A stretch of DNA of 64,000 bases from an uncultured virus (IMG/VR IMGVR_UViG_3300025759_000060). Its lineage: Duplodnaviria; Heunggongvirae; Uroviricota; Caudoviricetes. The stretch lies in the IMG/VR virus record IMGVR_UViG_3300025759_000060, one strand, 5' to 3'. How positions within the stretch are numbered: position 1 is the first letter of the stretch; the number at the start of each line of letters is the position of its first letter. The notes beneath the pieces were generated by a model. The model worked only from the letters and a program-made list of their open reading frames with translations. It was not told the DNA's origin and did no database searches. Of the stretch, positions 1 through 64,000 are shown piece by piece. The position numbers and the translations under genes are program-made.

Positions 1-3000
1 TTAAGTAGTAGATTAAAGTTATACGTTGACAGTGAAATAGCTAGCGGAAGTTATGATCTACTTCGAGCATCTTCTACTTCTTTCTTTATGGCATCTGGTA
101 ATAGTCCAATTGTAGCTGGTTTCTCTTCTGCTTCTGGCGTTGGTACTAATGTATTTGCAACAGACGTTGGTTTATCTTTCCACAATGCCAGCGGATCTAA
201 TATAACAGAATCTGGAATTAACTTGGACATGAAGCAAACGGAGGTTGAAGGCTTCTTTAGCGGTCATCGTGCAAAATTCTGGAATGCTGGAGAAAGTCAT
301 GTTTATGATAGATATAAACTTTGGAGTTTTGTTGATCAAAATACAAGCAAGTGGAAAATAGGAGAATTTAATTTTTGTATGTTTGATCAAAACTTTAGTA
401 GATTTAGTAAGAGGGTAGGCAGAGATTATATTCAATTTAAGCTATCGCATAGTGGATTTCCATATTATCAAACTACAAATTTAGCTTTACCTTCTGGTAG
501 TATACAAACATCTGGATTGGCATATCATAGTCAGTTAGAAAATGATATGTTGAGACTTGACATTGGTACTATTCCAGACGGAGATAGTCATAGGCTTTAT
601 TCTGCATCTCCTAGAATTTCAAAGAATTTCCCAAGAGGTTACAAGTTTGAAGAATCAGCATTTGTTGTAGATACTGTTATTCAAAGTCAAATTGATCAAG
701 AAGTAAATTGGAATGATGGCAATACTGGACCTAAACTAATTGTAAGTTTATACGCCCCTCAAAAAGACCCAACAACATATGTAGAGTCAAATTTTGGTCT
801 AGTAAATAGACATTATCATTATTTACCTTTTAACGGTTGCATGACGAAAATATCTAGTACTTTTGATTATAATGATTGGATAGATAAATCAGAACCTTGG
901 GCAGAGTTTAATTCTAGAACTGCTAGCACAGAGTTTGACCATAAGTTTTATTCTGACGACATTGATAAGATGTTTATTCAGTATGACATAGCATTTCCTT
1001 CTGGTGATAAGTTTACTTCTAACATCAAACTACATTCAATAAATTTAAATTTAGAAAATGTTTTAGCGTCTGGAGATGCAATTTCTTCTTCTGGCTTTGC
1101 GTTGTTTGCCAGCGGGAATACACTATCCTCTAACGCCTTAGAATTGTTTGTAGATTCTTTGGTTAATATATCTGGAGCGCAACCTTCTGGATTAACTCTA
1201 TACAGTTCTGGCGCGGCTATACCAACAGTATCTGGAGAATCACCAAGTGGTTTGTTAATGTCTACCCTTGCTTACGATCCTTCTACAGTTAGTCGTGCTT
1301 CTGGTATGTACTTATCTTTATTTTCTTCTGGAGATGCAACAATTGGATTTGATCCAAATTTGATTATTCATGAAGGAATGTATGGTATTGTTAATACTGA
1401 TTTTAATCCGGTTGTCAATCTCTTTACTGAGGGCGGTGCTTTTGGAGTTAAAGTTTTAGATGGCGCTCTTTCCATATCTACCTTTAACGACGGTATTCTA
1501 GATTCAACTAGTGGAGATTTGTTCCTATTTAATCAATCTGCTGGATTAGCCGATCCAATTTTAGATAGTGGAAGCATAACGATGTTTCTACATGGAGTTC
1601 CAGAATTAAATCCATTTATAGAATTGGTAGATACACTTCCGCTATATTTGGGTGGCGTGGATTTAAACATAACCTCCAGTAGTTCTCTAGACTTACGAAT
1701 TATAGGACAGCCAATTATTAATGGTATTAATAATGATATACATTTATTTACTACAAACTACAATGTTGCTCCGGGTGATTTAGGTCAAGAATTTATAAGC
1801 TGGACAAATGTAAATGCTGGCACAGGAATCTCAACTATTGAAAGTGATTATTCTTACTTAGAATCTAGCGATGAAATTCGCGGTGTAGATTTAACATGCT
1901 ATGGAGATTGTGAGTCAACGGATGAACCTTGTACTGATCCAGAAATTATTATTCATGGAAAGAATTTTGGACAAGATTGTGTTGACGGTGGAATATTTAG
2001 AGCTAAAAGATTATATACTAATCTTGCTACGAGTGGATTTAAAACTGACGTTGGATATAGCGGTAATTACTATGGTATTAGAAAATTTACTGGATTGATT
2101 CCTCATGCTCCATATGATATTCAAGTTTTTGGTAGAACAGCTGGAGAAGAAAGAAAAGAACTTCCAAGATCTTTATCTATTAATTATGGCACTAATGAAA
2201 ATGTTCATTTTTCAGGTATCAAATTAATTGCAGACGGAATACAGGGAGCTAGCGGTAATACTCCACCAAGCTCTACAACTCCAAGAAATGCATTTGATCA
2301 GTATGGAAAGTCTGTTTGCGTTGGTAAAAAGTATATGGTTGTTGGATCTCCTAAACACCATGTTTTTGATTATGACTCTAGAGATCTTGGAGAAGCTGGA
2401 ACTGTGTTTGTATATGAAAGAAATTCTGAACCAAGTGGATATGATTGGTCTAATCAAGATGATAAATCTGGTTTTTCTTTTGTTTCTGAGTTAACACTAC
2501 CAATTGGACTTAAAAGAGATTATGCTGTAGCCATAACAAGCAAAGACGACCCCCTTCAACCGCAGAGTGATAAAAAGTTACCTTTTCCTACAACTAGAGC
2601 TGAGTGGTACAACATAGGAGAAGGTAGAAATTTTGGATCATCTTTAGATATGTCTAATTCTGGTGAAAGTCCAACCATTGTTGTTGGCGCTCCAAACAGT
2701 GTATGGTCAAGAACATTTTCTGATCCAGTTCCAACTCCCATTGAGGTTGCGCTATTTGTATTCACCAGACCTTTTAAAGAATTTAAAAACGTAAAAAGAC
2801 AAGGCCGAGAAGCGGAGGAAACTGTGATTCCGGGTAAAAAAACGTATCGTGACATTTTACCTAGTATATCAGATGTAAACTTTTTATATAAATATTATTC
2901 TAATCCTGCTGTTTCTGTTAACTTAAAAGTTATTATAGTTGAGCCTAATTTAACCAGCGGTCCAGCTGGAGATCAAGACTTTATTGGTGGAACAGAGGAT

Positions 3001-6000
3001 GTGGCATTTAAGTTTAGTATTTCTAACCATGAGAGAGGTAAGTTTAGAGGTCAATCTCATACCACTCAGATGTTTCAACAACTACAAGAAATCTTCCACG
3101 GTCCTACAAGTGGGATATATCCACTTGATAGTAGCAAGATAAATAGTGGGATACCTGTGATTGTAGGAGCTTTAGTTGATGATAGTTTATCTATGGGTAA
3201 CGAAACCCTTGGAGAAAATGGAAATGACGCTGTAGATCAATTCTTTGATTGGTATAAAGAATACTCATTTGCTAGTGGCGTTACAAACTTTAGTAATGAA
3301 CCTTCAGCTGGTTCTACTTTTAGAACATCTACTGACTCGGGAGAAGATTGGATAGCACTTTCTATTAATCTTATTAAAACGGTATTTGACACTGGAAGAA
3401 TGGCTGCAAGTGAAGACTTTAAGTTATTTTCAACTAGTGTTGGAACTTTTAATAATAATACTGCTAGATTTAATATGCCACCACCAAGCGGTGGAGCCGT
3501 TTTTGTATACGAAGAAGAATTTAATGATGGAAAATTAGAATGGAATCCTATTCAAATTATAAATTCTCCAACAAAGTCTAAAGACGTATATGCAGATAGA
3601 TTTGGTCATGACGTTGCTATTAGTGACGACAAATCTACTATAGTTATTGGTTCTCCATACATAGACGAAGCTATAAGTATTTATGAAAGAAATCCATATA
3701 CTTTTGCTCATGAATATGTGGGCAATTGGATAAATAGGGTTGGTCCAAACGATAAACCATTTGGATACTTACGAGATAAGTACAGAAGATTTCAAGAACT
3801 TGTTCCAGCATTAGGACGCGGTGAGGCTCAAAAAGTTTTATTTAATGAGTTAAATGCCAGTGGTAAATTACAACTAAGAATAGATGAGGATATTAAGGCG
3901 TATGAATTAAATCAACGTTACACACATAGCGAGATGAAACCTACCATTCCCCCAGATTGGGAATTCTTATATAGCAAGTTTGCGCCTACTCCAAGATTGG
4001 GTTATTCTGTTGATACTAACTCAGATGGCTCTATTATAGCTGCTGGTGCGCCAACTGACAGCGTGCTAAATGAGGATAATGAATTCGTTGTATGGTGGAG
4101 ACCGGGAGCCACACACACAAGTCAATGGTTTTCAACCACAAATGCTGGATCTGTCACTGTGCTTGAGGGTAAAAAGTATTATGTTCATAAAAATAAAGCT
4201 GTAGAATATACTAGACTTGGTAATAAACATAGAATATTAAATGAAGAAGAGCAGGGTGCGGGTTTATTTGATCACATGACAGCTATTTATAGAGATGCTG
4301 GTATTGATTTTTCTATACTGCCAAATGACGAAGTAGATATTCCAAATGATGCAGGGTTGATGTTTATGATTACGCCAGCCATAGATGGTTTAAGCGATGA
4401 AATTGTAGAAAATATTCAAAATTGGTTAGGTCTTGGAGATAGACATTTAGTACTAGTTTCAGATGATCCAGTTTATGAAAATAGTGGAGTTTATGGAACT
4501 ACCAATAATATTGTTAATGAATTGCTTACAAGGCTTGATTCTAGAATTGAAGTTGTGCCAGCTAGGTCTGAATATGAATCACTAGTTGGATCTAACAGAA
4601 GAGATAATAGTCCATTTAATGAAATGGATCTTAATATAATACCATCATTTATTCCCGGTGGAACAACGTCATTCAGCTATCCCGGTATCAAGGAGAATAG
4701 CTTCAGTGGATTACGTGGATCTGGAGTTGCTGACATTAAGTTAAATTTCCCCGGTATTTATTCAGCTTATCATTGCGGCGAAAGAAGAAACAATCTTTTT
4801 GAAACAGATTTAGCTGGAAATGAAACAGGAGCTTTCCCATCATATCAAGAACTGAACGACAGGTGCGAAATGATTCCTCAACATGGGGGAGATCTTAGAG
4901 CAGAATGGATTGATTTTTGTGAAAATCCAATAGGATTAGGTATTATAACATTCCCAGTAAACTTGGCGATGGCATTTGGTACTCAAACAGAAGTAACCGT
5001 TGGTTGCTGTATAGAAGATTGCCCACCACCACCTACGGGACTCCCAAATAGGGAACCCATACCGCTACTAGTAGCGAATGAACATAGTCTAGAAGAGAAA
5101 ATTATACCAGCTATTCCAGAAAGAATTAAAGAAGTTGAGGTTGTTGTTGGATTTGAGACAAAAACAGGAGGGCCGTTCTTTTCAAAAGATTGTTTTGAAG
5201 AAGCACAGTTTTACTGGACAGCGGACAGTAATAATTATAAAGGCTTGAATACTAACCTTGGTTTTACGTCAAGTCCTAGCAAGTATATTACAGACAACGA
5301 ACTTGTAGCATCTAGAAGAAGTATTCTTAGATCTAAATCTCATTCTGAAGGCCAAGTTATAAATGAAAGAAATCCAATAGATCATTTTAATATTATCTCT
5401 AAAGAAAAATATAAAGATACAACATCTGAAGTATACATAATTAGTAATACTGACATGGAGCTTAGAGAATTTTTATTAAATTCAGAAGTTGACGATAAAA
5501 ATCTTTTAATATATAGATCCATATTAAAATCTGTTAATAATAGCGATGAGTTTTTGACAAGAATAGCACAGCTGGGTGGGTGGACAAATAGGACAGCATT
5601 TAAAGATGGTCGTGAAGATTCTTACCTAGAAGAACTACTTGGTTTCTTGCCACCAGATGTAGCTTACAATGTAGATGATTTAGAAAATCATATTTTAACT
5701 AGTACTTATGACGCTGCGTGGATTGCCAATACTGACCAAATCATACCAAGTGATGACTTAAATGTATTGAAAGCTTGGCTATCACGGGGCGATAGAAAGT
5801 TATTTATAACTTGCGGTAGAAAAGATTCCTCTAGTGATAATCAAACAATTACAGATCAAGGCATTCCATTAGAAAATGTAGAAGCTTTAGAGTCTTTAGC
5901 TGCTGGCTTAGAATTGAATATGAGGCCATTAAGACTGCCAGTAAAAAACAAAGTAGCTTCTATGATAGATTTCTTTCCAGACATTGAAGCAAGATTTGAA

Positions 6001-9000
6001 ACATTTGGAGAATTAAATGATCAAATGAGAGATTTTGGTTTTGGTCAAGAAGATTTCAATGCTGGGGCTTCAGCTACATTTGCAATTCCTGCATTTAATT
6101 CTTTATCAATATCTGGTGGCGAAAGAATATTTGGCACTAATGATTCTGGCTCAACAAGACCGGCTCGACGCGCAAACAAATTAACTGATGATAAGTTCAT
6201 AATTGTTGGTGTTCCTTACTTCAAAACAGGCGTAACAAAAGTAACGTTCCCAGTTCTTCCGGGTTCAGGATATAGAGTATTTTTTGATACAATGTCCGCA
6301 ACTCCAGATGAAAAATCTTCATTTGAATATACTTTTTCAAATTGTAATAAAAAGGCCGGGGTGTTATCTAGTGGTACGTTAAAGAATATTGAAGATATAA
6401 TTCACATGCCTAGTGATGAAAGTCATAACAAAGTTAAATCCATTGATAAAGCTTTTGTTGGATTTGAGTTAGCTAAAGACGATAAGGGAGGTTCAAGATT
6501 AGATGCAGAAAATGGTGAAAAACTAAACCCCTTCGAGTTCAACTATAAAGGCGATGTAAATACTGAAAGCATAAATCTTTATGTACCTAGTGGTGACGGT
6601 AAAGACCATGACAATGTTAATACGATTGATGAAATTAGTATATACATAAATTCTAATTATATTAATTATCCAACTGGTGACTATGACAAATTACCCAAAA
6701 CGCAAAGATTAATTGGTATATCTGGATGTTTAGTTCCTTTCAGTTTTGAAGATGAACTAGTACCAGTGATGGGTATTCAAGAAGAAGTTATTCCAGCAGT
6801 TCCAGAACAAAGATTAATGATTCAAGAGACAAGACCTATTAGTACAAGCAGTCACAAGTACTGCCCTACTGATGAATGCAAAGAAATATTTACTAGTAGA
6901 GATCCTACTAATGTAATTGCAGACGGTCCAGTTGTTGCAGCTCAAGAAATTTATTTCCAAAAGCCATTTGATGTTGGCATGAACAGATCTAGAATTACAG
7001 TGCTTACAGACGCAAGTATGATACAGGGTCGTAGAATTGCAGACGAGGGCGGTGTAATTGATGAAAATGTTATAAGATTTTTACAAACCCTATATCCAAC
7101 TACTTTTTTCCCCAAACAAATAGATGAGCTGTTGGACGATGAAGACATGGAAAGAGAATTTAAAGTCTATGACGTTATTACTAAAATTACTGCACCAGTT
7201 AAAGGTAGTCCTCAAAAGTTCTTTAATTCTACTGGAAACTCTGGACAAATGATTAGATTTGCTGGAGATGGAACTCCTGCAACATCTGGTAGAGCTATGA
7301 CTTTCTTCTCTGATGATGTAGATCCAACCACTATTAATAATCATGGCTTTTTAAAATCACCTCTTCCAATGCAGATTGGAAAGGGCGCTCAAAAATTAAC
7401 ACCAAGAGATCCTCCATATCCAAATGAAGAGCAAGTTGATCAAATGAAACTAGGTGCAATTGAAGCATTCTCGTCTGCTCAGTATAGTTACGGTGGAACT
7501 GCTAAGTTTAGTGGAGTCATAGATGGAAAAATGTATCAAGATGCATATTACGGAGAGTTTCCACAAATTATTGGGGAAAAAGGCTATGACTATTTAGACT
7601 TTGATAAATTACCTTCTGGATATCCGGGTGATTTATTTGGTTATTCAGTTGCAATACAAGATAAAACTATTGCCATTGGTTCGCCCTTTGCGGCTTTCTC
7701 GTCAGAAACTCCTACTACTTGGTCTTATGTTTCTGGGGTTACTGTTAAAAATGAACAAGCCTCTGGAACAGTGCTTGGTTATGGCGGTGGTGCTGGATCT
7801 GTATTCCTTTACGGAAAGGGTGAACGCACTCTTTCAGAGTATGGTGTTGTCGGAGGATTTAAAGGTTGGGAACTCCTTAAGAAATTTAGACCTCAAAGTA
7901 TTAATGTTGGTCAAAACTTATGCTTAAACGGAATAAATGAAACTGCAATTTCACAAAATGTAACTAGACTTGGACCTAATAATTATAAAATAGCTGACCT
8001 TAGAGATAACTCTTTTGTTACGGATCAGTTTGGAGCTTCCGTTGATATTCACAGCGACACGATTGTAATAGGTGCGCCGGGACATGATTTCCCCAGCTTA
8101 GAACAAATGGAATTTGAAAGGGGTGGAGAAGCTAGCGGTGCATTTAATTATAAAGAATTTAATGTATCAATAGATATTCCTTTAAGAACTGTTTATGATG
8201 TGGGTGAGTCTGGTTTAAGACATCAACTTAGCTTAAGCGGTAGTGGAACAACCGCTGTGCTAAATAATGGTGCGGCTTACGTTTACGAAATTATAAATGA
8301 TGATTGGGAAGAAAGAACCAAGAGTTTTTCTTTTGTTCAAAAAATTGTACCAAAGGGTTATTTCTCCAGAGTACAAAAAGATTACGAAGGGATGCTAGTA
8401 GAAACTGCTGTTAGTGGTTCTGAAAATGATTACTACGGCAGATCTGTTTCTGTTTATCAAGCCAATAGAGCAGATAGTAATTATAGTATAGCCGTTGGCG
8501 CTCCTGCTCATATGTGCGCCACTAGCGGAGATCACTCTTCGTTTGCTTCTGGGGTTAATACTGGAGCTGTTTACATATCTGATGGAATGCTAAGAAAACC
8601 TAGTTCTACTCTACCAAGTCCAGATGCTTCTATTTTTGCTACAGTTTACGCAAATTCTGGAATTGATAGATCTGATCCAAATGGAGATTATATATCATTA
8701 CACTTTACAAATAATGGTGTTTATGATCATATATTTAAATCTAATGGTAGATTATATACTAATGAAGATGGAGAGATATTCTTAGAGGCTTCTGGTCGAG
8801 ATCCCGCAGATAGAAGCTTTACCGCCCATAGACCTTTAATACAAGAAATTACTGGAAAGTACGTACATGGAACTCCAGAAAAAAACTCAATTAGATTATT
8901 TGCTAGTGGTCAGGGTCCAATGGTTAGTGGGTCTTTACCTCTTTATAATCAGGCTAAAGGCTCGGCAATCGTGTATAATAATTTAGGATTATATGCTAGT

Positions 9001-9078
9001 GCTTCGACGGGCAGTATTTCAGGCGTTTTTGAAGGTTCTGGTTTGACGCTATATTCTTCAGGCGTACTTGGTTCATAG
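1..9078 (+). CDS. Giant virion/tail adhesin-like protein (5'-partial) with 7 FG-GAP-like beta-propeller repeats and inserted domains
   Basis: The frame is open from base 1 (LSSRLKLYVD..., LamG-like), so ATG 88 is internal. Repeats include FGSSLDMS..IVVGAP, FGHDVAIS..IVIGSP, LGYSVD..AAGAP, FGYSVAI..IAIGSP and FGASVDI..IVIGAP. Confidence 0.7.
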   Translation, partial: LSSRLKLYVDSEIASGSYDLLRASSTSFFMASGNSPIVAGFSSASGVGTNVFATDVGLSFHNASGSNITESGINLDMKQTEVEGFFSGHRAKFWNAGESHVYDRYKLWSFVDQNTSKWKIGEFNFCMFDQNFSRFSKRVGRDYIQFKLSHSGFPYYQTTNLALPSGSIQTSGLAYHSQLENDMLRLDIGTIPDGDSHRLYSASPRISKNFPRGYKFEESAFVVDTVIQSQIDQEVNWNDGNTGPKLIVSLYAPQKDPTTYVESNFGLVNRHYHYLPFNGCMTKISSTFDYNDWIDKSEPWAEFNSRTASTEFDHKFYSDDIDKMFIQYDIAFPSGDKFTSNIKLHSINLNLENVLASGDAISSSGFALFASGNTLSSNALELFVDSLVNISGAQPSGLTLYSSGAAIPTVSGESPSGLLMSTLAYDPSTVSRASGMYLSLFSSGDATIGFDPNLIIHEGMYGIVNTDFNPVVNLFTEGGAFGVKVLDGALSISTFNDGILDSTSGDLFLFNQSAGLADPILDSGSITMFLHGVPELNPFIELVDTLPLYLGGVDLNITSSSSLDLRIIGQPIINGINNDIHLFTTNYNVAPGDLGQEFISWTNVNAGTGISTIESDYSYLESSDEIRGVDLTCYGDCESTDEPCTDPEIIIHGKNFGQDCVDGGIFRAKRLYTNLATSGFKTDVGYSGNYYGIRKFTGLIPHAPYDIQVFGRTAGEERKELPRSLSINYGTNENVHFSGIKLIADGIQGASGNTPPSSTTPRNAFDQYGKSVCVGKKYMVVGSPKHHVFDYDSRDLGEAGTVFVYERNSEPSGYDWSNQDDKSGFSFVSELTLPIGLKRDYAVAITSKDDPLQPQSDKKLPFPTTRAEWYNIGEGRNFGSSLDMSNSGESPTIVVGAPNSVWSRTFSDPVPTPIEVALFVFTRPFKEFKNVKRQGREAEETVIPGKKTYRDILPSISDVNFLYKYYSNPAVSVNLKVIIVEPNLTSGPAGDQDFIGGTEDVAFKFSISNHERGKFRGQSHTTQMFQQLQEIFHGPTSGIYPLDSSKINSGIPVIVGALVDDSLSMGNETLGENGNDAVDQFFDWYKEYSFASGVTNFSNEPSAGSTFRTSTDSGEDWIALSINLIKTVFDTGRMAASEDFKLFSTSVGTFNNNTARFNMPPPSGGAVFVYEEEFNDGKLEWNPIQIINSPTKSKDVYADRFGHDVAISDDKSTIVIGSPYIDEAISIYERNPYTFAHEYVGNWINRVGPNDKPFGYLRDKYRRFQELVPALGRGEAQKVLFNELNASGKLQLRIDEDIKAYELNQRYTHSEMKPTIPPDWEFLYSKFAPTPRLGYSVDTNSDGSIIAAGAPTDSVLNEDNEFVVWWRPGATHTSQWFSTTNAGSVTVLEGKKYYVHKNKAVEYTRLGNKHRILNEEEQGAGLFDHMTAIYRDAGIDFSILPNDEVDIPNDAGLMFMITPAIDGLSDEIVENIQNWLGLGDRHLVLVSDDPVYENSGVYGTTNNIVNELLTRLDSRIEVVPARSEYESLVGSNRRDNSPFNEMDLNIIPSFIPGGTTSFSYPGIKENSFSGLRGSGVADIKLNFPGIYSAYHCGERRNNLFETDLAGNETGAFPSYQELNDRCEMIPQHGGDLRAEWIDFCENPIGLGIITFPVNLAMAFGTQTEVTVGCCIEDCPPPPTGLPNREPIPLLVANEHSLEEKIIPAIPERIKEVEVVVGFETKTGGPFFSKDCFEEAQFYWTADSNNYKGLNTNLGFTSSPSKYITDNELVASRRSILRSKSHSEGQVINERNPIDHFNIISKEKYKDTTSEVYIISNTDMELREFLLNSEVDDKNLLIYRSILKSVNNSDEFLTRIAQLGGWTNRTAFKDGREDSYLEELLGFLPPDVAYNVDDLENHILTSTYDAAWIANTDQIIPSDDLNVLKAWLSRGDRKLFITCGRKDSSSDNQTITDQGIPLENVEALESLAAGLELNMRPLRLPVKNKVASMIDFFPDIEARFETFGELNDQMRDFGFGQEDFNAGASATFAIPAFNSLSISGGERIFGTNDSGSTRPARRANKLTDDKFIIVGVPYFKTGVTKVTFPVLPGSGYRVFFDTMSATPDEKSSFEYTFSNCNKKAGVLSSGTLKNIEDIIHMPSDESHNKVKSIDKAFVGFELAKDDKGGSRLDAENGEKLNPFEFNYKGDVNTESINLYVPSGDGKDHDNVNTIDEISIYINSNYINYPTGDYDKLPKTQRLIGISGCLVPFSFEDELVPVMGIQEEVIPAVPEQRLMIQETRPISTSSHKYCPTDECKEIFTSRDPTNVIADGPVVAAQEIYFQKPFDVGMNRSRITVLTDASMIQGRRIADEGGVIDENVIRFLQTLYPTTFFPKQIDELLDDEDMEREFKVYDVITKITAPVKGSPQKFFNSTGNSGQMIRFAGDGTPATSGRAMTFFSDDVDPTTINNHGFLKSPLPMQIGKGAQKLTPRDPPYPNEEQVDQMKLGAIEAFSSAQYSYGGTAKFSGVIDGKMYQDAYYGEFPQIIGEKGYDYLDFDKLPSGYPGDLFGYSVAIQDKTIAIGSPFAAFSSETPTTWSYVSGVTVKNEQASGTVLGYGGGAGSVFLYGKGERTLSEYGVVGGFKGWELLKKFRPQSINVGQNLCLNGINETAISQNVTRLGPNNYKIADLRDNSFVTDQFGASVDIHSDTIVIGAPGHDFPSLEQMEFERGGEASGAFNYKEFNVSIDIPLRTVYDVGESGLRHQLSLSGSGTTAVLNNGAAYVYEIINDDWEERTKSFSFVQKIVPKGYFSRVQKDYEGMLVETAVSGSENDYYGRSVSVYQANRADSNYSIAVGAPAHMCATSGDHSSFASGVNTGAVYISDGMLRKPSSTLPSPDASIFATVYANSGIDRSDPNGDYISLHFTNNGVYDHIFKSNGRLYTNEDGEIFLEASGRDPADRSFTAHRPLIQEITGKYVHGTPEKNSIRLFASGQGPMVSGSLPLYNQAKGSAIVYNNLGLYASASTGSISGVFEGSGLTLYSSGVLGS

Positions 9079-9095
9079 CATAAAGGGAAAATAAA

Positions 9096-10634
9096 ATGTT
9101 AAAAGTTTATTATAATACAGATGCTCCTTCTTACATCAGGCCAGTTCCACTTGTTTCTATAGCCGAAACCCCCGTCAGGAATAAATCTGGAAAGTTTAGC
9201 ACCCAGTATACCATTACTTTAAATGGTACATTAATCTCTCATACTGGTTCTCCGGTATATGATCCTGAAGATGACTTTACTGGCAATGGCCCTAATGATC
9301 ATTTTGCTACAAGCAGCGCATTGCCAGCTAGCTATTCAGTACCTTCTGCAAAGCATTCTGAATCTATATTTAGTAAACAGAAAGACATTAGAGAATTATT
9401 TAGGAAAGATTACCAAAAAATTGAAATATGTGGATATGATGGAACTGTTATTCACACGTCTTATCCTGTAGTAGAATCTATTAATTTTGAAGAAGGCACA
9501 TATGTTGATACCTGTAATTTTACTGTTACTCTTACTGCTTATAACTTAAGTAGCGGAGAATTTATATCAGGTAGTCCTTCTGCTTCTGGAATAGAAGATT
9601 TTAGTGATAGTTGGTCAATAGAGTCAGAAGACATTTTTGGTCAACACGCAATCCCAAAAGCTTATAGGCTTACTAGAAATATTTCTGCAACAGCAGTAGT
9701 CAATAGTAGTGGAAATTCTTGGGAGTTTGCTAAAAATTATTTATTTGATGTAAAGGGTGTTAGCCAAACAGCTAGCAGTGGATATCCAGATCCTGACGGA
9801 TTCGCTTCAGGTTCAATCAACATACCCCATTCATATTCGGGAGTTGATTTTTCTCGAACAGAAAGTATAGACGTTACAGCTGGAAGCTATTCACTATCCG
9901 ACACTTGGCTATTGGTGGAATCTGGAAAACCTGCTATTGAAAATTCTAACATTTCCATTCAGGCTGGAACTGATACTCCTTTTACGACAGTTAGTATTGA
10001 TGGCACTATAAAAGGAGTAAATACTAGTGGTGGTGGTAATAATAATGCACTTACCAATGCTAAAGATAAATATTTAGCTTTATCTAATAGTGGCCTTTTT
10101 GGTGTTGGATGTGATATATACAAAAGAGTAAATAATAGAGTTGCTCATAATTTAAATTCACAGCCCACTACGATAAGTCTTGCATTAAATGAGGGTGCTG
10201 GAGAAATTACCTATAATTTAGAATTTAATAATAGACCTGTAAATTTGTTTACGGGAGTTGTGTCCGAGACAATTAATATTAGTGACACTTACCCCGGAGA
10301 TACTTTTGCTGTTGTTCCAATTTTAGGTAGAACTACTGGTCCATTGTTACAATATACCGGAAGTAGAACAGAATATAGAAGAGATGTTGGAATTGAAATA
10401 ATTTTGGACTCTAGCGACATTGGATATGGAGACACTAGGGGTGATTTAATTTTAAGAAAACCAAGCGTCAATGAACCAATAAGAACTGAGCTTACAAACC
10501 TAATAAAAACAGTTAGTCCAGCTAGTGAGTATGGAATTAGATCATACTTTCTTGACCCTCCCACAGAAAGCTGGAACCCAAAAACTGGTAGTTATAGTTT
10601 AAATCTTAGTTGGACTTATGAGTTAGATAAATAA
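9096..10634 (+). CDS. Putative virion structural (tail/baseplate) protein
   Basis: 512-aa S/T/G-rich, beta-strand-rich ORF with AAGGGA RBS, in the structural block. Confidence 0.55.
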   Translation: MLKVYYNTDAPSYIRPVPLVSIAETPVRNKSGKFSTQYTITLNGTLISHTGSPVYDPEDDFTGNGPNDHFATSSALPASYSVPSAKHSESIFSKQKDIRELFRKDYQKIEICGYDGTVIHTSYPVVESINFEEGTYVDTCNFTVTLTAYNLSSGEFISGSPSASGIEDFSDSWSIESEDIFGQHAIPKAYRLTRNISATAVVNSSGNSWEFAKNYLFDVKGVSQTASSGYPDPDGFASGSINIPHSYSGVDFSRTESIDVTAGSYSLSDTWLLVESGKPAIENSNISIQAGTDTPFTTVSIDGTIKGVNTSGGGNNNALTNAKDKYLALSNSGLFGVGCDIYKRVNNRVAHNLNSQPTTISLALNEGAGEITYNLEFNNRPVNLFTGVVSETINISDTYPGDTFAVVPILGRTTGPLLQYTGSRTEYRRDVGIEIILDSSDIGYGDTRGDLILRKPSVNEPIRTELTNLIKTVSPASEYGIRSYFLDPPTESWNPKTGSYSLNLSWTYELDK

Positions 10635-11143
10635 TGGCATATACTAGACTAAAAGATAGCGAAAAACAATTAAAAGGAATAGAGGTATTTCCTTCTGGAG
10701 AAGGTCTATTCTTTGACGATGCAAAACAGAGCGTTAATAGTCGTTATAATCGCGGCTTAGGGGGCGGTCTTAATAATAAAAATTCTTATAATACTGGCGA
10801 AATGCCAAGCGGTTTGCATTATGGTAAACCAAATAGTGTTCAAGATGCAGATGCTTTTACGGAAACGTTTGAACAAAGTGGAGCTTTTGTTGCCGCCAAC
10901 GGATTATTATTTGATGGCATTATTTCAGATGATGATCACGCTGGTAAGGAAATAAACTATTTGTCTAACTCTCAAGACCGCGAAGTTGCTAAGTTTAAGC
11001 AAATAAATTCATATATTCATTACGTTCCTAATGCGGCTGGAGGGGTAGGAGAATTAGATCAAAGCGCTTTTTATTATGGGTATAACCCCCTAGCTGGAAC
11101 GCCTGTTACTGCTAAATTTTATAGATACGGAAAACCAACATGA
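10634..11143 (+). CDS. Hypothetical virion-associated protein
   Basis: 169 aa, coupled to both neighbours (TAATG and ATGA overlaps). Confidence 0.5.
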   Translation: MAYTRLKDSEKQLKGIEVFPSGEGLFFDDAKQSVNSRYNRGLGGGLNNKNSYNTGEMPSGLHYGKPNSVQDADAFTETFEQSGAFVAANGLLFDGIISDDDHAGKEINYLSNSQDREVAKFKQINSYIHYVPNAAGGVGELDQSAFYYGYNPLAGTPVTAKFYRYGKPT

Positions 11144-21935: not shown

Positions 21936-22381
21936 GATTTATTTCCTAAAATAGTATTTACTATTCCAACTAAATCTTTATTTGTATTAATTGGAGTTTT
22001 ACTTGTTACTCTATAAAAATTCTTATAGCTATCCTCGTCACTAGCAATTGTAGGTATGTTTTCTGTGCTTAATAATTCTAGCATTTTTAAAACATTATAG
22101 TTATACCAACCAAAGCAATAATACTGCTTATAATTGTTTATATATTTTATTGATTTTTCTAGTGAGGGCAAGCTAAATACTAGTAGGCTTCCTGTAAAAT
22201 TCCATAAGTCAGTAGCGTTAAAAAATCCAGCATTAACTGGTAAATTAACTGGCCCGATATCATCATAGAAAATACTAACGTCTTTTAATAAGTTTTCTGA
22301 TTTAGCCCTATTAATTTCTTGAGAAACAAGGGGCATCAATGGACTATCGAGCCGTTCTAAATAAATACCTAAATTTAACAT
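21932..22381 (-). CDS. Hypothetical protein (glycosyltransferase cluster)
   Basis: 149-aa coupled ORF. Confidence 0.5.
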   Translation of the reverse strand: MLNLGIYLERLDSPLMPLVSQEINRAKSENLLKDVSIFYDDIGPVNLPVNAGFFNATDLWNFTGSLLVFSLPSLEKSIKYINNYKQYYCFGWYNYNVLKMLELLSTENIPTIASDEDSYKNFYRVTSKTPINTNKDLVGIVNTILGNKS

Positions 22382-23218
22382 CTACGCTCCTTTTATTTGT
22401 GACAAGATTGTTTTAGCCCTATTATTCCCCGTATGATTTTCTTTTACAATACTTACAATGTCTTTAAAATCGGTAATTTTGTTTTCGTCGTTATAGTTTA
22501 CGTTAAATTCTTTCTTGAGCATTTTATTTAATGTTTCTTGTATCTTGCTACCGTCTTCGTTGTCGTAGTATGTTGGCACACCGCTGCAAAGAGCGTTTAA
22601 AAACGTTTGATTTATTTTTTGTAAATCCTTGAAAATAATTTCATTGTACTTTGGAAATAAAGATCTTAATGATATTGATGGTAAGAATATGTCTACGTTT
22701 TCTTGCTTTACTTTATTTCCAATTCCGATTACGTGAAAGCTACCTTCATAGCCTATATTTTCATGTATTTTATCTATAATTATAGCTTTTCCTACATTGT
22801 AGTTGAAATGTAAGTCTTCTATTTGGTTAACATCTGCTGCCTGATAAACTTTGACTACGTTTAAACGATCAATACTTCTTGGAAAGCTTTCTTCTGACGT
22901 AAAAAGAAAACCTACTTCCACATTGTTTTCTTTTAAGAATGATGCAAGTTCTTTTGTATTATCTAAATTTAAGTTATCTACATTAATTATTAACTTTAAA
23001 TTAGATTGCTGTAAATACTCAATTACACCTTTATTTATTCTGTTCGCAGAAATTATTAGAATGTCTGGATTTACAGTGTCGCATACATCAAAAACGCTAT
23101 TACTAGCTACGTCAAAAACATGAGATTCGTGACCAAAGGTTTTAAAGCCTTCGTTTAAATATAGCGATTGACTGTTGTTGTGATCAGAGTAATTATCAAT
23201 TAGTATTTTCATAAACAA
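22382..23218 (-). CDS. Degenerate GT-B/CgeB-like glycosyltransferase-related protein
   Basis: N-terminal Rossmann-like MKILID, NPDILII; C-terminal ALCSGVP..ENHTGNNRAKTIL. Confidence 0.45.
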   Translation of the reverse strand: MFMKILIDNYSDHNNSQSLYLNEGFKTFGHESHVFDVASNSVFDVCDTVNPDILIISANRINKGVIEYLQQSNLKLIINVDNLNLDNTKELASFLKENNVEVGFLFTSEESFPRSIDRLNVVKVYQAADVNQIEDLHFNYNVGKAIIIDKIHENIGYEGSFHVIGIGNKVKQENVDIFLPSISLRSLFPKYNEIIFKDLQKINQTFLNALCSGVPTYYDNEDGSKIQETLNKMLKKEFNVNYNDENKITDFKDIVSIVKENHTGNNRAKTILSQIKGA

Positions 23219-23952
23219 TCTCTCAGTTTCTGGTAAGTTTTTACATTGTTAATTTTCTGTACGGGGTGCATATTTTGTATAACTTCTATATTATGTTTGG
23301 TTTTAATTAATTCATTAAAGGCTTCAAATAAAAATCTCTGTTTATAATTATCATTAGATATTACCTTTCTTAAATATTCTATAGTTTCATAACTGTTAAA
23401 AAAAATAATTTCAGACCAAGTGTAGTATGCGCCAAAACCAAAATGTTCTGCAAAGTTTTTAGATCCGGTGTTTACTCCTATTTCAAGGTCGTCGTTTTTA
23501 TCTATCTCTGTCATAACATATGAACTGTGACTACCGTTTAGAGATTTAAAAGTTTTAGAATCTATTATTAGACTACCATCGCATATAATAATCTTCTCGT
23601 TGTTTATATTATTTAAGCATAGCCTTACGCTCTCGCAAGAGTTGGATTTGTCAAATATTTGATTCTCTATAATCCTAATATTAATATTTCTGTATTTATT
23701 TTTAACATATTTGCAAACCCTGTCAGAGTCATATCCAACGCATAAAACTATTTCAAAATTTTTAAACACACTTTTAATTGCGTTAATCTGGATATCAATT
23801 AATCTTTTTGTTTTAAAAGGTATTAATGGTATTGCTCCATAGGATTTCATTCTATAGCCGGGACTATCGCAAAGAAAAACTATTGTAATTAATGAATCAG
23901 GCATTGTCGGTTTAAATCTAGGCGATGTTATACATTGCTTTTTTACAGACAT
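23209..23952 (-). CDS. Sugar-phosphate nucleotidyltransferase-like protein (LicC/NTP_transferase fold)
   Basis: PGYRMKSYGAIPLI, EIVLCVGY, IIICDG motifs. Confidence 0.65.
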   Translation of the reverse strand: MSVKKQCITSPRFKPTMPDSLITIVFLCDSPGYRMKSYGAIPLIPFKTKRLIDIQINAIKSVFKNFEIVLCVGYDSDRVCKYVKNKYRNINIRIIENQIFDKSNSCESVRLCLNNINNEKIIICDGSLIIDSKTFKSLNGSHSSYVMTEIDKNDDLEIGVNTGSKNFAEHFGFGAYYTWSEIIFFNSYETIEYLRKVISNDNYKQRFLFEAFNELIKTKHNIEVIQNMHPVQKINNVKTYQKLRDCL

Positions 23953-24659
23953 GAATACAATTCTTTCTCTTTAGAGAATTTAATTACATTATCAATATTT
24001 TTAGCGTACTCTGCATTTTCATCGTTAAGGCTTTGCACCTTATAAGCTAGATTAGAAATAAACAATTCTTCGTCGCATTCTACTACAATTGCTTTTGTCA
24101 TTTCGTTATTAATTAAGTTATTTACTTTTTCTAGAACATTTTCATTTTTTACTGCGTCTAAAATAACATGGAAAGACTTTCTTGTTTTTAAAAGTATAGA
24201 ATGCATTGTCGTGTTGAAATCAATGTATTGAGTCACGGGGCAGTCTATATTAAACTTACTAATAATTTTTCTGGAAAAATCTAGAATTTTATATTTTTCA
24301 TGTAGATCATTACTCGATTTATGTATTAGTCGAACATTAAACTTACCCTTGTAATTTAATAATTTTAGTATTGATTCTTGATCTAGATTTGAAATATCAG
24401 AACACTCTATAAACAAGTCAAAAGATAGAGAAGATTGCTCGTTTGCAATTAATAATTCTTGATTTAAATCTTCATGCGTTTTTTGATTTCTATATAAGTT
24501 ACAAAGTCTACCAATTACGTAAAATTCTTTTTCATCATCGTAAGCTTCTATGATTTCTTTTGCTTCTTTAAATTTTTCTAGTCTGTTTGCAAAACATCCC
24601 ACTTGCGTGTCACCCTCGTAGACTGCAAATATGCATTCTTTGCAGGAAGTTTCAACCAT
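23943..24659 (-). CDS. Hypothetical protein with Cys-rich N-terminus
   Basis: CKECIFA..C..C; coupled ORF. Confidence 0.5.
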   Translation of the reverse strand: MVETSCKECIFAVYEGDTQVGCFANRLEKFKEAKEIIEAYDDEKEFYVIGRLCNLYRNQKTHEDLNQELLIANEQSSLSFDLFIECSDISNLDQESILKLLNYKGKFNVRLIHKSSNDLHEKYKILDFSRKIISKFNIDCPVTQYIDFNTTMHSILLKTRKSFHVILDAVKNENVLEKVNNLINNEMTKAIVVECDEELFISNLAYKVQSLNDENAEYAKNIDNVIKFSKEKELYSCL

Positions 24660-25074
24660 TTTGTCTGATGGCTTTGATTTCATATGTCGTTCCTTTGATT
24701 ACCGAGGTATCAATCAATACTCCAAGAGATTTTAGAATTTTTTCTACTTCACAGCAATTTTGTAAAGAGCTTACATCTTTAAGTACTGCGCTGAATTGTT
24801 TTGAGTCTATGCTGTCGTTTACAAAAAGCGTACAACAAGATCTTAAATCAGTGCCATTTACTGAAAGCTTACCATTTAATCTTAGTTTTTGAACAGCAAG
24901 TGAAAGTACTTTTAATGATTCTTCATACTCCATTCTGTCAATACACTCTGTAATGTATATTTCTTCTGATGAGTGGTCAGTCACTTCCTGTAGTGCAGCT
25001 AATCCATATTTTGTTTCAATTACTTCAAACCCTTCAACCCCGTTTGTATTTTCATAACATATTTGTATTTTCAT
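24652..25074 (-). CDS. SAM-methyltransferase-like (degenerate) protein
   Basis: SSEEIYITECID..KLRLNGKL pattern typical of class I MTase C-terminal strands. Confidence 0.4.
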   Translation of the reverse strand: MKIQICYENTNGVEGFEVIETKYGLAALQEVTDHSSEEIYITECIDRMEYEESLKVLSLAVQKLRLNGKLSVNGTDLRSCCTLFVNDSIDSKQFSAVLKDVSSLQNCCEVEKILKSLGVLIDTSVIKGTTYEIKAIRQNG

Positions 25075-25076
25075 TT

Positions 25077-26066
25077 TTATTTAGCCTCATAAATTTCATC
25101 AAAAGTTTCGTTCCAGTTTTTAATAAATTGTTCCTCTGAAAATAATTCTTTAATTGTTTTCCTAGCATTTTCCCCCAAGTTCTTTCTTAGATCTTGGTCT
25201 TTTAAAAGAGTTTTCACATACATTTTTAATTCTTCTTCGTCATTAGATACATATCCGTTCTTCCCATTGTCTATCACCTCTGGAATCATACAGGTCGAGG
25301 TTGAAACAATCGCGCAACCGCAACTCATAGCCTCTAGTAATGACATTGGTATTGGACTAAGGGTAGTAGTATTTAAATAAACAGAGCATTTATTATACTC
25401 TTCTACTAATTCATTTACATCTTTGCAATTTTTTGTACCATCTCCGTTGCCCTCTCCTACTAATTTTGTTTTTAACCCTTGTGTAACTCTTTCCCAGCCA
25501 GAGTAATTTAAACAGTAATCTCTTTCTTTAAACTTATTCGCTACTGTTAAAACATAATCTTCTTTTTCGACTTCTTTCTGGCAAAATATATCAGTGTCAA
25601 GTCCGTGATGAATAACTTTAGAGTTTTCTAAAATTCCCCATTGCTGTCTAGAAAAATCTGATATAAAAACATTTTTGTTTCCAACCATCTTTTTCATTTG
25701 TTCTATATGCTCTGTCTTAATAGTTTGTGGTGTTGGCAAGGTGTGTTCTAAAACAATTACCTTCATGGGAAATTTCTGTAAAATATCCATAGCGACTTGG
25801 TATTGCCAGTATTTACTTTGAATCAACATAAAATCATATTCTATAAAACTAACCATTTGGTTTTTGGGCAATATATAATAATTCTCTGGAACTTTTGCTT
25901 GCTCTTTATTCCAAGTCTTGTTATTATCTAAACTAAAAGAATAAAAATTATGCCCAGTTTTACACAGTTGAGTTTCATATCTTTCGTGAGTAGGAAAAGT
26001 AAGAATATTATATTTTTCCTTTTTGTTTGAATTGCAGGATTCAATAATTTTTTGTACACTATTCAC
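25077..26066 (-). CDS. GT4-family glycosyltransferase
   Basis: PMSLLEAMSCGCAIVST..PEVIDNGKNG. Confidence 0.85.
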   Translation of the reverse strand: MNSVQKIIESCNSNKKEKYNILTFPTHERYETQLCKTGHNFYSFSLDNNKTWNKEQAKVPENYYILPKNQMVSFIEYDFMLIQSKYWQYQVAMDILQKFPMKVIVLEHTLPTPQTIKTEHIEQMKKMVGNKNVFISDFSRQQWGILENSKVIHHGLDTDIFCQKEVEKEDYVLTVANKFKERDYCLNYSGWERVTQGLKTKLVGEGNGDGTKNCKDVNELVEEYNKCSVYLNTTTLSPIPMSLLEAMSCGCAIVSTSTCMIPEVIDNGKNGYVSNDEEELKMYVKTLLKDQDLRKNLGENARKTIKELFSEEQFIKNWNETFDEIYEAK

Positions 26067-27174
26067 TTAAGTAGTCCTTTATTTTGTTAGCAATGTTCTC
26101 ATAACTAAATTGTTTGGCACGTTCTAAACCAGATGCGCGATCAATATTATCTCTGTTCTCGTAATAATATCTCATTTGTTTTTTAGTTTCTGATTCACTA
26201 GGCTCAAACCATTCTTCTCTACCAGTAAAAATGTGAGGAAATGCAGCGTCTGGACAGTTGCATACATTATAAATACCGTTGATTAAAGATCCAGTGTTTA
26301 CATCAGAAGCATCTATAAAATCTTTAGGACCACCTTCATTGCTACATATCGGAGTATTACCAAAAGCCATTGCGTCAAAAGCTGGTATAGACCACGCTTC
26401 TCCATGAGAAATAGTAATAAAGCAATCACATCTTTGATGTATAGAATTAATTTGATCCGACGTTAAATCTTCAGTTACAACTATTTCTGAACAAAATTTT
26501 TCTAGGCTTGGTTTAGTTCTTATGGTTTTTTTTATACTTGTAGAGTTATCTGTATATATTTTTCTAAGCTGTTCTTTAGTAGTGCCAAACTTATTAATCT
26601 TTACTAGCAAAGCCACTTTTTCGTCGTTGCAAAACTCGCTATGAAAAGATTTAATTATAGAGTCTATATTCTTTCTACTATTGTAGTCTCCAATGTAGTA
26701 AAATATAAATTTGTCTTTCATGTCTTGTAGATTAATTTTTTCATACTCTTTAGAGTATACTGATAAATCAAAACAATGCGGAACAATTTTACAATTTTTT
26801 ATACCAGCATCGCTTACCACCTTGTGCAAAGTTTTATTAGCAACCCATACTTCGTCTACTAGGCGTAAATTATTTGTCCACTCATTTTGTTTCATGTTAT
26901 TCGTTTCATATTCAAAATAAGCTACGTTTTTCTTGAATTTAGTTGTAGAAACCAAATGATGTGGCAATACGTGTTGTATACAATAATCTACATTATCTAA
27001 AGATTTATTTTCTAGTTCTATAACCCGCTGTGGAATATCTACGTACTTGTTTGTTAAAGAAACATTTCTGCAAACAACATCTATGCCTATAGAATCTAAA
27101 GCTTGAATAAAATCTATTGAAGCTTTTGCCCAACCACCACCTTCTCTGTAATGTCCTATGAATAATACTTTCAT
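26059..27174 (-). CDS. GT4-family glycosyltransferase
   Basis: RKN; SHGEAWSIPAFDAMAFGNTPI. Confidence 0.85.
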   Translation of the reverse strand: MKVLFIGHYREGGGWAKASIDFIQALDSIGIDVVCRNVSLTNKYVDIPQRVIELENKSLDNVDYCIQHVLPHHLVSTTKFKKNVAYFEYETNNMKQNEWTNNLRLVDEVWVANKTLHKVVSDAGIKNCKIVPHCFDLSVYSKEYEKINLQDMKDKFIFYYIGDYNSRKNIDSIIKSFHSEFCNDEKVALLVKINKFGTTKEQLRKIYTDNSTSIKKTIRTKPSLEKFCSEIVVTEDLTSDQINSIHQRCDCFITISHGEAWSIPAFDAMAFGNTPICSNEGGPKDFIDASDVNTGSLINGIYNVCNCPDAAFPHIFTGREEWFEPSESETKKQMRYYYENRDNIDRASGLERAKQFSYENIANKIKDYLSE

Positions 27175-28829
27175 CTTAATCCAAAAGCCTCCGCTCTTTT
27201 TTGTTCCCAATAATTTTTTCTATTACGCAGCGCTGCCATGTTATTGTAAGCATCTTTGATTCCAAACTGCTGTCTAGTATTTCTACCGTCAAAACTTGCA
27301 GACATCTCATTGTAGTACATCCCGCCAGTTGTAGCTGTAGAACACTCATATATTAAATCTCTTACAAGTCTTGCCTCCATAAATGAATGAATTTTACTTG
27401 GCTCCTTTAGGACATTTGTTATTAACCATCTAGCTAATTCTGAATGTTTAACATTCGGAGGTAATTCTTCAGGCATGGGGTCTGGTCTTTGTATGTCTAT
27501 TGGAGACATCCAAGTTTCACTGGATGGTTTTACTTCTACCGTGTCAAAGTAACTTTCCCACACTCTACCAGATTTATCCCACTGGAAATGTTCTAGAAAA
27601 TTATTTCTAGTTTTAAATCCTTGTTGTTTTCTTATTTCTTGCGGTAAATCAAAAAATTCTTTAAACAATTTAGCTGCTAATTTATTATCAGGCACAGCCC
27701 TTAAACATCCAGTTTCTAATTCTTTATACAAAGCCTTGGGAGTAATTGCAGTTCCTTCAAGCTGTCTAATTACGCTTTCCATAGCTGAGTAGTCTGTAGC
27801 CATAACAGGAATTCCACACGCAGCAGCCTCTACTTGTGGTAGACCAAAGCCTTCGCAGTTAGCATATTGAACGTAAAGATCAAACAAATTTATAATAGTA
27901 GATAAATCTTGATAATCTAAACCGTTCTTTACATTAGATAGTGTAGAACCCCACTTGCCAGTATATGGAGACTGAGATGAAGCCCCTTTGAAAAGAGAAG
28001 GAAATGGCTTCTTAGTTTCTGGACACACATAAGTAAATAGAACGTGAGATGATAGTTGATGTTGCTGTAAAAGCTCTGGTATTTCCCACCCCAAGTCTGG
28101 ATAACTTGTATGACAATACAACATATATTCATTTGGGTTTTCAGACTGGTCTAAAAATAATCTAAAAGCTTCAAATAGGTCTGGATATAATTTTCTTCTT
28201 TGGTTTCGCATCACAGTTCCAATAATTTTTTTATCTGGATCTATGCCAAACATTTTTCTTATCGCCAAGCCATTTTTTGGTTCATACGCTGGATGAGCAG
28301 ATGGAGGTGCAGAGCCAATATAATTAATCTTACCACCTGATTGATCCTTTAAAACCTCTCCAGCCCAATTAGAGTAACTTAAACAAGCATCTGCTGAAGC
28401 ATATGTAGCTATCCACTGCCTTGCTTGGGGACGAGCATCTACAGTAGGCATAATACACCACTTAAAAAAGTCTCTATAAGGAGACCTTTCTGCAAAGTCT
28501 AACATCCAAAAATCTCTAATGTCACACACTATATCTGGTTGAAAATCTAAACAGATTCTTTCAAAAGCATGTTCTCCAAATTGCTTTACAGGGTTAGAGT
28601 TATAATCTCTTTTTTCTTCTTCGCTAGCTCCATCTGGAGGCATTACACCATAGAACTTCCAAGGGATTCCAGTAGCTCTTGGATCATTGTCTTGAGCGTA
28701 TGCAGCTAGTTCTGCTAGTTCGTACTTGTTTGTTGAATGTAAATAATTTAATATTTCTCTAGTATAAGTAGAATATCCAGTATTGAGAAATGTGGCCTCT
28801 GTGCAAAATATAATTCTTTTTTTTCTCAT
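27171..28829 (-). CDS. GT4-family glycosyltransferase
   Basis: RNQRRK; EGFGLPQVEAAACGIPV. Confidence 0.85.
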   Translation of the reverse strand: MRKKRIIFCTEATFLNTGYSTYTREILNYLHSTNKYELAELAAYAQDNDPRATGIPWKFYGVMPPDGASEEEKRDYNSNPVKQFGEHAFERICLDFQPDIVCDIRDFWMLDFAERSPYRDFFKWCIMPTVDARPQARQWIATYASADACLSYSNWAGEVLKDQSGGKINYIGSAPPSAHPAYEPKNGLAIRKMFGIDPDKKIIGTVMRNQRRKLYPDLFEAFRLFLDQSENPNEYMLYCHTSYPDLGWEIPELLQQHQLSSHVLFTYVCPETKKPFPSLFKGASSQSPYTGKWGSTLSNVKNGLDYQDLSTIINLFDLYVQYANCEGFGLPQVEAAACGIPVMATDYSAMESVIRQLEGTAITPKALYKELETGCLRAVPDNKLAAKLFKEFFDLPQEIRKQQGFKTRNNFLEHFQWDKSGRVWESYFDTVEVKPSSETWMSPIDIQRPDPMPEELPPNVKHSELARWLITNVLKEPSKIHSFMEARLVRDLIYECSTATTGGMYYNEMSASFDGRNTRQQFGIKDAYNNMAALRNRKNYWEQKRAEAFGLR

Positions 28830-29143
28830 TCGTCTACATACTCCTGATTACAAATATCAAATTCATTTATTCTAAATATAATTCTGTCGTCATCTTTAGA
28901 TTTGTTTTTTGCGGAAGCCTGTATAGTCATTTTACTACCTTTAGTAGCAAACCTTTCAATTGTTTCTGCTCCAGTATGCCATGCTTCACACTGTAAGTAT
29001 GTGGGTATTCTACTTTTTTCACCCGTGCTTTTAGCTCTTCTGTAATTATAGACTACTAGCGTAAATTCAGCTAGTACTATGTCTCCAACCATAGTGGTGC
29101 GTGGATTTTCTACAAGATATCCAGTGAGGCAGCAATTGTTCAT
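28826..29143 (-). CDS. ssb: Single-stranded DNA-binding protein (OB fold)
   Basis: MNNCCLTGYLVENP..CEAW..KGSKM; AGGAGAG RBS. Confidence 0.75.
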   Translation of the reverse strand: MNNCCLTGYLVENPRTTMVGDIVLAEFTLVVYNYRRAKSTGEKSRIPTYLQCEAWHTGAETIERFATKGSKMTIQASAKNKSKDDDRIIFRINEFDICNQEYVDE

Positions 29144-29191
29144 ATTCTCTCCTATCCTAGTATATTAGCTTGTACAGCTAAAAAAAACCAT

Positions 29192-30769
29192 TTAAATTTC
29201 ATGAATTTTATCTACTATAAGTGATGTTTCATGTTTTGCTACAGAGCCACAGAAAATAAGGTTATTACCTTCATATAAAACATATTTATATTTTTGCCTA
29301 ATTTTTGGAAATACTACAACGCTGTCTAATGAACATGTGTCATCTTCAATAGTTAAAAAGGCCATCATTTGACCTTTTGAATCACCTTTACTTATCGTAT
29401 AGTCAGCAATTCTTTGTACATTACCTACCACGCAAAGGTTTTTCCCCTTCTTGCCATTGACAATTTCTTTGCACGTAGTGTTTGCAGCAGATTTATCCGC
29501 TGCGTCTATTTTAGTCATTGTAATTGGACACCCTAAAAATCTAGCTTCTTGATCTATAATCCAACCGGGATCGTCATCTAGGCTAAAAGGAGGGTCTAGC
29601 AGAAGTTGTATCTCATTTTCTACAACTTGCCTTCTTGCTATTTTACTAGTGCCACCACCTTCTTTCTTCGTTGGTGCTAGTGATTTTAAACAGTCTACAA
29701 AATCTGTCCATTTGTTATCTTTATAGTTTGTTTGTATCCAAGTTTGTTCTGCTTTAGTTAAAGTTCTGTATATCTCATAATCATATATGGCTTTATTTCT
29801 TGTGATTCTACCATCAAAGTCTCTAAAAAAGCCTACAGAAGCTAAAGCCTTGAAAGCTGTTGATGAAACCTTGGGAGCAAAGAACAATAGTATTTCTACC
29901 CAAGTAAATTTAGTTATCAGTTTTTTACATTCTGATTCTACTTCTTTTATACCATCAATAACTTTGTCGCCAGTTTTACCTGTTAATGATTTAATATCTT
30001 TTATACCAAAGTATATCTTACCCTTTTTAACATTAAACTTAGTATCAAAATTAGCTAGGCTAGGAGTTCTTGCTTCAATGTCAAATAGCTTTGCTTCAGA
30101 CAACAATTCATATACTTCCCTGTGAGGGTCTTGCTTTTCGTTAGCATAGTATAAATATGATAAGAAAAATTGTTCTGTGTTATGAGACTTTTGAAAGGCG
30201 CTCCAGTATGAACAAACAGCGTATGAAATGCTGTGTGATTTATTGAAAGCATACCTAGCAGATGCTTGAATCCAGCCAAATATTTCTTCTGCTTCTTCTT
30301 TATTTACTGTTCCAACTTTTTTTGCACCAGCAATAAATTTTTTCTTAACCTTCGCCATGAGGTCTGCTTTTTTCTTACCAATAGCTTTACGTAGTTCATC
30401 TGCTTCCTCAAGATTAAATCCAGCAATTTTTTGCGCAATACGCATAGACTGTTCTTGATAAACTAGAACTCCATAGGTTGGAGCTAAAATTTCCTCTAAA
30501 GAGTCATGTAGATAGGTGACTTCTTCTCGACCATGCTTACGGTCGATAAAGTGTTGAGTCATAGACTTACCATCCACGAAAGCTTTTAAACATCCGGGCC
30601 GTATAATAGCAATTAATGCTGACAATTCTTCAATATTGTTTGGAGAAAGCTTCTTTGACCAAGATTTACCAAGATTGCTCTCTAGCTGGAATATCCCTTT
30701 GGTTTTTCCGTCAGAAAATAATTGCCAAGTTTTCTTGTCGTCGTACTTATTTGACGTATAAATTTCCAT
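29192..30769 (-). CDS. dnaE: DNA polymerase III alpha, C-terminal half (fingers/HhH/OB)
   Basis: GIFQLES, IIRPG, TYGVLVYQEQ, ADELRKAIGKKK, YAFNKSHS, OB MAFLTIED. Confidence 0.92.
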   Translation of the reverse strand: MEIYTSNKYDDKKTWQLFSDGKTKGIFQLESNLGKSWSKKLSPNNIEELSALIAIIRPGCLKAFVDGKSMTQHFIDRKHGREEVTYLHDSLEEILAPTYGVLVYQEQSMRIAQKIAGFNLEEADELRKAIGKKKADLMAKVKKKFIAGAKKVGTVNKEEAEEIFGWIQASARYAFNKSHSISYAVCSYWSAFQKSHNTEQFFLSYLYYANEKQDPHREVYELLSEAKLFDIEARTPSLANFDTKFNVKKGKIYFGIKDIKSLTGKTGDKVIDGIKEVESECKKLITKFTWVEILLFFAPKVSSTAFKALASVGFFRDFDGRITRNKAIYDYEIYRTLTKAEQTWIQTNYKDNKWTDFVDCLKSLAPTKKEGGGTSKIARRQVVENEIQLLLDPPFSLDDDPGWIIDQEARFLGCPITMTKIDAADKSAANTTCKEIVNGKKGKNLCVVGNVQRIADYTISKGDSKGQMMAFLTIEDDTCSLDSVVVFPKIRQKYKYVLYEGNNLIFCGSVAKHETSLIVDKIHEI

Positions 30770-31427
30770 TTGCAAATGCCTTATCTAGTTCAATGTTCTG
30801 GTAGACCGCTCTGTGAGTCTTCAATAGTTTTATAAATATATTGGCTGTATCCTTAACGTCCTGCAATGCATCGTGGGCATTTTCTTTAGACAATCCCATA
30901 CGTTCTCGCAGAGTATCCATACTGATTGATCGTATGCTGGGATCTCCTTCAGTCCACATATGCATATTGTCCATGACATCACATTTATGGATCTTGCTAA
31001 AGATCTTTTGTTGATTTCTACCTTCGTCAAATGGACCATACTCTTGGCATAATCTATTGATAATAATCATATCAAACCCAATAATATTAAAGCCTACTGG
31101 AATAGGATTAAAGAAGGGGTCTTTTTTCCAATTATACTTGTCTACAAATGAGCAGAACTTTTTCCACACTGATTTTAATGTGGGAGCTTTAGCTAAATCT
31201 TTCCTATTCTTCCCCGTGACTTTTAGCGCTCCGTCCTCAATTGGATCTAATCCAGCGGCGATTGCGGCTTCATCATTTAGAATAGGTCTAATTTCGCTGT
31301 TAAAAGTTCCTTTCATAGACAAGTTTCTTCCGTCTAATGCTAACGCAGCAATTTGAGTCGGTTGTGTCTTATGAGGATTGCGGCTTCCTGTTTCAAAATC
31401 AAATACAATATAGTCTCTATTCGCCAT
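30747..31427 (-). CDS. DEDDh 3'-5' exonuclease (DnaQ/epsilon-like)
   Basis: VFDFETG (ExoI), GFNIIGFD (ExoII), HDALQDV (ExoIII). Confidence 0.88.
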   Translation of the reverse strand: MANRDYIVFDFETGSRNPHKTQPTQIAALALDGRNLSMKGTFNSEIRPILNDEAAIAAGLDPIEDGALKVTGKNRKDLAKAPTLKSVWKKFCSFVDKYNWKKDPFFNPIPVGFNIIGFDMIIINRLCQEYGPFDEGRNQQKIFSKIHKCDVMDNMHMWTEGDPSIRSISMDTLRERMGLSKENAHDALQDVKDTANIFIKLLKTHRAVYQNIELDKAFANGNLYVK

Positions 31428-32985
31428 TTTTTATTTCCTTAATTTTCATGAGTTTATCTAGAAGGTTAATTCCTAGAACGTCAAATTTAACATGACCTAG
31501 TGCTTCTAGATCTGACATTTCTAATCCTGCTATCTTTTCTGTAGAACCTTTCTGTGCTACCATAGGGCATACATTTTTTAGTTTATCTTTAGATATTACA
31601 ACGCCAGCAGCATGTTTACCCTGTGTTTTAAATGTGCCTTCTATGTCAATTGCTTGTTGAAAATATCCTGCATAATCACCTTCAAGCTTTCCATCATCAG
31701 TGATGTGGCAAAAATCTCTTAGCTCATCTGCACGGTTTATTAGAGACCATCTAATAATTGATCTATCTTCATCGTCCATGTCTGCCAGTTGATCAGATAT
31801 ATCTGCTTCATTAGGCACACTCTTAGTTATAGCATTCATTTCACTAAAAGAACAAGCCTCGTTTATACGAAGTACTTCTTTAATTGCACTACGCCCTTGT
31901 AGTCTACCAAATGTAATCATCTGACTCACATGTTCATTACCATAAGTATCTTTTAAATAATCTATAACGTCATCTCTACGTTTGCCCGGAACGTCCATGT
32001 CGATATCAGGTAAAGACACATGACCGCCTGTGTTTCTACCAGCATTATAGAACCTCTCAAAAATTAGATCATGTTCTACTGGATCAATTTTAGTGATGCC
32101 AATTAGATAGGATATTAAACATCCAGCAGCAGATCCACGCCCCGGTCCAGCTAAACATCCCATATCTTTTTCTACGTGTTGAATAATATCTTGCACAATA
32201 AGAAAATATCCAAATAGATCAGCATCCTTTATAACTTGTAGCTCTTTCCTAAATCTGTCGCCATAGATTTGCTGTAGTCCTTCATCATCCCCAACCTTGT
32301 CTTTTAGAAAGTTTCTATATCCTTCACGCGCCATGTCAGTTAGATATTCTTCTTGCGACAATCCTCTTGGACATACAAACTTTGGAAGCATAGGAGGATT
32401 TAATATTTCATAATCTTCACACGACTCGTATATGTATTGCAGTTCTTTAGTTGCCTTACCCTTTGTTATACATTTGTTATCATTAGTAAAGTATTCTAAT
32501 ATCTCTGGCTCTAATTCATTTTTTCTAATCTTGGTTTGTATTTTAGGCAGCGTAGTCTTTAGGGCAGAGCATAGTAGCACCCTGTGCAGCACTGCTTGTT
32601 CTTTTTTAGCATAATAAGATGGCTTGATATTATCTTTAGACTTTGGTAATGCCACAAGATTATTTCTGCTTATAATATCTTTAGCAATATCTGTTGGCAT
32701 ATTTCCATCTGTATTAGTCATTGATACCATCTGTATAAGATCGTGCCAGCCATCTTTGTTTTTAGCGTACACTGTGGTGTTGTCAAATGAACAGCCAATG
32801 ATTGGTTTGATGCCAACCTTCTTGCAGGCTTGATGGAAAGATACTGCGCCTGATATAGATTTATAATCTGTAATACCACAGGCTGGATAGTCATTGTCCG
32901 CACAAATCTTTGCAAGTTCGTGCGGCTTAGAGAATCCTTTTAGTAAACTATAATGCGTAAAATTCTTCAATGGAAACCAGTTCAA
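31417..32985 (-). CDS. dnaE: DNA polymerase III alpha, N-terminal half (reduced PHP + palm)
   Basis: THYSLL, GPGRGSAAG, FERF, PDIDMD, HAAGVVIS, KFDVLG; TTG start after GAGGAGG. Confidence 0.92.
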   Translation of the reverse strand: MNWFPLKNFTHYSLLKGFSKPHELAKICADNDYPACGITDYKSISGAVSFHQACKKVGIKPIIGCSFDNTTVYAKNKDGWHDLIQMVSMTNTDGNMPTDIAKDIISRNNLVALPKSKDNIKPSYYAKKEQAVLHRVLLCSALKTTLPKIQTKIRKNELEPEILEYFTNDNKCITKGKATKELQYIYESCEDYEILNPPMLPKFVCPRGLSQEEYLTDMAREGYRNFLKDKVGDDEGLQQIYGDRFRKELQVIKDADLFGYFLIVQDIIQHVEKDMGCLAGPGRGSAAGCLISYLIGITKIDPVEHDLIFERFYNAGRNTGGHVSLPDIDMDVPGKRRDDVIDYLKDTYGNEHVSQMITFGRLQGRSAIKEVLRINEACSFSEMNAITKSVPNEADISDQLADMDDEDRSIIRWSLINRADELRDFCHITDDGKLEGDYAGYFQQAIDIEGTFKTQGKHAAGVVISKDKLKNVCPMVAQKGSTEKIAGLEMSDLEALGHVKFDVLGINLLDKLMKIKEIKNGE

Positions 32986-33008
32986 TCTTTCCTCCTCAAT
33001 TATAAGTT

Positions 33009-33123
33009 GCCAGATAACACTGTGAATCTAGAATGAACTAGATGATGGTTTGAATCTGGCTTTGTATGGTGACGGATGATATCTTGAATCTAGAATTAAC
33101 TAGATAATAACCTGAATCCGTCA
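33009..33123. ncRNA. Tandem pair of symmetric double-pocket hairpin units (copies 2-3)
   Basis: 33009-33060 gccaga-TAACACTG-TGAA-tctag-aatgaa-ctaga-TGATGGTT-TGAA-tctggc; 33070-33123 tgacgga-TGATATCT-TGAA-tctag-aattaa-ctaga-TAATAACC-TGAA-tccgtca. Confidence 0.7.
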
Positions 33124-33225
33124 TTGTTTTGGGTTCGCGGGCAAAGGTCTACGCACGGGTTCCTTAGATGTTGGTCTAGGTTGCCCCGGTGAAGTCAGTG
33201 GGAATTTCTTTACTTCTTCGCTCAT
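33121..33225 (-). CDS. Small Pro-rich peptide (34 aa), not in the ORF track
   Basis: MSEEVKKFPLTSPGQPRPTSKEPVRRPLPANPKQ*; AAGGAAAG upstream; overlaps the end of the PAP2 gene. Confidence 0.45.
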   Translation of the reverse strand: MSEEVKKFPLTSPGQPRPTSKEPVRRPLPANPKQ

Positions 33226-33877
33226 TTTTCAATCTTTCCTTTACTTTTGGGAATAAAAATTCTGCAACTATCATCCCAGCCTTGTTATCTGATGGATAGT
33301 GGACTCCCTGTAATATTCTAGCAATTCCAGCTTGTTTTGCCAACTCAAAAAATTCTTTGCGATACTGCGGATATTTTTCTGAAAACAAGTGCGCTGCAAT
33401 AGCAGCGTAAATCGTATGACCGCTAGGATACGCAGGTGTATGGTGAGTTTCTGTATACAACACATTAATTTTTGTATTCAAATATGGAGCTATTTGTTCA
33501 GGTCTTGGTCTATTAAAATAATATTTTAAAGCATACGTGTATGGCTCTACAAGGTTATAATATTGATCAAACTCACTTCTATTTTCTTTTATGCTTTTGC
33601 TTTCTAGAAAATCAAAAAATAAATGCAGAGGATCGTCATCTACTTTATATACTAACTCTACAGCCTTGTTAGATCTTTTCTTTGTTGCTTCAGCTACTAT
33701 TTCTAATTCTTTACTGGTAGATAGACTATTATTTTTAGGAGGTTGCGGTAAAATATTTTTCCAATTAATATTTAAAGCCCCCTGTCCACTTTCGTATACA
33801 AAGTCTTTAGAGTATTTTAAATCTTTTAATTTTACTTTAGCGTCTATAATTGCGGCTACATTATTTATTAAGCTCAT
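33176..33877 (-). CDS. PAP2/haloperoxidase-superfamily phosphatase
   Basis: KYYFNRPRP, PAYPSGH, ARILQGVHYPSD. Confidence 0.88.
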   Translation of the reverse strand: MSLINNVAAIIDAKVKLKDLKYSKDFVYESGQGALNINWKNILPQPPKNNSLSTSKELEIVAEATKKRSNKAVELVYKVDDDPLHLFFDFLESKSIKENRSEFDQYYNLVEPYTYALKYYFNRPRPEQIAPYLNTKINVLYTETHHTPAYPSGHTIYAAIAAHLFSEKYPQYRKEFFELAKQAGIARILQGVHYPSDNKAGMIVAEFLFPKVKERLKNERRSKEIPTDFTGAT

Positions 33878-34082
33878 ATTCTCTCTCGCTAAATACTTTT
33901 TCTAGTCTTTGTACTAATTTAGTACCAGCCCTACGTCTAAAACATGGCAATAAACCATGTATACATAAATATACACCAGCTCTTATACATATTAAACCAT
34001 GACCTACGGCAAATCTAAAATGTTGCCAATAGGTCATGTTATTTTCATTTAGATGCTCATTCCATTTTTTTCTTAGTGTCAT
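33861..34082 (-). CDS. Small conserved phage protein (DUF6356-like)
   Basis: HLNENNMTYWQHFRFA...IHGLLP. Confidence 0.6.
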   Translation of the reverse strand: MTLRKKWNEHLNENNMTYWQHFRFAVGHGLICIRAGVYLCIHGLLPCFRRRAGTKLVQRLEKVFSEREYELNK

Positions 34083-34083
34083 T

Positions 34084-34677
34084 TTACCAAGCCTTACAAG
34101 ACCAATAGCGAGCTTTCCAACGTGGACCCGGATTGTCGCAGTTATGTCTAGCCCTGAAGGACTTTCTACGTGCTGGATTATCTTTTTTGATTTCCATATT
34201 AGGATCGCCAAAGTTAACCTTTACTACATTACCCTTATCATTTTTTACGTAAACGCTTCTCTTCTTAGGGCCGTCTGGAGTTAAGAATGGCTTGCCAATC
34301 TTTACCTTTCTGCCTTGATATTCAGCGGCTTTGTTTTTACGAAGCAGCTCAAAATCTTCTTTGTCAATTTTACCATCTTTGTTTTTGTCAAGAGCCTTCT
34401 TTTGTTTTTCAGACGGAGCTGATTGAGCTTTTTTCCAAGCTTCTGGATCTGGCCTGTCCTTATCGCCCTTTTTGGCAGGCTTATAATTCTTACCTTCACG
34501 TTCTTTCTTTTTACGAATATTTTCCCACAGCGATGCAGCGTCATGCTCCTCTACTTCTTCACCAAAATCTTCATATTCTGCTTCTGCTGGTATGTAAAAA
34601 TTTTCTTCAGTTAGATTCTCCGTAAAGCCAAACGTGTCAGCATTATACCGTTTGTCAGCATCTTCTAAATTAAACAT
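34084..34677 (-). CDS. Basic phage protein with EF-hand-like loop
   Basis: LDKNKDGKIDKEDF; C-terminal KVNFGDP..NPARRKSFRARHNC..ARYWSC. Confidence 0.6.
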   Translation of the reverse strand: MFNLEDADKRYNADTFGFTENLTEENFYIPAEAEYEDFGEEVEEHDAASLWENIRKKKEREGKNYKPAKKGDKDRPDPEAWKKAQSAPSEKQKKALDKNKDGKIDKEDFELLRKNKAAEYQGRKVKIGKPFLTPDGPKKRSVYVKNDKGNVVKVNFGDPNMEIKKDNPARRKSFRARHNCDNPGPRWKARYWSCKAW

Positions 34678-34690
34678 AAAGACTCTCCTT

Positions 34691-35539
34691 TTAGATTGTT
34701 TTTTTAGCTTCTTCCAATAAAAAGTCTAAACTTTTTTGAGGTATTCTTCCAGAAAAATTGTTATATATATCCTTGATCATTTGATGTTCGGGGTCTTTGG
34801 TAATTTCTAACCATCCTACAAAATAATTCCACACTCTATCTTCTAGGATAAGTGGGTACTTTACACCGTGAGGTCTACCAAACCTGTGTAACCAATCAAA
34901 TCCGGGTAGACATACAGCTTTTCCACCGTTCCTACGGAATTTTTCGTGAATATATCCTTCCTCCCCTCCAAATCCTCTAAATAGTGGGTTAAAACCTAGC
35001 CATGCGCTAGTTCTACAAGAAAATACACCTAATCCTTGCATTGGTATCTCAAATGGCTCCTTTTTGGCTAAATTTTCGCTGTCTGTAGCCCATTGACCAT
35101 ACATGTCACCTCCCCACGTTGGTTTGAAATGAGTGGAAGGAGACTTAAGATCGTCATAAATTAGAGGTCCATGTATAATGTCTTTAGAATAAGGGTTATT
35201 TTTATAATATTCAAGTAGATTATCTATAGCATTTTTAAAAAATAGCACATGACAATCCATAGATATGCAGTATTTTCCAGTAGCATTCTTAAAAATCTCA
35301 TTTCTTGTAGATGTACTAGCTTTATGTGTAAATGGTATGTATTTACCGTTTGGAACCCACCCATCTATCAAATCTTTAACGCACTTACCGTGTGGTCCGC
35401 TTGGGTTGTTATCTACAACTATGATTTCAACCAGATCTGTATTTACTACGTCGTGATACATTCTAAGAGCCTGCACTGAAAAGTACACGCCGTCAAAATC
35501 ATCATACGTAGCCATGCCTATTGTTAATAATTTTTCCAT
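34691..35539 (-). CDS. GT2-family glycosyltransferase
   Basis: LTIGMATYD, IIVVDN, MDCH, GFGGEE. Confidence 0.85.
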   Translation of the reverse strand: MEKLLTIGMATYDDFDGVYFSVQALRMYHDVVNTDLVEIIVVDNNPSGPHGKCVKDLIDGWVPNGKYIPFTHKASTSTRNEIFKNATGKYCISMDCHVLFFKNAIDNLLEYYKNNPYSKDIIHGPLIYDDLKSPSTHFKPTWGGDMYGQWATDSENLAKKEPFEIPMQGLGVFSCRTSAWLGFNPLFRGFGGEEGYIHEKFRRNGGKAVCLPGFDWLHRFGRPHGVKYPLILEDRVWNYFVGWLEITKDPEHQMIKDIYNNFSGRIPQKSLDFLLEEAKKTI

Positions 35540-35542
35540 ATT

Positions 35543-36580
35543 TTACCCCGGAGCTTCGTAAAAACTAAGATTAAATCCTTCTTTAGTACAATCTTGTATT
35601 GTTTTGTCCATTCCATGATCTGTTACGTGTTGTTCTACGTATTCGCACATGCTTATATCAGTTTCGGGCCATTTAGTTTTACAAAAATGACACAATCTTG
35701 TGCATTTCCAGTGTTTTCTTGTGGAATCTAATGGTTTTGGAACAATATTTTGTCTAATTTCCTGTACTCTGTTTTTTAACATTTCCAAGAATCTTCCTTC
35801 GTCTTCTGGAGAAAAGCATAAACTGAAAGGAGAGGGGTCAGGATTACCATCTTTATCTTTATAGAAGAATATGCTCATAATTCTATTTGGAAACTCTGGA
35901 TATAGTTTTGATATAGCATAATAGTAAAGCAAGAGTTGTGGATCATTTTCTAATTTCTTGTAATCTTTTACCTCTCCAGTGGTCCAATCCATTCTCCTCC
36001 CAGTTTTCCAATCGACTACCTCTATTGTATCATCATTAATTTTAGTTACAAGGTCAATTGTACCTTTAATTGCTATTTGTCCTTTAAATACCTCTCCGTT
36101 TTGTTCATACTCAAACTTAGCCCAATCCTCTTCAATTGGTATATCAAAATGAGGTTCTGGGAAGTGTATATCTCTTAACCTTGGATCAAACTGACCGTCA
36201 CTGTGCTGTAGGAAGCACCAAGCTGTTGTTGCTATTTCTTCTCTATCTTTGCTACTGAACTTGTGGGGTGATTTTTTGGCATAAGAATCTATGCTAAGAT
36301 CAATTAATTTATTTACTAATTCGTCAGTATGTAGTTCTTCTTTTCGGCACTTAAATTTACCAATAGCATCGTCATCAACCTTTAAGAACTTGACTTTGGG
36401 CTTATCTTGTTCATACTTCTTTAATCCAGCCAAGACTTCCATTACCTTATGAACCATTGTACCCATGTCTGCTTTCTTCCCACTTTTAGACTGATAGCCC
36501 AGAACATACGTCATAAAGTATTGCATTTCACAATATCCATAATTATTGTAGCTTGACGATCTAATGTAGGTTATTAACAT
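35543..36580 (-). CDS. PD-(D/E)XK Cas4/RecB-like exonuclease
   Basis: GTMVH, KGTIDLV, VVDWKTG, QLLLY, C-terminal C..C..C. Confidence 0.85.
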   Translation of the reverse strand: MLITYIRSSSYNNYGYCEMQYFMTYVLGYQSKSGKKADMGTMVHKVMEVLAGLKKYEQDKPKVKFLKVDDDAIGKFKCRKEELHTDELVNKLIDLSIDSYAKKSPHKFSSKDREEIATTAWCFLQHSDGQFDPRLRDIHFPEPHFDIPIEEDWAKFEYEQNGEVFKGQIAIKGTIDLVTKINDDTIEVVDWKTGRRMDWTTGEVKDYKKLENDPQLLLYYYAISKLYPEFPNRIMSIFFYKDKDGNPDPSPFSLCFSPEDEGRFLEMLKNRVQEIRQNIVPKPLDSTRKHWKCTRLCHFCKTKWPETDISMCEYVEQHVTDHGMDKTIQDCTKEGFNLSFYEAPG

Positions 36581-36581
36581 G

Positions 36582-37289
36582 TTAGTTGCTCCAAAGGTGG
36601 TTTATTTTTTCTAAGTATTTTATTAGTTTATCTATATGGCTATCATTATTATCAATAATATAATCAAAATTAGCCCAATCATATTTTTCAAGACTTAGCG
36701 CAGTTTCGCAGTAATGGTCGCTTGCATATGGATTCCTTGTTAGCCTCAATACAATTCCTCCAGCTTTATGTATAGCTTCTACTTCGTTAGGGAATCTTAC
36801 ATCTGGTATCAAGGCTATTTCTGATTTTTCTTTTAGTATTGTTTTAATTGTATAGTCTACCCATATCGTATCTTTAATCTTTCGCATCACATCTGTACCA
36901 AGATACTGCAAAAATTCTCTAGATGTTTTGCCATATGGTGTCATGGTATTTTTATCATCATCTGTACCGTAAACTTGTTGAGGCTCAAGATCAAACAAGT
37001 CGATGCACATTTTTTTTAAACAGTCTGCGAAGTGATATATTTTAATATGAGGCCATAGGTTGAGGTCAGCGTACTCTATGAAGTCTTTGTCTTTTCTAGT
37101 TACGTCAAAGATTCCCCAGCCCTGATGACCAGAAGAATCTAAGGTTTGGATTTCTAGCTGTCCATCCAAGTTTATCTTAAAGTCAGAAATCATTTCCATT
37201 TGTTTTAATACTGAGCCATTTATAAAGTTGGCTACAGTATTTTTACCAGCTTGTTTTGTGCCTGAAATTCCTATTATCTTAGCCATCAA
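36582..37289 (-). CDS. Deoxynucleoside monophosphate kinase
   Basis: GISGTKQAGKNT, FADCLK, REFLQYLGTDV, DVRFPNE. Confidence 0.85.
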   Translation of the reverse strand: MMAKIIGISGTKQAGKNTVANFINGSVLKQMEMISDFKINLDGQLEIQTLDSSGHQGWGIFDVTRKDKDFIEYADLNLWPHIKIYHFADCLKKMCIDLFDLEPQQVYGTDDDKNTMTPYGKTSREFLQYLGTDVMRKIKDTIWVDYTIKTILKEKSEIALIPDVRFPNEVEAIHKAGGIVLRLTRNPYASDHYCETALSLEKYDWANFDYIIDNNDSHIDKLIKYLEKINHLWSN

Positions 37290-38308
37290 TAAGTACCTCT
37301 TAAGTTAGCTAGTATTTCTTTTTTAATTTTCTTGATATCCATATCGCCAATATCTTTTTGTATAAATTTTGGAAATGTTAATTTATAAAGTCTATTTAGC
37401 TGTCTTTGTATTTGTACTTTAGATTCTCTACCAGCTTGATCGTTATCTGTTAAAATTATAAGATGCGTTATAGGTAGTTTTAGTAGTTTGTTTTTTTGCT
37501 GTTCAGTTATAGTCTTTCCAAATATACTAACTACATTTAAAACGCCAGCTTCATATAATTTCCAAACATCCCCTTGACCTTCTACTATATAAAGGCAGGA
37601 TGTTTCTTCAGCCTTCTTCATAGCCCTGTGGTAATTATAAAAGTAGTATCTTTTATCAAACCCTTTAGGATTAAATAAAAATTTGGGCATTCTATAATCG
37701 CGCATAGATCTTCCGATGATGCCAACCACATCTTTACCATCATCGTCGTGTATTGGTATGATTGCCCTTTCCTTCATTATACCATTTGCATGACAATCTC
37801 CCACACCAAAATATTTCATAGTCTTTTTATTAAATCCTCTTGCTATAAAGTATTCTGATGGTATTGACAGGTCATAGTCAATAGTTATTGGCTTATGAGT
37901 ATTAAGGACTTCTTTTTCTTTTAGTATCTTTATTGTTTCATATATTGAATCTTCTTCTACTTCTTCAGTTTTTGTGGGGACTTTTGAGTATGTTTGTTTA
38001 ATGTTTAGGATTTTACAGGCCCATTGTAAAGCTTCTTTAAATTCTACATCCTTTCCTTCTTGCGCTGATAACGCTCCTGCTATCAGGCCAAATATATCAT
38101 TTCTATATTCTTCTTGACATTCTCTAGTCCAACATTTCCACATTCCTCTCTGTGGAGAAAAAGAAAATGCTCTAGGATTATCACTTCCTTCATGCACTGG
38201 GCATGTTGAATATATATTATCAGAGAAAACTTCACATTTCATTCCCAGCTCACTGAAAATTAGTTCTGCATTTTCATTCAGTTTTTTCTTGATCTGTTGC
38301 AAGTTCAT
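37286..38308 (-). CDS. dnaG: DNA primase (Zn finger + TOPRIM)
   Basis: CPVH..C..C; IVEGQGD; DNDQAG. Confidence 0.9.
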   Translation of the reverse strand: MNLQQIKKKLNENAELIFSELGMKCEVFSDNIYSTCPVHEGSDNPRAFSFSPQRGMWKCWTRECQEEYRNDIFGLIAGALSAQEGKDVEFKEALQWACKILNIKQTYSKVPTKTEEVEEDSIYETIKILKEKEVLNTHKPITIDYDLSIPSEYFIARGFNKKTMKYFGVGDCHANGIMKERAIIPIHDDDGKDVVGIIGRSMRDYRMPKFLFNPKGFDKRYYFYNYHRAMKKAEETSCLYIVEGQGDVWKLYEAGVLNVVSIFGKTITEQQKNKLLKLPITHLIILTDNDQAGRESKVQIQRQLNRLYKLTFPKFIQKDIGDMDIKKIKKEILANLRGTY

Positions 38309-39746
38309 TTGCTAATTTCTTCATAGAGTCATTATTAATTAATCCCGTGTCGCCAATTGGCTGATTCTTTAATTCATTTCTTGTTTGAAGTTCTATAAGT
38401 TTTGCGTGTGCGCCTTGCATTTGCATATTTATATAATCTCCATCGTCCATTCCAGCGCCATGTCTAGAAACAATCGGCACTAGTTTTCTATTGCCAGCAT
38501 TTGGTCCATCTTCTGCAAGCTCTTCTGTAGACTTAGCTTTAAATATTGTAAAAGACGTACACAACCATATCAATCGGTCTGACCCACTCACAGCGTCAGT
38601 ACTTTCTTTGGTGATACCATCTCTATTTAATTGCACGAAAGATAAACATGGCATGTCTAGCTTAACACATAAATTATGAAGTGAAGTTATTTGAAAACCT
38701 AGAGCCTGATATTCCTGTATATTGTTTGTAATAGAATTAGATGACATCAGCTTTAGATAATCATAGATAATTAAGCAGTCATTTGTCTTCCCATTTTCAT
38801 CTGTCTTCACTTCTTGTACAATCCACCGCTTGATCACATTAAGTATCTGTTCAAACGGCTTTCCTGCGACCGTGGCGTAACTGTATGGTATGTTAGATAA
38901 ATGATCAACAGCTTTTTGTACATTATCCATCTTCAATGGATCTTCTGCAAATTTACCAGTAGCAACTTCATTAATAGGAACCTTGCTAATATTAGCTATA
39001 AGTCTATTTAGATGGTCCTCTTTTGACATTTCTGTATCTAATACTAGGACGGGGACTCCGGTGGAGGATACATTAAGGGCAACATTATCAGCGAATACTG
39101 ACTTACCAACTTTTGGTCTTGCAGATATAAGATCAACGCATTTTCGTCTAAGACCACCGCCAATGGCTTCGTCGTACCTAGCGAACCCCGTGGGTATACC
39201 AATGATATCGCACTGATTTTCTTCGAGAAATTTGACATAATCTTCTACTCCCTCGCCAATCTTTTCTGGATGTTCTCCACCATCATCCTCGCGTAAAAAA
39301 TCTGTAACAGGATCTTCTAGCTTTTGTATAATTTCATTTATTGTTTCTGACCCAGTGACATCATCCATATCTTTGTTTACTTTACTTGTAAGTTTTTTAA
39401 TCTTACGAGCAAACTCAAACTTTTTCATTTGAGCTGCAAACTTTATGATATTATTTTTGTCTACTGGAAAATCAAACAGCGACTTTATATACTTAAGTTC
39501 TTGCTTAGTATTTATAGTCTCAGAAAATTTTAATTGTTCTGCGGCAGAAAGAAGTGAAGCAATATCTACGGACTGATCGTTATTAATAATATGCTTTACA
39601 CACTTGTATATAATTTGATTATTGTGATTGCCAAACGTGTCATCATTTACAAAATCTGATACAGTTATGTAGCCATCAATACCATACTGGATTAAACCAG
39701 CTAGCACTGCCCGTTCTGCACCGACATCTAATAGTTTATCTTGCAT
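38274..39746 (-). CDS. dnaB: Replicative DNA helicase
   Basis: GIPTGF, ARPKVGKS, TEMS, IYDYLKL, QLNR, SRHG. Confidence 0.92.
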   Translation of the reverse strand: MQDKLLDVGAERAVLAGLIQYGIDGYITVSDFVNDDTFGNHNNQIIYKCVKHIINNDQSVDIASLLSAAEQLKFSETINTKQELKYIKSLFDFPVDKNNIIKFAAQMKKFEFARKIKKLTSKVNKDMDDVTGSETINEIIQKLEDPVTDFLREDDGGEHPEKIGEGVEDYVKFLEENQCDIIGIPTGFARYDEAIGGGLRRKCVDLISARPKVGKSVFADNVALNVSSTGVPVLVLDTEMSKEDHLNRLIANISKVPINEVATGKFAEDPLKMDNVQKAVDHLSNIPYSYATVAGKPFEQILNVIKRWIVQEVKTDENGKTNDCLIIYDYLKLMSSNSITNNIQEYQALGFQITSLHNLCVKLDMPCLSFVQLNRDGITKESTDAVSGSDRLIWLCTSFTIFKAKSTEELAEDGPNAGNRKLVPIVSRHGAGMDDGDYINMQMQGAHAKLIELQTRNELKNQPIGDTGLINNDSMKKLANELATDQEKTE

Positions 39747-40141
39747 TATCTACCTGTACACCTATCACACCTATAATATTCCCCATATACAATATTAGCA
39801 TTTACTTGGTACTTTTTACCACAAGCATTGCATGTTACGTGTTTCTTTTTTGGTGGTGGTCTATTTCTGGGAGTTCTATGCACATTTGGAGTCTCTACTT
39901 CTTTGTGTTCTCCAGTGTCTGTCCAAGTATTTTCCCTTGCTTTTACTGGCTCCCTACGACGATTTGATCCCAAAGTAGACTTTTTAACTACTCTAAAATC
40001 ATCTGTAATGTCGTTTGTTTCTTCTAGTTCTGATTGTATGTGTGGAGGGTGCGTAGAAAATGCTTCTTTGCTATTTAAAGCTTTGATTAAAGCCTCTTTT
40101 TGTTCCACACTCAATGTCTTAACAAACTCATCCATACTCAT
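39746..40141 (-). CDS. Hypothetical protein with C-terminal Zn ribbon
   Basis: CNAC..CDRC. Confidence 0.55.
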   Translation of the reverse strand: MSMDEFVKTLSVEQKEALIKALNSKEAFSTHPPHIQSELEETNDITDDFRVVKKSTLGSNRRREPVKARENTWTDTGEHKEVETPNVHRTPRNRPPPKKKHVTCNACGKKYQVNANIVYGEYYRCDRCTGR

Positions 40142-40623
40142 AATCTTTTACCTTTCTCTAGTAATATATCTGCTTTACGTTTCAATTCATATATTTTACC
40201 GTCAAGTGCCTGTATCCTTGACTCTGCAATCTCACGATAGTGATCTACTGTTGCTGCGTATTCATCGTTTACAATTATAAGTGGTCTACGTTCCTCATAT
40301 TTAGTATACTTACTAAACTGATCGTGGTTTTTTGCAACCATTTTATTTAGCTTGTCGTTACACCAATTTAGAGCAATCTTCTGCATATTTAATTCATCTT
40401 GTAGATGTGTGGAGTAGCTATATAGTTGATACGACCAATCAAATAGTTCTGCTTGGGTAAGAGAACTGATGGTTTCCCTATCAGCATTAGCACATCTATG
40501 CCAATCATCTCTGAACTTCTTATTAAACCTAGCATGACTAGCGTTTAAAAAGTCGTCAACCATAGCTTTCAAGTCAGCCAACTGCTCACTCGCCGTTTTC
40601 AATTTGTTCTCTCCACTGCTCAT
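40138..40623 (-). CDS. Helical hypothetical protein (possible recombination mediator)
   Basis: Coiled-coil-like ORF near recA; function inferred from position. Confidence 0.4.
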   Translation of the reverse strand: MSSGENKLKTASEQLADLKAMVDDFLNASHARFNKKFRDDWHRCANADRETISSLTQAELFDWSYQLYSYSTHLQDELNMQKIALNWCNDKLNKMVAKNHDQFSKYTKYEERRPLIIVNDEYAATVDHYREIAESRIQALDGKIYELKRKADILLEKGKRL

Positions 40624-41011
40624 CTGTATCAGAATACTTCAATACTATTATATCAATTCTATTTAGTTTGCACCAATCTATTTTATCTTCATCCTTAGCT
40701 TTTGCAATAGCAAAATCGGCTTTGTTTTTATGAAAGAACGGTGTGTACTTATAATGTTGTTGACCATGAACTTCTATTGCTAGCATGATTTGTGGTATGT
40801 AAAAATCTAAATATAATACACCTTTCCTGTGGGACTCAGTGCTTCCCGGTAGTTTAACTTCTTCTAATATTCTGTAACTATGGTAGATAGTCTTAAGGAG
40901 TTTTCTTGCGCGAATGTGGAACTTTGACCGTTTGCGATTGTCGTTTGCATCTACATTGTAGCTTGTTAAATTCCAAGCGTACTCTTTGCCATTTATACCT
41001 GTAACCTTCAT
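40586..41011 (-). CDS. DUF559/Vsr-like endonuclease
   Basis: LYLDFYIP..AIEVHGQQH..DEDK. Confidence 0.7.
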   Translation of the reverse strand: MKVTGINGKEYAWNLTSYNVDANDNRKRSKFHIRARKLLKTIYHSYRILEEVKLPGSTESHRKGVLYLDFYIPQIMLAIEVHGQQHYKYTPFFHKNKADFAIAKAKDEDKIDWCKLNRIDIIVLKYSDTDEQWREQIENGE

Positions 41012-41074
41012 TTAAAACCTCTGTAATTATTTTAGATAGTAATATGCCTAAGCATATACTTATAATATTCTTTA

Positions 41075-42187
41075 TCAAAATAGCTCCTTTATCTTGTCAT
41101 ATACGAAAGAAGCAATTTGTGGATTCTCATTTAAAAATTCTGATAAGTTGTTTGATCCTTGAAATTTAAAAAATCTTTCTATGTCTTCTTCTTTATCAGA
41201 AATATTATTATCACTTAGTATCTTTTGTATTACCGGATCTTCTAAGTTATCGACCGCGCACTGTATTGTATACCAAGCACCAGCAGATTTAATTAATCTA
41301 AACTCACATGCTATCTGTACAACCTCTTGTACTTCGTCTAGCCCAATGCCATATCTAATCCAACTTTCCGCTGTGCTATTTGGAGTACCGCCAGCGCAAG
41401 ATGTTTTGACGTTCCAGTTTGCTATCTGACCAACGTGAGGCCCAGTATCTTTTGGAATTTGCCATCGACCACGATGGGTGATTACCATGTTTGTACCAGC
41501 TTGATATTGCAACATATTTCCACAGTCTGCCATCTTTGCTGGTGCGTATGGAGATCCACCAGTGTTTGCGATATTGTGAGTAACAGCAATTAGTATTGTT
41601 TTATTCTTCATTAGAGAGCCACTAATACGTTTGAAAAACATAGATAGTAATCGAGGCAATGCGTTACGCACACCTGTACGAACTTCACCGTCTAGCTCTA
41701 CTGATGGAACCATATTTGATAATGAATCTGCAATGATCAAACAACCCGGATCATTATTAATGTAATACTCTGTAATGTTTAGAAACTCTTCTGCTGATAA
41801 AATCTTATCGTCTGTAGACTGTACAATAAGAATTCCTTCAGGATCTAAACCTTTAATCCCATCAAAATTTTGCTTAGACAACCTACCTTCTGTGTTAAGA
41901 TAAATGACACGTTTTCCTTGAGCTTGACACTTTGCAGCAAAGTGCAATGCTGTCGTGGTTTTACCAGACTTAGGATCACCTGTCATGACCACTACAGATC
42001 CTTCTCTAAGTCCACCTCCCAACGCGATGTCTAACGCTGGAGATACACCAATTACTTCCAATTGGTTAATATTTTCTAAGACCTCAGTACCAGTGCTAAC
42101 AACATCTCCATATTTACTAACCACGGAATTGCTTACTACATCAGTGTCAAACTTATTAGATACTTTCTTCTTCTTAACTTTACTCAT
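41075..42187 (-). CDS. recA: RecA/UvsX recombinase
   Basis: LDIALGGG, GDPKSGKTT, NTEG, IADSL, AGAWY. Confidence 0.9.
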   Translation of the reverse strand: MSKVKKKKVSNKFDTDVVSNSVVSKYGDVVSTGTEVLENINQLEVIGVSPALDIALGGGLREGSVVVMTGDPKSGKTTTALHFAAKCQAQGKRVIYLNTEGRLSKQNFDGIKGLDPEGILIVQSTDDKILSAEEFLNITEYYINNDPGCLIIADSLSNMVPSVELDGEVRTGVRNALPRLLSMFFKRISGSLMKNKTILIAVTHNIANTGGSPYAPAKMADCGNMLQYQAGTNMVITHRGRWQIPKDTGPHVGQIANWNVKTSCAGGTPNSTAESWIRYGIGLDEVQEVVQIACEFRLIKSAGAWYTIQCAVDNLEDPVIQKILSDNNISDKEEDIERFFKFQGSNNLSEFLNENPQIASFVYDKIKELF

Positions 42188-42714
42188 AGATCCCTCAATT
42201 TGTTTATCATTGTTTTATTTTTAGAATACGTCTGCGTTCTTCTTACTTTAACTTCTTGTTTGTCTTCAACTGTGTTTTGTTCAGGTTTAGTTTTTGCTTT
42301 TTTGGCAATCTTTTCTGCAACTTTGACTTCATTATTATAGCTCTTTATTGCTTCAAGTGCAACCTGATTATACTTCCAACCTCTAGGGCCGTAAGCTTTA
42401 AGTCCAATGTGATATATGTTTTTAAAATGACTTGACTTTATAGCTTCTATAATTATATGCTCTGGAAACTTTTTCTTTAATCCCGTAGCCGCTTTCATGT
42501 TTCTGATAAACATGTCATGATACTTGTCGCCCACTGTCCAAAATTTATAAGATGGTCTGTCCATCTTAAATGATTCTGTCCATCTAAGAATAAGAAATTC
42601 AGCGACGTAAGACTCAAAGTTACAATATTCACCCGTATGAATATGTTTATACTTATAAGTTTCAGACCACTGCTTTTGATAATTCTTGCTAAATGGCTTC
42701 GCCTTGTCTGACAT
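42184..42714 (-). CDS. Hypothetical protein
   Basis: Coupled ORF in operon. Confidence 0.5.
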   Translation of the reverse strand: MSDKAKPFSKNYQKQWSETYKYKHIHTGEYCNFESYVAEFLILRWTESFKMDRPSYKFWTVGDKYHDMFIRNMKAATGLKKKFPEHIIIEAIKSSHFKNIYHIGLKAYGPRGWKYNQVALEAIKSYNNEVKVAEKIAKKAKTKPEQNTVEDKQEVKVRRTQTYSKNKTMINKLRDL

Positions 42715-43126
42715 TGTATACAAAAGCCTCTTCAAAACACTCTTCAAAATTGTCTGTATGTTGAGCCTCTTCTATCAAGGCTGGGACGATCCACATTGTT
42801 TTTTCAACTTTATTATCTTTTAAAAACCCTATCGTATAGCAGTCTATCGACTTGCCTTGCAATTCTGCTTTTATAGATCTTACTAGATATACTGCTTCTG
42901 CATCTTCATTTTCCATTTTAATACAATGAGATCTATAACGCAAGCCAATACCTTTTATATATACATTATTATCATCACAATATTTTTGGAATGTCGTCCA
43001 TTTATCGTAATCATCTAAGTATATTTCTTTATCGTCAGAAGTTTGTATGTAAATCCATATTTTTCTTCTGTTGTCAGTGTTGGCATACGCTCTACGCCAT
43101 CCATCTTCGCCTATGATATATTTCAT
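42689..43126 (-). CDS. Hypothetical protein
   Basis: 145-aa coupled ORF. Confidence 0.5.
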   Translation of the reverse strand: MKYIIGEDGWRRAYANTDNRRKIWIYIQTSDDKEIYLDDYDKWTTFQKYCDDNNVYIKGIGLRYRSHCIKMENEDAEAVYLVRSIKAELQGKSIDCYTIGFLKDNKVEKTMWIVPALIEEAQHTDNFEECFEEAFVYNVRQGEAI

Positions 43127-43425
43127 TATTCAGCTTTAATTTTAGTTACGCAAGATTGATTTTTTCTAGGCCCAACTTTACGCTTTTCATCTGCAAGCGT
43201 AGATGCAGTTTCAGTCATAATGGTTGATCCACGATGATGGTGAATGTGTTCACCCGCTGTAACTGTAGTTTGTTTGGCCTTGTGAGTAATATTTTTTTTA
43301 ATATATGTTTCTATAGATTTTATTGACCTATCTAGATCTACAGCAATTTCTGCTATCTCTTTATCTCTGTAATTATTGTCAATATAAAATGCTTCAACCT
43401 TACTGATTGGTCCTTTTTTAGCCAT
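43126..43425 (-). CDS. HTH-like hypothetical protein
   Basis: EIAEIAVDLDRSIKSIETY; AGGAG RBS. Confidence 0.5.
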   Translation of the reverse strand: MAKKGPISKVEAFYIDNNYRDKEIAEIAVDLDRSIKSIETYIKKNITHKAKQTTVTAGEHIHHHRGSTIMTETASTLADEKRKVGPRKNQSCVTKIKAE

Positions 43426-43756
43426 TTATAAAGCTCCTTTCTGCTCGTCGCATAAACAACGTGTTTTTAGTTTGCAAATACTTAACATAGTAGTCAAATG
43501 TTTGCTTTGAAGTTGATTTTAGTTCTTTACGAATTTGATTAGCCCTGTGACTGTCTGTGCCTCTGGGGTCAAACAGAGTGCCATTTGATGTAAGTACAAA
43601 GAATTTCTTTTGTACCCTTTCTCCTATATCAATTGCTTTATATTCTGCATATACAGTATCACTATCGTCTGATACACTTTGACCAAAGGCGTTATAAGAT
43701 TTTGTTTCTGTGTCTTTTTTAGCATCTTTTGATGTATAGTTTTCAACATATTTCAT
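43418..43756 (-). CDS. Hypothetical protein
   Basis: 112-aa coupled ORF. Confidence 0.5.
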   Translation of the reverse strand: MKYVENYTSKDAKKDTETKSYNAFGQSVSDDSDTVYAEYKAIDIGERVQKKFFVLTSNGTLFDPRGTDSHRANQIRKELKSTSKQTFDYYVKYLQTKNTLFMRRAERSFING

Positions 43757-44089
43757 TTATTCACCTTTAATAATATATTTCTTTTTCTGTTCTGGAGTCA
43801 TTTTATTTATTTTGATACGCTGTTCTTTTTTCTCTTGCGCTACTTTAAGATGTTGACTTTTAGATTCTATCTCTGACTTTTGATAGCTACCCATTCTAGA
43901 CCAATTCTTATCAGCCTGACCGCCAATGGTGCTGGAGTCAGTCATAAAAGAACCTAGCCCTCCATATATTACTCGTTCTAGAGTATTTTTACCACAAGAA
44001 GGGCAATTTTCTAGGGCATCGTCGTGAATAGACTGTCTAACATCTTTCAATGTTTCGCCACAATTTGTACATCCATAATCATATAACAT
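43757..44089 (-). CDS. FmdB-family zinc-ribbon protein
   Basis: MLYDYGCTNCG..CPSCG..LER. Confidence 0.8.
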   Translation of the reverse strand: MLYDYGCTNCGETLKDVRQSIHDDALENCPSCGKNTLERVIYGGLGSFMTDSSTIGGQADKNWSRMGSYQKSEIESKSQHLKVAQEKKEQRIKINKMTPEQKKKYIIKGE

Positions 44090-44108
44090 TTCAAAATCCT
44101 TGTATTGT

Positions 44109-44301
44109 GCCAGATAACAGACTGAATCTAGAGTTAACTAGAAGATGTCTTGAATCTGGCTTGTTTTGTCCCCCGGCTAGGGTAAAGATATGAATCTAAA
44201 ATTAATTAGATAACTTCCTGAACCCTAACCGGGACTAGGTTGGGTCTTAGAGTGATGAGCTAAATCTAGAATAAACTAAATAACACCATGAACTCTAAGA
44301 C
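44109..44301. ncRNA. Array of three symmetric double-pocket hairpin units (copies 4-6)
   Basis: Units at 44109-44160, 44172-44233 and 44244-44301 share the architecture but have different, self-complementary outer stems. Confidence 0.7.
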
Positions 44302-44972
44302 TCTAATGCGTATAAAACTGCTCCTATAATTCCGTTCCTCTGTATATCATGATACTCTAATTGAGAGATTCCGACCCCCGTAACATTAGATAATTTTTGC
44401 ATACATGTTTCTAATCCAGTGTGCTTATATATATCTGTTTGTTTATTATCACCATTTACAAGTACTTTAGAGTGTTTTCCCATTCGCGTAACAAACATCT
44501 TAATTTGCTCAAGTGTACAGTTTTGAGCTTCATCTAATATCATATACGAGTCGTGGAACGTCGATCCTCTCATAGTTTCTAGGGGTTCAAATCTAATCCT
44601 TCTTTGATTATAATAATAACCAAATTTATCTCTACCTAAAAAATATTTTAAATTTTCCTCCATAGGTTGTAGATATGGTTTTATTTTTTCGTTCAGTTCT
44701 CCCGGCAGAGAACCAAGATCTTTACCCGCACACACCAAAGGACGAGTTACAATTATCATGTCTATTTCGTCTTTTAAAATCTTTTGTGCTGCTATTCCAG
44801 CTGCGATAAATGATTTACCACTACCAGAAGGTCCAGTACAGAAAACTATATCGTTTTCTATAATTGATCTTATATAATATTTTTGATTCTCAGTCTTAGC
44901 CTCCAGTACTTTTGGTTTATGTGCTTTTTTTTCTTGACGCTTTTTTCGATTGTTATGTGCCTGTGCTGCCAA
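44295..44972 (-). CDS. phoH: PhoH-like ATPase
   Basis: GPSGSGKS, TRP, LGSLPG, MRGSTF, ILDEAQN, GDNKQTD. Confidence 0.93.
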   Translation of the reverse strand: MAAQAHNNRKKRQEKKAHKPKVLEAKTENQKYYIRSIIENDIVFCTGPSGSGKSFIAAGIAAQKILKDEIDMIIVTRPLVCAGKDLGSLPGELNEKIKPYLQPMEENLKYFLGRDKFGYYYNQRRIRFEPLETMRGSTFHDSYMILDEAQNCTLEQIKMFVTRMGKHSKVLVNGDNKQTDIYKHTGLETCMQKLSNVTGVGISQLEYHDIQRNGIIGAVLYALES

Positions 44973-45378
44973 AACCGTTACTCCCTCGTTGCGAGGTTTC
45001 TAATTCTTCTGCTTCAATTAGAGAAACTAAAGGAACCTCTTGGAATATAATCTGTGCGATTCTATCCCCACGATTTATTTCTACATCTTCGTCAGAAGTA
45101 TTGTATAAACAAACCATGACCTCTCCCCTATAGCCAGAATCCACGACTCCAGCTAAAACATCTAATCCCCTTTTTACAGACAGTCCAGAACGAGGCCAAA
45201 TTAATCCGGCTAATCCTTCTGGCATATCAAAGGAAACTCCTGTTTTTATAGTTGTTCGTTGTCTGCCAACTACGACTGTGTTTTCAGACGCATACAAGTC
45301 ATAGCCAGCATCACCGCGATGAGCTTTAGTCGGTGTCTCTGCTTCTTCGTTCAATAATTTAACATACACAAAAACCAT
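44953..45378 (-). CDS. dut: dUTPase (trimeric)
   Basis: AGYDL, PRSG, GVVDSGYRGE, RIAQ, RGSNGFGSTG. Confidence 0.95.
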   Translation of the reverse strand: MVFVYVKLLNEEAETPTKAHRGDAGYDLYASENTVVVGRQRTTIKTGVSFDMPEGLAGLIWPRSGLSVKRGLDVLAGVVDSGYRGEVMVCLYNTSDEDVEINRGDRIAQIIFQEVPLVSLIEAEELETSQRGSNGFGSTGT

Positions 45379-45387
45379 AGTTAACTC

Positions 45388-47604
45388 CTAGATTATATCA
45401 CACTTCCCGCCAGCACAAGCTACCTCTTGTACTGGATTTACATTATTCTGTTCTTCAATTACGTTGGTGTAATGTACTTCCTTGTACTCACGGTTGATAT
45501 CTAACCATTCATGCCAATTGTAAACATCCTTCATACAATATGTTAATTGTTTTAAATCTCCATTCATGTATTTATCAGCAAATTTTTGACATCTATCTTT
45601 ATAAGATTTTTTTTCTGTACCTTTAGCCTTTTGACCAACACCTAATAAACTATCACACGCTGCCCAAAGATTATCTTCATATAGTTGTAGTCCAATTTCT
45701 ATCAGACCGCTAACAAACATTGCAGCATCTCCATAGTGTTGTATCTGTTCACTGGGTAAATACACCGTTGTGAACGGAGCTTGAGCATAATCTTTATCCC
45801 CAGCTATGGGAAGAAGAGAAACGCCACAAAAATATTTACGATATTTATATATAAAATCTGTAACAGAATCCCATTCATCTGGCTTTACATTAATAGTATT
45901 AGAAACATTATGCGTCAACCAAGGTTGAGTACATTGCTTTGGGTTTGTACCGCTTACAACCCAGTTTCTTTGCGTACTTTTTACATACTCAAGAAGGTCG
46001 ATTGCACCAACTTGATTTTTGATCTTTGCGCCGTCTGGAACTTCTACGCAAAATGCTACTACGTCATCTGAGTCATTATTTGACCACACAGACTCTTCAC
46101 AAGCTCTAGGATTAATTGTTTTAAAATACTGGTATATTGGCTCCAGCTTATTAGCTTGGACTCTACGGATGTATCTCTTGGCGTGGTGGGGGTGAATACC
46201 AGACGATGTTCCAAGAATGCAACTTGATGTTCCTTCTGGTTTAACACAGGTTGTACGAGCCGCTTGATTAACACCAATTAGTGCAGCTAATTTCTTGTTG
46301 GTTTCTTTTACTATTTCTGCGCCTCTTTTTTGCACTTCTGGGTCAAGACAAATTTCATGTTGCTCCATAACACCCGTCATTGAAACACCCAGTAAAGCTT
46401 CGCGGCTAATAATTCTTTCTGAGACCTCTCCAAGATATGGAAAACTAGCAAATCCAGCCTGTAGTGTGCCAATAATTGCAGCGGAAGCACACGCTTCATA
46501 AAACTCTTTCTTTGTAGTTACCTTAGCGCAGTTAATTGTAGATAGATTACACGCCTGCCATCCAGTTTTACCTGTCTGCTCATCGACGGGCCACATGCCA
46601 ATTTCCACACATGGATTGACAATCAATTCTGTAGAATCAGACCATACAAATCCGGGTTCTCCAAACTCTTTAACAGATTGCATGAGTTCTGTAAACTGTT
46701 CTTTTGTTGTTTCGTTGCGAAGCAATAAGGCAGAATTGTTTGATCGTCCTCTCTGTGGATTATCAATAAACCATGATCCAGTTTTAGCTTTTGCCATTTC
46801 TTCGTCGTCGGCAGAAAAGACGCAGATAGTAGCGCTACGACGAACACCGCCACTGATTACAGCATCAGCGCCATACATAACAATGTCATACGCTTCAATT
46901 GGCTTGAGTTTCTTCTGACCATTTTTAATAGCATTGTCAAGTGTTTTCTTGATGCTAGTCAAAGCATTCTTTAATGGTTCTGGACCCGGAGCTTTACCTC
47001 CACTTGATTTTAGATAAGCTCCTGCTGGACGTATAGCAGAATAATCAAATACAACTGTTTTACCATTATATTCAGGAAAAAGATCATCTCCCTTGAAATA
47101 ACTAGAAATAAGAACACCTACAGCGTCTGACCAACCTTCTATAGAATCTTCAATAACAAATTTCTTTTGACCGTTTTTTCCTCTGATTAAGTTAGGTAGT
47201 TTAGCAATGTGGTGTTTCTGCACAGAGAATCCAGTTCCACAACCACAAAGTAATAGATACATGCATTCTTGGAAAAATCTTGTTCTGTCAATATATGAAG
47301 CAATACAGTTATATATTCTAGCATTATGTTTAAACACTGGAGATCCACCAAATTGTAAAGCTCTTTGTGAACCAAGAATCTTTTTTTTCTTCATGTCATC
47401 GTATGCTTGATCAATATACTTTGCGATCTCTGCCACTGGAGGAGGAGTCGTCTCCTTGTGTATACTATCATCCACATACTTGTCAATCATCATTTGTCTT
47501 ACTCTATCAACTGATTCACCCCACGTTTCTCTTCTTTTCTTTTGTGGACACCACCTTGCATATTTAGATACGAACGTATAACTCATTAATGATTTGAGCG
47601 ACAT
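45388..47604 (-). CDS. nrdJ: Class II (B12-dependent) ribonucleotide reductase
   Basis: YNC, GGVRRSA, NPCVE, CNL, VKPEGT, C-terminal CAGGKC; no adjacent small subunit. Confidence 0.85.
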   Translation of the reverse strand: MSLKSLMSYTFVSKYARWCPQKKRRETWGESVDRVRQMMIDKYVDDSIHKETTPPPVAEIAKYIDQAYDDMKKKKILGSQRALQFGGSPVFKHNARIYNCIASYIDRTRFFQECMYLLLCGCGTGFSVQKHHIAKLPNLIRGKNGQKKFVIEDSIEGWSDAVGVLISSYFKGDDLFPEYNGKTVVFDYSAIRPAGAYLKSSGGKAPGPEPLKNALTSIKKTLDNAIKNGQKKLKPIEAYDIVMYGADAVISGGVRRSATICVFSADDEEMAKAKTGSWFIDNPQRGRSNNSALLLRNETTKEQFTELMQSVKEFGEPGFVWSDSTELIVNPCVEIGMWPVDEQTGKTGWQACNLSTINCAKVTTKKEFYEACASAAIIGTLQAGFASFPYLGEVSERIISREALLGVSMTGVMEQHEICLDPEVQKRGAEIVKETNKKLAALIGVNQAARTTCVKPEGTSSCILGTSSGIHPHHAKRYIRRVQANKLEPIYQYFKTINPRACEESVWSNNDSDDVVAFCVEVPDGAKIKNQVGAIDLLEYVKSTQRNWVVSGTNPKQCTQPWLTHNVSNTINVKPDEWDSVTDFIYKYRKYFCGVSLLPIAGDKDYAQAPFTTVYLPSEQIQHYGDAAMFVSGLIEIGLQLYEDNLWAACDSLLGVGQKAKGTEKKSYKDRCQKFADKYMNGDLKQLTYCMKDVYNWHEWLDINREYKEVHYTNVIEEQNNVNPVQEVACAGGKCDII

Positions 47605-47624
47605 GTACTGACTCCGTGTTTTGT

Positions 47625-48251
47625 TTAAGTATCAAATAATTTATCTAAGAATCTATTTATAATCCATCTAATGATAACAGGTAAGATAACATAAAGAAAA
47701 ATCCAAGTCAATAAAACTGACCCATATTTTTTCTCAGCGTCTTCTACAACGTTGTCGTATACAAAATTATAACATTGATCCTTTAGGGTATATCTATCAA
47801 AATAATCAGCATTATCAAAAGTAACACCTTTACCCATACACATTGTAGCCCATTGCTCTGAATATTGCAAGCATTTTTTGGCAATATCTTTGTAGGATTT
47901 TTTAGAATATTTTGCTTCTATTTCAGCATAAATATCAGCATTATTGAAATTGCAAAACTTGACGGTATCAGAAGAATCACCATAGCCAAAACTAAAGTCT
48001 GGAAAATTTCTTAACTTTATAGATCCACCTTCTTCTCCAAAAATTATTTGTTCAATGTAAGCATAGAACGTAATAAGTTTTGTTATCTCTGCTCTAGGTT
48101 GATTTTCGCCAAACTTTATAATTGTTACATTGTCACCATGACTTATGTTTGCAACGCAAGGGCTTTCTGCTTTAATCTTAAATCCTTTAACTTCTATTCC
48201 ATTTCCATTAAAAATATTCCTAAGACTTATATTTATTTCTTTTGGTGACAT
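47625..48251 (-). CDS. Hypothetical protein with C-terminal TM helix
   Basis: VLLTWIFLYVILPVII. Confidence 0.5.
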   Translation of the reverse strand: MSPKEINISLRNIFNGNGIEVKGFKIKAESPCVANISHGDNVTIIKFGENQPRAEITKLITFYAYIEQIIFGEEGGSIKLRNFPDFSFGYGDSSDTVKFCNFNNADIYAEIEAKYSKKSYKDIAKKCLQYSEQWATMCMGKGVTFDNADYFDRYTLKDQCYNFVYDNVVEDAEKKYGSVLLTWIFLYVILPVIIRWIINRFLDKLFDT

Positions 48252-48253
48252 AT

Positions 48254-48721
48254 TTATCCCCCATGTATTAATACCCACGCTACAGCCATAAAATACTCAT
48301 TTAGTTCTGCTTTCTCAGATTCTTTTAAAGAATGATTGTCATCTCCCATAATTTCTTTTAACAGTTTTACTATCTCTTCTGCTAGCCCGTCATATTTATC
48401 AACTAATGTGTCTTTAAAAAATATTTTTCCAGCAAGAGTATAAACATCATTTACTTGTTGCGAAGTGGCATTATAGTCTAAAACTCTTTTTGCAAACTCA
48501 TAGTTAAAAATAGCCAACTTAGCTTTGTCGCTTGGGTCTGTAACAAGTTCAGAAAATATTTCAACCCTATTTATAACATCTTCGTGAGGTTTATCTATGC
48601 TCAAAATTTTTACTGGTGGCGGTTCTGGATTTGGTTTAGGAGTTTGATCAAGCAAATCTAATAAGCCTCCACCGAAAAAACTATATAGCAACAAACCTAC
48701 TGCTAGTATATTTTTATACAT
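48254..48721 (-). CDS. Membrane-anchored hypothetical protein with Pro-rich linker
   Basis: N-terminal hydrophobic stretch, PKPNPEPPP. Confidence 0.5.
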   Translation of the reverse strand: MYKNILAVGLLLYSFFGGGLLDLLDQTPKPNPEPPPVKILSIDKPHEDVINRVEIFSELVTDPSDKAKLAIFNYEFAKRVLDYNATSQQVNDVYTLAGKIFFKDTLVDKYDGLAEEIVKLLKEIMGDDNHSLKESEKAELNEYFMAVAWVLIHGG

Positions 48722-48722
48722 T

Positions 48723-49010
48723 TTATTTCTCCGCATTAAATAGTGGAAAAACTTCATCTAGCTTTTCCACTGCTTGGTCTAATCCTTCTTCTGTACATTT
48801 CTCTTTTAGGGAGTACCATAGGTCTACGATTTCCAAAAAAGGCTTATCAGCAACCTCGTCTTCCTCGATGATCACCTTGTTCTTTTTTAGAAAATTAAAG
48901 CTAAACATACTTTTAACCTTTCCGAATACATAAGACCAACTAATATTTGAAAATAGTAACACAGACGCTATTGCAATCGCTGCTACTCTTAAAATCATTT
49001 CTGTTTCCAT
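48723..49010 (-). CDS. Small membrane protein
   Basis: N-terminal TM helix; GGAG RBS. Confidence 0.5.
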   Translation of the reverse strand: METEMILRVAAIAIASVLLFSNISWSYVFGKVKSMFSFNFLKKNKVIIEEDEVADKPFLEIVDLWYSLKEKCTEEGLDQAVEKLDEVFPLFNAEK

Positions 49011-49023
49011 AATGTCTCCAATC

Positions 49024-49407
49024 CTAATGTTTATAAATTAATAATCCTTCTTTTAGTATTTTAGCCGTTCCCTCTCCGTGGTATGGGCATTTTGTTTTGT
49101 GACCGTCCCCTTGTTTTATCCAGCCTGATCCACCACAAGGGCATTTATCTGGATCTGGGTTTGGCCCAATAATGTCTGGAGTCGGATTATCTTCTTTAAA
49201 TATTTCTGAACCCGCTTTGTCGAAAGCAACTTTAACGTCTGCCTTCCATGTTTCTATGTAATCTTCATACATGTTTGTAATATCTTCAGTGCTACATCCA
49301 CAATCTACAGGTCCACCGTCAATAACAGACTGCCTGTTATCCATTATCATAACCGTTGCAGCTATACTGATTACAGAGATAAAAACAAGCTCAAGATGTT
49401 TTTTCAT
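49024..49407 (-). CDS. Membrane-anchored protein with Cys motif
   Basis: TM helix + CPCGGSG..GDGH..CPYH. Confidence 0.55.
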   Translation of the reverse strand: MKKHLELVFISVISIAATVMIMDNRQSVIDGGPVDCGCSTEDITNMYEDYIETWKADVKVAFDKAGSEIFKEDNPTPDIIGPNPDPDKCPCGGSGWIKQGDGHKTKCPYHGEGTAKILKEGLLIYKH

Positions 49408-49625
49408 GGATCGCCTCCGTCCACGGCATTATAATAAGCAATATCATCAAATCGCCCTGTCAATCCAGCTTGAATGGCTGTATAACTAGGACTAGTATCT
49501 AGAGTTGCATCAATTGTATTAAACTCGCCAGTTGCTAGGCAGGTTACAACAACAGTGCCATTTTTTGTTGCTTCTACAGAAGTGTTTGGATTTGTTACTA
49601 CGTCAGTTGTTGAGACTACGCCCAT
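49404..49625 (-). CDS. Small hypothetical protein
   Basis: 73 aa, AGGAG RBS. Confidence 0.5.
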   Translation of the reverse strand: MGVVSTTDVVTNPNTSVEATKNGTVVVTCLATGEFNTIDATLDTSPSYTAIQAGLTGRFDDIAYYNAVDGGDP

Positions 49626-49636
49626 TGTAAATTCTC

Positions 49637-49744
49637 CTATGGTTTAGTATAAATTAATTTTGAACCTTTGTATATTTTTTCTATAATTTTACCTTCTACG
49701 TATGCAGAAGGAATGTTGTTTGAACCCTTTTTTACGTTAGCCAC
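49637..49744 (-). CDS. Small protein (35 aa), not in the ORF track
   Basis: GTG start after AGGAG; MANVKKGSNNIPSAYVEGKIIEKIYKGSKLIYTKP* fills the gap. Confidence 0.55.
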   Translation of the reverse strand: MANVKKGSNNIPSAYVEGKIIEKIYKGSKLIYTKP

Positions 49745-49753
49745 AGAACACTC

Positions 49754-50056
49754 CTAAACAACAAAGTAAACTGTGTTTTCATCCTTAGTTAGTGTTGCGT
49801 ATGACGCAGCATCTGTAAAAACTAAGTTTTGAACACCGCTAACGTTAACACCCTCTTCTGCACCAGCCTGTACTATGTCTGACTTTATTGCTATTCCAGA
49901 AAGGTTTGAAAAAGTTGTAACTCCATCACCGATTTTTAGAGTATTGTCATTTATAGAGAATCCGGGTTCTCCCTCTCCTAAAACTGTATTAGCAGAAGCC
50001 CACTCAGAAGCAGAGCCTCTACGTAATTGCACCCTTGTGTTTGAATAATCTGGCAT
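49754..50056 (-). CDS. Tail-fibre-type N-terminal (Mtd/hyaluronidase N-term-like) domain protein
   Basis: VQLRRGSASEWASANTVLGEGEPG..LKIGDG. Confidence 0.7.
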   Translation of the reverse strand: MPDYSNTRVQLRRGSASEWASANTVLGEGEPGFSINDNTLKIGDGVTTFSNLSGIAIKSDIVQAGAEEGVNVSGVQNLVFTDAASYATLTKDENTVYFVV

Positions 50057-50976
50057 TAAAACACCTCATCTATCGTAAAGTCTACTTTTCGTGGTGGGAA
50101 TCCATCCACATCGCTGAACGCCCAAGCTCCATTTTGATTTAGCATACCTCTAGCATCTTTTTCTCTAATCCAAAATGATCCGTCTGGTTGATCAAATCGT
50201 TTAGGACCACCGTTAAATGCCCCCCAACTATTTTGAATTAAGAATAATGTTTCTTTATATATTTCATGCGAATCGTCCATGGAAATCCAAGCCATTGCGT
50301 GGTTCCATGACCCTGATCTACGAGCTATACCATTAGAGTCTCTACGTGAGGAAAATCCGTAATTACTACACACGCTTAAAGCATACCCGTTAGCTATAGC
50401 ATCTCTAGCTTCTTCGACAGATTTTACTAAACTAATTGTTTTTACTTGGTGCTTCTTGCCCTCTTCTATTACGTCTCTAGGAACGCCAGATCTTCCCCAA
50501 CTTGTTCCTATTCTACTATTATATTTAGAAAAGTCAACGAATCCATAATCTTTTCTAACTAGGATGCCCCCGTTCTGAGCAACAAATCTTGCAGCAACAG
50601 AACAGGACATCCCTTGACCGCCATGACCGCGAGATCCATATATTGCTTCGGTTGCTCCTCTCGCCACAAATTCTTCTGCTTGACCACCAACAATTTCATG
50701 ACATCTTGTAACATCTACGGCATTACGTGTCGAATGCGAGACGCAATCGCCTGTAGTTTGTCTTTCGTGAGGTCCAAAACTTGGATCATGTTTTATAGCA
50801 GACTTATGCAGTAAAGCAACTTTACCCTTGCCACTACTATATAAATCAGAGGCAGCAACTCCAAAGAGGGGGTGTGGCAACTCTCCTAAAAGTTTATCAG
50901 TATCTTCTGGATCGCACCACGAACCTACAAGTCCGTCCTTATAGGCTTTTAATATTTCTTGCGGTGTATTAAACAT
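50056..50976 (-). CDS. Papain-like (C1) cysteine peptidase
   Basis: QTTGDCVS (Q/C), WNHAM (H), QNSWG (N). Confidence 0.85.
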   Translation of the reverse strand: MFNTPQEILKAYKDGLVGSWCDPEDTDKLLGELPHPLFGVAASDLYSSGKGKVALLHKSAIKHDPSFGPHERQTTGDCVSHSTRNAVDVTRCHEIVGGQAEEFVARGATEAIYGSRGHGGQGMSCSVAARFVAQNGGILVRKDYGFVDFSKYNSRIGTSWGRSGVPRDVIEEGKKHQVKTISLVKSVEEARDAIANGYALSVCSNYGFSSRRDSNGIARRSGSWNHAMAWISMDDSHEIYKETLFLIQNSWGAFNGGPKRFDQPDGSFWIREKDARGMLNQNGAWAFSDVDGFPPRKVDFTIDEVF

Positions 50977-50979
50977 TTT

Positions 50980-51201
50980 TTACTCCGACGCATTGTTTTT
51001 TGCCCACTTAACTACAGTATTAATTACAACTGCTGCAATTGGTACAAGCATTACGCCCATATTTCCAAGATCTAGATTACCAAGATTTTCACCTAGATAA
51101 GTAAGACCAGCAGCTAAAGCTACAAGTGCTGTATTTTTTGCAATATCTACAACGTCGGCTACATTAAGAGTGAACGCTGGCGAATTATTTTTATCTGACA
51201 T
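50980..51201 (-). CDS. Holin-like small membrane protein
   Basis: 73 aa with two hydrophobic helices, next to the peptidase. Confidence 0.55.
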   Translation of the reverse strand: MSDKNNSPAFTLNVADVVDIAKNTALVALAAGLTYLGENLGNLDLGNMGVMLVPIAAVVINTVVKWAKNNASE

Positions 51202-51203
51202 TT

Positions 51204-51794
51204 TTATACCTCTTCAGTTTTTGAAACACTTACTAAAAATCCTCCGTGCTTATCCTCATCTATGCGATACGGATAACCTAAAAATCTTATTTCTTCTCCA
51301 TCGAAATTTTTTGTTGGTCTTGAGAATCTTCTGTTCATTGTTAGGCAAGACATAAATTCTTTTAAGACTTCTTCTCTTTCGTCTTCATGGATAATATTTA
51401 ACCAATCAAAACCCTCAAGACTTGCTCCACCTATTGGCAAGAACTTAAAAAAATTTGCATTGCTCCATGTCATTCTTCCGTCTTCGTCTGTTTCAAACAG
51501 TGCAGCACCGCTGTAATGTAAAGCAGCCTTAGTTCTTTGGATGATAACTTTTTGTCGTTTTTCTATTCTTTCGCAGCTTTTGCCCATAGATATTATAGCA
51601 TCTTTTAAGCTACTACCACCATTAGTTGTAAGTTCTTTTTTTATTTCGTTTACAGATTCTATAAAGAAATCTTGATTTTTGCATAGTTTTACAATTGGTT
51701 TAAGAAATTTTTTCCATAATATGGTTATAAGACCAATCGCTCCACTCAAACCTCCAAATATAATTGTAATTACTTCTGGATTTAATTCTGTCAC
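51204..51794 (-). CDS. Membrane-anchored PAS-domain protein
   Basis: N-terminal TM, NGGSSLKD motif, FETDEDGRMTWSN..WLNIIHEDERE (PAS). Confidence 0.75.
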   Translation of the reverse strand: MTELNPEVITIIFGGLSGAIGLITILWKKFLKPIVKLCKNQDFFIESVNEIKKELTTNGGSSLKDAIISMGKSCERIEKRQKVIIQRTKAALHYSGAALFETDEDGRMTWSNANFFKFLPIGGASLEGFDWLNIIHEDEREEVLKEFMSCLTMNRRFSRPTKNFDGEEIRFLGYPYRIDEDKHGGFLVSVSKTEEV

Positions 51795-51812
51795 AGTTTT
51801 GCCCCTCGTATG

Positions 51813-51847
51813 AAAATAAAAGACACGCCCCCCTTGGAGGGCGTATC
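51813..51847 (-). terminator. Intrinsic terminator
   Basis: Minus strand GATACGCCCTCC-AA-GGGGGGCGTGTC followed by TTTTATTTT. Confidence 0.75.
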
Positions 51848-51866
51848 CCTTTGCTAAAACAAAATA

Positions 51867-52535
51867 TTAAGAAGACGTATCTGTTGCGTCTTCAAATGCA
51901 TCTCTAGCTTTGTACTCGTCCGTAGTTGCCTTGCCAAGACCACCAAAGTGGTAGGTAAGTTCACCCGGAACTCCTCTAGTTGGACTAGCTGCTTGATCTG
52001 TAGCAGCCGTGCTGCCATCCTTCTGTACAAAATTCTGAGCATCGCCAGCATTTGATCCCTTGGTCCTGCCCGGAACAACACCGCTACTAGGAACAGCAAG
52101 GACATCAAAAGCTACATCGGCAGCACTTCCAAGTCTGCGAGTAGACGATATTCTGTGGATACTATCTTGACCAACGCTATCATACTGAGCGCCGGGGATG
52201 GTTAGTAAGGTTGAGGCATCGTTATTAATTTTGCCAGCACCTTCTGATCCAGCAGCCTTAATAATGAAATTCCTCTCTCCCCTTGCTGGACTATACGCCA
52301 GCCCCCCAGTGCCACCAGCCTTGGCTGTTGTAACACCTTGAGGATCTTCAAATAAACCTCCATCACCACCGTCATTAGCTTTGACTTTTGATCCATACTC
52401 AGAGCCTGTTGCAAGCTCATTTGGATTAAGTGTGTCAGTAATAGGACTATCTGATGCTGGTGTGCCTGCGTTGGTGACTGTGCCGCCATCAACTTTTTCA
52501 ACACCGCCAGCTTGTTTTGCAGCTGTAGTAGACAT
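51867..52535 (-). CDS. G/A/T-rich putative virion protein
   Basis: 222 aa, GGAG RBS, upstream GTGTATA motif and its own terminator. Confidence 0.5.
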   Translation of the reverse strand: MSTTAAKQAGGVEKVDGGTVTNAGTPASDSPITDTLNPNELATGSEYGSKVKANDGGDGGLFEDPQGVTTAKAGGTGGLAYSPARGERNFIIKAAGSEGAGKINNDASTLLTIPGAQYDSVGQDSIHRISSTRRLGSAADVAFDVLAVPSSGVVPGRTKGSNAGDAQNFVQKDGSTAATDQAASPTRGVPGELTYHFGGLGKATTDEYKARDAFEDATDTSS

Positions 52536-52622
52536 ATATTATCTCCGTATATGTTGTAATTTTGTTAAAAAGTAATGTCCACTCGTCCTTTATAAGTCCT
52601 ATTCCTAATAACATATACACTT

Positions 52623-53099
52623 TTATACAAACTTGTGCTGAAAATTTTTAGTCATTTTTTTGACCTTTTTCCTAACAGTTTCCTTGCCAATGTCGTATTT
52701 ATTTGATAGTTCTTCATTAGTCATTTTTGATATTTTATCTTTTAAAAGACTTTTTTCAAAGTCATTTTCAGCCTCGTCCAAAATGTCAATTATCATTTCT
52801 TCAGTATTATTAACGCTTTGGATGGAAGGGTTTAATTTTCCACAAAATTTGCTTTTATTTACAAATTTAACAGCTTTTAAACATTCAATATAAACACCCT
52901 TATACAGATAGGTAGTAAATTTACATTTCTTCTCTGGTTTAAAATTTAAGAAACATTTCCACAAAGCATTAAGTTTGCAAGTGTAAATATCTTCTTGTTC
53001 TAACTGATTGACAAACTTCTTACAAGCATGATTCATGATATTAACAATATCTTTGTCATTAAGAGCGTTTTCAATTTTTTTATCAATGCATTCTAACAT
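52623..53099 (-). CDS. Sigma-70-like (ECF-type) transcription factor
   Basis: Region 2-like ALWKC..FKP..KFTTYLY; region 4 HTH TNEELSNKYDIGKETVRK. Confidence 0.65.
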   Translation of the reverse strand: MLECIDKKIENALNDKDIVNIMNHACKKFVNQLEQEDIYTCKLNALWKCFLNFKPEKKCKFTTYLYKGVYIECLKAVKFVNKSKFCGKLNPSIQSVNNTEEMIIDILDEAENDFEKSLLKDKISKMTNEELSNKYDIGKETVRKKVKKMTKNFQHKFV

Positions 53100-53108
53100 A
53101 TAAACTCC

Positions 53109-53528
53109 TTAAATTATAATATTCTTTTCAATATTTTTACGAACCTCTTTAAAATCAAACATTTTACCTATACCAACAAAAAATCTATACCTACTTAAAA
53201 CCTTTAATAACTCAACACCTTCTGTTTTATTTAGTTTAGATTTTATTTCTTTAGTAATGTCAAAATTGGCATGACCAATCCAGCAATCAAAGTTGGAAAG
53301 CATAGCCATATCATCCATTAATTCTTTTGATATGGGAAGTATTGGCATGTTGCTCGTAGCGTTTGCTTGTTTGTACGCTTCCATCTCTTCATATTCGTCT
53401 TCTTCATCTTCTTCTTCTGAATAAACTATCATCTGCTGTATAATAGTTTTAAGCAAAGGGGAAGACATTTGTTTTTCAATTAGGTCTTCATATTTTTGCC
53501 AACCAATTTTTTTCTTTGTTTGTTTCAT
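53109..53528 (-). CDS. Hypothetical protein
   Basis: 139 aa with acidic tract. Confidence 0.55.
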   Translation of the reverse strand: MKQTKKKIGWQKYEDLIEKQMSSPLLKTIIQQMIVYSEEEDEEDEYEEMEAYKQANATSNMPILPISKELMDDMAMLSNFDCWIGHANFDITKEIKSKLNKTEGVELLKVLSRYRFFVGIGKMFDFKEVRKNIEKNIII

Positions 53529-53529
53529 A

Positions 53530-53862
53530 TTACATCATATCTGTAGGAGAAATACATGGTTTTTCTTCATCGCCACCGTCTAGTTTTTTACCTTGTTCTA
53601 CAATAATTTTACCAATTTTTGACAATATATCAATGAATAATTCTTCATGTCCACTAGATAGCAATCCATCTCTTACTAAATTGATTGTATGAACTATTGA
53701 AGAATCTTTAGAGAGAATTTCAATAATTTCCACCATAGCATTGCCACACTCTTGATTATATTCTCCCATTGTTGCGTCAATCAAAACGTCTGGGTCATTT
53801 CTATATTTTGTGTAACTTACAGATGCTAAAATTTCATCTTCTTCATTTTCGTTTTCATTCAT
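53530..53862 (-). CDS. Hypothetical protein
   Basis: 110-aa coupled ORF. Confidence 0.5.
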   Translation of the reverse strand: MNENENEEDEILASVSYTKYRNDPDVLIDATMGEYNQECGNAMVEIIEILSKDSSIVHTINLVRDGLLSSGHEELFIDILSKIGKIIVEQGKKLDGGDEEKPCISPTDMM

Positions 53863-54925
53863 ATAAAACTTCTTTAACTTTAAGGGCAGAGTTCTGCCAT
53901 GAAAATTTATTTGCGGTATCTACGCCAGCTTGATTTATACTTAAAGAATTATCTTTTTTGCACTTATGAATTTTTCTCATATGGGATACAAAGCAGTCTA
54001 TTTGGTCGTCAGATATCTTTGCCCAATTCCCACACTTTCCTTGAAACCACTTGCCATCATAAGCTAATTCTGTGTCTTTTATTTCTACTAGATCTGAGTT
54101 TGTATCATTGCAAAACTCAGTGTGCGCTGAATAATTTGTTGTAATAACGCTTTTTCCACAGGCTAGCATCTCTAACAATTCTAAATTCCAACCTTCTGCT
54201 CTAGATGGAAAGATGCCACAATCAGTCTGCGCCATAATATTATACACTTCTTCGTGAGTATTTACCCTGTCAATAAACTTAATTTTGTCACTTAGTTTGC
54301 TATTTAAGTACAGGTTTTTCCACGTATTACCCTCCGTTTCTGAAAAAAATGGATTATCTGTCATCATCCATAATTCTACATTATCTTCTTTCTCAAAAGC
54401 TTTATTAAATATATTAACTAAGATATCGTGACCTTTTCTGATTTCCCATTTTCCACAATTAAAGAATATAGTTTTCTCTGAATTTGATTGTTTAGGTTTG
54501 AATATATTAGTATCCACGCCTAAAGGAATTACCTGAACTTCGCTAGAGGGTCTGTAAACATTCATTAACATTACATTTTTAGCCCAGTGAGAACATACAA
54601 AAATTTTATCTAAAGTATTTAAGTGATGTTTTTCTACGTCGTTAAACTTATCTAGCTCAAAGATTGGAAATCCTATTCGTTTTCCAGATCCTACAAACTG
54701 AGCCATATCGTGTTGATGCCATATCTTTAGGCATGGGGCTTTACTTTCAAATAATTGAGTATTGGCTATAACTTTTTGTAAAATGTCTGCATCTTCTTGA
54801 GATGTAGCGTGAATATTTCCGATGGGCCATAAAGCAATGTCAGTTATCTTGGAAAGTTCTTTTGTTATATTCCATCCAGCCACTCCATACCCCAAAGGAT
54901 TAATCGGCGCAATAATATTTATCAT
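53855..54925 (-). CDS. GT4-family glycosyltransferase
   Basis: RKGHD; PSRAEGWNLELLEMLACGKSVI. Confidence 0.85.
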   Translation of the reverse strand: MINIIAPINPLGYGVAGWNITKELSKITDIALWPIGNIHATSQEDADILQKVIANTQLFESKAPCLKIWHQHDMAQFVGSGKRIGFPIFELDKFNDVEKHHLNTLDKIFVCSHWAKNVMLMNVYRPSSEVQVIPLGVDTNIFKPKQSNSEKTIFFNCGKWEIRKGHDILVNIFNKAFEKEDNVELWMMTDNPFFSETEGNTWKNLYLNSKLSDKIKFIDRVNTHEEVYNIMAQTDCGIFPSRAEGWNLELLEMLACGKSVITTNYSAHTEFCNDTNSDLVEIKDTELAYDGKWFQGKCGNWAKISDDQIDCFVSHMRKIHKCKKDNSLSINQAGVDTANKFSWQNSALKVKEVLYE

Positions 54926-55458
54926 GTTGACTCCCTAAAGAAAAACCATCTTTTTAGTTGCGATGTGTCTTTACATTTTGACACATCGTATAAGTACGCT
55001 AGTAATCTATCCATAGAACTAAATATATGTTGGTGCGGCAACATGAAGAATAACCAGTTGGGTGCTAACATCTTTCCTTGTTCGCACCATACTAGTATCG
55101 GTTTCTTTTGCCTGTTGGCTGTAGCAATCTCTTCGTAAGACCCACACATGTGTACATTCATGTCTATGTGAGCAATCAAAAAATCTGACACATCAACACA
55201 CCTTAGATCAGCATTTCTAATATGACCATATTCTTCTCTAATTTTATCAAACTGTCCAGTTTGTTTATAATAGTTAATTGTTTCTCTAGTGGTTGGAGTT
55301 TCTTTTGCAGATTCAATCGGTTTGTCGCAAGGATTAATTACGCTTACACTCAGTTCTTGCAACATTGGGGTGATTGCATTTCTCCATCCGACACCTCCAT
55401 CTGGTACTCTGTCCATAGCGCCAACTAAGTATGTTCTCATATTTTTTAAATTATTCAT
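54922..55458 (-). CDS. Nucleoside 2-deoxyribosyltransferase-like protein
   Basis: YLVGAM..WR..NP..DL..SD..GSYEE..KPI. Confidence 0.7.
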   Translation of the reverse strand: MNNLKNMRTYLVGAMDRVPDGGVGWRNAITPMLQELSVSVINPCDKPIESAKETPTTRETINYYKQTGQFDKIREEYGHIRNADLRCVDVSDFLIAHIDMNVHMCGSYEEIATANRQKKPILVWCEQGKMLAPNWLFFMLPHQHIFSSMDRLLAYLYDVSKCKDTSQLKRWFFFREST

Positions 55459-55925
55459 TAACAACTCCTACTTAGTGCAACTTTGAGAAAATCTTGAACA
55501 GTGCTTGGATCGTGTTCATTAAAAACAGTGCTAACAATAAACTTTCTTTCTCTAACCGCCTTGATACCTAAAGATTTTAGAGCATCAAAACAATCTTGTT
55601 GTAATGAAGTGTAACCATTCTGATTGCGCTCAACCGCGGGTTTTGTAGGCGTAGCAGATGGTTTTCTAGCAGCTTGCATATTTGCTTTTTTGCTAGAAGA
55701 TTTAGGTTTTGTGCTAGGCTTTTTCTTACGCTTTTTAGCTTTAGGAACTGGTGGTGGTGATACTTGATTGTTCATCTGTTGTTGCATAGAAGAGTCTTCG
55801 TACTCTGCTAGCACTATCTTGTCACTAATGTTCCAGTGATTGTTTCGATTAAACAAATGACAAACAAACATAGCCAAGAAAAAAAATGTTGCTACATCTA
55901 CTGAAAAATTGCTAACTGTGTCCAT
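55458..55925 (-). CDS. Hypothetical protein (TM + basic linker + helical C-terminus)
   Basis: ATG 55925 after AAGGAG. Confidence 0.5.
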   Translation of the reverse strand: MDTVSNFSVDVATFFFLAMFVCHLFNRNNHWNISDKIVLAEYEDSSMQQQMNNQVSPPPVPKAKKRKKKPSTKPKSSSKKANMQAARKPSATPTKPAVERNQNGYTSLQQDCFDALKSLGIKAVRERKFIVSTVFNEHDPSTVQDFLKVALSRSC

Positions 55926-55944
55926 AATTTGCTCCTTTGTCCTA

Positions 55945-55972
55945 ATTATATCTTTAATATCGTCCAAGTCAA
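55945..55972 (-). promoter_or_regulatory. Sigma70-type promoter
   Basis: TTGACT-16 nt-TATAAT, downstream of a terminator and upstream of an RBS. Confidence 0.6.
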
Positions 55973-55983
55973 GTCAAAACTTT

Positions 55984-56021
55984 AAAAAAATAGCCCGACA
56001 GGGAGAACCATATCGGGCTAT
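55984..56021 (-). terminator. Intrinsic terminator after ssb
   Basis: ATAGCCCGATA..TGTCGGGCTAT followed by a T-tract on the minus strand. Confidence 0.8.
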
Positions 56022-56045
56022 CTTGATTAGCATGATTGATTGAGT

Positions 56046-56381
56046 CTAACTTTCTTGCTTCTCTTGTGTTGAAGCTCCAGAAGGTCCGAGTGAAATTTCA
56101 TCTGCCATTACGCAGACTGACATCTTATCTTTCCCTTCCTTATCTTTATAATCATCAATCTTGATCTTTCCTTGGACTCCCACCAATCTACCTCTCTTAA
56201 GATGATCCTTTAGAGCTTCTGCCATCTTACCAAAACACAGAACATTTAGGTACAAGGTATCATCATTTCTTCTATCATTTACAGCCATGCGAAACTTCGA
56301 CATGGATGTTCCTTTTTGAGTAACAGAAAAGTCTGCATCTCTTGTCAATCGACCGCATCCCAACCAAGTATTAATATTCAT
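56046..56381 (-). CDS. ssb: Single-stranded DNA-binding protein
   Basis: GRLTRD..FRMAVN..FGKMAE..RGRLVGVQG. Confidence 0.88.
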   Translation of the reverse strand: MNINTWLGCGRLTRDADFSVTQKGTSMSKFRMAVNDRRNDDTLYLNVLCFGKMAEALKDHLKRGRLVGVQGKIKIDDYKDKEGKDKMSVCVMADEISLGPSGASTQEKQES

Positions 56382-56699
56382 CTATACCTCCAGTGCTGAA
56401 CGAATTTTACCACGCAAAACTTGAGTATTACCGCGATTATGAGTACCCAACGTCGCACTGTAGATCGCTCTAGCAGTATTACGAGGAATACCTAGCAAAC
56501 TTGCCGCATACTCTGTACCATCCCTAGTGTTATCAAAAACACCAAGGCCAGCCTTGTGAGCCAAAGCCGTTACAGGATTTAGAGTACGACCACGATGAGT
56601 CCCACTCTTAAGAGTTGCAACAACACGCTTGTTGTCAACGTCCCAACGATAAGAGTGAGCAACACCATTCAATCTATCAATTACACTACTAACATTCAT
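56382..56699 (-). CDS. Hypothetical protein
   Basis: 105 aa, AGGAG RBS. Confidence 0.55.
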   Translation of the reverse strand: MNVSSVIDRLNGVAHSYRWDVDNKRVVATLKSGTHRGRTLNPVTALAHKAGLGVFDNTRDGTEYAASLLGIPRNTARAIYSATLGTHNRGNTQVLRGKIRSALEV

Positions 56700-56708
56700 A
56701 TCAATCTC

Positions 56709-56903
56709 CTATTTTAAACTAGAATCACTAACAGTTGCTGTACTTGTAGAGTTGATACGTTCATTGATCAACGCATGTCCCTGTTCCAAGTAATCAGTAA
56801 GCCTTAAAATTTCATTTTCAATAGTTTGCTTTTGATTATTTAGCTCATCTATTGCTGTTTTTATTGTTGTTAAGTGCGCTTTCGCCATTTCTTCTACTGA
56901 CAT
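56709..56903 (-). CDS. Small coiled-coil protein
   Basis: GGAGG RBS; heptad pattern. Confidence 0.5.
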   Translation of the reverse strand: MSVEEMAKAHLTTIKTAIDELNNQKQTIENEILRLTDYLEQGHALINERINSTSTATVSDSSLK

Positions 56904-56944
56904 ATTTGCCTCCAATTTATTTTACTCAAATTATACAAAAAAAA

Positions 56945-57160
56945 CTACATGTTGTAAGTAATGTAATTCAAAACATCTTGATGAGACCAACTAGCCTTAT
57001 ACTCTCCCAGTGTTGACAATTCACTTACTTCTACATACTCTTTTTCTAATCTGTATATTAACTCTACTAATATTAATTCATTATGAGTTAGTATACATTC
57101 TTCAACAAGGTCTCTAATATCGTCTCTGGAAGATTCTATTTTGTTTTTTTTCTTAGCCAT
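56945..57160 (-). CDS. Hypothetical protein
   Basis: 71-aa coupled ORF. Confidence 0.5.
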   Translation of the reverse strand: MAKKKNKIESSRDDIRDLVEECILTHNELILVELIYRLEKEYVEVSELSTLGEYKASWSHQDVLNYITYNM

Positions 57161-57587
57161 TTAGTAACTCTAATATGATACCAGACTCAGTAAATAATTT
57201 CTGTGAAATTTCAAAGTTTTTTTTCCACCTGTCATCGTTGTGTATTACCGAAACCACCCGCTTAATGCCAGATTGTATTATTAATCCTGCACACCTAGAA
57301 CAAGGCTGAAAAGGCCAAGTATACAATGTGCATCCTTCAACAGACCTATTGGCAAACATTAAAGCGTTAGCCTCTGCATGTACTATTATAGCATATTTTT
57401 CGTCTCTGTCAACCAATCTTTTTTGAGAATCTTTGACACCTTTGGGAAAACCGTTAAAACCAATAGATACAATTCTTTTGTCGTCATCTACTATAACAGC
57501 GCCTACTTGAGTTGACGGGTCTTTCGACCACGATCCGACTAGTTTGGCTAGTTCAATGAATCGCTCATCCCATTTTGTTAAACTCAT
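57153..57587 (-). CDS. dCMP deaminase
   Basis: SKDPSTQVGA, GFNG, HAEANA, PCSRC. Confidence 0.92.
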   Translation of the reverse strand: MSLTKWDERFIELAKLVGSWSKDPSTQVGAVIVDDDKRIVSIGFNGFPKGVKDSQKRLVDRDEKYAIIVHAEANALMFANRSVEGCTLYTWPFQPCSRCAGLIIQSGIKRVVSVIHNDDRWKKNFEISQKLFTESGIILELLNG

Positions 57588-57720
57588 ACCACAATAATCC
57601 TAAGTTTGCTAAAGCGTATGCGAACCACATTAAAGCGTGTGGGTAGTCTCTGCCGATAATGCAACAAGTACATGTCCACACATAACAAAGTGTCGAAATT
57701 ATAATTGCTGGTAATGCCAT
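57565..57720 (-). CDS. Small membrane protein (51 aa), not in the ORF track
   Basis: MALPAIIISTLCYVWTC..WFAYALANLGLLWYE; starts directly after the upstream stop. Confidence 0.55.
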   Translation of the reverse strand: MALPAIIISTLCYVWTCTCCIIGRDYPHALMWFAYALANLGLLWYEFNKMG

Positions 57721-58137
57721 TTAATTATCCATGCGTTGTTTAATATATGATGAACTAATATACTCAGTATAAGGAATATACAAAAGCACAATACCGTTTT
57801 GTTCTAACCAATCTTCAGTAAAGCCCATCTGTTTATAGTAGTTTTTACCAACCCAATCAGTTCCAACAGCTATGATATCTGGATTTTCGTTCAGTATAGC
57901 GGGTTTGCTGTCTGAACCGCCAATATTTTCTACAACTTTATCTACGTATTTACAATTATATAAAGCTGTTTCTCGTTCTCCGTATGTCATTCTAGGATAT
58001 TCTAGTTTATAGTCAAATACAAATTCGTTAGTATTGAGACTGACTATAACTTCATCGGATATTGCGTTGCATTTCTTGAGAAAATTTTCATGGCCCCAAT
58101 GAAATAAATCAAACGTCCCTCCAGTATATAGTTTCAT
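57721..58137 (-). CDS. Cytidylyltransferase (TagD/RfaE-like)
   Basis: GGTFDLFHWGH (HxGH), GTDW, ISSS. Confidence 0.88.
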   Translation of the reverse strand: MKLYTGGTFDLFHWGHENFLKKCNAISDEVIVSLNTNEFVFDYKLEYPRMTYGERETALYNCKYVDKVVENIGGSDSKPAILNENPDIIAVGTDWVGKNYYKQMGFTEDWLEQNGIVLLYIPYTEYISSSYIKQRMDN

Positions 58138-59057
58138 ATAGCAAAAATCCTCATCATAACGGATAAAGTCTTATCTGTGTGTTTTTCTCTTAGGGTGTGA
58201 TGAAATATGGGGTCTTTATCAATAAAGTATTGTATAGTATAATCTTCAAAATCTACCATATCATAATTTATATCATGGCAATCGCAGTCAATACCACTAT
58301 TCGTGCATATGATTCTCTTTTGATTATCTTGTTTTATGCTGGGGTCTTTTAATTTGCTGATTATCTTTGGGTCAGATCGAAGATAACAATCAAACAAAAA
58401 CTCATCATTGCAAACAATGTTCTTGCTGTATTTTACATTAGGGAAATTTTTATAATATGATAGTATATCTTCTCTTTTGTTGAAATTTAAATTATTCTCA
58501 TCTAGGAAATTAATGAAGCCCGTACAGAACTCTCTATTAAACAATGAGAATCCTGTATTGCTAATTAAGTGCTGATGCGTAGCATTAGGAAATCTGCTAT
58601 TTGCGAAATCCATTTTAGATATAATATAATTGTATGAACTTTGTCTTTTGTCTTTATTTTTCGCATGTGCTAATCTTCTCTGCCATAAATCTTCCCGTGT
58701 CCCTAGATAGCAACACTTAATATAATTCTCACGTAAATTAAAGCAATCCCTTATGTCAGTATCTCTGTTGAGTATAAGCGTGTCGAGATCTATAAATATT
58801 CCATAATCATTATCAGAATTTAAGAAATCGTACATCCTGTACATCTTTCTCATGGCGGGATTTTGTTTCCAAGTATTTTTTCCGCTTTCTATCGTGGCAG
58901 ATAAAGCCATCTGTACTCTTGGGTCGTTAAACCTTATAACTTCTAAAGGTATATCGTATTTTGAAAAATAATTCTTTATATTACTTTCTGAAAGTGACTG
59001 CCAGCAATCGCTGGTTAAATTTTCAAAAGTATTACAAAGATATGCAGATATTTTCAT
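58134..59057 (-). CDS. GT-A fold glycosyltransferase-like protein
   Basis: YGIFIDLD (DxD), NTG, NDE. Confidence 0.55.
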   Translation of the reverse strand: MKISAYLCNTFENLTSDCWQSLSESNIKNYFSKYDIPLEVIRFNDPRVQMALSATIESGKNTWKQNPAMRKMYRMYDFLNSDNDYGIFIDLDTLILNRDTDIRDCFNLRENYIKCCYLGTREDLWQRRLAHAKNKDKRQSSYNYIISKMDFANSRFPNATHQHLISNTGFSLFNREFCTGFINFLDENNLNFNKREDILSYYKNFPNVKYSKNIVCNDEFLFDCYLRSDPKIISKLKDPSIKQDNQKRIICTNSGIDCDCHDINYDMVDFEDYTIQYFIDKDPIFHHTLREKHTDKTLSVMMRIFAI

Positions 59058-59058
59058 A

Positions 59059-59700
59059 TTAGTAAGTATATTTAAATTCAGTAATTAAGTCAAGACATCT
59101 TTGTTGCACTAGGTTTTTTGTTTCTTCATTATAGTATGCTGTATAGTGTTCGTGGTCAGTGTTATTTATAACTATCGGTTCAGCCTCCTGAATTTTAATT
59201 CCTGACATTCTATTTTCTATACATTTACCAATTTCATCAAGATCATTCTTCATGTTTTCCATTTTCCCAATATAATTTATTTGATCATATAAATAGTCCT
59301 GTTGTTTATGAAAAGCAGTTTTGATCCAAGTTTCAAAATCATTGTCGGCGCATGGTTTAGCCCAATCTAATTTGTCTTGTTTATATCTTAACTTTCCAAA
59401 CTCATAAGAAGAAACATACCAATCCCAAGGATTTCTTACAAACGTAAAAACAAAATAGTCATTTACATCTATATTCAAATCTTCTAGATAGCGTTTTAAA
59501 TCGCCATAATTAGAATGCTGTGGCATGTCCGTTGAGTTTCCCCACTTCGCAAGGTCTTTAAATAAAGTAAACTCTTCTGCTGGAATATGATTAATGTTTG
59601 GTACATATCCACACATCTTCATCATTTCGTGAGCGATGGAACTGCCACCCGTTTTTGGTATATGTAAAAAAACAAATTTATATTTGTGAGAAATTATCAC
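59059..59700 (-). CDS. Sulfotransferase (Sulfotransfer_2 family)
   Basis: FLHIPKTGGSS (5'-PSB), FVRNPWDWYVSSY (3'-PB). Confidence 0.88.
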   Translation of the reverse strand: MIISHKYKFVFLHIPKTGGSSIAHEMMKMCGYVPNINHIPAEEFTLFKDLAKWGNSTDMPQHSNYGDLKRYLEDLNIDVNDYFVFTFVRNPWDWYVSSYEFGKLRYKQDKLDWAKPCADNDFETWIKTAFHKQQDYLYDQINYIGKMENMKNDLDEIGKCIENRMSGIKIQEAEPIVINNTDHEHYTAYYNEETKNLVQQRCLDLITEFKYTY

Positions 59701-60533
59701 GACGTTACCTCTTCAATATTAAATTCGGTCTCAATGTGTGGTAAATCTTTTAGGAAATCTTCCTTGTTTTTAAAATTATCTTCTTGATTTTTCCTTGGTC
59801 GAGTTTGTTTAACTATTGGTGAAACCTGAATTGGATAATTTTCATCTATATTTTTTAAAAAACTAGATGCATCATTTTTTGTTATCTGTGAATATTCTAA
59901 TAAGTGATAATTTCTATTTTTAGTTTTTAGCAAAGAAAAGTAATCTCTGTATATATTTTTGCAAGCATTGACTCTAGCTTCATAATCTTTAAGATTCCAT
60001 TCTACCGGAGCATCGTGCTTTGGGTCGTATACTTCTCCTCCAACCCATTGTCCCGATATCATAGATCGTTCAAAACTAATATGTATATCAATTAATGACT
60101 TTCTGTATAAGACTATTATGGTATCGCAACTATCAATTATATCTGGAAAAAATTCAGCAATTGTATACGGCCTATGATAAGTTGGTACAATCTTACAGAA
60201 AAAATATTTATAATTAAGATTAAACAAGGTTTTTACTATACTGTCAAACATGTCCATTGCGTATGGCTGATAATCAAACCAAGGTTTTTCTTGCATATGA
60301 CGTTTTGTACTACCTTGCACGGATTCTGCCAATCTCCACAAGAATTCACGATGAGACTTGGGGAGAGGTAAACCGTTGTCTGAAAAGACTCTGTGCATTA
60401 CTTTAAAATGATAGGGGATATAGTAATTGAATATTTCACCACAAGAATAACTATATTTATCTATAGATTTGAAATGATTAATCAAAAAACTAGAACCAGT
60501 TCTACCATTAGCTAATATGCAAGTTTTTTTCAT
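59697..60533 (-). CDS. Stf0-like sulfotransferase
   Basis: GRTGSSFL, GEIFN, LYR..IS, LEY. Confidence 0.7.
   Translation of the reverse strand: MKKTCILANGRTGSSFLINHFKSIDKYSYSCGEIFNYYIPYHFKVMHRVFSDNGLPLPKSHREFLWRLAESVQGSTKRHMQEKPWFDYQPYAMDMFDSIVKTLFNLNYKYFFCKIVPTYHRPYTIAEFFPDIIDSCDTIIVLYRKSLIDIHISFERSMISGQWVGGEVYDPKHDAPVEWNLKDYEARVNACKNIYRDYFSLLKTKNRNYHLLEYSQITKNDASSFLKNIDENYPIQVSPIVKQTRPRKNQEDNFKNKEDFLKDLPHIETEFNIEEVTS

Positions 60534-64000: not shown

What the first reader, a model, noticed from the sequence alone, without database searches (positions are those of the whole stretch)
44109..44301. Family of two-fold-symmetric hairpin units with two variable pockets: candidate dual-guide or decoy RNA system (3-unit array)
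Seen: three tandem units here and six in the window share one + strand layout: outer stem, TRAY-NNNN-TGAA, 5-bp inner stem with 6-nt loop (tctag-aattaa-ctaga), TRAY-NNNN-TGAA, complementary outer stem. Outer stems mostly differ yet stay paired (gccaga/tctggc twice, cccggctaggg/ccctaaccggg, gtcttagag/ctctaagac, tgacgga/tccgtca, tagaga/tctcta). Inner stems show compensatory changes (tctag/ctaga, cctag/ctagg, tctaa/ttaga). Pocket length is always 8+4 nt and all 12 eight-mers differ: TAACAGAC/AGATGTCT, TAAAGATA/TAACTTCC, TGATGAGC/TAACACCA, TAACACTG/TGATGGTT, TGATATCT/TAATAACC, TAACATGT/TTATGATG. Known: two short variable segments in a symmetric conserved frame is the design of TIGR tigRNAs, box C/D sRNAs and IS110 bridge-RNA loops, all bound by dimeric Nop-type proteins. 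Inference: this is a phage-encoded programmable guide family, or a set of decoy/processing RNAs for a dimeric protein. Only about 4-5 nt per pocket are truly variable, shorter than TIGR's 9-nt spacers. No Nop/Tas/IS110 gene is recognisable in this window, so it may be a distinct system.
Basis: partly seen in the sequence, partly recalled or inferred. Interest (0 to 1): 0.92.

Follow-up and report, generated by a model that had tools for sequence, protein, structure and literature searches.

The report
Phage hairpins naming forbidden 8-mers
A marine phage carries small conserved hairpins whose two variable loops together spell an 8-letter DNA word that is missing from that phage's own genome but common in its relatives, which is what a compact programmable targeting system would look like.

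Summary
The six units are real: 6 matches against 0.03 expected. They belong to a family of 100 distinct units in uncultured marine phage contigs.

The layout needs correcting. Each 12-nt "pocket" reads T-R-A / XX / NNN / T-G-A-A. The XX of the two pockets pair with each other in 98 and 100 of 100 units. Only 3 nt per pocket are free.

The free triplets turn over faster than synonymous sites. They are 47.5% G+C, against 20% at four-fold sites.

The decisive result concerns the 8-mer revcomp(N'N'N')+XX+NNN. This assumes each pocket reads a different DNA strand with a 2-bp shared core. That 8-mer is absent from the unit's own record in 30 of 30 units tested. For the first 21 units 57 copies were expected and none were seen (product of P(zero) 10^-17.6).

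Seven other ways of joining the same parts give 40-73 copies. Single-mismatch neighbours and other phages' genomes show normal counts.

Best reading: guide-like specificity modules with the geometry of an IS110 bridge-RNA loop or a stem-loop tigRNA. They would direct an activity that the phage genome must avoid.

No effector was found: no Nop, IS110, L7Ae or RNase III domain. The guide strand and its expression are also unshown.

The parts
44109..44160 (.). Unit U1. Outer stem gccaga/tctggc. Pocket 1 at 44115-44126 (TAA|CA|GAC|TGAA). Inner hairpin at 44127-44142. Pocket 2 at 44143-44154 (AGA|TG|TCT|TGAA). Predicted target word AGACAGAC.
   Evidence: R2, 62.9 bits. The target word has 0 copies in the window and in G001.
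44172..44233 (.). Unit U2. The 11-bp outer stem cccggctaggg/ccctaaccggg holds a conserved C.A on + (G.U on the minus strand). Pockets TAA|AG|ATA|TGAA and TAA|CT|TCC|TGAA. Predicted target word GGAAGATA.
   Evidence: 64.4 bits. The target word has 0 matches in the window against 2.58 expected, and 0 in G001 against 5.83.
44244..44301 (.). Unit U3. Outer stem gtcttagag/ctctaagac, whose 3' arm overlaps the PhoH stop codon (44295-44297). Pockets TGA|TG|AGC|TAAA and TAA|CA|CCA|TGAA. Predicted target word TGGTGAGC.
   Evidence: 59.9 bits. The target word has 0 copies.
33009..33060 (.). Unit U4. Outer stem gccaga/tctggc. It lies directly upstream of the ribosome-binding site of the PolIII-alpha N-terminal gene. 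Pockets TAA|CA|CTG|TGAA and TGA|TG|GTT|TGAA. Predicted target word AACCACTG.
   Evidence: 73.6 bits. The target word has 0 copies. A minus-strand TTCACA-16-TATAAT promoter-like site overlaps one pocket.
33070..33123 (.). Unit U5. Outer stem tgacgga/tccgtca. Pockets TGA|TA|TCT|TGAA and TAA|TA|ACC|TGAA. Predicted target word GGTTATCT.
   Evidence: 74.3 bits. The target word has 0 matches in the window against 2.25 expected. The one-letter variant carried by record G019 is absent from G019 and from G001.
20027..20078 (.). Unit U6. Outer stem tagaga/tctcta. It lies between the bidirectional terminator (about 19990-20028) and the stop codon of the minus-strand gene 20076-20408. Pockets TAA|CA|TGT|TGAA and TTA|TG|ATG|TGAA. 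Predicted target word CATCATGT.
   Evidence: 67.0 bits. The target word has 0 matches in the window against 2.52 expected.
44295..44972 (-). PhoH-like ATPase gene, upstream of the three-unit array in mRNA sense. Context only, not shown to belong to the system.
   Evidence: Pfam PF02562, E 1.1e-63. In unit-less relatives it directly abuts the Zn-ribbon gene.
43757..44089 (-). FmdB-type zinc-ribbon protein gene (110 aa), downstream of the array in mRNA sense. Context only.
   Evidence: Pfam Zn_ribbon_8 and NCBIfam TIGR02605. Present in unit-less relatives at 64-69% identity.
31417..32985 (-). PolIII-alpha N-terminal gene. A unit lies next to it in all six unit-bearing records examined. Context only.

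Best explanation
Each unit is a compact specificity module of the split-guide kind.

**Structure.** A variable outer stem and a conserved 5-bp inner hairpin hold open an internal loop. Each strand of that loop carries a 5-nt segment: 2 'core' letters plus 3 free letters. The two core dinucleotides are complementary to each other.

**Proposed target.** If each segment pairs with a different strand of one DNA duplex, with the 2-bp core shared, the unit names one 8-bp site (3+2+3). This is the geometry of the binding loop of an IS110 bridge RNA, and more loosely of a stem-loop tigRNA.

**Proposed action.** The module probably acts as RNA with a two-fold symmetric (dimeric) protein. It would direct an activity harmful to any DNA carrying the site. 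Cleavage is the simplest reading; tight binding or recombination are alternatives. The phage stays immune because its own genome lacks its own seven or more sites. Host DNA and rival phages carry them.

**Evolution.** The three free letters per arm turn over quickly, re-aiming the module.

**What is shown:** the architecture, the covariation, the fast turnover, the non-neutral base composition, and the genome-specific absence of the 8-mers.

**What is inferred:** that the element works as RNA, which strand acts, the existence and nature of the effector, and the consequence for the target.
For: **1. Structure.** Three helices are supported by covariation in 100 units. Cells paired: 97.0% against 74.3% in shuffles. 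The 2-bp core helix is 99.5% paired with all four Watson-Crick pair types.

**2. Self-avoidance.** The 8-mer revcomp(N'N'N')+XX+NNN has 0 copies in its own genome for 21 of 21 units in 6 records. The expected total was 57.0 and the product of P(zero) is 10^-17.6.
- In G001 alone (119.9 kb), all 7 of its units give 0 against 24.4 expected.
- Three window checks with the DNA search give 0 against 2.25-2.58 expected.

**3. Specificity of the geometry.** Seven other ways of joining the same parts give totals of 40-73, with only 2-9 of 20 at zero.

**4. All eight positions count.**
- 7-mers: observed/expected 0.68 and 0.88.
- 6-mers and 5-mers: 0.95-1.06.
- 4-mer: 0.93.
- Each single-mismatch class: 0.91-1.15.

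**5. Genome specificity.** The same words are common in other genomes. The window phage's 7 words occur 13 times in G002 and 24-36 times in G006-G010. G004's 5 words occur 15 times in the window phage.

**6. Replication.** Three held-out units and six units from five further records also show 0 copies in their own record. The total is 30 of 30 units tested.

**7. The free triplets are not neutral.**
- G+C is 47.5% (285 of 600) against 19.8% at 2,529 four-fold sites.
- They differ at 20 of 30 sites between the window and G004, while four-fold sites in the flanking genes differ at 0.03-0.23.
- They differ at about 0.67 per site already at 1-3% flank divergence.
- 55 of 64 possible triplets are seen, with no relation between the two pockets.

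**8. [quoted passage not shown] The 5' side pairs with the bottom strand and the 3' side with the top strand (PMC11208160, passages).
Against: - **No effector.** No Nop, IS110 (DEDD/Transposase_20), L7Ae or RNase III domain appears in six-frame searches of 5 unit-bearing records per family. ORF scans of the window and G001 find none either.
- **No co-occurring gene.** No ORF is present in at least 2 unit-bearing records and absent from all 5 unit-less relatives.
- **Adjacent genes are not specific.** Genes next to the units also occur in unit-less relatives.
- **Short guides.** Five-nucleotide guide segments are far shorter than in any characterised guide system.
- **Expression and strand unshown.**
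  - The only RNA-library evidence is an unstranded contig from a relative.
  - The minus strand has the IS110 polarity but no known loop motif.
- **Incomplete records.** All records except the window phage are 10-49% complete. About 24 kb of the window phage itself was not available, so unsampled copies of the words cannot be excluded.
- **Scattered layout.** The units are dispersed in groups of 1-3 rather than in an array beside an effector gene.
Confidence: 0.68

Rival explanations
1. The same guide geometry serves site-specific recombination or insertion, as in IS110 bridge recombination, rather than destruction. The words would be landing sites in host or rival DNA. The phage would lack them to avoid rearranging itself.
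For: The loop topology and shared core match the IS110 target-binding loop. The self-avoidance is equally expected under this reading. Relative to unit-less relatives, the arrays look like insertions at gene junctions.
Against: There is no donor-binding loop and no recombinase domain. Seven or more different targets per genome have no obvious use for integration. Orthologous units stay in place across diverged phages.
Confidence: 0.12
2. The units are cis-acting structured RNA in polycistronic mRNA. They would be processing or stability hairpins, or a site for a dimeric RNA-binding protein, for example an RNase III-type site or a double K-turn-like motif. The triplets would be unconstrained bulge nucleotides.
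For: The units are intergenic, lie just upstream of ribosome-binding sites or after the last gene of an operon, and are co-transcribed in orientation. Hairpin covariation is strong. The helix length is about 20-24 bp with two-fold symmetry. On the + strand U-R-A faces U-G-A-A, which allows tandem G.A pairs (the K-turn and box C/D consensus is recalled, not tested).
Against: This reading predicts nothing about 8-mers elsewhere in the genome, yet 30 of 30 units show own-record absence. The triplets are 47.5% G+C against 19.8% at neutral sites, and they evolve faster than four-fold sites. Close relatives do without the units altogether. No phage RNase III or L7Ae was found. There is no Rfam match.
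Confidence: 0.1
3. The units are a selfish or domesticated small palindromic repeat (REP- or MITE-like), or a DNA-level hairpin site for replication, priming or recombination. It would spread by duplication and be kept for its own propagation.
For: - There are several copies per genome, tandem sets, and insertion at gene junctions in one subclade only.
- U1 and U4 share stem and linker.
- The right half of G004's U1 resembles U6, which suggests conversion between units.
- Wobble counts do not clearly favour one RNA strand: 29 A.C against about 10 G.T cells.
Against: No transposase or HUH gene was seen. The outer stems differ between loci. Orthologous units are stable across phages whose PolIII protein is only 44-60% identical. 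This reading explains neither the 8-mer avoidance nor the base composition of the triplets.
Confidence: 0.05
4. The units are decoys or sponges for a host-encoded dual-guide system (TIGR-Tas- or IS110-like). They would mimic its guide scaffold to disarm it.
For: The scaffold resembles stem-loop tigRNAs: variable palindromic stems, a 5-bp stem between spacers, and a 'UG' box D (bioRxiv 10.64898/2026.09.09.750476, sections 5 and 11 and passages). No phage effector was found.
Against: A sponge needs no particular triplets and no self-avoidance. No complete unit was found in one genome each of 185,579 prokaryote species: 13 pattern hits, of which only 1 partial model match.
Confidence: 0.03

Closest known systems
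IS110-family bridge RNA, target-binding loop
   Same: Both are an internal loop of a hairpin whose 5' and 3' strands each carry a guide segment. The two segments pair with opposite strands of one duplex. A 2-nt core is included in both pairings, so the core-binding letters of the two segments are complementary (PMC11208160, passages). Read on the window's minus strand, the polarity is the same: arm then core on both sides, with the 5' side pairing bottom-left and the 3' side pairing top-right.
   Different: - The guides here are 5+5 nt (an 8-bp site), against 8-9 plus 4-7 nt in IS110.
- The core is variable here (14 combinations) rather than mostly CT.
- There is no donor-binding loop and no 5' stem-loop.
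- No DEDD/Tnp recombinase is present.
- There are many dispersed units per genome instead of one RNA per element.
Stem-loop TIGR arrays (tigRNAs of TIGR-Tas systems)
   Same: Both are carried by phages. Both are tandem hairpin units with stems that vary between units but stay palindromic, two short variable segments, and a conserved inner linker that can be a 5-bp stem. Each segment is proposed to read a different DNA strand (PMC12045711 section 9; bioRxiv 10.64898/2026.09.09.750476 sections 5 and 11 and Methods passages).
   Different: - TIGR spacers are 8-12 nt and show no covariation or overlap. Here they are 5 nt with a 2-bp complementary core.
- No Nop-domain Tas gene is present.
- The units come in sets of 1-3 scattered over more than 100 kb rather than in arrays beside tas.
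- The TIGR-like strand is antisense to all neighbouring genes.
Archaeal and eukaryotic box C/D guide RNAs
   Same: On the + strand the order is outer stem, UGA-type box, short segment, UGA-type box, loop, then the same again. U-R-A faces U-G-A-A, so tandem G.A pairs could form next to both stems. The box C/D consensus is recalled, not tested.
   Different: There is no 10-12-nt guide. The bulge is 4 nt rather than 3. The stems are placed as the non-canonical helices, the reverse of the usual arrangement. No L7Ae or Nop protein is present. No RNA-methylation context is known.
Restriction-site avoidance by phages
   Same: In both, short words are completely missing from a phage genome but normal in relatives, with every position needed.
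   Different: Here the avoided words are written in the phage's own hairpins and differ between close relatives. They are not set by a host enzyme.

Membership tests
TIGR-Tas (stem-loop array type) | [quoted passage not shown] | tested here: not met
   Only 5 nt lie between the conserved T-R-A and T-G-A-A, and 2 of them pair with the other pocket. The definition comes from PMC12045711 section 9.
TIGR-Tas (stem-loop array type) | Spacers A and B are independent, with no covariation or overlap | tested here: not met
   The XX/X'X' positions are Watson-Crick paired in 98 of 100 and 100 of 100 units.
TIGR-Tas (stem-loop array type) | An adjacent Tas gene with a Nop domain | tested here: not met
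   PF01798 gives 0 hits in 5 of 5 records in a six-frame search at E<=1. ORF scans find none. A very divergent Nop fold was not tested by structure.
TIGR-Tas (stem-loop array type) | Variable palindromic stems around each unit, units in tandem | tested here: met
   Arrays hold 2-3 units.
IS110 bridge RNA | An internal loop whose two strands pair with opposite DNA strands, with the core dinucleotide in both pairings | tested here: inconclusive
   The complementary 2-nt core is shown. Only this arrangement yields avoided 8-mers. Pairing to DNA is inferred from the avoidance and was not observed.
IS110 bridge RNA | A DEDD/Tnp recombinase encoded next to the RNA | tested here: not met
   PF01548 and PF02371 each give 0 hits in 5 of 5 records.
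IS110 bridge RNA | A second (donor-binding) loop that recognises the element's own ends | tested here: not met
   The units have a single internal loop.
Box C/D RNA / K-turn | Tandem sheared G.A pairs next to a 3-nt bulge, bound by an L7Ae-family protein | tested here: inconclusive
   - G at pocket position 10 is 95-97% conserved.
- A at position 3 is 90-98% conserved.
- Position 2 is G in only 44-58% of units.
- The bulge is 4 nt.
- PF01248 gives 0 hits in 5 of 5 records.

Three-dimensional structure is not testable here.
Rfam families | A match to a curated covariance model | tested here: not met
   There are 0 matches at gathering score in the window. The only other match is a RAGATH-13 chance-level hit, E 4.2.
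REP/MITE-like mobile palindromes | Identical termini in the copies, a cognate transposase, and polymorphic presence at a locus | tested here: inconclusive
   The outer stems differ between loci. No transposase was seen. Presence or absence differs between subclades.
RNase III processing site (T7 type) | Cleavage by RNase III within an internal loop of a ~20-bp hairpin | not testable with these tools
   Only shape and position can be compared. There is no phage RNase III.

The most novel reading that the evidence does not exclude
A phage-borne, re-aimable 'guided restriction' system. Dispersed 52-62-nt hairpin guides each name an 8-bp DNA site through two 5-nt arms that share a 2-bp core. They would work with an effector that belongs to none of the known guide-binding families (Nop, IS110, Cas, Argonaute). 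The system would be used to destroy or silence host and rival-phage DNA. The phage's own genome is kept free of its current sites, and specificity is re-drawn by turnover of three letters per arm.
Probability: 0.4. Interest if true: 0.95.

Novelty: new variant of a known kind. Interest (0 to 1): 0.88.

Why it matters
If the reading holds, this is the shortest natural split-guide module yet seen. It would link IS110 bridge RNAs, tigRNAs and box C/D RNAs to a form without any recognisable partner protein.

It would show that a phage can write its own list of forbidden sequences into a few hairpins and re-aim them in three-letter steps.

The self-avoidance test used here needs only genomes. It gives a general way to find such systems and to read their targets. 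It also turns the question of what these hairpins do into a direct experiment: put the predicted 8-bp word on a plasmid and infect.

An 8-bp programmable recognition unit of about 55 nt would also interest tool builders.

Tried and rejected
- **Rfam.** No family at gathering score. Only a chance-level hit at E 4.2.
- **Phage database.** No DNA match in GenBank phages. The PolIII protein has at most 34.5% identity to any record there, so the host stays unknown.
- **Intra-array pairing of pockets.** Same-genome complementarity is no better than cross-genome. The triplets of the two pockets are neither equal nor complementary beyond chance.
- **Promoter or terminator reading.** One strong minus-strand site overlaps U4, and weak + strand sites lie inside the units. 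None was found at the three-unit array and there were no terminator-like sites. This does not hold as a general explanation.
- **Neutral drift of the triplets.** Rejected on base composition and rate.
- **Gene co-occurrence.** No ORF tracks the units.
- **The 409-aa neighbour of the seventh unit.** It belongs to a family of 1,172 homologs. Copies 95-98% identical sit in records without units. It has no PDB sequence match. The two ORFs near U6 also have none.
- **Analogous repeats in unit-less relatives.** None were seen among 10-mers shared by at least 3 intergenic regions.
- **Bacterial and archaeal species genomes.** 13 pattern hits, none a complete unit.
- **RNA evidence.**
  - One run search and one read laying.
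  - Only unstranded contigs were available.
  - A 2,972-nt contig from an RNA library of a ~93%-identical relative bridges all three units and the downstream genes.
  - It shows neither strand nor ends and may be DNA, so it gives no verdict on expression.
- **Earlier notes of this scan.** Nothing was held.
- **Not done.**
  - No structure prediction, fold search or complex prediction was run, because no candidate protein stood out.
  - Two units of record G020 were not tested.
  - The last two scripts timed out. One search was repeated. One search was replaced by the searches.
  - The similarity between G016/G017 and G003/G004 was therefore not measured.

Full report
**1. Observation**

Shuffles give 0.03. 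The three-unit array at 44109-44301 fills the gap between the PhoH-like gene (44295-44972, minus strand) and a zinc-ribbon gene (43757-44089, minus strand). Two more units lie upstream of the PolIII-alpha N-terminal gene (33009-33123). One lies between a bidirectional terminator and the end of gene 20076-20408.

All genes from 20076 to the window's end are on the minus strand. In mRNA sense each pocket reads UUCA-NNN-XX-UYA.

Each unit folds as a long hairpin on either strand, with z-scores from -4.2 to -6.7.

**2. The phage and the spread of the family**

The window is a ~160-kb uncultured marine phage. It encodes a split PolIII-alpha, DnaB, primase, RecA, PhoH, class II ribonucleotide reductase, many glycosyltransferases and two sigma-like factors. 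It has no close isolate in GenBank.

Record G001 overlaps the window over 47,461 nt with 11 mismatches. It carries a seventh unit.

Pattern scans and two covariance models gave these results:
- Units are present in G002-G006 and several small viral contigs.
- A capped metagenome scan returned 122 stretches. Pooled with the loci already held, and after filtering for paired stems, this gave 100 distinct units in about 25 locus groups.
- Five relatives with 86-90% identical PolIII, 45-83% complete, have none.
- Fifty of 56 PolIII loci have none.
- Records G012-G015, one of them 99% complete, have none.
- One genome from each of 185,579 prokaryote species yielded no complete unit.

In unit-less relatives PhoH abuts the zinc-ribbon gene, and the U6 position holds only the terminator. 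The units are therefore additions at gene junctions in one subclade. Once present, they stay at orthologous places even in phages whose PolIII is only 44-60% identical.

**3. Corrected anatomy**

In the alignment of 100 units, 97.0% of cells are paired against 74.3% in shuffles, and 0 of 500 shuffles reach that value. The outer stem varies between loci with double changes at 6 of its 7 pairs.

The new point is a 2-bp helix inside the "pockets". Position 4 of pocket 1 pairs with position 5 of pocket 2, and position 5 with position 4. These pairs are Watson-Crick in 98 of 100 and 100 of 100 units, across 14 dinucleotide combinations. Within locus groups they change in a compensatory way: for example AG/CT becomes GG/CC in the group of the seventh unit.

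Each pocket is therefore T-R-A, then 2 core letters, then 3 free letters, then T-G-A-A. The first three pairs of both stems are also conserved (UGAA-Y-C-Y). The whole internal loop has a two-fold axis through the core helix.

**4. The free triplets**

They look random. Of 64 possible triplets, 55 occur among 200, and the two pockets show no relation to each other. But they are not neutral:
- They are 47.5% G+C. The 2,529 four-fold sites of window genes are 19.8% G+C.
- Between the window and G004 they differ at 20 of 30 sites (read). Four-fold sites differ at 0.03-0.11 in the genes flanking the three-unit array, at 0.04-0.23 around U4 and U5, and at 0.23 overall.
- Across all orthologous pairs, triplet difference is 0.04 at identical flanks and already 0.67 at 1-3% flank divergence. 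The short flanks are partly conserved coding sequence and understate divergence, so I claim only "several-fold faster than synonymous sites".

**5. The test that decides**

The shared complementary core recalled the IS110 bridge RNA, where both guide segments of a loop include the core dinucleotide (PMC11208160, passages). If each 5-nt segment pairs with a different strand of one duplex, a unit names the 8-bp word revcomp(N'N'N')+XX+NNN.

I counted these words on both strands of each unit's own record. The results:
- **Main count.** 0 copies for 21 of 21 units. Letter-permuted 8-mers average 0.5-6.6 copies each. The product of P(zero) is 10^-17.6. The summed expectation is 57.0.
- **G001 alone.** All 7 of its units give 0 against 24.4 expected.
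- **Tool check.** Three words checked with the DNA search in the window give 0 against 2.25-2.58.
- **Other arrangements.** Seven other ways of joining the same parts give totals of 40-73.
- **Sub-words.** Only the full word is avoided. 7-mers stand at 0.68 and 0.88 of expectation, which is what removing the 8-mer alone predicts. 6-mers and 5-mers are at 0.95-1.06, the 4-mer at 0.93.
- **Mismatches.** Every single-mismatch class stands at 0.91-1.15.
- **Other genomes.** The words are ordinary elsewhere. The window phage's seven occur 13 times in G002 and 24-36 times in G006-G010. G004's five occur 15 times in the window phage, although the two genomes are about 92% identical where aligned.
- **Replication.** Three held-out units found later by the second model also give 0. 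So do six units of five further records. One of these is a one-letter variant of U5 whose word is also missing from the near-identical G001.

In all, 30 of 30 units tested show no copy in their own record. Two units of G020 were not tested.

Absence on both strands points to double-stranded DNA, not RNA, as the thing avoided.

**6. Mechanism proposed**

*Shown:* the hairpin scaffold, the core pairing, the fast and compositionally non-neutral triplets, and the genome-specific absence of the composite word.

*Inferred:* the unit is a guide. It most likely acts as RNA bound by a symmetric dimer. Its arms open a matching 8-bp site, with one arm pairing on each strand around the shared core. The outcome is harmful to the DNA that carries the site. 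The phage is immune because it has no such site.

This reading also accounts for the triplets. Only words absent from an AT-rich genome are allowed, and such words are G+C-richer. Re-aiming against hosts or rivals would drive fast turnover.

**7. Which strand?**

For the minus strand (mRNA sense):
- It is co-oriented with all flanking genes in every context I could assess.
- It has the IS110 polarity: arm then core, with the 5' side pairing bottom-left and the 3' side top-right.
- Non-Watson-Crick cells in the stems are more often A.C on the + strand, which is G.U on the minus strand: 29 against about 10. Mutation bias could also produce this.

For the + strand:
- U-R-A faces U-G-A-A, so box C/D-like tandem G.A pairs could form.
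- It has the 'UG' box D reported for stem-loop tigRNAs.

I lean slightly to the minus strand. This remains open.

**8. What is missing**

No effector was found. Nop, IS110, L7Ae and RNase III domains are absent from the records searched and from the ORF scans.

No gene tracks the units. The 409-aa neighbour of the seventh unit also occurs, 95-98% identical, in records without units.

About 24 kb of this phage was not available to me. The effector may lie there, may be a protein shared with unit-less relatives, or may come from the host.

Expression is unshown. An RNA-library contig of a relative bridges the array, but it is unstranded and may be DNA.

**9. Comparison with known systems**

The closest match in topology is the IS110 target-binding loop. 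The closest in life-style and scaffold is the stem-loop TIGR array. I read PMC12045711 as passages, and bioRxiv 10.64898/2026.09.09.750476 as outline, sections 5 and 11, and passages.

The units fail defining tests for both families: spacer length, spacer independence, a Tas gene, a recombinase and a donor loop. I therefore do not file them as members of either.

In my four literature searches I found no description of this element. That is not proof that none exists. The supplements of the bioRxiv preprint and its TIGRSafari resource were not available, and they could list related arrays.

**10. Verdict**

The guide-like reading is strongly supported by genome-specific self-avoidance. The effector, the acting strand and the activity are unknown. 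I rate it a new variant of the split-guide kind, of high interest.

Noticed in passing
window 29192-32985 (minus strand): The PolIII-alpha gene is split into an N-terminal gene (PHP + NTPase, 31417-32985) and a finger-domain gene (29192-30775). An RNase T/epsilon-like exonuclease gene (30747-31427) lies between them.
   Followed up: no
window 52623-53099 (minus strand); L115 12426-12914 (+): There are two small sigma-70/ECF-like factors in one phage. This suggests phage-specific promoter classes.
   Followed up: no
L115 (G001) about 1430-1480, 1717-1770, 1812-1860: A ~50-nt cassette (cgctgact..cacgatctt..tagata) is repeated three times in the early region. It ends in a ribosome-binding site on the minus strand. 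A perfect TTGACA-16-TAGAAT lies next to the third copy (read by eye).
   Followed up: no
window 33124-33176 and its orthologues (alignment A1, columns 330-400): The stretch between U5 and the PAP2 gene stop is G+C-rich. It is very variable, with indels, even between the window and G004. It may be another structured element.
   Followed up: no
window 44099-44108, 33061-33069; many loci: A conserved linker, CTTGTATTGTG / CTTTGTATGGTG, precedes units at several unrelated loci. In mRNA sense it runs into the ribosome-binding site of the next gene.
   Followed up: partly
G004 unit orthologous to U1 (L050 1501-1562, minus strand) compared with window 20027-20078: The right half of G004's U1 (loop AATTAA, CTAGG, TTATGAT-) resembles U6 rather than the window's U1. 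This leaves a T.G in the inner stem and may reflect conversion between units.
   Followed up: partly
window 49754-50056 (minus strand): A 100-aa ORF carries a major-tropism-determinant N-terminal domain (Mtd_N, E 1.3e-13). No reverse transcriptase was seen in the ORFs scanned.
   Followed up: no
window 1-19258 (+); G001 32795-52356: There are very large structural ORFs: 3025+ aa (the only Pfam hit is an FG-GAP repeat), 1511 and 1219 aa, and in G001 3690 and 2829 aa. All are without homologs in the five unit-less relatives.
   Followed up: no
window compared with G004, gene by gene: Four-fold-site divergence ranges from 0.00 to 0.53 between neighbouring genes of the same two phages. This is a strongly mosaic history. 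Two of the step changes coincide with unit arrays.
   Followed up: partly
window 21171-21935 and 40586-41011 (minus strand): Two paralogous homing-endonuclease-like ORFs match PHROG 559/9084. The longer one has a weak Cbp1-type HTH match. Both are shared with unit-less relatives.
   Followed up: partly
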